DNA of 63,866 nucleotides, the filler included, from Reticulomyxa filosa (Eukaryota > Protista > Foraminifera), in the NCBI GenBank assembly GCA_000512085.1. It is 16 parts of 16 records of this genome, joined end to end, with 100 filler letters (N's around TTAATTAATTAA, not from the genome) between each part and the next. Parts side by side here need not be neighbours in the genome. Positions count along the whole stretch, not along the records: positions 41,753 to 52,522 come from ASPP01002723.1; 15 more parts are not named here. One strand, written 5' to 3'. A program made the translations under genes and the position numbers. Positions 1 through 63,866 of the stretch are shown here, in pieces. Position 1 is the stretch's first letter. Every line of letters starts with the position of its first letter. The notes beneath the pieces are model-generated. The model had not been told where the DNA came from, ran no database searches, and was given only the letters and a program-made list of their open reading frames with translations.

Positions 1-3000
1 CACAATCACAATCACAATCACAATCACAATCACAGGGATATATTCAATTGCCAGCACAGCCTTCAATACAAGCACAAGTGCAGCCACAAATTCAAATACC
101 AGTATTACCGCAAATACAAATACAAGGACAAGGACAAGGACAAGCACAAACACAAATACCACGTCAAGTGCGATCAGCACAATCACCCGTACCAAGATCC
201 ATACCATTCGTGGCAGCACAATCACCAGCGCAAGCACAAGCACAATCACCAGCACAAGCATCAGTACAAGTATTAGCACAAGTATTAGCACAAGCACAAG
301 CACAAGCACAAGCACCAGCACAATCACCAGCACAATCACCAGTACAAGCATCAGCACAAGCAAGACAAGTGCAAACGCATGCTAGAAATATTGTTACACG
401 CCCTCATGCAGGGGCTATCGATTTAGGCGATGGGAGAGCACTTCCATTGCGCCCTCTTACGGAGCTCCCTCTTACGGAGCTTCCACTTACGGAGCTCCCA
501 CGCACTGATCGCTCTTCCCTGAAATGTGGCTTGTCTGCGAGTTCGGAGAGAGGAAGTGCGCCCTTTCTAGCATGCCAGTTGCTGTCTTTCTTATTCGATA
601 CGTGTGTGAAAGAAGTGGTCGACTCATACAAAAGTTTGCTCGCTTTCGAAGACATGCAGCAAAGCAGGAAGGATTGTAATTCGGACAATCGCGATTTCAC
701 GTCAAAGCGACGGCCACCACGACTAACTAGTGATGCATATTTCCAATTGCCTTCCTCTTCTTCTTCTTCTTCTTCTTCTTCCTCTTTCTTGTCGTCGTCG
801 TCGTCGTTCTACAATAGTCCATCCTCACCGTCGACAACACTATTCACGGCATTATTCAAAGAGCTAATCTTCAAAGCGCGCATGCGTGACTCTTTCCAAC
901 ACTGCGACGTGCTACTCTTGGAAAGCTGTACGCTGGAAGTCATTGACAAAACCATTTTTATATTAGCGCAATTCATTTATTCGTTGTATCACAAGTATCA
1001 AAAACAATGCGATCATATCCTTACCCAAAGCTTTGTCGGCAAGTTATTCCTGCCGCTGCTTACCGTATTGTTGGAGCTTTTTGCAAAATTATCAGTCGTG
1101 TTTATTGAAAGTTTATCTCTTTTTTTTTTTTTTTTTTTTTTTAAAAAAAATATGTATACGTACATTTTTTTTGGTAAAATGAATATAGAACTTCTAGACC
1201 AACTGGTCGAAATTGTACGTATATGCGATGAACTGCTTTGCATGCACAGCCCCGACCTAACGAGTACGTATCAAGCGTTGCCTTGTGACAACAGCATACT
1301 CGTGGAATTTTCGCCCTCGCGCGTGCCCAATACGATCGAGGAGGAAGTGGTATCCATTCCAAGTGCCAACTTCTTGCTGTTGCAATTTGACGTGCGATGC
1401 GTCACGGCTAACAAGGATGATTATATGGAACTAGTGTCCACAAATGGAACCCTACTTTGCAATCGCTTGAGTTATTCATCCATACAATCGACGATAGCTC
1501 CATTGCTTATTCCACAAAACGAAATCAAATTCCGATACTCGCTCACTGCATCTGTCGACAGACAAGACAAACAGAAGTGGGGATATTCCTGTTTGGTCAC
1601 CGGGATCTATTTGCCCACTTTTCCAAATTACTCCATTATCGCTGATCTACTTCACACTGCCGCCACTATCGTTGGCAGAGTTGAGCAACACGAGCTTTTT
1701 TTAAAGTGTCTTTTGTTCATCTTTCTATTTTGTCGTTGCTTTTACTCCCCAGTGATGGACCAATCACACAAATAGACACTTCGAGTATTGGCCATTGGAA
1801 GTCAACCCGATGATATTGAACTCGAGCAGTCCAAATGGTTAATGTCACCATTGTTCCAAGCCGAAAGGGAACATTCCTCACAAGTACCTTTGGAACCACA
1901 CAAGGACGAATCCAAAGAAAGACCAGACGCGACAACAAATGCCAATGAAATCTCGCCACAAATCTTCCTTCAAGATCTTGCCAACATGAGGGCCAATTCC
2001 AAAGCCATGGAACTTTCCCAGAACATGATGAGCCAACTGGGGACGCATACCATGGGCCGGTTCGGCGGAAGTGTCGTCGACATTACCATACATTATTCCA
2101 TTGCCGCCTTCATCAAACATCTTGGTTTGACGGAAATTGCCATAAAGCTTGCCCATAGCCTTCAGCCGGTATGATTTGAAGAGTAGAGCTTAGTTTTATG
2201 ATTTTCATTGTAAACTTATTGTATGCTGACATTTACATACGTATAAGTATATGTATGTACATATATATATTTATATACTTTGCGATGAATGAACATAGGA
2301 AACAAAAGGAAAAGATTGGTCCAAAATCCCACAATCTGTCCAAAAGGAATGGAATCAAAAGTTGTTGTCTGTATTCCAACTAGCCAAAAAATTACGACAG
2401 CAGATTATCAACAAAAGGCAGGCTGCACAACAAGAGTACGACAGAGCGGTTGCAGAAAACAAAGTGGAAGACAAGCAAATCCAAGTTTTGATTTTTTTTT
2501 TTTTTTTCAAACCGATTTAATTTTAGTTTTGTAATTCCTTTTTTTTTTTATAAAAAAAGGAATTGCGATCAAAAGCAACGTATGAAAGTCATTGTGACGA
2601 AATCGGACAAAAAGCAGAGTTCCTATTGTCCATTCGTTCCTGCGCCGACACACTTATTGAAAGTGTGGACTGTGACGCAGAGATCACGGACACGCTGACG
2701 TCGGTACTCAATTCGAATCTTCAGTCTTCCGAAGATGCTCTTGAATTGGACACAAAAATCGAAGCCGAGGCTCAAGCAAGAAAACAAACGTTCGACAGAA
2801 TGTCATTTGACCGATACCAGAGACAACAGAACCTTGAAGAATACAAGGAATTACCCGATTTGCTTTTGACCTTTCTGCAGTCTTCAACGCCTCTTCAAAA
2901 GTTTTTGCAGTTAGTTGAGGTGCATCGAACACGGGCAAAACGTCGTGTCAACGCGATTACGCAATTATTGCAATTAATCGATACTCGTCCTTCTGTTCCT

Positions 3001-3231
3001 AACTTGATGAAAAGACGAAAATTTGTAAAGTGTTTATCTGCTCAAGTTGTCTTGCTGAGCGAATGGAATTGTCCTTTTCGTGAAATCGGAGATAAGAATG
3101 GACCAAGACCTTATCATTGCTTACGTCATATTGAAGCCTGTAATCTACCTCTTCAAAGAGAAATACGCAAGGCGTGGGAAAATTTATATAATTATTTCAC
3201 CTTTCTCATCCGAGTTTTGTGTGCATGTGTG

Positions 3232-3263
<32 letters not shown>

Positions 3264-4836
3264 TTATGAGTCTCCCTCGCGCAATTTCGCCATTACTTTG
3301 CCTTTGTTTAGAATAACGTTCCATTGGTGCTGAAACAACAAGCATTAAACAATTGGGGAATTTTGTTGACTTCACAAGAAGAGCGTTTTGTTTTCGGTTG
3401 CAAGCTAATCGATTCCATTCATGACATCATGACGGAACACACATTGACCACGACCTCAGAAACCAATCTAAAGCAAATAGTTGCGAAATCCAATGAAAAG
3501 GAAATAGTCTTAAAATTAAGTCAGCATTTGCAATCTTTGTTGTCAATGACATTGGTTGGTTTGGATGCACAAACACAAGTTGAGAGTCTGTCTCCAATGA
3601 TTGAATTAATATATATCTTTTCTCTTTGTTTGGTAATAGTGTCATATTTCACGTATAATGTAATGTATATATATATATATATATATATACGGTACATATA
3701 AAAGGGATCTAAATCGATAATTTCTTATTCCGATTTGAAAAAAATGGATTTGCCAAAGTTACAAAGTCGTTCACTGTATTATTTGCACATTAGATTGAAG
3801 AATCACGCTCTCCATCTGCCATTGATCCACGAAATGGAACACAAGTTTGCGAAATCCAACATGCTTTGCAATGAAGACAAGCCAATTTGGGATCTTCGAT
3901 CTGATATACGTTTTTCGATTACCCAATATGATAATGCATTTTTAGAAATGGAAGAAATGTGTTATCGTGACTTGTTGATGATTCGTTCCTTGACTTTGGC
4001 CTTGAACGACGTAGCGCAAGCTTTTTTGAATTCCGATGCATTTTTGCAAACATTGTTGCAAACTATTTTGTATGGTTCCCCTCGTATTAAGCATATCGCT
4101 TTGATTATTTTGCGTAATATTTTGAAGCTTATTTCGCCCAGTGAATTGGAAGTGATGAATGGATTGAAGCATCTAATGACGCTCCACTGTCACTATTTCT
4201 TCGAATCATTGCCACCTTTCGATTCCTCTGAGAACCGCACTGCAAATCAAAGCTCTTTTCAATTCATTTCTCATTTGTTCGCGATTGTGGGCATGTTGTT
4301 GTCCATTCAGGTTTTTTTTTTTTCAACACCGACAAATCGCACATATGTATTAATAATGTTCACTCTTTGCAACGTGAATGGGGGGGGGGGGGGGGGGATT
4401 GCACAAAGGGCGAAAAAATGAATGAAGAATTGAAAGATACTTGGTCCTCCTTAGATCACACATTATGTGCGTCGTCAGAAGTAAAACGCAACTTAGGTTC
4501 ACATTACATTATGTTGCTTCGCAGCTTACTTCAAATCTCTGACTGGAAAGATGTGATCATTTCCTGCATTTACGAGACACTGGCACAAGCGGATTGCATG
4601 ATCGATCTGAACAAAGGCGTTGTGACATTGAATAAGAAAAGCGACATTACGTTGAAACGCTTAATCGGATGTCTTGCCGTGTTAGGTGAGAAGGCAGAGG
4701 AATTGAAAACCGGTTGTCGAGTGGAATTGAAGCAAAGTGAAGAGGGAGAGAATGAAACGCGTGAACAAGGCATTTGTTTGTCGATTTACCCATTATCCGG
4801 ACAGTTACGTCCTAGAAAAAGGGAGGGAACTTATGC

Positions 4837-4875
<39 letters not shown>

Positions 4876-6335
4876 TATTTGTTCCAAATTGTTGCATTGT
4901 CATTCGATACAGGTGTTCGGTTTTATTTGATAACGTCAAGCATCCTACACTCATTGAAACAAAAAAGTTGCAACCCAAAAGCGACATAAGTCCAGTTGGA
5001 TGTATTCCGGTGACACCCAAGTTGTTGGCTTTGTTTGAAAAGTTTGCAAAGCCAGTGCACTTTGACACACGTGACACGGCCAGAGCATGTGCCAAGAAGT
5101 GGGACGAGGAACAGTCTGTTATAGAATGGGTTTGCCCGGCGTGCACGTCTTTCAATTGCTCAAGATCACCAGTTTGCTCGATATGTTTTACAGAATACGA
5201 AATTGCGAAATTGCGAGAGCTAACAGAAAGAAAGGAGGAAGCAGTGACATTGACAAAGAGCAATGAGGTGATGAACAAAGAGGAAATAAAAGAAGAAGTG
5301 AAAGAGGAAGTAAAAGAAGAAGTAAAAGAGGAAGTGATACAAAGCAAGCCACAAATGACAAGACTTGTGACAGAGCCATTGATCGAGCAATTGATATTTC
5401 ATCAACTGCGATCACTTGCATTGGAAGCCTTGTATTGTTTACTGCAGCAGCCAGAGGCAACGAAAGCAATGTTACGTGTGAACCTGAGAAACATGTGGGG
5501 CAATTTGCTGTCAATAGCCACCAGACAAGTGGAATTGTCGGAAGACTGTTACATCAGCACCAAGCTGTTGCGTCAACAGGAAGGGCGTTTATTGGAAATG
5601 GTGCACGACAAGCGTTCGGAGTTGACGAGAGATACCACCAAGTCCACGACGAGCATGTCACAGAGACAAGTGTTGAAGCACTCGCCATTTCGCAGTTTGC
5701 GAGTTTATCTACCAAGTCGTTTGGACGTGACATCGGCAAGTGGGATTGTATTTGCAACGAATCAAGAGTTCCGTATTATGTTTAAGAAGACAGCATACGA
5801 CAAGATTGGATATTGTCGGACTAATAACATGATCCCACTATCAATTCCAAAGTACTATTTTGAAATCAAGGTGTTGGACGTGGATACGACATTGGCCAGC
5901 GACTATGAGGATTGGCATATTGCAATTGGACTGTGGCGTGCCGGGATGGCATTTCAAGGTGAGTGTGGTGAGCAAAGCAGCTACGCATATGGAGACACTG
6001 GCTATGCGTACAGCACGGACTCGGGACGTCGCGTGTCCAAGAAGGTGTCCAGTGGCTTTGGCCGAGGAGATGTTGTCGGCATGTGCTGGGATCAACACAC
6101 CAAAGCCATTTACTTCACCAAGAACGGATGCATGCTTGCCGACGATAACGAGCCTTGCTTCACCAACGTGCATGGGGAATTTTATCCAATGGTGTGGCTG
6201 CAAACCGAAGGAGCTCAAGTGGAGATCAACTTGGGTCAGGTTAAAATGGCTTTTGCTTTTGAAAATTTTGCTTACGTTTCGTTGTCTTCCAATCCATCGC
6301 AAGATAGCATTGCTCACAATGCCAATGTCAATACC
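1..6335 (+). CDS. Partial multi-exon giant protein: Q/A/P low-complexity region, CUB-like segment, RanBP2-type zinc finger, SPRY domain (probable large E3-ligase-like scaffold)
   Basis: Consecutive + ORFs joined by GT-AG introns (e.g. 1111-1188, 1680-1775, 2485-2559). WVCPACTSFNCSRSPVCSIC is a RanBP2 ZnF. YYFEIKV...IAIGL...SYAY...FGRGDVVGMCWD...IYFTKNG...FYPMV is a SPRY domain. Open at both contig ends; no HECT or RING domain seen. Confidence 0.75.
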
Positions 6336-6435
6336 NNNNNNNNNNNNNNNNNNNNNNNNNNNNNNNNNNNNNNNNNNNNTTAATTAATTAANNNNNNNNN
6401 NNNNNNNNNNNNNNNNNNNNNNNNNNNNNNNNNNN
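6336..6435. other. Artificial contig linker (first of 15)
   Basis: 44 N + TTAATTAATTAA (stops in all six frames) + 44 N. Identical linkers at 16583-16682, 28465-28564, 30966-31065, 34209-34308, 36660-36759, 38104-38203, 40062-40161, 41653-41752, 52523-52622, 53623-53722, 55774-55873, 56985-57084, 60667-60766 and 62499-62598. Adjacency across linkers has no biological meaning. Confidence 0.98.
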
Positions 6436-7124
6436 TTTTTTTTGGTCCACTACGTCAACATTGAACACAATGGAAAACGGGGGTTAATTAAAAAAGGAGA
6501 ACGGTCAACTGTTGTTGCCCAATATCACATTGACAGTACTGCCCGAATGCTGTACACATGTGCTGTGACTTGGATCCACCATCAACCAACTTGCCACAAT
6601 TGACCAGACTTTATATTGTTTTTTCGTTCAGGTTTTTTGTTTTTAGTTTCGTAAAAATAGAAAAAAAAGAAGGCAAAATTACTAAACCTAAAAAGAGGGT
6701 GTGGAGCATTTGTCAATCTGTTCGGTTGAGCGCGGGAATTAATATAGCAGGATGAATCTACGTCTTTTAATTGCACAAAACGAAACAAAGCTCACAACGA
6801 AAAACAAAAACGTCCCCGTAAAACGTAAGCAAAAAGCAAACCACTGTCCTGAGAGAACATAACAAAGGGCTTTTAACTGTGTCTAAATTTCACTATGGAC
6901 TCGCCTTTTTGTATCGATTTCTTCAATATAAAAAAAAGTGGTACAGAACATCAACAAAAATCAAACTGTAGCTTATTTTATTTTTGCAATTACAATTTAC
7001 TTGCTATTTTCTTCCGAGAACTGAATTTGGTTCATGAGCGCAATTTCTTGTGACAACAATCTGTTTAAAGATTTTTGTTTGTTGAAGGACAATAAATTTC
7101 CCCTTTCTATTGTCCATTCCAGAT

Positions 7125-7814
7125 ATGAGCGCAATGTTGAGTGAAGAGACAAAGCTGACAGCGACAACTGCAAACACAATACTCAGCAAATTACGAGGGC
7201 GTCTAGAAAATAAAGTTATATAACAAGTTTAAACACAAAAACGCACAACCCAGGGTTCTATTTTGCGTGAAGAAATTTCGCTAGCTGTATTGATCTGAAA
7301 CGACAGCAACCCCATTTCGGGTATCACAGTATCGAGGAGAAAACAAAAACAAAAAAAAAAAAAAAAAAAAAAAAAATTGTTTGGGTATGTGTTTGTATGG
7401 GATGAATGCAGAAATGTTTTGATTGTCCTGAAAAAAATCCGCAATGGGCAAGTGTGACATTTGGCGTATTTTTATGTACGAACTGCAGTGGCGTGCATAG
7501 AAGATTGGGCGTGCATATATCGTTTGTGCGAAGTACAACATTGGACGGATGGACCATCCAACAAATAAAACGCATGATAGCAGGAGGGAATCAGTTGGCA
7601 GATGACCACTTCCGAAAGCATGGTTGGCAAAACGAGACCACATTTTCAGGGTCGCGAACAAAGAGCATTGAGCACAAATACACAAGCAAAGCTGCAAGAT
7701 TATACAAAACGTTACTCGATAATGACGCCAAAAAAGTGACCATAGAAAAAATTCAAAGTTTTGCCCCAGACGTGGACTGGTCTCAATATCTGGTATTATA
7801 TCTATGTCTCTATG

Positions 7815-7846
<32 letters not shown>

Positions 7847-8799
7847 GTATATGTATGTGCAATATATACATTTATAATGCATATATTTACGTGTGTTTTA
7901 TGTGCATAAAGTTGTTATTGTTTCTATCTTAATTATATCGATAGCAAAGAAGGAAAAAAAAAAAAAAACAAAAACAAAAAAATGGTACACATTATAGGAT
8001 GAAACTGCCACGACAAAAGCACCACCAACAACAACAGTGACCACAACAAAGAGCGTTGAAGAGGGGAATAATTCTGCTGTGTCCTCCGCAACATCGCCGC
8101 GAACGAATACGGTGATGTATGAGCAAGAGCAAAAACGCAACGCCAGACAACCCAAAATCCATCATGTATCCAAAAAATTTGACAAGCTTTTGCTGTCGAC
8201 CACAAATAAGCAGACCAATAACAATGGCGTGTTAAACGCCACTAAGACTAGCACCGATGCTGTCGATGGTAGCAACAATACCAATGCAACAAAGACGATG
8301 AGGAAAAGACGTCTGATGAACCCAAAAACAAATCTGACGAATTCGACTTTGATCAAATTGCTAATCAAGCTAAAGTTGCTCAAGAAGAGCTTCAGGTTTA
8401 CTATGCATCAAAAAAAAAAACGCAGTGCAAATAATTTATTTTAAATTAAAATATCTTTGAACCTTCTCTTTCTTACTTATTATTATTATTATTATTATTT
8501 GAATGCATCACACTATCTTTGTACAGAAAGAAAAGCTTGCAGAACAATCCAAACCAAAAGAACCCACTGTCACAACCGCCAAACCAACCAACAAAAACAG
8601 TTAATCTCTTTTATTATATTTATTTGAAGCATGGCCCAATTTGCTGTTATTTCGAACCGAATGAACAGGTGCTCCGCCCGAGGAAAAGAAACCCAAGAAA
8701 GAAGAAACAGTCTTCACTTCTCTGGACGACATTTCAAAGAATTTATACAAACAGAAACTCGAAACCAATGCAATGGCTTCTTTATTTCGAGGAGTTTGA
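7125..8799 (+). CDS. ADP-ribosylation factor GTPase-activating protein (ArfGAP2/3-Glo3-like), multi-exon
   Basis: Exon 1 MSAMLSEE...LRGRLENK splices to [48 protein letters not shown], the CxxC-x16-CxxC-x4-R ArfGAP signature. Low-complexity downstream exons end ...ASLFRGV* (3' end less certain). Confidence 0.88.
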
Positions 8800-9474
8800 G
8801 CCGAACCTCAGAGAAGCTGCCTGTTACTTTAAATAATTAATTTTCTGTTACAATCAACTCAAATTTGCCCATTGAAACCTTTTACTATTGTTTTCCTTTT
8901 TTTGTGATTTTTGATCAATTGGGTAATATCAAAGGGCAATTTTCTTTTTTTTGTTTGGCTGTCCACATTCAGTAATGGCTTTTCAACTCACAAATTAGTA
9001 TCCCATATAAAAATGTGTCTGAGAAATCACAGAGTTGAATAAAAAATAACTTTCCAGGATGCTAATCTTTTCAAGAAACAAACAAAAAAGAATGTCGTGC
9101 GATTTTTTTAAAAAAAGAGAGACTAAAACTCGAGAGTTGCAAGAAAAAAAAAGGAGTTGCAAATATAATAAAAGTAATAAAAGGATCAAGCGTCAACAGC
9201 GTTGTTCCGTTTTTTTTGTACACAATGAAGCATTCTTTTTCAATAGGGACCTTTCATCAAGAGCAAAAACCATCAAGCATATCGATTTCGTCTTTGCCGA
9301 CACAAGCAAGCAGGCCTGCGTTGCCAAACGAATTACAATCGTATTTCGGGGACAACGGGCCGCAAGAAGAGTACTTGTTGCATTTGGTATTTGTTGTGTT
9401 GTGTGTTGTAATGAATAAGTGGTGCTTTTAGGTAAAAGGAGGATTGAATTGGAACAAAGGTGAGGAGTGGGAGC

Positions 9475-10258
9475 ATGGAAGTGTCACAGCGGCAAAATGG
9501 ACAGCAAGAGCGTGAGAAAGAGTCAATGAAAGATGACGAGGAGCAACATCAACAAGTGACGATAACTAACCCATCACAACTGTTAGGACAGACACCAAAT
9601 GGTCTGTCTTTTCTGGAGAATGGTGTGTTGTTTCCAGTGAGCACACAATCATCCTCTTTGCCAAGTTTGGACGACTATTGTGGACAAGACATTCCAATTG
9701 CAGCCATAGGTGGTAGTAGTAGTAATGGTAGTGGTGGTGATATGGTGATGGACCTGCCAGTTCATGTCCCTTTTCATTTGCAAATGCCAATGCAAATGTC
9801 AATGCCAATGGCAATGCAAATTTCAATGCCACTAAACTCAACATCTGGAGTGGAGATGATACGAGGTGGACAAGAACGCCGTCGTCAATCTGGCAATACA
9901 AAAGAAGAAGAAGAAGAAGAAGAAGAAGGAGGAGAAGGAAAAAGAAAACAGGAAGGAGAGCAAAAGAGCACTGCAGCTGCAAGAGTAACTGCGACAACAC
10001 GTAACGCCACTTGCACCGAGCGGAAGACCGACGAAGAACTGCAGCTCCAAGGTGGAGATGTAGCAGTACCATTGGCCAGTCGATATCACTGGTCCTTATC
10101 GCCTCCGCCTGTGGTGTTGCAGTCCATCGATGACGGCAATGATCACGTGGTGACTATGAAGGGTGTGACAGCCAATCAAAATGATACCAAGACCACTACT
10201 ACCACAATCATTGGAAATAATTTGTATTCCTATCAACCAAATGACAATAATAATAATG

Positions 10259-10293
<35 letters not shown>

Positions 10294-10513
10294 CCTTCTT
10301 TGGCGTTTCTTCAAACATTATTTAGCCATTCCTCACTTGCAGCATTTCGAAATGCTGGTGACAATGTCAATAGCTACATATTGTGTTCCAATCCCAATTT
10401 GAATAATAATGACAACCACCAACCTACTATATCGTTGATATCGCCTTCTTCATCTTCCTCCTCTTTCAATACTTTTTCTCAGCTACAACATCAACAACCT
10501 TACCAACAACAGC

Positions 10514-10545
<32 letters not shown>

Positions 10546-11052
10546 CGATTTACGACCCGTCGTGAGTGGGCTGTAGACAATGGCGAACATGAACACCCCT
10601 CCTCTATTATCGTCCACGATGTCCCTCGATATCCTACTGCTAACACCTACGTGTGGACCCAGAACCACTCCGACTTGGATTCTTGTCCAACTGTTGTTCG
10701 ATCTGCTATCCATGCCAAATAGCGTGTCGTGTCATTCAAAGGTTATTTCAACAATTTCAAGGTATTTTGTTTGTTTCATTTTTGTGTTGGTTGTTTTTGT
10801 TTTTAAACAAAACAAATCATTCCATTTTTTAAATTTTTTTAAAAAACAAAAAAAAAAAACCAAAAAGAATGAATGAAAAAAAAAGGAATGAAACAATGGT
10901 CGAGCAGAGTGTTGTCTTGCCCCCCGGAAGTATTGGCCACAAGCGAAGACATGGCAGCCAGCTTTTTGCTATGGTTTATACAAAAATATCCAAATCGATT
11001 GCAACACATTGAAGAAATTTCCTTTTCCATTGTTGCTGAGCTCAACAACAAC

Positions 11053-11105
<53 letters not shown>

Positions 11106-12604
11106 TGGTAGCGATGAATTTGAAACTATCCATCATATCAATATTCCTCTCTCGTTTTCTTCGATTCCCTCAGCACAAGATTTGAGCTTCAACTTCTTGC
11201 ATCGCTTTTCATCGAATCCTGACCATGACCACATGACCACAACGAAAATCACGCCAATGACGATGTTGGTGCAAATGCTCATGCAATTGCCACTTGGGAC
11301 CGTAGCGACGACGCGGATGCCCCAATTGTGCTGACGGGGACAATGGTTAAAAACGGCGCCTATGATGTCAGCGACAATGCCCACGCGATACTGCTTAAAG
11401 CGGACCAGTTGGGGTCCTATTTCAATGGCCATAGCGGCGATGTCTCAGCACACACTTTGAAAGCCAATGTCGAGCAAACGTGGGACCCAAAACAAGTTGC
11501 AAATAGTAGTGATCATAGCAACAACAACAACAACAACAACAGAAACAGACAATCTAATTCTGAAAATTGTAACGCGTCGTCGCAAATCAAAAATGAAGCC
11601 ATTCCATTGTCCACGCCACTTAATGGATCGTCGTATGGACATGCACAAGGACCAAATGACAGCAGCAAGACGTTAGAAGACAATAAAAGCAAATGCGATA
11701 AACGAAGTACTTTGATGTCATCAAAAAAAGCGAAATCACGGAAATCACAACAAATGCAACCGTTTTCTGACAATTGGACAGAGAGAAACAACAATGCGAT
11801 GTCAAATGCTTCGGGTCGTCATCCAGTGGATCGTGCTCCTTTGCTGAAACCAACCTGTTTTCGAAATTTGGCTATTTCTCACGAAAATCGCTCCTCTTCT
11901 TCGTCCTCGTCTTCCAACTATCCAAACATTTCGATGACCCGCTCCAAACGTCTACGGCTGCGAAGAGGCACCAACAACCAACAATTCACCACGGATAACC
12001 AAACTGAAATCGCCTATTTTGGATGTTCCAAATGCCACAAGAAATACACCAGCAAAGGCGCACTGCGAGAACACATTCAAACCGTACATGAAGGACAAAC
12101 CCCCCCACATTTGTGTCATTTGTCAAAAAAAATTTGGCCGGAAAAATTATTTGACCATTCATTGTTATTTTTATTTATTTATTTATTTTTTTTTGTACAT
12201 ACACATTACACGTTGTTCACTTTTGTTTTGTTTATAAAAAAAAAAAAAAAAAAGTACGAACACATACTGGAGAGAGACCGTATCCCTGCCAACATTGTGA
12301 AAAGTCATTCACTCAAAAAGGAGCATTGAAGAGACATTCACGCTTGCATACTGGAGAAAAACCCTTTCGGTGCAATTTTTCTGAGTGCGGTCGTGCATTT
12401 AGTGACTCTGGGAACATGCGCAAGCACATGAAAGTTCACCAAAGGTTTGTTCTTTTCTTTGTTTTAATAAGAGACAAATGCGAGGAAACAATTTCGTTGG
12501 TGTGTTTTTTTTTTGAACTGAAGATGAATAATCAATAATTGGACATTTCATGATTCAAGACAGAAAAGGAGGGAAAAAAAAAACAACTTCCAATCCATTG
12601 AATA
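9475..12604 (+). CDS. C2H2 zinc-finger transcription factor (4 C-terminal fingers) with poly-N/Q/E tracts
   Basis: Fingers CSKC..HIQTVH, CVIC..HLRTH (across intron 12164-12254), CQHC..HSRLH and CNFSEC..HMKVH, with TGERP/TGEKP linkers. Frameshift in the C-run near 12100 and others upstream. Boundaries approximate. Confidence 0.8.
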
Positions 12605-13267
12605 AGCAATCACAAAGCTGAATCGGAGGAAGGTCTCTTGAATTTTAGTAAAAAGACAATACAATGTTTTTTCTACTTGGTGTGCATTCTTTTTTTCCTC
12701 CTTCCCTTCTTTTTATTATTGTTATTATTGTTATTTGTGATTCTTCTTTTTTGTGTATTGGTCTTATTATTTGTGATTGACTCAGCCGCATCTTTTTTTT
12801 TTGAGATGGGAATCTACGCACCCTTTTTTTTGTATGAACACTATCCGTTTGAAGGACTCTTTTTTGTTTTTTGGTTTTTATATCGGTTTGTGTATTGTAC
12901 TGTAGAAAACAAAAACAAAATTACAAAAACAAGGAAAGGATAAATGAATAAACAAGACTTTTTTGGGGAGGAAAAGAGGGGAGAGGCAAAAATTAAACCA
13001 ACAGCACCGACGTGAGTTCAAGGGATAATTTTTAATTTTATTTTTCAGTTATTTGTTTACTTTTTGTGATTTTTTTTTCTCCTCCATTCCCATCAAAGTC
13101 AGAATTTACGTTTTGTTCTATGTGATCAATGGTTTGGTAAGCTTGAGCAAAATTTAATAACATTGAAACAATAACCGAGGTTGGAGGAAATGCATGTAAC
13201 ATTTGACTAACATTAAAAATACTATTCCTTGTTATCACAAGTTTAACTGCAACCACAAAAAATTTCT

Positions 13268-13374
13268 AAAACTGACCACAAACTTTTACAATTTTTTTAT
13301 GATTTATGTTTTTTGAATTTTTACAATCATGGAAATCCTCATAAGATGTATTTTAGGTGTTCAGTTTTTTGCAA
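13268..13374. mobile_element. Possible small MITE remnant with Tc1/mariner-like ends
   Basis: aaaactgaccac (13268) and gtgttcagtttt (13357) form an imperfect inverted pair. The right end gtgttcagttttttgcaa recurs at 52623 on another contig. Confidence 0.3.
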
Positions 13375-13483
13375 TCTGTTGCTACTCATCTTTAAAGAAG
13401 TTAGTTTTGCTGAGGTAAAATGTACACAAGAAGAGTGCAACTGACAGCAAAAGGATTTTATGCACAGAGCAAAAAAAGAAAAA

Positions 13484-16400
13484 TCAAAGTTTTCCATCAC
13501 GTTGCTTCACAAACACTTTTTGCTGGTCTTCCAAACCCTTTGCGTTCTTCCAAATACTGCCCTTCATTGATAAACCACTTTGAATACCCATTCTCCATGC
13601 ACATTTCACTAAACTCGTCTCTGTTACATCAATAATTTTACCATTATCACAACTCCATAATCGAAGTGTTTTATCTCCTGAGCATGAAACTAATTTTGAA
13701 CCATCGGGCGATAAATGAATGCCATTAATATGTCCATTATGCCCTTCCAATAGTTGAACTTGTCTTCCTGTAGACACGTCCCATATTCTAATGGTTTTGT
13801 CCTCTGAATATGAAATAATTTTAGAACCATTTGGTGTAAATTGCACTCCGTATATACAGTCCAAATGTCCTTTTAACCTTTGAATTAATTTTCCGGTTGA
13901 TGCACTCCACAATCGAATCTTCTTATCGTCTGAACAAGATACAACTTTAATACTATCTGGAGAAAATTGTACTTCATTTACCGCATCTTTATGTCCTTCT
14001 AATAATAAAAGTTGGTTTCCAGATGATACATCCCATACTCGGATTGTCTTATCCCATGAACATGATACAATTTTAGATTTATCTGGTGAAAATTGTACTC
14101 CTTCCACAGCATCTTCATGTCCTTCGAACACTTGCAGTTGGTTTCCAGATAATACATCCCATAATCGAATTGTGTTGTCATATGAAAAAGATACAATTTT
14201 GGATCCATCTGGCGAGAATTGCACTCCATTTACATCATCAGAATGTTCAGTCAACAATTGGATTTGCCTTCTTGAGGATATATCCCATATTCTAATGGTT
14301 TTATCTGCTGAGCAGGACACGAGTTTAGAACAGTCTGGTGAAAATTGTACTTTCCATATCCACTCTGAATGTCCTTCCAATAATTGAAGTAGTTTCCCTG
14401 ATAATACATCCCATACTCGGATTGTTTTGTCCAACGAATATGATACAATTTTAGAATCATCTGGAAAAAATAATACTCCATTTACACGATCTGAATGACC
14501 TTCAAATACTTGGATCTGTTTTCCTGATTGTGTATCCCATAATTGAACTGTTTTATCTACCGAACATGATGCAATTTTAGAACCATCAAAAGAAAATTGT
14601 ACTCTTGTTATTGTATCTAAATATCCTTCTGTCAATTGGATTTTTTTTTCTACAGCTACATCCCATATTCGAATAGTCCTATCATGCGAACATGACAAAA
14701 TCCTCAATTCCTTTGGAAAAAATTCTACACCAGTTATAATATCTGAATGTCCTTCCAATACTTGAATTTGTTTTCCTGATAAAACATCCCATAATCGAAT
14801 CGTTTTATCATATGAAATAGATACAATTTTGGAACTATCAGATGAAAATCGTGCTTTTGTTACGCCGCTTGAATGTCCTTCAAATACTCGAATTTGCTTT
14901 TTAGATAACGGATTCCACAATCTAAGAGTAGTGTCATCTGAATATGACAATATTTTTGAACCATCTGATGATAATTGAATTCCATTTATATCATCGGTGT
15001 GTCCTTCTAACATTTGGATTTGTTGGCCTGATAATGCATCCCATATTCGAATAGTTTTATCATATGAATACGATATAACTCTTAATCCATCAGATGTAAA
15101 CAGCGCTCCATTTACTCGATCTAAATGCCCATCTAACAATAGAAGTTGTTTTCCAGAAAATACATCCCATATTCGAATGCTTTTATCGTCTGAACATGAT
15201 ACAATTTTGGAGTTGTCTGATGAAAACTGCGCTCTATTCACACGATCGGAGTGTCCCTCTAACAATTGAACTTGCTCTCCAGATGATAAATCAAATACTC
15301 GAATAGTTTCGTCCCACGAATATAACACAACCTTAGAACCATCTGATGAAAATTCTGCTGAACGCACATCCCATGAATTTTCTTTCAATAGTTGAATTTG
15401 TTCGCCTGAGGGTATGTCCCACATAAAAACCGTTTTATCATCTGAACATGAAACAACTTTGGAACTGTCAGGTGAAAATAGTGCTATATGTATCTCCTCT
15501 GAGTGTCCTTTCAACACATTAAGCTGCTTTCGTGATAATGCGTCCCATATTCGAATAGTTTTATCAGTTGAATAAGATAGTATTTTTGTTCCATCAGGTG
15601 AAAATTGAATACCGTTTATTTTCTTTGAATGCCCTTCCAAACAAGCATATTCTCCAAAATAAATATCATTCATTGATGCATTTGTAAAATTGACCTTGTT
15701 TAAGCAAGCTTGAACAAAACGAACGTGATCTAAATTGGCATTGCTGAAATTAGTTCCTTCAAGAAATGCACGATCTAAAATTGCATAAGGAATTTTTATA
15801 TTGCTCCAGTTTTGATAGTTCATGTTAATATTAGCTGAATTGAGTATAGTGATTGCATTTGCTGCTGCAACATTAACATTTTCACTATTTTTTGATGATT
15901 CAATAATTCGAAATAATCTTGATTTTAGATTTATAAATATTGGATTATTATCATGAATTCTCTCTGCAATAAATTGAATAATTCCCAATTCTTCATTTAA
16001 TAATTTACAATTGATTGACAAGTTTGGAATATGAGTTTCAAATTGTTGTTGAAATTGTTGATCATTAACACCAACAACATTTGGTTTCCATGAAATGATA
16101 TCAAATACAATTTTTTGTGCTACATAATATTCTTGACAAGATTTATGTAAAAATTGATATTTATTATCACCAACTCTTCTTAATACATATTTGGCAATAC
16201 TGTCACCATTGAAATATTGTTCCCAAACATCTCGTGTTTTTACAATGAATATTCTCATATTGTCTATTTTTAGCTCTAATTTCTCATTTTCATTTTTAAT
16301 CTCCGTTTCTTTTGTTGGATCTAATTTGCTCAATATTTTTTCGTTTATGTGTGTTGTAACATGATTTTCCGTTGCAACTTGATTTTCTTGGATGAACATT

Positions 16401-16582
16401 TCAAATGCTAAATCTTGACAATATTGTTGCAATGAAGCTTTAATTTTTCTGGGATTAGTTTGGATTCTTAATTCAGATAATTTGGCTGCAATATTTTTAA
16501 CACGAATATCAATCCATTGTTCGTTGAATGCTTCATAAACTTGTGATTTTGATATTTTAGTTCCAATTGGATGTTGTTTCAT
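13484..16582 (-). CDS. NACHT/STAND-type protein, C-terminal part: winged-helix motif, pentapeptide repeats, 16 WD40 repeats (5' truncated)
   Basis: YQFLHKSCQEYYVAQ matches the FxHxSxQEY NACHT-associated motif. LDRAFLEGTNFSNANLDHVRFVQACLNKVNFTNASM is a pentapeptide-repeat block. Sixteen 42-aa GH...WD units follow. Intronless over 3.1 kb. Confidence 0.9.
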   Translation of the reverse strand: MKQHPIGTKISKSQVYEAFNEQWIDIRVKNIAAKLSELRIQTNPRKIKASLQQYCQDLAFEMFIQENQVATENHVTTHINEKILSKLDPTKETEIKNENEKLELKIDNMRIFIVKTRDVWEQYFNGDSIAKYVLRRVGDNKYQFLHKSCQEYYVAQKIVFDIISWKPNVVGVNDQQFQQQFETHIPNLSINCKLLNEELGIIQFIAERIHDNNPIFINLKSRLFRIIESSKNSENVNVAAANAITILNSANINMNYQNWSNIKIPYAILDRAFLEGTNFSNANLDHVRFVQACLNKVNFTNASMNDIYFGEYACLEGHSKKINGIQFSPDGTKILSYSTDKTIRIWDALSRKQLNVLKGHSEEIHIALFSPDSSKVVSCSDDKTVFMWDIPSGEQIQLLKENSWDVRSAEFSSDGSKVVLYSWDETIRVFDLSSGEQVQLLEGHSDRVNRAQFSSDNSKIVSCSDDKSIRIWDVFSGKQLLLLDGHLDRVNGALFTSDGLRVISYSYDKTIRIWDALSGQQIQMLEGHTDDINGIQLSSDGSKILSYSDDTTLRLWNPLSKKQIRVFEGHSSGVTKARFSSDSSKIVSISYDKTIRLWDVLSGKQIQVLEGHSDIITGVEFFPKELRILSCSHDRTIRIWDVAVEKKIQLTEGYLDTITRVQFSFDGSKIASCSVDKTVQLWDTQSGKQIQVFEGHSDRVNGVLFFPDDSKIVSYSLDKTIRVWDVLSGKLLQLLEGHSEWIWKVQFSPDCSKLVSCSADKTIRIWDISSRRQIQLLTEHSDDVNGVQFSPDGSKIVSFSYDNTIRLWDVLSGNQLQVFEGHEDAVEGVQFSPDKSKIVSCSWDKTIRVWDVSSGNQLLLLEGHKDAVNEVQFSPDSIKVVSCSDDKKIRLWSASTGKLIQRLKGHLDCIYGVQFTPNGSKIISYSEDKTIRIWDVSTGRQVQLLEGHNGHINGIHLSPDGSKLVSCSGDKTLRLWSCDNGKIIDVTETSLVKCAWRMGIQSGLSMKGSIWKNAKGLEDQQKVFVKQRDGKL

Positions 16583-16739
16583 NNNNNNNNNNNNNNNNNN
16601 NNNNNNNNNNNNNNNNNNNNNNNNNNTTAATTAATTAANNNNNNNNNNNNNNNNNNNNNNNNNNNNNNNNNNNNNNNNNNNNTAAATTGTGTTATAAATT
16701 ATATGTAAAAATATTTTTTTGGTGCATGTACATGCATAG

Positions 16740-19033
16740 ACACAAGAAGGGGACAAAAAGAATTATCAGAATTTGGATTGACGTCACAACAAAAAAGAAA
16801 AGTAAAAGAAGAAATGAAGGAAAAAGAAAAAGTATTACGATTTGATCCTGTGAGATATATGAAATCGATTCGACAAAAAGCAAGACCAGAATGGTTTGAT
16901 GTAACAAGAAGAAAGGGATCAAAAGTTATATAAATATATAAACATATATATATAAATATATAAAGATATAAATATATAGATATATAAATAATAATAATAT
17001 TATTATCAAATAATTATATAATTATATAGTCAGTTCGAATCACAGATCTAACAATGTACACATTAGATGAAAAAGATCTTTTATTAAGTGGTGCATTACT
17101 TAATTTAGAATATGGTCGCAAATATGGATTAGTAGGATTGAATGGATGTGGTAAAACCACATTATTAAGACGCATCTCTCGATACGATTTAAAACAATTT
17201 CCAGCACATTTACGAGTGTTACATGTCGAACAAGAAATTCTTGGAGATGATCAAACTGTATTAGATTATGTTTTGTCATGTGATGTTGTTCGTGCAGAAT
17301 TAGTCGAAAAGGAACAACAAATACTCAATCAAAAAAATGAATTGGGAGACACAAAATATGAACAAAGTAATGTATTGGATAAAAAATTGCAAGAAATATA
17401 TGAAAAGATGCGTGAATTGGATGTATTTGATGTTGATCATAAAGCTAAAGTAAATGAAATTAATTATTTTTATTTTGTTTTTATTTTTAAATAAATAATT
17501 AAATAAATAAATATTCAATATAGAAAGTATTGGAAGGTTTAGGATTTCGTCCAGAAATGTATAATTGGCCAACTAAAAAATTATCAGGAGGTTGGCGTAT
17601 GAGAGCATCATTAGCAGGAGCTTTATTTGTTTGTCCTGATGTTCTGGTAATATATATTATATATGTATATTTATATATATTTTTAATAATAATAATATCA
17701 ATATTATTATTATTATTATTATTGATACTTAGCTTTTGGATGAACCTACCAACCATTTGGATTTTCCCAGTGTTGTATGGTTAGAAAATTATTTACGTGA
17801 AGAATTTCAAAATACATTATTGGTTGTGTCACATGACAGAGAATTTTTAAATTCTGTTGTTGATCGTATTTTACATATGGAAAAACAACAAATTCGAGAA
17901 TATCCAGTTAATTATTATTATTATTATTATAAATATTTAATAATATTTTAAACAATATATACATAATATTAGGGAAGTTTTCAACACTTTTTACAAACAC
18001 GACAAATGGAATATGAAACTGCTTTAAAAAATTATGAAAATCAACAAGAAGAAATACAACATCATAAACGTTTTATTGATCGTTTTCGTGCAAGTGCTGC
18101 TAGAGCCGCTAGTGTACAATCACGTATTAAAATGCTCAATGCAATGGAACGTTTTCAAAAACCAGAAAAACCTTTCACTTTAGAATTTGAATTTCCTCAA
18201 TGTTCCCATGTTAGTGGTGACGTTATTTCTTTGCGAAATGTTACTTTTGGCTATAACAGTAAAGAAATTTTATTAAATGGCATTTCTCAAAATATTGGAT
18301 TAGATTCAAGAATCGGAGTTATTGGTGCAAATGGTGCCGGAAAATCTACTTTAATTAGTTTAATGTTAGAGCAAGTTTAGATGATTATGTACAAATATAT
18401 ACATATGTATATGCACACATTTATTATATAAATGCATGCACATATTTATAAATACAGTTGAAACCTATCAAAGGTGACGTCGTACGCAACAGAAAAGCAA
18501 GAATTGCTGTATTTACTCAACATCACATTGATCAATTAGATTTATCCATGTCTCCTATGGATTTTTTACTTGCAAAATTTGCTGATGATTGCAGAAGTTT
18601 AATTTATTTATTTATTGTTATCATATTAAGTAATAATAATAAACAATACATATATAATATAGAAGAAAAACGTCCTGCAGAATATATTCGTAATAAATTA
18701 GGCGCTTTTGGTTTAAGTGGAGAAATTGTCAATCAAAGAATGGTATTCTTATCCGGAGGTCAAAAATCTAGAGTTGCTTTTACAATATTAACGTGGGAAA
18801 TTCCACATTTTATTATTATGGACGAGCCTACTAACCATTTAGATATGGAAACTATTGATGCTTTAATCGGAGCCATTCATAAATGGAATGGTGGAATACT
18901 TGTTGTATCTCATGACCAACACTTTTTAATGAGTGCTGCCAAGAAATTTTGGAGTTTATCTATTAAATCAGGAACCATTGAAGAATTTGTTGATTTAGGC
19001 AAAGCCAAAGATTTCGCTTCTCATCGAGCATGA
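16740..19033 (+). CDS. ABC-F family ATPase (GCN20/ABCF3-like), multi-exon, 5' partial
   Basis: Two ABC cassettes: GLNGCGKT / LSGGWRMR / LDEPTNHLD and GANGAGKS / LSGGQKSR / MDEPTNHLD. No transmembrane segments. Short AT-rich introns. Confidence 0.92.
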
Positions 19034-19368
19034 TCATAATAACAATGATTTAATTTATTATGTCTGTCTGTGTTTGCATTAAGGGAGTCATTTTTATTTT
19101 TTTTTTACCAAGCATTTTTATTTTCATCAATACGAGATAAAACCCCGCATATCGCGTTACTTTTCGCGTTTTCCTCTATATCTATAAATTTTTGCCTTAT
19201 TCGTGTTCTCTTACAATATGGATTTGTCACAAAAAAGTAGCCATACGCAAAAAGTATCAACACCGACAATGCATTAGAAAATATTTTCTCTTTTTTTTCA
19301 AGTTTGGAAAAAATTTATAGACGGTTGTCAGCTTGAAAAAAGAGGGAAAGAAAGCTAATAATAAAAGT

Positions 19369-21031
19369 ATGATTGCCATGTCAGATGTTAAAGATGAAAC
19401 TAAGGAAGAAGAAAAAGAAGAAGGAGAAAATGAACAGGAGTACTATAATGATCGAGTTCTGCATCAGCTTCCTGCAATACCACGATTTCCACTAGGAAGC
19501 AAAAAGCTTTTTGAAAAAGAAAATACAATACATTTGGGACTCTTGGAAGAGCACTTTAAAAAAGAAGGACGACTGGAACAAAAAGCAGCAATGCGTATAG
19601 TGCAAACGTGTGCAGAAATATTGAAAAAAGAGCCAAACACATTGTATTTGAATGATCCGATAGGAATAGTGGGAGATGTACGTGGTCAATATTTTGATTT
19701 GCTCAAAGCAATGGAAACAATTGGTGATCCAGCAAATACTCAGTATTTATTTTTGGGAAGCTATGTAAATAGAGGATGTCTCTCATGTGAATGTGTATTG
19801 CTATTATTTGCATATAAAATAACTTTCAAAGATTCATTTTTTATGCTTCGAGGAAATCAAGATACAAGAGCAATGTCTACTTTCTTTTCATTCAAGGACG
19901 AATGTAAGCGTGCAAAAAAAAAACTTTGTCCATATATACGTATATACATGTATACATGCATGTACGTATATATTGACAAATATGACCAGGTAAGTATAAA
20001 TACAATTTGGAATTGTACGACGCAATAATGAATTGCTTTGACTGTTTGCCAATTGTTGCTATTTTGAATAAGAGGATTTTTTGTTGCCATGGAGGCATAT
20101 CACCTGATATCTATACGGTTATAATTACATTCCATCTTTTTTGTTGTTATATATACGTATATATAAACACATGTGTATACATATATACATATATATATAT
20201 TTATGTATACGTGTATATTAGTATATATATGTACATGTACACATGCATACATAGATTGAAGAGATTGACAAATTGAATCGATTTCAAGAGGTCCCTGAAG
20301 AAGGACCAATGTGCGATTTGCTGTGGTCAGACCCAGCAGATGAATATCAAATTGATGAAGATGATGAAACAAAAGAGAGTGAAGAAAAGAATGTCAGTTG
20401 GTTTGCCTTTAATGAAACGCGACAACGCTCGTATGTGTTTGGAATCAGTGCAATTGATGACTTTTTGAAAAGGAATAAGTTGGATAGCATTATACGTGGA
20501 CATGAAGCTAATTTTGACGGATACAGCATGAAATATATTAACAAGCAGACAGGCATTCCTCGAGTTCTTACCGTTCACTCCGCACCCAGTGTTTCCATGG
20601 ACATATACCTATGTAAAGGTGCATGTGTAAATATCAACGATATGGTCATTCGTATCTTGCCTTTTTTAAGATCACCAAATCCTTATTTTTTACCCAATTT
20701 CATGGACGTGTTTGCATGGTCATTACCTTTTGTCGCTGAAAAAGTTGTGTCCTTTTGGCATGATGTCCTCTCTTTTGAAGAGCCGATTACCGACACTGAC
20801 GATATCATAAAATCACAAATACAACTCCCAATCCTTGCCAACAAAAGGTCCGTTTTAAAATATAAACTCTTTTTTGTTGCCCAAATTGTTTCTATTCATC
20901 ATGTCCTTTCCCACTCCAAAGCCGATGTCGCCTGTTTGAAATCTTTACTTTCTGATAACAAACTGCCTCCTGCTACACTCTTTTCAGGATTTGCTCATAT
21001 TGCAAATATTATGAAAACGCGACATTATTAA
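19369..21031 (+). CDS. Calcineurin A (PP2B)-like protein with degenerate catalytic motifs (probable pseudophosphatase)
   Basis: Introns 19904-19989 and 20118-20254 give a continuous PP2B-like chain including CDLLWSDP and the CnB-binding helix LPNFMDVFAWSLPFVAEKV. Motifs read GDVRG, GSYVNRG, RGNQD and SAPSV. Confidence 0.88.
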
Positions 21032-21441
21032 CTAATTGTCACTCGCTCTTTTTTAAAGAAAAAAAGAATGTGTTTTGAGCACAAGAGAATTTTGTAAAGT
21101 ACAGTGTAAGTCTGAAAAAATCATTGACCTCAGTTGCTTTTTTTTTTTCTAAACGAGAAAAAAAAAACTGATCAAAGTTTTAAAAAAGGATTTCAAGTTT
21201 TCTTGGGATCAAACGATAGGAACTTGTCCTACAAAAGCAAAATAACCGCGACGTGGCCCGTGTAAGTCGCAATAGACTACTTTGCGTACAAAATTAGTAC
21301 AAAGATAAAAGTGTCTGATTTTTTGACAAGCCGAAGTCCAAGTCCCCTTTTTTAAAAAAAAAAAAACTTTGTTAATATTGCGAAGTGTTTGAGTGAAGAG
21401 AAAAGCAAGTAAAAAAAAAGGGGTGTTTTTCTCTAACTCTA

Positions 21442-23074
21442 ATGTCAAGTTCAAAAGCAAAAGTGAATATGTTGAGATTAACCGCGTCAGAGTCCAACCT
21501 GCAAAGCGAGGACCAAACAAGCCTGGTGTCCGCATATCAATCGATTTCAGGGCAGTCCCAAGTGAGCTACCTCGGCAACGCAAACTGCGAGCGGGACACC
21601 TCTTTGTACCTGAATCCGTACGGTCAGTACGAAGACATGGAAGAGCCAGAGTCGCCAAAGGTGCAATTCGAAAAGCTGGGAACAGGTTACACCTCCTTCA
21701 GTGGTAACAACTACGCGACATTCGAATTGCCGCCGATACAATCAACAGACTCGTCCCCTCTGTTGTATCCGGCGGTAAGAAAAAGTGAATCCATTCCAAT
21801 AATCCAAAACCAAAAATGGGCATCATCCGATTGGAACTCGCTATTTTTTGACTACCATCACCAAACCAGTTTTAAATACACTGTTATTATTATTTTTTTT
21901 TAACCCCTTTTTTTTTTTCACTTCCTTTTTTTTTTTTTTTTTTAAAAAAAAAAAGGTTAAGAATTTGTTTCGACATTTGATGATGTCATTGATTGGAATG
22001 GCGGCAGTGATGGGCGTGTTTGTGATAGAATTTGTGTACATTCCGTGCGACTGTTTTCTGTTTACACGCTTCAACGACTACTGCAACCTGCAGTTGTTTG
22101 CGCTGCTGCTGATTCATTTGATAAGTTTGTCGAAATACTCGAACATGTATTGGGTGGAGTGTTACAAGTACATGTTTGTGGTATTGTATTGCAACAGCGT
22201 GGTGAGCATTGTGATGGGCGTGTCGTGGCTGGCAATGAACCACATTGACGACCGTTATGTCGGAAAGAAGAACTGGCTGTTGTTTATCGACTGCTTCAAT
22301 GCGAGTCGCCATTCGAACAATCGAAAGGACAAATGGTGTTCGCATCAATCCGATAATCAGATGGTGGAAGCCGTGCTCGTACTGTCCTACTGTCTGTCTT
22401 TTGTGTATACGTTTTATTTCTTAATTGGGTGTATACGTGTCCCCATTTTTCAACATAATATCAAACTCGAAATGTTCGTTGTGCTGCTCACGTCGCTCAT
22501 TTATTTCGCGTGGAATTTCATCGGCTTTGCCGCCAATGATAAATGGAGTTATCATTTCTTTCAAGTTCTTTATGACCCATCTCATTCTGATAGTGATGAT
22601 GATAATAATATACTGCCGGATGATCAAGGACGTACACGGTGGCTATTCCTTGTCCTCTTTGCCATTGCCGCGGCTGTCGTATTTCAACTTGTGTATTTAC
22701 TTTTGTTCTGCGTGAATAAAAAGATTTATCGTTGTGGCAAGTACATCATCAGGTGCCAATGCTATTATGAATATTGTTATCCTCATCAGAAGTCCACTAA
22801 TACCGACTCCGGAATTGATCAGACTCAAACTCGGGCTCAAACTCAGACTCTATCTCACCCCTCCGCGCCTTTAGTAGAACCTTCTGCTTCGCATCCTGCT
22901 CCTCCGACGTCTTCCAAGTGCTGTTGTCTGTCGTGCAATCCGCTCTCGTGCTTTAAACACCTGCCCACTATGGACGCAAATAAGTGGTACTTTGCCAAAC
23001 GGCATAGGCATTCCTTCTCTTATGACTTGGAAAACAAATTGAATGAACTTAGGCACATGCCCAGTGGAGATTAG
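21442..23074 (+). CDS. Multi-pass membrane protein (about 6 TM segments; weak resemblance to FAR-17a/AIG1 family)
   Basis: Exon 1 joins the 21956-23074 frame via intron 21883-21955. Several hydrophobic helices, a WSYHFF motif before the last helix, and a Cys-rich tail. Confidence 0.55.
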
Positions 23075-24746
23075 AACATATATTATGTTTTCTTTTTCTT
23101 ATTATCAGCATTCTGTCTTAGTTTTTTTTGCTTCCACTCTTTTTCGCCTCCACCTCCCCTCTGACAATCATTTTTGAATAAGGCATGCAAGATTAAAAGT
23201 GCATGACTCAAATGAGGGGAAAGACAGTTGAAACTCTTTTCTTCCCTTCCTTTTGTTCTTTCCTTGGCCCTTGTTAACTGACGTGTTGGATATATTTATA
23301 ATAATGATATGTACACATATATATTTGTAAAAAAAAATTCAATCAAGTTTTTACATTCCTTGTTTTGTGTTGGCACCCTTTTTGTTGATGGCTCTTTGTT
23401 TGTGGCTGAGTTAGGGTAAAAACCGTTTTGATTTTAGGCTGGGTGTTTTTCTGTGTCGTGTACGCACTACATGCTGTTGATTTGCGAAAAATATTATTTG
23501 GCCAGCGGAAAGCACTACAAAAAGAAATCTTAATAAAAGCGAAATTCCTTTTCTAACTTTAAATTGTTTAACTGATTCTAGTTTTTTTCGTATATTTTTG
23601 TCTTATACTCTCTCGGCTTCATTGTTTGAATTCAAAGTTTGTTCTCCTTTTCCAGACGGAATGGAACCTTGTGCCACACTGAAAGTTTTAAATTTTTTTT
23701 AAAGTGTTTTAGGCAACACGATGTCATTTACTGCAAGATTTGCTCAGATAATGCATTTCTACTAATAACAAAAATTTTAAACTTTTAAATTTATAAAAAA
23801 CCATAAATTTAAAAAGTGAAAACAATTTGACAATAAAAAAAATCGCCAAATATACAAAAAACAATTTCTTTACATTATGTTAATTCGATATGTCAAACTT
23901 GAAAAATTGACACCTTGATTTGCAAGCAGAAAACACTTGATTTACAAGAGAAGGCCTCAACAACAAGCGACAAGCAAATGGCTTTAATTTTTTGCCTCTC
24001 GCAAATACGCACCTAAAAAAAGAAAAAACACAACACACAACGTATTAAAAAAAGATAAACAAACGCCTCAATAAAGATGTCAAGATTCGTAATAAAGAAC
24101 AACATATTTAAAAAAATATCGTTCTAGTCTGTCGGATCTTGTTTTTTTTTGGAATGGTATTTCCTTTGGGCTATTAAAGACTAAAACCAAAGGTTTAAGA
24201 CATTCCGACGTAAATATATAAAAATTTAACTCATTTGCGAAAAAGAAAGTAACGAAACAAAAACAAAACAACAAACCAGTCCCTTTTTTTCCCCTTTTTC
24301 CCCTTTTTTTTCAAAAAAATGAAAAATCAAATTTTGTAACGCAAATATGTAATTCGTACAAAAATCAGTCGACATATTTACAATTGATCGAGCTTTCTCT
24401 TTTTTAAAAAATTTTTGTTATTTGATCAGAATTTGTAATTATGTGCCCAGACGGGAAATGCACAGAAACGTGTTTTTTTCATCAGTTAATTTTGTTATAC
24501 CGTATCTAGAAAAGTGTGTTGTGTATACGACGAAATAAACATAAACGAATTTTTTGAAAAAATAAATGTGCTCAAAAGGAATTTTTGTTGAAAAAAATAT
24601 TTCATTAAATTTTCAAAGTTATTCAAAAAAAAATGTAAGTGATCCACACGCACATCTCTGTTTTGTTTTTATCACGCTAACAAGCAAAGACAACAAAGCC
24701 CAGATAATATTTATTATCTTAAAGTGAATTATAACAAAAAGCAATT

Positions 24747-27215
24747 TTACTTTGATTTCTCATTGAAATCAGCATCAGCAGTTTGTTCCTATTTGTATTT
24801 GTCCACAAAAAGTTTAAAAAAAAAAAATAATATATATATAATATACAAATTAAAGATTAACATTTGTCTTGTCTGCTTGTTGTTGTTGAGTGCCTTGATT
24901 CTTGCCATAAATTTTTTCACCAATTTTGCTTAATGTTTTATTCAATTTATCTCTTGGGCCCTTCAATTCTTCAGCTGTGGCATTTTGTTTATTGCGAACA
25001 TCTCGCAAATTATTAATACATTCTTGAATTTCTTTGCGTAAATCATCATCAATTTGTGATTTGAATTCTTCTAATTGACTTTCTGCTTGCCAAATCAAGC
25101 TATCTACACTATTTTTTCTTCAGCTGATTGTTTTCTCTTCACATCCTCAGCACGCATTTTCTCAGCATCCTCTTTCATACGACTGATTTCTTCTTTGGTT
25201 AAACCTCCACTGGTTTGAATACGCATGCTATGATCTTTACTGGTGCTTTTATCTTTGGCAGACACATTCAAAATGCCATTTGCATCCAAATCAAAGAGAC
25301 TTCAATTTGTGGACGTCCTCGAGGAGCAGGTGGGATTCCAACCAAATCGAAATGGCCCAAATATTTATTGTCAGCAGCCATTTCTCGTTCTCCTTGATAA
25401 ACTTTAATGCCCACTTGTGTCTGATTATCAGCGGCAGTGCTAAATACTTCCGATTTCTTTGTCGGAATAGCAGTATTTTTCTCAATCAAACGTGTAAATA
25501 CACCACCCATTGTTTCAATACCCAATGACAATGGAGTAACATCAATCAACACAATACCGTCCAATTTTCCTCCAATCACACCTCCTTGAATTGCGGCTCC
25601 CATGGCAACGACTTCATCTGGATTCACCGACTTGGAAGGTACTCTGCCAAAGAATTTTTCCGCAACTTCTTGGACTTTTGGCATACGTGTCATGCCTCCG
25701 ACTAAAATGACCTCTGCAATATCTGATTTGTTAATGGAAGCATCTTTCAAGCATTGTTCGCAAGGAGGAATTGTCTTTTGGATCAATTTGTCAACCAAGC
25801 CTTCAAATTTGGCTCGGGTCAATTCCATATCCAAATGCTTTGGGCCACTGGAATCCGCACTAATAAATGGAGCACTCAAATCTGTCTTAGTGGCGCTGGA
25901 GAGCTCAATTTTGGCTTTTTCTGCAATTTCTTTCAGACGTTGAACTGCCAATGGATCTTGCAGCAAGTCAATTTGCTGTTGCTTTTTAAATTCGTTACCG
26001 ATATATTTCAACAGTTCATGGTCAAAGTCCTCTCCACCCAAAGCTGTGTCTCCATTGGTTGCCATCACTTCAAACACTCCCTCGCTCAATGACAATATAC
26101 TGATATCAAACGTGCCTCCGCCCAAATCATATACCGCCACAATGCCGTCTTTTTTTGGATCGGCCACGCCTGAGTCTTTGCCAATACCATAAGCCAAAGC
26201 TGCTGCAGTTGGTTCGTTCAACACTCTTTTTACCTGTGTATGCAGATTACAAAAAAAAAAAAAAAAAGGGGCATAGTGTTTTCATATAATCTTTTTTGCA
26301 TTAAACCTTACTCTTATATTATTCGAATTGCAAACACGTTTCAAAAAAAAAAAAAAAAAACACAAATATATAAACGTAACATTCAGTCCAGCAATGGCAC
26401 CAGCATCCTTAGTTGCCTGTCTTTGTGAGTCGTTAAAGTAGGCCGGTACTGTAACTATCGCGTCTGTTACCTTTGATCCAACGTATGACTCAGCCGTTTC
26501 TTTCATTTTTTGTAACACAAACGACCCGATTTGTGATGGGCTGTATTTCTTTTGTGTTACATCACAATGAACCCATGCGTCGCCATTGTCTCCTCGAACG
26601 ACTTTGTATGATAAATGTTTTGAAATTTCTTGTGTTGCTGGGTCCTCAAATCGTCTTTTTTTTTTAAAAAAAAAAAAAAATAATAAGTTTAGAGTTTTTT
26701 TAAATTTTTTTCTTTCTCTTCACCCCTCCCCCTTTTTCATTCATATACCCCCTTTTTTTTTGTGACAAGAAAATTCCCAAATTTTCTGAGTCCTCTTTCT
26801 TCCTCAAGTACAAACCTTCCAATCAAACGCTTGGTGGCGTAGAAAGTGTTTTTTGGATTGGTTATTGATTGTCGCTTTGCAGGCATACCCACCAACTTCT
26901 CCACTTGGCCTTGTTTATTTGCAACAAATGCAACAACTGAAGGAGTGGTGCGTCCACCTTCACTGTTTTCAATAATTTTTGCGCTTCCTTCATATATCGC
27001 CACTGCACTATTGGTTGTCCCTAAGTCGATACCTATTATAGCATTTCGGCGTGCTATTTGTTGCAATGTGCGATTCGGCGTGACAAAATTCTATACAACA
27101 TTTCCAAACAAGCTTTCAAAACCAAAAAAAAAGTAGCTCAACAAAAATAACATCATCACCAAAAACTTACATGGTGTGCTACGTTTCGTGTTAAACGCGA
27201 AACTAACGAAGTCAT
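24747..27215 (-). CDS. HSPA9: Mitochondrial Hsp70 (mortalin/Ssc1-type), multi-exon
   Basis: Arg-rich presequence [15 protein letters not shown]|[16 protein letters not shown]. Motifs [48 protein letters not shown] and [10 protein letters not shown]. Two single-base frameshifts in homopolymer runs (~25290, ~25110). Confidence 0.95.
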
Positions 27216-27790
27216 TATCGTATGGTCAATAAGATCAATGCAGTTTCAAAAACTGTTTGAGGCAAGGAAAAAAAGTTCAAAAGAACTTATCAACTTAAAC
27301 CCAAAACCCCCGTCTTTTTTCACAAAAAAAAACTAAAAGTAACGTAACAAGACCAACAAGAGTAATCTTTAAAACATTGACTGTGAAATAATTTCGATAA
27401 AATTAGTTTGGAACGAACATACAACAAAAATTCAAAATTTTTCTATAATTTTTCGAATTGTAGTTTAATACTTTGATATTTTTCTGTTTTTCACTTGTAT
27501 TGAACAAATGAAATTGAATTTTCAAACATCACAATACCAAAGGTATTTGACTTGTCACGGTAATTTCTAGAATTTTCTTGTATTTTGATATGTTATGTTT
27601 GAAATCTTTAACTTCGTTTGAATTTCATTAGCCAAAAGTAGCAACAGCCAAGTAACTCTCAACTGACGAGACATTACTTTTGATTGTGCTCCTCATTAAT
27701 GAAATAACTTATGAAAAAGAACACAAAAATTTCAATGAAAAAATGCATGATTCTGTATTTTTCATTGAACTTGTTTTTTTCAAGGATACT

Positions 27791-28204
27791 TTATACAGTT
27801 TTTATCTTTACATAATATTTCCTTCTCTTTTTTTGTAAGTGTGCATCTTTTATTCCGATGCTGAGTACTTCAATTGCATCAAACATTACATACTTCTCCT
27901 TTGAAGACACTAGGTGTTCAGCTACACCGTTAACAGTATGGTGTATGTTATCCGCACTACTTTCCGGCAAGTATTTTTTTAATATTGGTTGATATACATT
28001 TGTATCTGCCATTGGATTTAATTCGCTCTGAACACCTTTAATGTTGTCATTTCCATTATCAAGCATCCACATCAAATCAGTGGTCAAATCCAACTTCTGG
28101 TCATTTTTGTCTGTATCTTCGATATCTTGTAAAAATCGAAGCCAATCAGAAACTTTGTCCCCAACACGGATTCGATTGATAGTTAGTCCATTGAGTACAG
28201 ACAT
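27791..28204 (-). CDS. Hypothetical protein
   Basis: 137-aa ORF with protein-like composition in AT-rich surroundings; no family recognised. Confidence 0.35.
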   Translation of the reverse strand: MSVLNGLTINRIRVGDKVSDWLRFLQDIEDTDKNDQKLDLTTDLMWMLDNGNDNIKGVQSELNPMADTNVYQPILKKYLPESSADNIHHTVNGVAEHLVSSKEKYVMFDAIEVLSIGIKDAHLQKKRRKYYVKIKTV

Positions 28205-28619
28205 TGTATATCTCTTTAATCCCTCTTTTTACTTAGTTAATTTATTAAAATGAAACGTTTCTCAGCATTCTTTTCAAAAGTGTTTCATAATAAAAATTAA
28301 ATATTTATCTCATTTTTCTCATCTAAACAAGCCATTACCATTATTTCTAATATGTTGGTAATGTTTCCACTTGTTAAAAAAGTTGACAAATTTTATGAAT
28401 ATAAGAAAAAATTCAATTATTATGTGTTATCTTTGCATGAAGATATTTCATAAAGAACTAATTGNNNNNNNNNNNNNNNNNNNNNNNNNNNNNNNNNNNN
28501 NNNNNNNNTTAATTAATTAANNNNNNNNNNNNNNNNNNNNNNNNNNNNNNNNNNNNNNNNNNNNAAAAAAAAAAGGGGGTCTATTACAACCAAAAAAAAA
28601 AAAAAAGGAGAGTAAGTAA

Positions 28620-29040
28620 CCTGTTTCTCCTGGACCAGTAAATATAATTCGGAAGGTTGTTTTGGAAGTGTCTTTTTGCTCTTTCAAAAATTTGTTAATT
28701 TCTTTGTTGTATTCCGCTTCCATTTCGTCGTCCACATCCGATTTGCTCAGTTTTGAAAATGACTGTTTTTTCGCAATTTGCTGTCCTGTCTCTGTCCTGC
28801 CTTTCTCGTTGTTTACTTGCTCCAACATTTTCTCGTCGTCCTTCATTTCATCGGCTTTTTTTTTACGCTTTCTCTACGTTAGTTTGCATCCATTGTTCAA
28901 TTCATTCACATCACATATACATACACCCCAATACACTACAATTTATGTATTAACAAAAAAAAAAAAAGGGGGGGGGGTGTCGGCTCTCTTTACTCGATCT
29001 TTTCGTTGTTGTGTTTGCTTTCAAATCCTTTTTGCTCATT
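28620..29040 (-). CDS. Heterotrimeric G-protein alpha-like subunit, N-terminal fragment
   Basis: NKEINKFLKEQK...FRIIFTGPGETG followed by a GT donor. Resembles the G-alpha N-helix plus the LLLGxGESGK P-loop. Truncated by contig end. Confidence 0.6.
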
Positions 29041-30064
29041 GCATTCATCTTAAACAAAAAAGCAACAGCATGAACTTTCCAAGAGACAACATACAGAAAA
29101 AAATGGCATTCTTTCAAAAATGATGCTTGAGATATATGTATTTGCAACTCCTAGCAAAGAAAAATTTTCTGGGATCTATCCTCAAACTGAACTCGCTACT
29201 TGTGTAGAAAACTTAATGACACTTATTTTTATTTCTCACTTGCAATGTTACATCATTAGACATACACAATCAACCATAAAAAGTACCTCACCTAAAATCA
29301 ATTGCAGTAAAAAATGAAATTTTCAATGAAGACTCAACATTTTACAAAGACTTTTAAAAATAATAGCTGCAGAATCCAAAGATGTGATATTGTCTAAAAA
29401 GTTATTGTAATATATTGATTTTTCATTTTTTTTTTGCGCAAGACGCAGTCAGCACCAAATTTGCTAATGAGATTGAAGTGAGCGTTTGGCATTTTGTCGA
29501 ATGACAAAGAATATAAATGATATAAATACATAAACAAAACTCACAGACTGATAATATAATGCAGCAATAGCATAAACAATACATTGTTGATAAAGGATTA
29601 ATATACTTTATTTCATCGATATTGTCAACGCAGAGAAAGGGACATACAAATATATGAGAATATTGAACTAAGCTGATGAACTCCGTCTAAAATCTAATAT
29701 GTGTGCGTAGTGCATAAACATTGCAAACTTTTTTTACACAAAACTAATAGCTAAATTTTGTTTTTAAATGAGTGTGGCTTGAAAAATTGTTATTTTTCAT
29801 TTCATTGATGCTATATCACTTTTGAGATTGTGTATCTTCGGCTTGGGAAATCATTATTTTCCCAAAAAAAAATTAAATTTTTCCAAAAATCTCTTCAATC
29901 AGCTTTCTTTTATTCACTTATTTGATAAGTTTTTCTTTAATTTAACTTTTCTTTTCAGTAAAAATTTACTTCACAAGTACAAACTTTTATATCGCTTTCA
30001 AACTCTTGCGGTTTTTTTTTTTGCAAACTTATCTGTTTGACATTAATATCAACATTAATCAATT

Positions 30065-30946
30065 ATGTCGTCACAATTGCCTAGATTAAATTCCCCGCTT
30101 CTCCACAGGTAATATGACAAAATTAAACCAAATTTTTTGTTGGCACCAACTTTTATTTTGCAATTGCCAAATCTAAAAAAAAGTGACCCAGAAGCACCGC
30201 AAGGACCAGAAAGAGACCAAGCAATACAAGTAACAACGAATCAAGGAGCAGAAGAAGTTTCTTGGAGTCGCTATTTGCACCAAGTGAATTACAAAGATGA
30301 TACATTTTTCTTGGGATGGTACCGCAACAAATTAGACAAAAAGTCAGAAGACGAATCAGGTACAGCTGGCAGTAACCACTCGAAACAAAAGACAACAAAG
30401 GAAAAGCCAAATGAAAAGGAGGATCAAAAATCAGATAACAATTCGGACGAAGAATCGGATGAAGAGCGTTTGCAGGAATTGTTGAAAGACACCAATGCAT
30501 TTAAGGTTTTTTATAACATTATGCGTGTGTGTGGTGTTTTGTTTTTTTTTTTTAATTATACGTATGTAATGTTTTTCCTCGTACGTATACTAAATATCTT
30601 AACAACTGAAAAAAAAAAAAAAGTATTTCAAAGAAGAAACGAGAAAGAACTTTTTTAAGAATTTTGGACTCAGACACTTTCGACTTAAAACGACAACTAA
30701 TTCGACGGATAGTGTTTATTGACAGCAAAATCAAACACGTGGTGAATGTGGACACCACACAGGAAACCTTTCGTGTGAAATTTCACTTTTATCTGACGTG
30801 GTTAGCCACAAATGAAGAGTACAATGATTATCAAGAACACAAGAAAAAAGTAGAACGCAAAAAAGTAACCGAGTCGTGGGAACCCAAATGGCGACCACAA
30901 ATTGAATTCCCTAATGCTGTCGATACTCACAAATATGAACAAACAA
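30065..30946 (+). CDS. Pentameric ligand-gated ion channel-like protein, N-terminal part (3' truncated)
   Basis: VFIDSKIKHVVNVDTTQETFRVKFHFYLTW...WRPQIEFPN resembles the pLGIC extracellular-domain beta1-beta2 strands and WxPxIxFxN motif. Preceded by a long hydrophilic N-terminus over several exons. Confidence 0.6.
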
Positions 30947-31065
30947 GTTACTTTTTTTTTTTTTTNNNNNNNNNNNNNNNNNNNNNNNNNNNNNNNNNNN
31001 NNNNNNNNNTTAATTAATTAANNNNNNNNNNNNNNNNNNNNNNNNNNNNNNNNNNNNNNNNNNNN

Positions 31066-31574
31066 TTGAAAATATACTACTTCACATATGCATAAAGACA
31101 TAACAGTTTACAATGTAGGAATAATAGCCAGTGGAATAAGAAAATCCAGCCAACCAATATCTATCGTAATTAAGAGCTATTGCTTGGGCAGAGCCCAAAC
31201 CAGTTTGACCAATTAAGCTTAGGGGTTGGAGTTACACACATTCATCTTGTACAAATTACCATTTGAATCGAATGTCCATATCTCTTGATTTGTTGGATTT
31301 AAGGTCATGTCGTTCACTGTAATGCTTAGATTTCGTATTGCGTGAATCACCCCAGTCGGGTAATCAATTCCATACAAGGTAGTGCCAGCTTTCCATTTTT
31401 ATTTTTTCCACAAAAAAAAAAAAAGAAAAGTCGTTTTCTTTCTGTAGCTTCGCAAACCAACAAAAAAGAAAGACAAAATTTAACACCTGTTGCCAAAATA
31501 CAGCCACAAGAGGAAGTAGCATTAGCTCTGCCAAAAAAGAAAGGCCAGAGAAGCAGAAAAAACAACATAACCAA
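31066..31574 (-). CDS. Putative secreted beta-propeller-like protein fragment (frameshifted)
   Basis: Signal-peptide-like MLFFLLLWPFFFGRANA, then after an intron LYGIDYPTG/VIHAIRNLSITVNDMTLNPTNQEIWTFDSNGNLYKMN/KLIGQTGLG. Frameshifts fall at G and C runs. Confidence 0.4.
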
Positions 31575-32269
31575 AAAGATAGTGAACTTTTCAAGGGGAG
31601 CTTGTAGTTACGTGTTTTTTGTCTCTCCAAGATAAAAATAACGTCTCTTTATTTCTTTCTTTTTAAAATTGGGTTATATTTTTTTTTATTGAGTTAAAAG
31701 CTATTGTTCAGTATTTTTTCCTAAAATTTCTTTGTTTTTCAATCAAAAAGTTGAAATGTCTAGTGGTATCGACTTCTTTCTAAACTTACTTATACTTTTT
31801 TCACTATCTTTGTTTCATTTTGTTTAACTTCTCGTTTTCTTTAGTGAACTTGCTCAAAGAGCAACAGTTCGTATTACACTTAGCGCAAAGTTCTCTATGA
31901 GCAATTTGTCAATAAAAGAAAGAAGCCAAAGAAATAAATGACAACAGATAACACAACAAAATAAGAAAGTGAGAGTTAAGTTTGTGAAGAAGTTTTAAGA
32001 AAAAGGGATTTCAAGATTCAAACGAACCTTGGCGTAAAACAGTAGGGTCTTGCCTACACGTTACAGTTATTTATTAATAAGTTGTGTAAAAATTCGACAT
32101 GCAGCAAAATGCAGTGCAAGTGCTTCGATTAAAGTTGTTGCATCGATATGTAATTTTTTAACTCTGCCAAAACATAGTTTACTGGCAACAAATTCTTAAT
32201 AACTAAAATTAATACGCTAACAAAGAATGTTTTGGGCAAACTTTTGAAAATGAAAATTCTTCACAAAAT

Positions 32270-32511
32270 GACCAAAAATGAAGAAATCCAACCCCCTAAA
32301 ATGAACCATTACAGACATTTGTAAGTTTATTCAAAAATTTTAAAAAATGAAATCTACGCGTCTGAAAAATTCAAAAATGTATTTAGTTTTAACAAAAGTG
32401 TAGAAATAATCAAAAAATCGTCAATGTTTTTCATATTTTGAAAATTTTGAAAAGATGTTATTTTTTCATGAATAAACTTACAAATGTTCATAGGGATTTA
32501 TTTTTGTGGTC
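32270..32511. mobile_element. MITE-like element with terminal/subterminal inverted repeats
   Basis: Perfect 19-bp inverted repeat acatttgtaagtttattca (32315-32333) / tgaataaacttacaaatgt (32469-32487), with outer imperfect gacc...aaatcc / ggattt...ggtc ends. A related arm lies at 48613-48644. Confidence 0.55.
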
Positions 32512-32757
32512 GGTTAGATAGTTTGACAGCTGACAAATAAGGTAATAATTAGACAAAAATCGAATAACTTGTACAAGTTTTTAAAAGAATTGTTTGGGTA
32601 ACAAAAGACAAGACCAGAAATAGGGAAACAACTCACAAACAAAAAAAAGATTAGTTTAGCATGTCCCGTGAATCAGAGGTACTGCAAATTAAATACGTCA
32701 AAAAAAATAAGAATCAAAAGTGAATAAACAGCTAGATGATAATACTTGTTTGTTTAG

Positions 32758-34070
32758 GTGTTAGAAGAAGTCAACCAAACAGAGACTGGGACAAATGGTT
32801 CCAATATCAATTACGAGAAAGATGGTTCTTCGACAGAAGAAATAAATGAAACATTGCAAGCTAATGCAAATGAAAACACCAACCAAGGTACGACTAAAAG
32901 CTGACGTGTATTTTGTTGTTGTCCCCTTTTTTGTTTTGTTGTTGATAGTTCTCCCATCCTCTCCAAAGTGAACACGTTCATTGTTTTCCAATTGTTTATG
33001 TTTTTTTTTTGGAAAAATTTCGGGACAATAGAACTGCATGATACTGAATCAGAGGATCCCTTAGATGACATACAAAAAGAGTTACAAATCAGCCAAAATA
33101 ATAAGCATTCCTTAATGAATGAAATAGAAGAGGTAATTCTGACCGACAAAGGGAGAGAGAATGTGTGCAAAAAATTTTTTTATTGTGTATATATAACTTT
33201 TGTAATATCGTATTATTTTCAATCTTTTCAATCAAGCCTATGTGCTTCTTTGTCCCATTCCTTTCCCCCCTTTCTATCTTTTGTGCTTGTTGCGTAAATG
33301 CGCAAGCGCGCTTTTTATGTGTGTTTCTTTTTGTTGGCAAAACATGCGTCCCCTCCGTCTCCCTCGTTTCTTTCTGACCATTTTTGGCAAGTGTACACAA
33401 CCACATTCTAAAACTATTTTTTGTGCAAAAAAAAAAAAAAAATTGGTCAACACACAGCTTCGACAAGAATACCTCAAAGTTCAACAGCAACGTATGTTTA
33501 TTATAGACTTTTCCAGGACAATTTTATCTTTTTTTTTTTAAAAAAAAAAGGGGGAGGAGGGATGAGCTAAAAGTGGGAGAGAGGGGGGGGGGAAAAAAAG
33601 ATTGTTATTTGTTTATTTTTTTTGTTGTGAGAAAATGGATGCGAGAGTGTGCCGTTGTGTGCTCTCAAACGGACAGACAGGAATGAAGCTTTGCGTTACA
33701 GCAAAGTGGTGACACTGATAAAACAACAACAACTAACAAAAACAGTGAACGTAAAACAAATGAATGAAGAGGTGAGCCGTCAACTTGATGGAATGAAGGA
33801 ATTGACAAATGAAGAAGAAGAAGACGAAGAAGACAATGCATATTTTGAAACAGGCAATACCAATCATTACAATGGCTTCGAAGTGCACGACGCGAATGAC
33901 GAGGCTTCGATGTTGCGAATGCTGCAAAAGGTTGTCGTGGAGAGAGACTTCCTCCACAATGCTGATGACGTTAACACGCTACGCTCGCACGTGTCGCAAC
34001 AATTGCGCTCTCTGAGACAAGACGTCCTTGCTTTACAAGTTTCGGAGAAGGCACAAGAACAACAATGTTT
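32758..34070 (+). CDS. Hypothetical multi-exon coiled-coil/acidic protein (partial)
   Basis: Exon-like segments VLEEVNQTETG..., ELHDTESEDPLDDIQKELQ..., LRQEYLKVQQQ and DRNEALRYSK...LRSLRQDVLALQ, separated by GT-AG introns. Confidence 0.5.
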
Positions 34071-34308
34071 TGTTTTTGTTTTGTTTTTTCAAAGTTGGTT
34101 AAAAATGACTGACTTTATTGTCAAAAGCCTCAATGGCCAATCTCAATCATTTAAATCACACAACATTGATTGCAAATTTGTTGACTATTACATTTTTTTG
34201 TTTTGTTGNNNNNNNNNNNNNNNNNNNNNNNNNNNNNNNNNNNNNNNNNNNNTTAATTAATTAANNNNNNNNNNNNNNNNNNNNNNNNNNNNNNNNNNNN
34301 NNNNNNNN

Positions 34309-34737
34309 GACTTCAAAAGGACAGTGCAAATGGCAATACCTTTGGCTCGCAAGCACAGATAGGGGGACTTGTCATTGTGACAATGGCAATGCCAGGAGGA
34401 ATGGAGGCCGTGTCTTTGAGAACGCGGAGCTTGTCAACACCGATGAACTCGACTCCGTTTGGAAAGGAGTTCTCGTCGTAGCCGGATAGGAAAGTGCGCA
34501 CGCGATGATAGAAGACGTGCGAGTCCAAACGGTCGTACGTCTGCTCCAGTATTTCCACGATCTTCTTCATTCGAACGATCATTTGCGACAAGTTGTCTTT
34601 GATCCCTTGCAAGTCCACTTTCTTTTTCTTATCTTCGTTGGCATTCAACAACTCGCTGTATATATTTATCATGCTTTGCAGTATCATTCCACCTTGCGCC
34701 TCAATTTGTGCCGGGATCAAAAAGAACCATTGCTCGT
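34309..34737 (-). CDS. Indoleamine 2,3-dioxygenase family, internal exon
   Basis: DEQWFFLIPAQIEAQGG...LDSHVFYHRVRTFLSGY...FPNGVEFIG matches the IDO DExWF..xEA.G and D..VFY..xR.FL.G motifs. Confidence 0.8.
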
Positions 34738-34783
34738 CTTTTTGTCAGTCATTACATTGTAAGGATTTAAAATATATAAAAAT

Positions 34784-34815
<32 letters not shown>

Positions 34816-34857
34816 AATATATATACATATATATCTATATATATGTGCATATATATA
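34784..34857. repeat. (TA)n microsatellite
   Basis: Imperfect TA dinucleotide run between the IDO exon and the Kelch exon. Confidence 0.85.
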
Positions 34858-34908
34858 GATTTTCAGGTTTGTTTAAAAAAAAAAAAAAAAAATGAAATAA
34901 ATAAAAAG

Positions 34909-35794
34909 TGGCTACCCGGATCTAGTTCAATTTCCAAATTACACAGTATTTGTAACTGGTGGGATTCATGGAAATGCTTTGCACCGCAAAAGTGAAATCT
35001 TTTATGCCGACGTTGCGCAATGGAACACGACGGCGCCGCTGAAGCAGGCGCGATGTGGACACATATCGGTGTACATGGGCCACACGCAATGGAAGAATGT
35101 GTTGCAGGGCTCGACGTACAAGTGGAAAAGCGCGAGCACTGTGGCCCCTCCTGGACGTGTGAGCAGCTTGTCGCTGGATCGGTATGTGAGTGAACTCGGG
35201 GCGTTGAATGTCACGTTTGAGGACTGGAAAATGTCGAGTGGGTTGTCTTGTCAAGTATTCGTCGGTGGCGGACGGCGCGAACATGGAGTCAATTTGACCT
35301 CCTGCGAAGTATACAATATCGAACAGAATCGATGGCATGTCGTGGCGAGAGCGCCGTTCAGCAATGATGGCTATCAGTCTGGCTGTTGGTGGGGCAGCAG
35401 ATCTGCTGTGGCCATGGCTGGAGGCACAAGCAACGATGATGGAATTGCTCTGTTTCATCCGTCGACAAACAGATGGGAAACATTCACTCATCTGCGCAAA
35501 TCGGTAACCAACTCTTTTCCTACCAAGGAAAAACACTCTGATACTATTCAATTCAACCACTTCAGTCCTGTCTTAGGCACTGTCTGGCTGCATGACAGGG
35601 AGTATCTCTACTTGCTTGGTGACGACTACAAATTCAAAACTTTGGAAATCTTTGACGATCGCTGCAACCAATTCATACCCATTGGCATTTCTATGGTCAC
35701 TGTCAACGGCAGTGACTCACAATCACAAATGAGAGACCAATTGTATAATTTGACCAAAAAGAAACAATTTGACTGCTTTTTATCCTGTCAATAA
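34909..35794 (+). CDS. Kelch-repeat protein, last exon (5' part absent)
   Basis: VFVTGG...SEIF...WNTTAPLKQARCGH; VFVGGG...CEVYNIEQNRW; AMAGG...FHPSTNRW. The frame is open back to an AG acceptor at 34907-34908. Confidence 0.8.
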
Positions 35795-36118
35795 ATTTTT
35801 TTTTTTTTTTTGCGAGGGCAGCTTTAATGTCCTTTTTCGTGCGTGTGTGTGCCTTTTTTTTCTTGTCTCTTTCTATCCACATCATTGTAAGTTTTGTTGT
35901 CGCTGATTATTATAGTGTGGTCAGCAAAACATTTCTTTCAACTACTGCGTGCATGTTAAAAGAAAATTCTACAAAACTGCCAACTCGGCATGTTTCGCTT
36001 ATTGTCATTATTATTTGAATTTTTTTTACAGTACTTTTGTCACGTCTGTATTGACAACTTCACGTCGTGAAAGAAAGGGGGTGTTTAAAAAAAAAAAGAC
36101 AAAAATAAAAAAAGTGAA

Positions 36119-36570
36119 ATGTCTTTCTCGACAAATAAAGAAGAGGAAATTAAGAAAGTGTGTGAAGCACTGAATAAAGTCCATGATGGCTCCTCGTCAA
36201 CACAGACGCGCAACACAGCGCAAGCGTACCTGGAGAGCATAAAAACGGGAAACATTGATAAGTGCATCGCAATTTCAAAATACTTTGATACACAACCGGA
36301 CACAATATACCAACATTTTGCATATCACTGCTTGGATCATTTGTGCACAATCCGTTGGAAGGATTTGACAACAAAACAGCAGGAAGCGCTGCAGCAGCTG
36401 ACACTGGAAATGTTCCGCAAATGTAAGCAACCGGAACATGCCAAGAAGTTTTCCAGCTTCGCAAAACGTCAACTATGCAAAGTAATAGTTTCCATTGCGG
36501 TAAGATGTTGGCCAAAGAATTGGGAATCCCTGATTCCAGAGTTATTCAAATATGTCGGACAAGACTCAGT
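36119..36570 (+). CDS. Exportin-5/importin-beta family, N-terminal exon (3' truncated)
   Basis: EALNKVHD..S..TRNTAQAYLESIK...QHFAYHCLDHLCTIRW...KRQLCKVIVSIAVRCWPKNW matches the IBN_N plus Xpo1 domain pattern. Confidence 0.78.
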
Positions 36571-36759
36571 TTCGGGCATTAAAAATAGAAAATTTTTTTA
36601 TTATTATTATTTTTTTGGACAAGAAATTTCCGACGCAAATTCTTGAGAAAAAGGGGGGGNNNNNNNNNNNNNNNNNNNNNNNNNNNNNNNNNNNNNNNNN
36701 NNNTTAATTAATTAANNNNNNNNNNNNNNNNNNNNNNNNNNNNNNNNNNNNNNNNNNNN

Positions 36760-37980
36760 AAAGGGGTGGTGTGTGTGTCGGGGGTATCGCAGTTTGATGC
36801 CAACTCACCCTATATGCTGTGGCTTGCCAAGCTTTGCCGGCGGCTATTTGCACAACAGACGCTGCCTCGTGTGGTGCAGGCTGCCGACGTCGCTGCACTC
36901 GATCCGGAGTTGGCCGCAGAGTGGTCGCAGTGGTTGGGGGGGCCACTAGCCTGCTTTGTGTTACCTGCCGACGGGGATGTGCCGGGCTTGCTGTACCTGG
37001 TACAGATGGAGCCTGAGCAACCCACCGCCAGCGTACCGTTGCTTGAAGAGTGGTTTTCAACCTGGGCATATTGTTACAAGTCGGTTGCCACGCCTCGTCT
37101 GCACCTGCGGCATGTGTTGCGCCGGCGTTGGCAGCATTGGCACTGCCTTGGGGCCGAGCTGCCATGGTGGAAGCGCCGGCATTTTGTCATCGCGATGGCG
37201 CTGACTGCCTTGTTGCTGTTCCCGGTGCAACTGACGGTGTTGGCGCCGGCCGAAGTGGTGCCGGCCAGGCCGGTGATGGTGCGGGCGCCGCTGGAAGGCG
37301 TGATCAAGCAGTTTTTCGTACAACCGAATGCGCGCGTCAAGGCAGGGCAGCCTTTGTATGCGTACGATGATGAGGCGCTGCGTGCAAAACTGGACGTTGC
37401 CAGCCAGGCATTCCAGGCGGCCGAAAGCGAATATCGCCAGTATGCCCAGCTGGCTTTGAACGATCAGAAATCGAAAAACCAGATCGCTGCCTTGCAAGCC
37501 AAACTGAACGAAAAGCAGATCGAGCTCGACTACCTGCAAGGGCAACTGGCGCGTGCCACCGTGCTGGCCTCCGCTGACGGTGTGGCGGTAATCGACGAAC
37601 CCACCGAATGGATAGGCAAGCCGGTACAGGTTGGCGAGCGGGTGATGAAGCTGGCGCGCCCTGATGAGCTGGAGGTCGAAGCTTGGCTGTCGTTATCTGA
37701 CCGGCTGGATTTTGACCACGACGCGGCAGTGCGCTTTTATCGTGCCGCACAGCCGTTTGCGCCGCTGGATGCCCGTTTGCGTTACATCGCTTATGAGGCG
37801 CAGCCCAGGCCGGAGGGCCACTTTGCCTACCGCGCTCGCGCAGCGTTGCGCCAGCCCCCAGATACGGCGGTGCAGATCGGGCAGCGTGGTACCGCCAAGT
37901 TGTACGCCGGCTGGACCCCGATGATCTACTGGATCTTGCGTAAGCCCATTGCCACCGTACGCCAGTACCTGGCGATCTAG
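36760..37980 (+). CDS. Bacterial HlyD-family periplasmic adaptor (membrane fusion protein), 5' partial
   Basis: GC-rich and intronless. TM segment, lipoyl-like half motifs VRAPLEGVIKQFFVQPNARVKAGQPL and VLASADGVAV..WIGKPVQVGERVM, and a coiled-coil hairpin. Confidence 0.88.
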   Translation, partial: KGVVCVSGVSQFDANSPYMLWLAKLCRRLFAQQTLPRVVQAADVAALDPELAAEWSQWLGGPLACFVLPADGDVPGLLYLVQMEPEQPTASVPLLEEWFSTWAYCYKSVATPRLHLRHVLRRRWQHWHCLGAELPWWKRRHFVIAMALTALLLFPVQLTVLAPAEVVPARPVMVRAPLEGVIKQFFVQPNARVKAGQPLYAYDDEALRAKLDVASQAFQAAESEYRQYAQLALNDQKSKNQIAALQAKLNEKQIELDYLQGQLARATVLASADGVAVIDEPTEWIGKPVQVGERVMKLARPDELEVEAWLSLSDRLDFDHDAAVRFYRAAQPFAPLDARLRYIAYEAQPRPEGHFAYRARAALRQPPDTAVQIGQRGTAKLYAGWTPMIYWILRKPIATVRQYLAI

Positions 37981-37992
37981 GGCGCAGCTGCA

Positions 37993-38103
37993 ATGGACAT
38001 CAAGCTGGACCCTTTGCGTGAAGACCTGGAGTTGCTGACGGATGGCCGTCTGGCGAACGGCCAACCGGTCTGGAAACTGTTTGATCCGCTGAAAAACCGC
38101 TTT
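37993..38103 (+). CDS. Bacterial peptidase M50/HlyD-fusion-type protein, N-terminal fragment
   Basis: MDIKLDPLREDLELL..G..ANGQPVWKLFDPLKNRF begins 12 bp after the HlyD stop. It resembles the N-terminus of M50-containing proteins that follow such adaptors in proteobacterial secretion clusters. Confidence 0.6.
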
Positions 38104-38203
38104 NNNNNNNNNNNNNNNNNNNNNNNNNNNNNNNNNNNNNNNNNNNNTTAATTAATTAANNNNNNNNNNNNNNNNNNNNNNNNNNNNNNNNNNNNNNNNN
38201 NNN

Positions 38204-40061
38204 TCACTAAAAGACAAAATGTTGATAATTTGTGCATTAACCAGTCTCTTAGTTTACAAAAGTCTTGCGTCGTGCGTCATGGAAGCCAAATTCTTTGCAA
38301 CGAGTAATCCATTATAGGCTAGTACTTGCAGTACTTCCGCGTTGAGTGGTGACTGTAGTTCCTTCTTATGTGCTATTTTTGCAAGATAGTATTATGCTCT
38401 GCACTTGGTGTAATCGTATTCTTCTAACAAGTTTTGTTGCTAGTGTGTTCTTTTTAATCGTCTCTAGCCAGTTCGTTTTATTAATACAAAGCTTCTTGCG
38501 TACAGTGATGGTATTCCGGCTATTATTCGGACTACTGTTTTGAAAGAGGTTCGATATATACATAGTATTTTTATTAGTGTTTGTTGCTGCATACTATATA
38601 GTCTTTTTGATAATGTTTATGTATAGTATTGCTATGCTTCCGTATTCTATTACTAGCCTTATTACTGCTTTGTAATATTTTATTTGCATACTTATCTCTA
38701 GGTTGCGTCCTAGTATTACATTTATAATACTATGTGATATGATTGCTAGAGATTTTTGTACTCGGTTATCGACGTTGTACTTCCAGGTTCGTGTACGCAG
38801 GTTGAAGATTACGCAGATATATGTGAATTTTTGCTATATGTTTGTGATATCTATTGAGTTTTCGTGTTGTTTTAATCTCTGCTGTCGGTACATTGGTGCT
38901 ATGATACACTTATTTACATTTATATCCAGTTTTCACTTTTTGCAGTATGATATAATCGCGGTAAGTGTGTTGTCATTTTCTGTAGAGTCTTTCGTTATCA
39001 TTATTATATCGTCTGTATACAGTAGGCATGTTGGTGTGTCCATGTTGTATATTTTTGTTGGATTATTTGCTTGTTTGATAGTGTCCAAAATGTTGTTTAT
39101 ATATAAGCTGAATATTGGCCTTTATTCCTACTTTATGTATTTTATATAGTAGTCATTAGTGCCACACACTGTCGAAAGCCTTTTGCATGCCTAGTAGTTC
39201 TACTATGCATTATTCTTTTGCCACATGTTTCCTGTGATGATACATTACGCACATGTTTATGGTTTGGTCATCGGTACCTTTTCCTTGCATGAATCTTCCT
39301 TGATCTTAGTATATTACACTGTTTAGTTTTGGTTGAATCCGGTTTAGTATTGCTTTATCTATTGCTGTTAGCACTTCTGTTTTAATCCTTATTCCGTTTA
39401 TGTCTGTATTATGTCTTTTTTTGTAGGCTGATCACTTTTAACAACAGTAGTTTCTTTGTTAATGTTCGATCTTTACACAATGCATTTATTGTCATTGTCA
39501 TTTCACCAGTTATTGTTTTTATCCATGTGCTAATTAATTCGTTTGGAATTTCATCGAGAAAAACTGATTTTCTGCTTGGCATATTTTTTGCTACTGTTAT
39601 AATTTCTTCTTATGTGAATGGCGAGTCAAAGCAGTTCTCGTGCGACAAATGTGTGTTCTGCAGTGCATGTTGCAAGTATCGCTCTATATCACATGTCCAA
39701 TTGCTGTCGTTTCTTTTTGCTTCAAATAGCTGTTTGTAGTGCATTCATAGTACTATACATTTTTCATTGTCCTGATTTATTACTCTTTCTGTCTTGTTGT
39801 GAATTGTTATTTGTTTGATTGGTTGTAGTTTTTGGGTGATATTATAGAAACTTTTGTCGTCCCTTTTATTGGCTGTTTCTTGCATTGTAAGTATCATTTT
39901 TCTGATTTCACTCTCAAATAGTTCGTATCTTTGCCTGAGATTCGTTATTAATGATCGTATTAATTATTCTTTGTAGTTTGTCGTCGTTGTGTTCATTGTC
40001 CATATGTCATTTTGCGGTGTTTTGTATGTGTTCCACATGAACTCCTCATAGACTATTTATG
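38204..40061 (-). mobile_element. Decayed non-LTR (LINE-like) retrotransposon reverse-transcriptase region
   Basis: Minus-strand motifs in RT order: QGRFMQGKGTDDQ, LLGMQKAFDSVWH (~39160-39195), CLLYTDDII (~39005-39028) and INVNKC. Many stops and frameshifts. Confidence 0.85.
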
Positions 40062-40161
40062 NNNNNNNNNNNNNNNNNNNNNNNNNNNNNNNNNNNNNNN
40101 NNNNNTTAATTAATTAANNNNNNNNNNNNNNNNNNNNNNNNNNNNNNNNNNNNNNNNNNNN

Positions 40162-40564
40162 TATATAATAGATCTTATTGGATGAAGAATCAATTGAAAT
40201 GGATGCACCGGATATCAATGGCCGAACTCCAATGATGCTGGCGGCTTTATCTGCCTCGGTCCCATGTATAGATTTGCTGGCACGTAGTGGTGCACGTTTG
40301 GACGCGGTGGACAAACAAAACAACTCGTTGCTGGTCTATGGGGTGGAAAGTGGGTCCATTGAGGTTGTCAAATATTTGATGCAGCGGTTCAAATATCCCA
40401 AATCAGTAGTGCGGCAAGCTCGCACCATTGCCCAATCACGTGGGTTTTTGCCTTTATTAGAACTGCTGGAAGTCAATGATGAAGATGGAAATGAAACACC
40501 TGAGATGGAACAATACAACCATGAAAAAGATTTCAAAAATAATAAGAAAATTGTTCATTCATAG
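40162..40564 (+). CDS. Ankyrin-repeat protein, C-terminal fragment
   Basis: DINGRTPMMLAA..ASVPCIDLLARSGARLDAVDKQNNSLLVYGVESGSIEVVKYLM gives two ankyrin repeats. Confidence 0.85.
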
Positions 40565-43150
40565 AACAATTGCCTTCCCACTTCTTTTTGATTTCAAAAA
40601 AAAAAAAAAACATCAACAACAAGAAATAAAAACAATTGTAAACACTGGTTCTTGGGTTTTTGTTTTGATTTTGATTTTTTTTATTTATTTATTTCTTTGT
40701 TGTTGATTAAGTCAAATTAATTTTTTGTTTTTTTTTTAGCAGTATTTTTTTTTGGATTTTGTTTTGCCTTTTTTTTTCCTCACCAGATGAATCAACTAAT
40801 ATCAATTTTTGTTACCCCAAACAAGAAACCAGGATCTATGATTTTCGTGTTTGAAAGCAAAAAATTTGTGAAAATTTTAAATTCAAGAGATAAAATCATC
40901 AATACGACTATTCTACTCACAAAAAACTATAAGCAAACACGATCACAAATCTGATCATTTGTCGGTTTCTGTGCTAAATAGCAAGTGCACTCATGAAAAT
41001 GAGGAGGAAGCATAGAACAAAAATGAAAATCAGATGAGTGTATTTACCAATAAAGACCACACGTCAATTGGAGATTATAACACTTGACGCAAAGAAAAAC
41101 AGACTGGATGATAATTATTGCGTCACATTATACAAATGAAAAAGCATCAGTACTGCTATTTATTTGGACAAACATATCAACTAAATGTGCTGGGTTGCGC
41201 TACCCTCGCTTAGTTGACAACACAAACGGTGATTTTGAAATTTGTAATGTTGAGGTTTGGCTTGTAGAATGATATCGTATTTCGTAGTAAACTCTTTTTT
41301 TCCGCTTCTGTTATAACAAAATGTTTTGGCTTGTTATGTTTATTATCAACCCGCTTTGTTTGAATGTTTCAATTCGTGTATTTTTTTCTTAGTACATTTG
41401 CTGCAGTATCATGCATCGTTTTAATCCAAAATTTCCTCTTCAGTGAAAGAGAAATACAAGAGGACAGCATGACCGGCTTTGCTGCTACTTCGGTCTTCTT
41501 CGTCTCCACTACTATTTTTTTTTATAGGAGGGAAAGCTGTCTCATGACGACGTCTCTTTTTCGAATACAGCTGTCTTCATTATATGCATTACACTCCAGA
41601 AAATGCATCAAAAAGCGAAAGCTACGTTCGATCATCCCAACGCTCCGCCCATNNNNNNNNNNNNNNNNNNNNNNNNNNNNNNNNNNNNNNNNNNNNTTAA
41701 TTAATTAANNNNNNNNNNNNNNNNNNNNNNNNNNNNNNNNNNNNNNNNNNNNAAATTTTATTCTTTCGTTTGATTTGGTAAAATTTCTTAAAAAAAATTG
41801 ACAATAGTGTTTTTCTCGTAGTCATGAAATTTGACAATCTTTTTAAACAATTTTTGAGATTTTCCTTTTTTGGGTGTTCGATATTGATTTTTATCATTTT
41901 AATTATTTTGTTACCGAAATATTGATCGACATTTTGCTATTTTTGTTAGAATGGGAAAACATATCAATGGTTTTGTGAAAGGTCGTGCTGTCGAAAAGAT
42001 ATGAAATGAGTCAAGCTATCGTAAAGTGGCCAAAAAATTTAAAGTTTGCCATGAGTGTGTTAGGAAATGGTTTTTAACTTTTAAAAAAGATAGTAGAATT
42101 TTAAAAAAACAACGCACTGGACGTCCGCCAAATAAATAAATGTTTAAATCATTGTAATAATCTACTTTTGGTTAAAATTGTTCAATAATCTAAAAAATAT
42201 TCATAATGAAGTTTTTTCATTACCTTCTAAGTTGTGTTTAAATTAAATATTGAATTTGTAATCTTCGTTTTGTAAGAGTGTTGAAGAAAAGTTTATGATC
42301 TGTACAATACTCGCTATCAATCACTTTAATGGATGTTTGATCAAATGAGTGCTAATAAGTTATTTTGGTTTAAATGATATATTGAACTAACTAAATTAAG
42401 GTGATTGATTTAGCGCAATATAACGTAATACATTTGAACATACTTTCTAAACAAGGACAATAGCAAATAACAGAGATGTAAAATACTGAATGTGAAGTAA
42501 TGCAAAAGTTTTAATAATGTGACACTTCATCTACAATTTTTGCACATGATTAACATAATGAATTAGATCTATTCTAGTTTGGCACAAAAAAATACAGTAT
42601 TTGATATTAAGAATCTCCAATAAAAGAATGCTGATTAAAAAATAATCTTAGTGTGAATGAGATCTGCAATAAATTTATCCAAAATAGTAGCAAAAACATA
42701 GAAAGCAGAAGAAAACAAAAGTGGAACAAAAATACGATTTTTTCATTTGACATGCCACCCCCCTTGCTAAGACCCTACATGTGCGAACTTTCAAAAATAT
42801 TTTTATGAACATTTTTTCTTTTATTTACATGCATAACACAAGATCAATCAAACAAAAGGTATTATTGCAGACATTAGACCAAAACACTTTTGGGAGTCTT
42901 TTCAGTTGGATCTTGATCAAAAATGTCGATTTGAATCTTTGTCCAAAAAAAAAACCCCTCAGTTCACAAATATCGTAAATTTGTTATATAACTGATGAAA
43001 ACGCAGCGTTTTTTCCAAAAAAATATATGAAATTAATAATACTAACACTAAATATATTATTATCTCTAAGCAGTCATGGTTATTTGTAAGTATTTAAGAT
43101 GGACAATAACAACAAAAAGAAAAAAATAGTTATCATATTTGCAAGTTTTA

Positions 43151-44320
43151 TCATTTCCAAATGCATATGTTATTGACATTCAAATCTGATATAATTGCAT
43201 TTCCAGTAGGTGAGACATCAATACAATTCGAATAAGAAGTATTTCCTTCTAATTTATCTATTTCATTTCCTGAACTTACGTCCCAAATACGAATTGTCTT
43301 ATCATTGGAACAAGACACAATTGTTTGATCATCTGGAAAATATTTCACTTGATTTATAACATTCGTGTGTCCTTTTAATATTTTCAATTGACTCCCTGAC
43401 TCCACATCCCATATTCGGATTGTTTTATCACATGAACATGAAATACAAATTGATCTTTTGAGAAAAATTTGCACACATTACAGAACCCGAATGTCCTGTT
43501 AATTCTTTTAATCTTTTACCTGATTTTACATTCCAAATACCAATTGTCTTATCATTCGATGCTGACACAATCTTTTGACAATCAGATGAAAATTGTACAG
43601 TCCATACACCATCTGAATGACCTTCTAGTGTTTGAGTCAGTTTTCCTGAATTTGCTTCCCATATTTGTATCATTTTATCGTATGAACCTGATACAATATA
43701 TCTTCCATCTGGAGAAAAATTTACATTTAATACAAAGCTTAAATGTTCCAATTTCATTACTTCTCGTCCTGATTCTACATCCCATAATCGAATTGTTTTA
43801 TCATAAGAACATGAAACAATTGTATATCCATCTGGTGAAAATGTTACGCTAATGACATAATCGGAATGTCCTTTACAACTACGAATTGGTTTTCTGGATA
43901 TAAAATCCCATATTATAATTGTTTTATCTTCTGAAACTGATGCAATCTTTTGGCCATCACATGAAAATTTTATACTCCTTATTGCATGGTTATGACCTTG
44001 TAAAATTTGTAACAATTTGAAATACTTAATCTGTATTGTTGAATATAATTGATAATTAGTAACAGATTTTTAAAAAATACAAAACAAATAACACAACATA
44101 ATTGGCCACAATTTTGTCAAAATTATGGATCCACCCAATATCAATACGTATCATTCGACGCCAATTTTGGACTATCGTCGACACTTCTTGTTCTGACTTT
44201 GTTTTTGTTAAACGATTTTAATACATAAAATTATAGCTTGGCTTTGACTTTAATTGAAAGGGTAAATAAAGTTACCAATCGTGGTATTGTATTTGCTTTT
44301 TGCTTACTATTAGTATTCAT
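43151..44320 (-). CDS. WD40-repeat protein (7 repeats) with an N-terminal 'LGWI' box exon; frameshift near 43450
   Basis: Exon 1 44320-44276 (MNTNSKQKANTIPRL), intron, exon 2 44196-44098 (SEQEVSTIVQNWRRMIRIDIGWIHNFDKIVANY), intron 44097-44031, exon 3 IKYFKLLQILQGH... with seven GH-WD repeats. Confidence 0.85.
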
Positions 44321-47300
44321 CACTGTTACTATTTTTCTTTGTCTAAAAAGAAAGACAACGGATTTGAACTTTTGAATATCTCGTCTAAAAAAAGACTACA
44401 GGTTTGGTAAAAAAAATTGTTTTGTTTATCATTTGCTGTATAGCAACAAAGCGAGGATTATTCAAATATTCCAAAATTTAAAACAAAACAAAGTTTTATC
44501 CATATCTTTTGAATATTTACAATTATCGATTATCTTTGAAACTCTAAAAACGAATGCTTGCACCTTGTGACGAAAAGCAAATGATATTGTGACGATTATA
44601 GTAATGATGTTGTGAAAATTTTACACAATACACAAAAGATGGATGTCGATTAAATAATTGAATTTATTCATTAGTCTCTATCTATATTCCATACACGAAC
44701 TATTTTATCATTTGATCCAGAACAAATGAACTGATCTTTGACGACGAAAGAAAAATGGAACTTTTTTAATCAAAGGGTTTTCAAAGACATGAAGACAAGA
44801 ACAACTTGCTCGAAATTGATATAGGATGTATATTACAAGTTAGTTCATAGTTCAAAGTTTTTTAACAAAAACTTGGGATTAGATCAGACTGTTGCATTTC
44901 GTAAGATGGCCACTCGTTTCGCTAAAATATATGCAAGGGCGACAAAGTTATACTACGCAATATTATGTAGGAGTTAATTTTTTTAAACATAAATTGAAAC
45001 AATTTTTTTTTCCATTTCAAGAAAATAAAATAATTGTTTTAAATTTGTTTTCTCAAACCTTTCATACTCTATATCAGAATATAATGGCCCGATATTGAGT
45101 GTTTTCAATGCAAAACTTAAGTTATTATATATTTGATTTCTTTATTTTCAAGAAAGATAGCATCTTATTGGTTTTAGTCAAAATTTTTCCATTTCATTCA
45201 CAAATGAAACGAATTTAAAAACATGATTGCTTGAAAAAAAGATTTTTACACAATTTCTTTAATAAAAAAAATAGCCAATGATACAATAAGTTTAATAAAT
45301 GTCAATATTGTTTGAAAAATTATGGATAATATCTAAATTTAAGATCTTTTGTCTGTTTTGTAGCTATGCAATACATTTACATAAATTACTTTAAATTACA
45401 AAAAACTCTTTTATATATTTCAATATCTCAGGGAAAGCTCATCAAGATATCAAGATGGTCATTGAAGTGTGGATAATCTGAAAATAATGGAAGTATTACA
45501 TGAGCATATGCAACATAAAACTATAATTGAATCTTCTCATAATTAAAATCTACCATAGAGAGCTCAAGATAAGCACAAGAGAACTACGTATTTTGATCTT
45601 AAAATGCATCTTATGTGTTGATATTGTATCAACTGTTGTACAACTATATCATCTTATGATACAAAGCAAGTAAGACTCAAAGGAGAAAATAATTGACCGT
45701 TGATTTTGTGTATTTTACCTTTTATGTAAATCAATTACCCAAAAAATTAAAATAATTCATCATATGTTGAGATTTTGCGTTATATAGTAATAATTCTTGG
45801 CAAAGATTAGTGTTGTGCTTAACTCGGTTGAATATTTCATTTTTTTTTCCCACCCTTTTTAAAAAATCTTGCATATAAGCTTTAACGTTTACACTTTGGC
45901 TAGGCACTAGAAACAGATAAAGAACTTGAGCAGTTGGAGTTTAATGTGGGGGCGTGATGTCTCCAGATCAGTCTTTTGATTACGCCGAGGCAAGTTAGAA
46001 ACATATGTTTACCTTAGCATTGAAAAAAAAAGTATTTAGCAAAACAATAAAAATTAAAAAAATAGAAGCGAATTGCAATGTATTGGACAATTACAATCGA
46101 TTTCAAATTTTTTTGGTGATATTTAGCGGCTTTCTACTATCGAATGCGATAACAAAACTCAGGAGATGGCCGCACGATGATATACATGCTACGAATAGTT
46201 ACAAAAGCACACTGGCTCCAGTTGCGCTGGCCTTTGGTATTTCTTTTGGTTAAGAAAGCCGTAACAGCATTTGCAATTTTCTTGCAGCTATTGTTTTCTT
46301 ATGGACTATTTCATCAGCAACAAGGACAAATATGAATAAAGTCTTCTATATCTGCATGAGCATTGTAGTGTCTGTTGTTTTAAACTAATCTTTCTGTCAT
46401 GAAGTTTACTGCTGGTTGTGCATTTGCAAAATCTGTCAACAATTTTTTTTTGTACGTTCTTTCTATTTCGCTTTTTCAAAGTCACAATTTCTTCCATTGC
46501 TTTAGTTTGCTTGGCAGATAGCATTTTTATTAAAAATAATATTACGCGCTGTATAAGTATGTATAAAATATACATAAACTTATAAATCATATACATTACA
46601 TATAATGTACATATATGTATGTATATAATAGTGGATGCATCTACACTCAATCGGTATAAGCAAGAAAAGGAATGAAGACGAAATATTGTATATTAAAATG
46701 CGATTTGGAAATTGAGAAAGAAAAGAGAGAAGTCTACTCCAGTTTTGCTACCACTGTTTATATTTAATGGAAAAAAAGGTTGCTATAAACAACAAATTAA
46801 CACGTAACATTTTCTGTCTAACTCCAACACTTGGTTAAGTGTTTTTTAATTATCAGCTTGCATACAAAAAACTCTAATAACTCGGTTTACAAGTTGTGGC
46901 CTTTTTCTTATTATCGGGAAAATAATATCAAGGCCAAAGAAATGAAAACACTGAAAATGGTCTTATTATTACTAATTTCACTTCACTTAAACATAATATA
47001 CAAACAAGAAATATGTATCTTTGAAGATCTTTCAAACTGTAAATATTATTCTTATTACATTATCAAAAACCTCTCAAATTTGTTTAATCTTATTCAAAGA
47101 CATTAAACTATTTGGTTATTGGTAATAAGATGCTTGGACACGATAATGTACAAGTTTTTCCAATGTTGGAAACTATTGCTTGAAGAAACAAGACTATTGG
47201 ATGCGAAATCAAGAAAATACAGAAATTGAGATCACGTTCAATAATGATTAGATAATGTACATAATCAAGGATCACATCAGAGCAAAATAAACAACTGTAA

Positions 47301-47349
47301 ACTTCTCGTAGTTTTTTTTTTGAAGAAAGGAAGAAGAAGGGATCTACTA

Positions 47350-48245
47350 ATGGGTAATAAGACCTCCAAAAACTCACCAAAAAAACGAAGAAAGAGAGAT
47401 TTTCCTCTAACTTTGCAAGAATGGTCAACAGGTTGGAAATTGACAGAAGAACATAAAGTTGTTTTGGAAGAAATTTTTTCTTGTTACAGTTTGCAAGACG
47501 TAATAGAGATTGTTTTTTCTTTTGTTGGACAATATGAGGATTGTAAAACGTATTATCGTTTAATTCGCCCAAACCTGTGTGATTTAAATAAGGACAATAC
47601 TCTTTCAACATCATTTTATATATCTCCAGAATGGCTTAAGTTAATGTTGTGTGTATATGTTATGATGATGTGTACACATACACAATAGTATCAAAATAAT
47701 GATAAATAATAATGAATAGATCTGAATATAAAATAACAATTTTTGGAGCTGTATGTTCAGGTCGATCTAGTTTGAGAATTCGAACGACTATTAATAAATT
47801 TATTGAGGAATATGATCCAACAATTGAAATGATCTATCAAAAGAAAATTCAATTGAATGATGAACATAGTTGTGTAATAAATTTTTTTGAACAACGTGGA
47901 CAAGAAGAATTTATGGGATTGTTAGCAGCATATTCACGTAATACTGATTGTGTAATTATTGCATATGATGTAAATGAACAATCTTATCGTGCAAAAGAAA
48001 TAATTGATCATTATTTATCAATTGCTCGACGTGGTAACGAAGATATTACAGTTATAATTATTGGTACAAAAGTAGATTTAAGAAATAAACCTTTAGATTA
48101 CACTCCATATATTAATTCTGTTGTTGAATACTGTAAACAACATAATTTATGTTATATTGAAACTTCATCTAAAGAAAATATTAATGTTGATTTTTTATTT
48201 CAATATGTTGTTTATAATATTTGGTTTGATTCTTTTCAAGAATAA
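47350..48245 (+). CDS. Divergent Ras-family GTPase with N-terminal extension and no CAAX
   Basis: Exon 1 47350-47639, intron 47640-47719. G1 GAVCSGRSS, effector loop FIEEYDPTIE, G3 EQRG, G4 TKVD, G5 ETSSK. Starts MGNKTS followed by KKRRKR. Confidence 0.85.
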
Positions 48246-48766
48246 TTGATTAATTTCAAAATTTTGTTTCACAATCACCAAATTTAATTTTAATATTCTA
48301 ATCCAATGTGCAATAACGATTTTGGTTTTTTTTGACCGATTTAATCACAATCGCATATCTTAAAGAGAGACAACTTTCTCAAAGATCAATAATAAACTGA
48401 AGTTTACAATAGTGGTGTTGAATTTTTTTCATTAATTAAAGTACCCATTCATTTAGCACTCTTTTGATATTGAGTTACAATCAGCCGCAAAAAAAAAAGC
48501 CACTATAACGATTTTTGCATGGTTTTCTACACTTTTATTAAAAACCAGAGCATTTTTAGATTCTACATGATGTCTAGATATCACTTAAAAAAAAGATTTT
48601 GAAAACTTTTAATTTTTCATGAATAAAATTGCAAATGTTTATAGAGGGTCTTTTTTAGGTAGATTGTACCTTTTAATTTTTATTAAAACTAATTTTTGTT
48701 TGAATAATATCTTTTTTTTTTAAAAGGGTCACAGTACATTCACCTTTTTTTAAAAACTTGAACAAC

Positions 48767-49987
48767 ATGGGTAATAAAAATACGACCCTCTTTCAAAATT
48801 TGAACGATTTACCTGCTACACTTTCTTCCGCTCAATATGTGCCACACAAACACGAACTCCTCATTTGTGGAAGTGTAACTAATAGATCTTGTTATTCTTA
48901 TCATACACTCAAAAACGAATACAAGTTTATCTGTGAGTATCCAAGCCATGTTCAATTAGTTGGATACTGTGTAGTGAAACTGGCAGACAACAAAGATAGC
49001 AATCAAATCACTTTGTTGTCTTTTGGTGGAGATAAAAATTTAAGACATACACTGGTGATGAAATATGTAAGTATTTGGAGTAATATATCAAACAAATCAA
49101 ATGAATTAAACAATTACAATCAATGGATTCCTTTCACAGACAATCACAATCATCCAATTATCATTGGAAAAGATCAACATAGCTATTATCATGGAATGCG
49201 TGCAGTGATTGGTGGAAAAATAATAATTTGTTATTTATGACTTATTATCCAAAGAATATTATCGTGTTTGATTTAAATACATTTCAATTTATTAATCATA
49301 ATACTTTACCAACTGATGATTATATTCGTCATCATTGCTTTGTATCAAATTCAGAAAAGGGAAAAGCACAAAAAAATGATGAAAACAAATCCAAAAAATA
49401 AACAAAGTTATCAAATGCTGTTGTTTTGTAAAAAGACAGGATTATCAATTGAATATAACGAAGATAACAACGCTTTTCAATTTCATCAATTACATGTTTG
49501 TGATGATATTGCACCATTCAATAGATATGCATATGTGCGTATCAACGATATTATCTTGTTCTTTGGTGGGTATTGGAATGATAGTAAGCTGATTGTTTCA
49601 AAATCAGTGTATAAGTATTCAATTCGAGAAAACAAATGGACGACATTTCAAAATACTTTACCCAGTCCATTATATGAATGTGTTGCAATATTGAGAGAAG
49701 ACGATAATTATATTCATATCATTGGAGGAAGAGATGATAAAAATGCAATTGTATCAACTCACATGAAGACTGCAGTGCGTGTATGGGATCCTTCACAGTT
49801 GGTAATATTTATTTATTTATTTTGATAAAACCAAATAAGTTATATTGAATAAATAGCAAATAATAAACAGTCAAAAAACGAAATCAAATTTATTAATCAA
49901 TACTGGATTCGAACTTTAGAGATAAAATTAGGATGGATCGATGATTTTGATCAAATTATTTTTAAATACAGAAAAAATAAAGTTTAA
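48767..49987 (+). CDS. Kelch-like beta-propeller protein with a C-terminal 'LGWI' box exon (two homopolymer frameshifts; possibly pseudogene)
   Basis: MGNKNTT start; GG-containing blades (LLSFGG, AVIGG, LFFGGY..VYKYSIRENKW, IHIIGG). Intron 49802-49870; last exon SKNEIKFINQYWIRTLEIKLGWIDDFDQIIFKYRKNKV*. Confidence 0.8.
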
Positions 49988-52296
49988 TAGAGGTAATTAA
50001 TTTTTACTATCTGTTTGAATAATTATTGCATATATTGGTATTATTCAATTCCTCTTGTTTTATAAAAACGACAAATATGTTGATAAAATTGCAAGTTATT
50101 CCTTAATCAATATTTCAATTTAACAAAAAAGAGAAAAACGTTAGTAAATTTCTTAATTATAAAACAGGCACAGATAAAATAAAAAACAAATCAAAGAAGA
50201 TATTATACATATCTTCTAATACAATTTGTTTTTGAGTAAAATTTACCATCAATTGTGAAATACTGATTATATCACAGATGTAAACTGTTCTTTTTTACTG
50301 TTTTTATTGTTTTTGCTTGGTTAAGGCTTCAGTAACATTCATGTTAACCTTTTCTAGAGTTTTTGATGATTATTGTCTATTTTCACAAAACAAAACAAAA
50401 CAATCTTCGTTGCTTTTTTGTGTTTTTTCCTTCAATGGGTGTTCAAGTTTGTTGAAAGTGTGTTTTCTTGAATCAAATATTTATTTTGAACTTTTTTGTA
50501 AAGCAGTGTCGCAACGTCTTTGGTCATGGGTCATTTGGTCTCATTGTTTTAGTCAATTTTAATTTCCAAAGAACGAATATTTGACGTCACACCTTCAAAC
50601 AACTTTAAGACATCGAAACGCATTCAGAGGCAGTCAAGGCGACGCTAAAAAAGATAGAAAAAAAAATTGGGAAAATTGGAAAATGGATAAGTTTAATGTG
50701 TTCGAACGAATATGCCAAAAGTTCGACATAAGCGAGTTCATGACGAGTGTGTACCAAAGCAGCAACAACCAGTACTATCATTTCTTTTAACAAAGCTATG
50801 AAATTGGTTCATTTTTGATTTTACATTCCAAATCCTCTAAAAATTGCAATTTCTTGCGAATTCCATTTATTTTTTAACTCACCACATATCTTTATCCAAT
50901 TTTGATCCTATTTAATCAGTTTTTGTAATTTATCATTGAATTCATTATAACCTTTATCAAAGGCATGAATTTGATTAATTACTATTATTGTTGTTTTTCA
51001 ATCGATACTTCTCTTTCGATGGAACAAAGGTGGTTATATTGTTCAATGCACTGTGTATATTCTAAAAGGACTCCAGACAGTAACTTAGGGTCCTTTTTTT
51101 TGCGATGGAATAAAAATATAGCAAATTAATGCAGTGGAAAAAGTTATTAAAGGGATACTATGATTGACCAGAATTTGAAAACATGAGAATGAGCTTGGAA
51201 GATGAAGAATGAAAATTTTGTAAAGTATCTATTGCTTTGTCTAAAATCTGCAACACCTTTTGTTTGAAAATTTGCTCATCATCCAGCTGTATTAGGTAAA
51301 AAATCTTTATAAAGCAAAGCAAACTTTATTTGCTTTTAATGTGATGAAATAATAACACACTTGCTTGGGTCAAGATATTGGAGGAAAAAACGTTCTTGAG
51401 AGGCTGGTTATTATGAAAAGTAAAAGTACACAAATTTTTATTCGTCCTTTTATGTTTTTGGCAAGGATAAAGTGCATTAAAATGTTAACATTTCGCACTT
51501 TTGAGAGATTGGATGAACAATGGAAAATTATTCATTTGATTTTCTTTTATTGTTCACCAAATTGCGACAAAGTCATTATTAGGACTAATTGCATATTTTT
51601 GCAAAAGTAACTTTGAAGAGAACTCTTTGCCATAAAAAAAATTTAAAAAAGCAATGAAAAAACATTGAACAAAGCTCTAAATTCAATGATTCAGTATGGA
51701 AATAAGCCACAAACTATTGATTGGAATTGTTTGAAATGGGTTCTGTATTTAAATTACTCATTTCCTATAATTTTGAGTAAACTAGAAATTAAAACAAATA
51801 AATTCTTGTTGACTCCAAAAAAGTTTTTTTGATGAAAAACAAACCTTGTTTGCTAGTAAAGAAGCAAAAATACTAAGAAATTAGAAGTTATTCCAGTTTT
51901 AACAAGTCATTCATTTTCGTTCATCAACTATACTCATATTCTCTTTGTATAGTTTCAGAGATTTGTTAATTGTTGCAATGACAAAAAGAAGAATTCTTTC
52001 CTATAGAAAAAAAATATCATTTGTGTGCATGCATAAATAATGGGTGTCATTGTGATTTATTAAGGCACAAAGTTTTGATTGTAAATATTGTCTCATTACA
52101 AAGTTTATATTTATTAAATAAAAGAAATTCATTTTAATTTTTTATTGACCTTTCGTGGTCTTGAAAAAAACGCGTCTTTTCATCATCAAAGCTCATCTCA
52201 AGGAAAAAAAGGAGATACTTTAGCTTAGTAATGAAAGTTTCGTTTAAGTTGTTTTTTTAGATTTCTTCTTCTCATTTTGCTTTATGCTTGGAACAG

Positions 52297-52522
52297 TCAA
52301 AAGAAGAAGAGATCCAAATCATTGTTCATTATTGGATTCGAACATTAAATATTCAATTAGGATGGATCAAAGATTTTGATAAACTCGTTGTTCAATTATG
52401 TTAGTTCATTTGTTCTTTATTTTCTTAAATGCCAATCAAAACATTGTAATATTATTTACATAGGTGTATAATATCTTCATGTTTGACACATTTCGTTCAT
52501 CATCCAAATTAATCAATACATT
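52297..52522 (+). pseudogene. 5' part of a WD40-family gene with the 'LGWI' box exon (1-nt insertion; truncated by contig end)
   Basis: AG|SKEEEIQIIVHYWIRTLNIQLGWIKDFDKLVV..|GT intron 52400-52463, then VYNIFMFDTFRSSSKLINT. This mirrors the box-intron-'KLLxxxxGH' layout of 43151-44320; the WD40 repeats themselves lie beyond the contig end. Confidence 0.65.
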
Positions 52523-52622
52523 NNNNNNNNNNNNNNNNNNNNNNNNNNNNNNNNNNNNNNNNNNNNTTAATTAATTAANNNNNNNNNNNNNNNNNNNNNN
52601 NNNNNNNNNNNNNNNNNNNNNN

Positions 52623-52650
52623 GTGTTCAGTTTTTTTGCAACATACTGTA
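52623..52650 (-). mobile_element. Possible Tc1/mariner-type terminal inverted repeat end
   Basis: Reverse strand reads TA|CAGTATGTTGCAAAAAAACTGAACAC (CAGT terminus flanked by TA). The same core occurs at 13357-13374. Confidence 0.4.
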
Positions 52651-52986
52651 TATGAAATGTATTAATATAAATTAATAAAAACAAATAATAATGAAAAGGA
52701 TTATGATTTATAAATATTTGTATGTTGTAGTCATTGTAATACAACAGAAGAAGACCTTTTAAAAAAATAATACAAATATATTTCTAAATAAGCCAAAAAT
52801 ATTTATCAAAAATGCATGTCGATAAAATGAGCAAGCTCAACGAAAAAGAAGAAATAATTCACAATGTGTAACAATGAATCAGAACTTTTATAATATTTTC
52901 AACAACACCTAGAAAAGTAATATTTGATTCAGAAGACCACGAAAAAGGAATTAAGTTATTTTACTAAATATTTTTGTAATGTTATG

Positions 52987-53160
52987 TGCATACGACAATT
53001 TGGTGAAAGTTTATCGCAAAAAAGGAGAATATGACAAAGTAAATTAGTATCATTAAAAATTGGACTGTTTAATTAGTACATTATATTATTACTTATAGAC
53101 AATTTATATTTTTTTTATCACAAAGGAGAATATGATAAAACAATTGAATATCATGAAAAA
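52987..53160 (+). pseudogene. Decayed TPR-repeat gene fragment
   Basis: AYDNLVKVYRKKGEYDKV* and YHKGEYDKTIEYHEK are two TPR-like units interrupted by stops. Confidence 0.6.
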
Positions 53161-53403
53161 TTTGTAAGCGTATTTGAAATAAGTTTTGAATACATAAAAG
53201 GAATAAAAGTGAATTTTATTTTGTATTGTAAAGTTTGTTTTTGTTGTTGGACATTTTACATTATTTATAATAAGTTTATTTTAATCTGCTATTACTTTTT
53301 ACTTTTGGAAAAAAAGGAAATAGAAAGAAAGCATGATTTATATGTATTTTAATTGTACTTCTTTATGGAAAATCAATTATCTCTATAATGCAGCATTTAA
53401 ATT

Positions 53404-53622
53404 TCAAAATTTACTATATTGGAAAATAATTTGATTAAAATCGTCAATCCATCCCAGTTTTATCTTTAAGGTTCGAATCCAATATTCAGTAATAAGTTTT
53501 ATTTCTTTTTTTGGCTATTCATTATTTATTATTTAGTTTCATACAATAAAATTTGACAAAAAAAAAGGGGTTGAAAGAAAATTACCAACAGTGAGCCATC
53601 CCATACACGCACTTTTGTCTTT
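53404..53622 (-). CDS. 3' end of a Kelch-like paralog with the C-terminal 'LGWI' box exon
   Basis: KTKVRVWDGSLL, intron 53585-53515, then PKKEIKLITEYWIRTLKIKLGWIDDFNQIIFQYSKF*. Parallels the 3' end of 48767-49987. Confidence 0.8.
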
Positions 53623-53849
53623 NNNNNNNNNNNNNNNNNNNNNNNNNNNNNNNNNNNNNNNNNNNNTTAATTAATTAANNNNNNNNNNNNNNNNNNNNNN
53701 NNNNNNNNNNNNNNNNNNNNNNTTTTTTAAAATAGAAAGTCTTTTTTACTCAAATTTTGCTTTAAGTGTTGCTGTTATGATTCACTAGTAAAAATATTCA
53801 AAAATTATAATAATTCCATTCATTGTTTCTTTAGTTTTTTCTTTCACTT

Positions 53850-54150
53850 TTGTATTGTATTAGATTTTCAATGGATGGTGATATTATTGTTACATCGACA
53901 GACTTTAGAACAATTCAAATATGGAATGTGCAATTAGAGAAAGAAATTCGAAGTTTCAGAGGATATAACGACTGCATCGATTTTACAAAATTTTCATCAT
54001 TTGATGGAATAATAAAATTATGTGATATAAATACTATAAATATGATACAAACGTTAACTGATAATTTAGATCGAATAGAAAGTGTTCAATTTTCGCCATC
54101 GTATCAACATCTGTGAATACAATCAGCTTTTGGAATGTAAAAACAGGTGT
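53850..54150 (+). pseudogene. Decayed WD40-repeat fragment
   Basis: IRFSMDGDIIVTSTDFRTIQIWNV...SFDGIIKLCD...IESVQFSP, with deletions and stops. Confidence 0.6.
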
Positions 54151-55873
54151 TTGCAAATGATTGCAACATTTCTATTTAAACGTTATATATGTTCAATTTC
54201 ACTTTTCTATCATAATAATTAGCTTTTAAGTAATTAAAAATCATATATTTTTAAATGTTCAAATTTGGTTTTATGCAAATAATGAAGAAAAAATTTAATT
54301 ATAGAGAAAATTAATTTTAAGGATTCGACAAATAATAGAATAACTGGATCCTGAATTTTATTTTTTCACAAAATATTATATACAAATTATAATTTTAATT
54401 AATGATATGAAAAAAAGAAAATAAATCAAGAATAGTTTATAATAATATTTTACATATTTGAAATTTTATATAATGCATATTCAAGTGTTATCTTATACAT
54501 GATAATGCAAAAGAAAGTTGACTAAAATTACACTTTATAAAATAATTCATTAAGAAGTAATATATAACATAAGAAACAAACTGAAGTATATGTTATAAAA
54601 TCTTAAATGAAATATATTTATTTGTTAATCAGAAATTGAAAAAATATAAGAGTAATGAAAATTGATACAACAAAAGTTCAAATATGATAACTGAACGATT
54701 CATTCAATCAAGTAACCACAAATATCAATATTCATACAAGCGAACAAAAACAAAAAATCTTAAATTTAATTCAACAATGATTTTCTTTTTTTAAACAGAC
54801 TGATTCAATAATGTTATGATTCAGTAGGATTTTGCTTTTAAATTGGATTTTGTGTCATGTGTTAACGTTGACTTTTTTTTTTAAATAAACAAAATATTAA
54901 GTTGTTTTTGAATAGTTATTCTGTGAAAGTCTTCGATTAGCAAATGTACCACATATTGCACTACAAATTTCACACGCTTTGGTTGATTTAAATCAACATG
55001 ACAACATAAAAGTAACATTTATAACGAAATACGAATCGAAAATCAATGTAGCATAAAATAGAAATTGTATTTTAACTACTAAATCATTCCAATACAATAT
55101 TCAAAGTGTAACTGCAAAAAACACATTATATGTCGATATTGTCATAATAAGAATATGCATCAAGCAACCAAAGATTTACTCACAGAAAAAAACAACAATT
55201 TTAGATGATGGTAAGTAGTGAATATATCCTCAATGGATTTATGCAAGCAGTAATTGAGATGTCGTGTTCAAGAAATAAATAGATATATTGTACATGTTTT
55301 TCGCGAATCATTTATACTTACGAAAAAAATATGCGACAGCAGCGAAAAAGTTTCAACAATAAAGGCATATCATAATAATGATGTTATTCTAATAAACAAA
55401 CTCAAGCAACAAATGGATAATTACATTAATGGTAAACCTATTGATGCAATATTTTTAAATATTCAACAAAAGCGCTTGTAAGGAAAAGAATGATATTCAG
55501 AAATTTCCAATATTGAACAAAATCAAGCTTTGAAACATATCCAAGAAATAGTTACACAAGAACAAAGTATACAAATGGGAAATGAAAAAATTATTGATTC
55601 TTTAAAAAAACAACAACAAAAATCCGACGAGAAGGATAAAGAAATTGAAAAATTAAAGGCGATTATAGCAAATTTGTAATATGAAAACAATGAAAAGACT
55701 GCTTTATTGAATCAAAAATGTAATCAAATGAATAAACACAAAAAAGATGCTGATGAATTGAAAGCTGAGAATTNNNNNNNNNNNNNNNNNNNNNNNNNNN
55801 NNNNNNNNNNNNNNNNNTTAATTAATTAANNNNNNNNNNNNNNNNNNNNNNNNNNNNNNNNNNNNNNNNNNNN

Positions 55874-56984
55874 GCATTGGAAAAGAATTGTGCGCAGGAG
55901 AATTTGCCCATTATGTGTTAACATTTGATAACATTTTGAAAATGGTGGCCATTGCGCAGCAAATCCGATCAGACACGCCAGTAATTTTAATGGGAGAAAC
56001 AGGCTGTGGCAAGACTTCATTGATCAAATGTCTTGCCAAGGTTGCCAATGTCAAATTGGAAGCGGTGGATGTGCATGGAGGCTTTACGAGAACTGACATT
56101 CGTCAGATTGTGCGCGATTGCACCGAGCAATTCAACATGCAAGGTCTGAAAGAAATGTGGATATTTTTGGACGAAATCAACACATCCCCAGATCTTGGAT
56201 GGTTCAAGGAATTGATTTGCAATCACACTATTGATGGAATCAATATTCCAAAGGCAGTTAAAATCATTGGTGCTTGCAATCCATATCGACGAAGAAGATT
56301 TGATGGCCACGTGAAAGAAAGCGTTTCCAAAGACCCCCTCAGCCAGTACGTATACCGCGTTTTCCCATTGCCCGAAACCATGAAAGAGTACGTATGGCAG
56401 TTTGGCAGACTATCGAATTTGGATGAGAAACAATATATCCTGGAAATGACGAAAAAGACTATTGCTAGATTGTACCCCAAAAAGTCTCAAAAATGGAGTT
56501 CGTCCATCCCTTCTATTGTTAGAAAAATTTCAATTTCGCAAAACTTTTTACGCAAAAACTTGCAAGATAAGGCAATTGTGTCGCTTCGCGATGTGGCCAG
56601 ATGCTTGAGTACGTATTCCTGGCTCCGTCGACGATCTTCCAAAACGTATGCTGTGTCGAATTGGTCGGGGAAATGTTTGACTATTGCATTGGGATTATGC
56701 TATTACTTCAAGCTGAATAAAAAAGAGAGGGAAGACTATAATAAGGTGATTTCGAGCAATTGGGGTACTCCCTTTGATCGACAATTACAAGAGGAAATAG
56801 ATACATTATGTAACTGTTTTGAAATTCCATCAGGAGTGGCCAGGAACCAGGCTTTGAAAGAAAATTTGTTTGTATTGTATCTGTGCATTATGACAACAAC
56901 ACCGATTATTTTAGTTGGAAAGCCAGGAACATCGAAAACACTTTCGTATCAAATCATTCGAAACAATTTGTCACACTCTGGAAT
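55874..56984 (+). CDS. RNF213 (mysterin)-like dynein-related AAA+ ATPase, internal fragment
   Basis: YVLTFDNILKM..PVILMGETGCGKT (Walker A), IFLDEINT (Walker B), ACNPYR, VYRVFPLP..VWQFGRL, VSLRDV, NQALKENLF, and a second Walker A LVGKPGTSKT. This motif series is characteristic of RNF213. Confidence 0.85.
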
Positions 56985-57769
56985 NNNNNNNNNNNNNNNN
57001 NNNNNNNNNNNNNNNNNNNNNNNNNNNNTTAATTAATTAANNNNNNNNNNNNNNNNNNNNNNNNNNNNNNNNNNNNNNNNNNNNTGAATTGTGTTGAGAA
57101 GAGAGTTTTAACCCAATGGGGGGTCCCAACGTTCCGTTAGAGTTGGGGATTTATAATAGGGACTTCCCCTACTCTGTTCGCAAATATAAACTTTATTTTG
57201 ATATTTTCTTATGTTTGTGCATTTAAGTATATCATCTAATTTTTTTTTGACGAAAAAACAATAAATAAAAGGGGCATTTTGGAAATGCAGCTTATTTTCC
57301 ATTGTTTTTCTTCAAATGCATTTGTAGACATTCTTTTCTTACCCAATAAACTTGTTCTGCATTTTCATGTTTATTACAATTTGATTACAAAGACAACATT
57401 TTTGTCAGATAATATAAGATTAATTTGATAATTTAAAATGTCAAAATAAAAAGTTAACATTAAAGAAAAAATAATAAACCTGTATTCTCTTATATTTGAA
57501 ATTGTTATACTTTGGATATAAAGAAATAGCATTGATATATTTACTTTATCAAAATAGAATAAAAAGATCCATTTTAGGATATTAAATGTAATTTTTTTTG
57601 AAAAATTTAAACTTTGCAAATATTAATATATTATAACAATGCCTAACTAAATGGAACAAAAAAGAGTTTTGCATAACATTCAAATTTTGTATTTCAAATA
57701 TTACTTTTAAATTATTAATGACAAAACGCCTCTTGCAATAAATAAATTACTACTTCTAAACAAAAAAAT

Positions 57770-58400
57770 TTTAAAATGTTATCAAGAGTTGACGAATGAT
57801 AAGTTTGATCTTCAATTCTCGGTTTGAGTGATTTTGTTTGATCCGACCTGTCATTACACATCACAATATCTTTTTTTTTTTTTTTTTCACTTACCAATCA
57901 AAAGAATCCTCTTTGTAGTAAACAAAACTGAATAAATCTTAATGTGCCAATTCCGTCAACACATCATAATTGTGCAATCTTTTTTTGTAAAAAAAAAATT
58001 GTTTTATTATTAATTATTATTACTAAAAATTTGTTTATTTAAAAAAAAACTAAACTTGATGATACCATTGAGTCCACTTAGCATTTGCAAAATATTCAAC
58101 TCATTGCGATCTTTTTTTTCGGAATCGATCTAAAAGCATACGCACACATATTCCAATCCAATACTTTTAATGAGGAAAAAGAGGGACCACTTTATCACGC
58201 ACGACCCAATCATTCAAAAAAAAAAAAAAATAAATAATAATAACTTTGAACACTTTCAAAGCTATTTGACATTGATATTTTTATCGACCACTTCGAAAAC
58301 ATGTCCCGAAATACCGCTTGATATTGGAGCTACAATAGTCAATTCATGAGTGTTTGCATTTTCTCCAATAAACTTTACATCGTGTCTACTCTTGTCTTAA
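57770..58400 (-). pseudogene. Degenerate protein kinase N-lobe exons
   Basis: ISSGISGHVFEV...LKVFK (subdomains I-II), RNELNILQMLSGLNGIIK (III-IV) and KLIIRQLL (VIa), with in-frame stops. Confidence 0.5.
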
Positions 58401-59984
58401 ATCGCTCTTACAACATCGTTGTTTGATGACATTTGTGCCAATTTGTTCTTTTCGTCTTTTTCTTCTTTTTTTTTACTTCTTCGATAAAATGTTGAATCGA
58501 ACTCAACATGTTTGAAATGATCTGTGTACTGTTTTACTGTTTCCAATCGATTCAGTAGTTGCACTTGGATTGGAGGTCAATGGCGGATTGACTTGCTGTC
58601 GTACTTGTGTTCGTGTTGCTTGTGTTTGCGGAGTAAATGTTGGAATCTGTTACTACTCATATGGCTTCCCGTTTGTTTCATGGTTACACTGCAACTTGTT
58701 TGCATTTCTCGGGACGAATGCGAAGTGAAAGATACGTTCGCAGATGAATCGCTAAATACCTGTACTGATAATGTTTCCGCGCTTTTACTTTGTGTTTTCA
58801 TTGCACATTCCGCTTTTTTTTCGACAAGGTCCTCTTTCTTTTTTTTTTATATTTGAACCACCAATTGCCAGTTTTGGCACAACGTCTTGCAGATCACTGT
58901 CCTTGCTCATACATAAACTCATTTCTTTTTGCAAAAAAAAACCAAAACAACTTTCTAACCTTTCAACAAAAACTTTCCACCCTTTTTTTTTTTTTAGCTG
59001 TGTTCACTTTCTTCACAAAATTACTTTTAACAAAAAAATCATATATAGTCAAACAAAACTCTGTCTTTTCTGATCAATTTCCGTGGTGTCAATGTCAATG
59101 ACTTTCATTTGAGGAAAATTTGCTAAAGTGCGCTTGATACAATCGACGAGCTCGGGGGTGTAATGAGCAAATGAATTTTGTCCTTGTTGTTATTATTGTT
59201 GAAGGTATACGTATATGTGGATTGCACTTTATGCAAAAGCAGCACGTGCACATGTTTGGAACTGACACGTTGCAAACTTTCTTGAAACGCAAGTATCCCA
59301 TACAACTTCTATTCAATGTTGTCTTGCAAAATGTTCAGTACTTACTTTGCTACTATCGTGCTCACTCAGTCCATTCACTTTTGCCCAGTTTCGGATTTGT
59401 GTTCACAAGAAAAAATGATATTGCCGTCAATATTACTGCGATCACTGCCAGATGCTTTGGATTTTATGTCATGTCATATATTTCTTTTTTTAAGATATTT
59501 GATTGTTTAGCAAACTTTTTTGTTTCTACTTCGTACACACACCCTTTAGTGTGATGTGCAAAAAAAAAAAAATTCTGCTTATTATAGGGAGAACAACACA
59601 AAGGAAAATTAAAACACCTTAATTTCCAAGTTACGCAACTTGCGAGGGATAAAAAGCAAACAATCCCAAAAAATGCAATTTTAATCCATGAACGCGGTCC
59701 TTTTGTTTATGTAATCAACGGAAGTAAGCAAAAAATGATTCTTATTATATAAAGAACAGTCACTAGTCTTTTGATGGTTGTTATTTCTTTTTCTTTCAAA
59801 ATACGAACATTTTCGTCCTGTTATGTAATAGCTCATTTTTGTAGGAGCGCTCAAACAACAATAAACCGGAGCTACTTCACACTTTTTTCTAGTTTTGCCA
59901 CGCTTTTTATTGGCACAAGGTAAAAACTTCAAAACTTAAAGAGGACTCTACGAAAAGTTTGAGTTCAGGGCCGAGAATAAAAAC

Positions 59985-60666
59985 ATGAGACATTATTTCA
60001 TTTCTCTGCTATTGATTGCTGCTCCTTTGGATGATTTTATCGCTGCACCTGATCCATATTATTCTTGGATCAACACTGGCGGCACTTACTCTGGCATGTA
60101 TGTAGTGCACTAATTTTTTCCACACACACACCCTTTCATAAAAAAATAACTTGTGGCTGTACGTGGACCCTCTTTTTGTGTTTACAGCTCCCCCAAAAAA
60201 AATGAATTTGTATGTAAAGTTTGATTACACACATTTTTTTAAAAAAAAATTATGTTTGGTCGTGGTAGTTCCAGAACGAGTAGACTATCATGACTTTGCA
60301 GTGGTAGTGGGAACAGGAGGAAGCAATAGAAACTACAACCAATGGCCTCCTCAAGACGAAGAATACTTTCGAGTATCTCAATACGTGACAACACATGTGC
60401 GATGTGTCGTAGCAATAATGTATCAAATTCCAAACGAACCGCTGCTATTTTTGGGACGATCCTTTACAAAAAGATCGCAGCGAAGATGATATAATTGCAT
60501 ATGGTTGGAGAATGTTTGGGATGTATCCATTGAATACGACATTCCGTTATAATTGGCTGATGCATTTCCCAATGGCAAAGGCACATATCCGAGCAATGGA
60601 TACCGTGCAAACATTTATCCACCAGAATTTTTTTATGGATATAACGAGATTCGCTGTAGCGGAGGG
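59985..60666 (+). CDS. PqaA/AprA (PhoPQ-activated pathogenicity-related) family secreted protein, 5' part
   Basis: MRHYFISLLLIAAPLDDFIAAPDPYYSW; TGGSN..PP; QIPNEPL; RSEDDIIAYGW; WLMHFPMAKAHIRAMDTVQ. Frameshift near 60450; truncated by contig end. Confidence 0.8.
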
Positions 60667-62637
60667 NNNNNNNNNNNNNNNNNNNNNNNNNNNNNNNNNN
60701 NNNNNNNNNNTTAATTAATTAANNNNNNNNNNNNNNNNNNNNNNNNNNNNNNNNNNNNNNNNNNNNATTGTCTTCAGCTCTCCTGATGACAACGCGTTTT
60801 CTAAATTGGCATCTTTTGACTCAAAATAGGACATTCCGATTGAATTTTAATTCGCACTACTTAAAACCAAATGACACATGTTGCATTATCATGCCCCTTT
60901 TTTTTTTTAACTAGTCAATGCAACTTTCTTTCTTTTTTGCATTGAGTAATTTCCATTTCTAGTTCCTTCTGTCGCTTTCCAGTTTTTTTTCCTGCAAGAC
61001 CTCAAGACCATATGCACAAATCCGAAAGAAAAGACGTTGCTCTCGTAGGAGTAAGGGGAAGGGGGAAAGATACTGTATTAGAAAAACCTCGAATTGAGAA
61101 AGTAATGAAGCAAATCTGCAAAGATTATCCATAAATTGAAGTATTAGACAGTGAAGATAATCCAATTTTTTCGGGAGTATTATTTTCTTTTTTTTTTTTG
61201 CGGATAGCTGTTGACTGCACGTTTAAAACAGCACCAAAAAAGTGGTATAACAAAGATCTGAAATAGGACATGATATACACGTTATACGAAGGAAAAGACA
61301 AGAAGGACAGTAGTATAAAGAGATAGAAATGACGGAGCATGAAGAGTGCTATACTTTAATCCTAAGCAACACAAAAGATGTGAAAAGTCCGTGATTGTAT
61401 TTTTCCAACGACAGTTTGTGGTTGAACTTTGGAGAGGAAAAGAAGAGCGGCAAGAAAGAGCCAGAAGAAAAAAAAGATTGACTGACACAAAACGAACAAA
61501 TGTATGAAATCATACAAGCAAAGCGGCGGGAACATATGGATACTCCACAATGACTTGAATGCCTTGGAACATTGGAGGCTGAGAAAGCCAATGATCGAGA
61601 TATCATCAAAAATAGTGATATATGCACTCCAAACTTCGAGGACAAAAGACGAGTGCATGAGCGAAATTGAGTGGAAATGGGATAATGACAACAATAGCAA
61701 AGAAGAATGAGAGATCAACTGGCAGGATTGGAACAGCGACTTTGTAGATTTTTTAAAAGTAATGATTGATGCACGTACTAGTCGTGGACTGTTATGCGTC
61801 ACCATCAGTCCCGTCAATTAGCACCAACTTTTGTTCCAATTCATACATATTTCTGTTCTTCCTTTGCTCCAATCGTTCCAATGCACCTTACCAAAGGATT
61901 ACTTTCCACTCTGTTTTCAATTTTTTTTTTGCATATTTTTTTCTACGATACAATTTGATAACTAATTAATAGTAATAATAATAACAATAAAAAGGAGTTG
62001 TTAGGAAAAAGGGAGAAAAAACAGATTGAGAGGAAAAAAGAAAGAGTGAGCTTATGTTTCGACGGAATTGAGAGAAAAATGTTGGAATGAAGCCAGTTGT
62101 ACGTCAATCTTATATATCACTTGTCATCAATTGTCCGTCCATCATCTTTGCTATATTTCGACTTGGAGCATAGACTCATTGCTGTTATCTCTTCCAGCTC
62201 GTGTCAGCCAAAGAGCTTGTTCTCGCTTTCTTCCATCCCTTCGTCATCGTCATTGTCGTCGCTGGGTTTGTCTTTGTTGGAAAGGAGACTGCATTACTAT
62301 TTGCAAAACCATACATGGTTTGCAAATGTGATGACATCGCCCCAATGCATTTTGAACTCGGCCAATGGCTTGGCATTGGCGATGACTTGTCCCTCTTTTG
62401 AGAAGTTATTATTTGTCAATGTCATCGCGTGGAGTGACTACCTCTTTTCGAGGAACTCCAGACCAATGGTGGGATTCCATGCCAATGGACAGCTGTCGNN
62501 NNNNNNNNNNNNNNNNNNNNNNNNNNNNNNNNNNNNNNNNNNTTAATTAATTAANNNNNNNNNNNNNNNNNNNNNNNNNNNNNNNNNNNNNNNNNNNNCT
62601 TAAATTATTTGTAGGAGATTATTTTTGTGTATTGATT

Positions 62638-63144
62638 TTATGTCTTTGAAATTTGAAAACGATCAAAATTTGGAAATGCAACATGGGTGAAAGACTGCTT
62701 GATAGCATCATCCTTTTCGATGAAAGTTCTAATCCTTTCACGGAATTTCACCAATTCCACAGGCTCAGAAAAATGATAGTCCTTTTGTTTTGCTTTTGAA
62801 ACAAAAGTTGTTGAGATTGGTACAATCTCGTTAGCAGTACATTCCTGAGATAAATATTTCAGACATTCTTCAATAGCGAAATCAGAAGGTATCCACAGTG
62901 TGTCTCTATTTTCTATGTCACAGCAGTAGCCAACAATGTCAGCGACAATAATTATTCGATAGAACTGAATTGAAGGTATTGTTTTTTTGATCAGAGATGA
63001 ATGCTCAGACAACCTTTCCAACGCACTCTTGAAAGACAATGTATAATCTGCTACGTTTACTTCTTTGCATCCTAATGAAGCAGTGCATTGATGAGCTAAT
63101 ACATCTACATCTGCTTTGAGCTTTTTGTCAGTTATTTCCCAGCT
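62638..63144 (-). CDS. Hypothetical protein fragment
   Basis: About 170-aa open frame with globular composition; family not recognised. Confidence 0.4.
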   Translation of the reverse strand, partial: SWEITDKKLKADVDVLAHQCTASLGCKEVNVADYTLSFKSALERLSEHSSLIKKTIPSIQFYRIIIVADIVGYCCDIENRDTLWIPSDFAIEECLKYLSQECTANEIVPISTTFVSKAKQKDYHFSEPVELVKFRERIRTFIEKDDAIKQSFTHVAFPNFDRFQISKT

Positions 63145-63250
63145 GAACAATTATGGCCCAAGCGTTAAGCACTAAAAAATTGCACATAAAAATTCGATAA
63201 AAAAAGCAAGCAAAACAAAAACAAAAAACTCGGACAGAACAACAAAAAAG

Positions 63251-63478
63251 TTGAAGATTATGGTGATTGGTGGCCATGAAACAATTGGAAAGTACATTGT
63301 GAAGGCATTGAAAGAGAGCGACAAAATAGGGATTGGAGGTCGTCCTAAAAAAGACAAAAAATCTGAGGAACGATACGTTGACGTGGACATTGGCAACACC
63401 AAATCAGTGGAGAGCTTTTTTAGTCACGTAAAGGAAATTGACTACTTAAAAAAAGTAAAAATAAAAAGTAAAAAGTGA
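63251..63478 (+). pseudogene. Short-chain dehydrogenase N-terminal fragment
   Basis: KIMVIGGHETIGKYIVKAL...GR...VDIGNTKSVESFFSHVKEID is a Rossmann-fold start with a degenerate GxxGxIG. No YxxxK-containing continuation found. Confidence 0.5.
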
Positions 63479-63866
63479 CGGCCCATTTGGCTCAGTGTGG
63501 GCGCACTTTTGAAGTACTGAGCTCTGGTCATGTACAAGAAAAATAGACCTTTTTTTTAATTTTGCACGCCAAAAGTGGTATAATTTTTTGATTGCACCTT
63601 AATCTTTTCAAAATAAGTATATTTCCATTGTTGCTTTTGAAATATTCTTTTACATTTTTCCAAAACATTTCTCACAGTGTCATGAATCGTATGAAAAGGC
63701 TATGAGCTAAAAAATTATTAATCTAGTGTATTTCTTTTTTTGTGACAAATGAATTATTTCACATTAGAAAAAAAAGGACAACATAAGCATTTCTCAAGAC
63801 TTTAAAATAAAAGGGACAAACCTTTTTCTTTTTTTTTTTTGAGAAAAGGAAAAGCTATAATAACTT

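Follow-up and report, generated by a model that had tools for sequence, protein, structure and literature searches.

A conserved box shared by Kelch and WD40 propeller genes of Reticulomyxa filosa, with exon boundaries probably inherited from three-part genes

The stretch of DNA analysed here (63,866 nucleotides, hereafter the window) consists of 16 contigs of the foraminiferan Reticulomyxa filosa joined by N-linkers. By Table 1 of its publication, the R. filosa assembly comprises 50,809 scaffolds with an N50 of 3,609 and a mean intron length of 87 bp (PMC13746701). Five loci of the window carry a short conserved motif, here called the box, that belongs to Kelch or WD40 propeller genes (Table 1); all junctions in these copies were derived from the DNA together with public gene models. 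A search of the box profile against the six-frame translated window recovered the four copies named in an earlier, sequence-only reading of this DNA (E-values from 2e-23 to 7e-13), as well as a fifth, decayed one (E 2e-5) that has lost its acceptor AG. In this fifth copy, a leader starting with ATG at 48448 is followed by GTAAAC at 48407, an intron of ~72 nt that ends in CGG and a degenerate box from 48335.

Table 1. Coordinates of the box-bearing loci and their parts in the window
Feature	Position	Strand	Remarks
Copy 1 leader exon	44276..44320	-	15 codons from ATG; Leu codon TTG before GTAACT; putative splicing
Copy 1 upstream intron	44197..44275	-	79 nt, phase 0, AAG acceptor; putative
Copy 1 box exon	44098..44196	-	99 nt, 0-0, ends TAT|GT
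Copy 1 downstream intron	44031..44097	-	67 nt, phase 0, GTTGTG...ACAG; putative
Copy 1 WD40 propeller exon	43151..44030	-	in frame with box exon; Pfam WD40
Copy 2 Kelch propeller exon	48767..49801	+	Pfam Kelch; last codon is Leu TTG
Copy 2 intron	49802..49870	+	69 nt, phase 0; public model RFI_02821 (P0002) splices here
Copy 2 terminal box exon	49871..49987	+	38 codons and stop
Copy 3 upstream intron	52228..52296	+	69 nt, donor TTA|GTAATG; putative
Copy 3 box exon	52297..52399	+	103 nt, frameshift near its end; main box-WD40 family
Copy 3 downstream intron	52400..52463	+	64 nt; putative
Copy 3 main-family WD40 exon, start only	52464..52522	+	cut by contig end
Copy 4 Kelch exon, last codons	53586..53622	-	cut by contig end; end matches Kelch model P0003
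Copy 4 intron	53515..53585	-	71 nt, phase 0
Copy 4 terminal box exon	53404..53514	-	36 codons and stop
Copy 5, decayed 5' end of a box-WD40 gene	48240..48448	-	leader, intron and box; lower end approximate

The copies differ in their state of preservation. The leader of copy 1 is similar to the short leaders of other box-WD40 models, its AAG acceptor and downstream donor GTTGTG are both atypical, and its WD40 exon is interrupted by a single frameshift near 43465, adjoining base runs. Directly upstream of this leader lies the remnant of a broken main-family WD40 gene (44502-44681, minus strand). In the Kelch exon of copy 2, frameshifts at two A-runs (about 49215 and 49370) compensate each other, and the public protein RFI_02821 is 100% identical to this copy. 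For copy 3, the public model RFI_02822 (P0004) takes an acceptor different from the AG|TCA at 52297, the leader lacks an in-frame ATG, and the copy is likely a pseudogene. The readable protein end of copy 4 (53404-53622, minus strand) is identical to P0003 (RFI_21730, on a contig of 6,587 bases); as far as their sequences tell, copy 4 and P0003 are alleles or very recent duplicates.

Several other genes were recognised in the window. A Ras-family GTPase exon (47341-48245, plus strand; Pfam Ras, E 1.9e-26), whose upstream frame adds an extra N-terminal region with no Pfam match, abuts copy 5 with its 3' end on the opposite strand. A long ORF (13487-16582, minus strand) combines a pentapeptide-like stretch with 16 WD40 repeats and has no box; its N-terminal region is like that of the NACHT-type models P0024 and P0211 discussed below, and its architecture appears NLR-like by eye. 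Further observations include an Hsp70 (25271-26281, minus strand), a SPRY-domain protein (4731-6335, plus strand), a calcineurin-like phosphatase (19321-21031, plus strand) and an ABC-F-like ATPase (17566-19033, plus strand), the last two recognised by eye, as well as an intronless fragment with dynein-related AAA domains (55874-56984, plus strand; Pfam AAA_5, E 1.2e-9), reminiscent of RNF213/mysterin-type ATPases. TPR-like and WD40-like fragments, degraded by stops and frameshifts, were seen by eye at 52800-53180 and 53860-54150 (both plus strand). The contig at 36760-38103, with 61% GC and an HlyD-type membrane-fusion protein, is likely bacterial DNA in the assembly.

The splice motifs listed in the sequence-only reading, namely AG|TCA at 44196 (minus), 49871 (plus) and 52297 (plus), AG|CCA at 53514 (minus), and TTG|GTAA at 44276, 49801 and 53586, are present in the DNA, with introns of 79, 69 and 71 nt behind the three donors. 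Its statement that every copy starts after an AG holds for four of the five, the exception being the decayed copy 5, and the donor of copy 3, which it had taken to be unreadable, can be read at 52228 as a Leu codon other than TTG. The same donor context had been noted in both WD40 and Kelch hosts, and Pfam does place WD40 after copy 1 and Kelch before copy 2, but copies 2 and 4 belong to a single paralogous family, which leaves the three donors with one independent cross-family comparison. The agreement exceeds chance: in the whole window, TTG precedes only 16 of 467 GTAA sites, a fraction that understates the rate at true donors, since the 467 are all GTAA occurrences. The symmetric 0-0 exon ending in TAT|GT that had been ascribed to the WD40-type genes was found in one of the two such copies, as the exon of copy 3 has a length that is not 0-0 as it stands; in the Kelch copies the box exon is terminal and reaches the stop, and symmetry is therefore inapplicable. 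A box exon bounded by putative phase-0 introns does occur in two propeller families.

The box spans 33 residues, about 14 of which are conserved hydrophobic positions and six near-invariant (93 proteins); in the column profile, the W, G, W, I, D and F positions are kept in 91-93 of these 93 proteins. Between the box exons of copies 2 and 4, 82 of 99 bases are identical and dN/dS is 0.12, while their introns barely align (p 0.012 vs. shuffles). The box is under purifying selection as a protein. When the flanking introns of the window copies were aligned, a comparison that the sequence-only reading had proposed for all genomic copies, copy 1 did not match copies 2 and 4 above shuffles (p 0.086 and 0.067), although this missing cross-family alignment is weak evidence because synonymous sites are near saturation.

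The family was surveyed in a protein set gathered by three word-based searches and an unindexed search of 1.84 billion representatives (best 150 of 180). All 93 proteins from the first box search were named Reticulomyxa filosa. The matches listed comprise 248 proteins, 247 of them with a box: 115 have the architecture box-WD40, 82 Kelch-box and 14 Kelch-box-WD40, and 36 have a box with no recognised domain, mostly gene models that run into introns. One candidate, P0143, was a repeat false positive and was dropped from the set. Among the Kelch-box models of these matches, the protein ends no more than six residues past the box in 61 of 82. The 14 three-part models, which include full-length examples, fall into two classes, here called coiled-coil and plain. 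Three-part loci include RFI_32390, RFI_29569, ETO30070 and ETO35640. The models are predictions on a fragmented assembly in which some models fuse neighbouring genes (e.g., P0096), and the intron positions outside the window were deduced from protein models only.

Inspection of the flanks of the box proteins among the matches listed yielded no clear case of a third host family. Three models (P0024, P0211 and P0183) have NACHT-like or zinc-finger sequence ahead of the box and may be fused neighbour genes or real chimeras; since an ordinary leader still intervenes in one of them, we tentatively read them as fused neighbours. The matches whose names were checked (10 among the representatives from the unindexed search) all belonged to R. 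filosa, except for P0216, P0212 and one false match. P0216 and P0212 (JGI/IMG and ENA records) are 42 and 62 residues long, consist mostly of a divergent box and sit near the coiled-coil class on long branches of the box tree; their sequences hint that the box may exist outside the R. filosa assembly. Two metagenome loci selected from 348 pattern matches were rejected as chance matches (stop-rich frame, 47% GC).

In the public annotation, the box proteins appear as WD-40 repeat protein or Kelch motif family protein. The annotated WD40 and Kelch expansions of R. filosa are thus the same genes as the box family, and the annotation names neither the box nor the three-part architecture and draws no link between the two families. 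A search of titles and abstract openings returned no paper on Reticulomyxa with kelch or exon shuffling, or on this motif; the 2014 genome paper and its supplements, which lay outside that search, may mention it.

As suggested in the sequence-only reading, the box tree was compared with the propeller trees. All trees are unrooted, as is the direction of any change read from them. The box trees were built without models that are mis-spliced inside the box or duplicate window copies (8, then 15 named), and the Kelch and WD40 trees used 12 main-family and 29 Kelch-box rows. Boxes sort by host, which is contrary to the cassette proposed in that reading, although at least one domain rearrangement is needed: the presence or absence of an upstream Kelch changes only 4 times over 173 labelled boxes, compared to at least 48 times in 200 shuffles, and two of the exceptions are coiled-coil-class models that are short at their 5' end. 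The host split was starred (96) in a smaller box tree and unstarred with more sequences. Holding the Kelch-bearing boxes together was not rejected (p-AU 0.55, sample of 70 rows), a test of low power given that, with 33 columns, it failed to reject a control grouping as well (p-AU 0.11).

The two three-part classes behave differently in these trees. The coiled-coil class occupies one side of a starred branch in both the Kelch tree (99) and the box tree (97/90), and in the WD40 tree it is not one group (2 changes). In the plain class, the WD40s of the three models long enough to be tested form a clade (99), and the Kelch domains and boxes are placed among those of the Kelch-box genes, where the plain genes are scattered (3 changes in the Kelch tree, 4 in the box tree), so that several losses or re-fusions are needed. 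The WD40 of copy 1 groups with those of three-part and c1-type models (the latter a group of 23 models that includes copy 1) and apart from the main family (100). A boxless WD40 gene of the window also falls inside this group, which may therefore be generic. The linker between box and WD40 is similar in c1-type and three-part models. A Leu directly before the box, with two offsets allowed, was found in 46 of 72 Kelch-box, 5 of 14 three-part, 10 of 23 c1-type and 18 of 68 main-family models, and the longer motif xQL in 27 Kelch-box and 3 c1-type models. In two coiled-coil-class models, P0151 and P0226, the downstream junction perhaps lies two codons later.

The box is a conserved module that occurs after Kelch, before WD40 and between both, and we hold it probable that its shared boundaries were inherited from Kelch-box-WD40 genes and are not those of a moving cassette. 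The history proposed here builds on the sequence, the model architectures, the tree patterns and selection, with the splicing and the direction of change read from them. It would begin with a three-part Kelch-box-WD40 gene, with a phase-0 intron on either side of the box, and with many duplications of that gene. Kelch-box genes could then have arisen where the WD40 half was lost, the box exon reaching a stop and the upstream intron being kept, and box-WD40 genes with both introns, such as copy 1, where loss of the Kelch half left a short leader ending at the old Leu|GT donor. One derived box-WD40 branch would then have grown into the large main WD40 family, to which copies 3 and 5 belong. Multi-domain genes are well known to fuse, split and be truncated at introns. 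With three-part models standing between the two families, common descent is enough to account for the shared junctions. The conserved Leu is encoded by the host exon ahead of the donor, so a cassette would not have carried it along, and a shared ancestor would have passed it on. Copy 5 has decayed as what was evidently a gene's 5' end. Descent through three-part genes likely explains both introns without the box having moved alone.

The sequence-only reading had seen in the same boundaries a direct trace of exon shuffling, with the intron and box exon travelling as one 0-0 cassette from one gene family to another, here Kelch and WD40 genes that would otherwise be unrelated. Neither the trace nor the cassette is supported by our data, and we regard this scenario as very unlikely. 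As read from the DNA, the box exon of copy 1 is exactly 0-0 and contains the whole motif, matching phases are an accepted mark of exchanged modules (PMC3632108), and three models offer possible further hosts, but the two families are bridged by three-part genes, boxes track their hosts, the introns are not alignable across families above shuffles, the shared Leu codon stands outside the cassette, and P0151 and P0226 suggest a shifted downstream junction. Moreover, phase 0 accounts for 46% of human introns according to the same source (PMC3632108), so a single 0-0 exon proves little; with this human figure as a stand-in, our own arithmetic expects about 1 exon in 5 to be 0-0. Compared to class 0-0 module shuffling as outlined there (PMC3632108), copy 1 has the module on one exon between putative phase-0 introns and the box occurs in more than one architecture, whereas it has only two host domains that are bridged by three-part genes, sorts with its host, is encoded by a terminal exon in Kelch genes and bears no sign of repeated insertion into unrelated hosts.

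A different order of events is also conceivable, in which leader-box-WD40 genes came first, a Kelch gene was attached in one or two recombination events located at or close to the upstream phase-0 intron, and WD40 was lost later on to give Kelch-box genes. The diverse c1-type box-WD40 genes, which surround both three-part classes in the WD40 tree, and the phase-0 intron between Kelch and box in copies 2 and 4 agree with such Kelch-block shuffling, and unrooted trees fit a Kelch fusion onto an older box-WD40 gene equally well. However, the Kelch domains of both three-part classes are homologous, which would require two fusions or a single early one, and the Leu (sometimes xQL) common to Kelch ends and WD40 leaders would put the breakpoint upstream of the intron. 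We consider this order unlikely but a serious rival; were it true, it would count as exon shuffling of Kelch. It is highly improbable that the boundaries are partly an artefact, with most copies being pseudogenes or mis-assembled and real transcripts using other splice sites. The frameshifts in copies 1, 2 and 3, the decay of copy 5, the atypical sites of copy 1 and the other acceptor in the public copy 3 model would fit an artefact, but the low dN/dS of the exon next to introns that barely align, and the dozens of models that splice or read through at the same places, speak against it, and copies 1 and 2 have their frameshifts within or next to base runs, as is frequent with sequencing errors. 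At least one domain rearrangement must have happened. The earlier observation of the junctions was mostly right, and the mechanism behind them is likely descent through three-part genes.

No Pfam family matched the box, including F-box, SOCS (E up to 10) and LisH, a PDB sequence search with the box gave no match, the box-plus-flank alignment matched through its WD40 flank only, and the ESM Atlas contained no feature matching the box, its structure matches falling below the threshold for naming. In the predicted structure of P0064, both propellers are confident and the box forms a helix (331-344), a loop and a second helix (352-363) at a pLDDT under 50; modelled alone with AlphaFold it is one long helix (pTM 0.43), and Foldseek with the three-part model returned only propellers. 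The P0064 model suggests, at low confidence, a helix-loop-helix. We infer that the box presents a surface in need of a partner; as it has stayed nearly invariant while the paralogues diverged, a single common partner seems likelier than self-pairing.

Substrate receptors of cullin ligases, among them the F-box and SOCS-box proteins that tether variable domains to the ligase, are known for pairing a small box with a variable propeller in large families rich in pseudogenes. By analogy, the box may be a two-helix hydrophobic motif that docks many variable propellers on one invariant partner, perhaps a cullin ligase adaptor, a reading that we hold tentatively, at somewhat less than even chances. 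Like the cullin-RING receptors (F-box-WD40, F-box-Kelch, BC-box-CUL2-box Kelch, SOCS-box and DCAF WD40 proteins), the R. filosa proteins combine a small conserved, putatively helical motif with variable propellers and form a large, lineage-specific family in which many copies are broken; unlike in these receptors, the box is also placed between two propellers. A BC-box register set by eye was rejected, as a near-invariant acidic residue falls where the pattern has a small one. Cullin receptors are defined by adaptor-binding motifs, and the CUL2/CUL5 box patterns contain a proline (PMC13061254). The predicted second helix of the box fits the hydrophobic spacing of the CUL2-box pattern (PMC13061254) by eye, whereas the 93-box profile has no conserved proline such as that of the CUL2/CUL5 (SOCS) box.

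The predicted first helix of the box resembles the LisH pattern. Like LisH proteins (LIS1 and TBL1-type WD40 proteins, muskelin with Kelch), the box proteins carry about 33 residues, which may form two helices, attached to a propeller, but the box loop of ~7 residues is longer than the LisH turn, and no CTLH domain was seen in the box proteins. LisH itself is a short helical motif of WD40 and Kelch proteins that mediates dimerisation (PMC2518711, PMC12648486). A LisH-like self-association motif seems to us a somewhat doubtful assignment, and a function other than this or common-adaptor docking is unlikely.

The finding is modest as a case of exon shuffling; what deserves further attention is the undescribed box. 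Present in at least 244 R. filosa models or candidates and matched by neither Pfam nor PDB, it ties two propeller expansions into one family. It is a speculative extension of the receptor analogy that the box could be an undescribed ubiquitin-ligase adaptor-binding motif, and that hundreds of Kelch and WD40 propellers, including two-propeller Kelch-box-WD40 receptors, could form one foraminiferan substrate-receptor superfamily diversified by splitting at the box introns; F-box expansions in plants and nematodes would be its counterpart. If the box docks on one partner, this would provide a function for a large share of the genome's unexplained repeat proteins.
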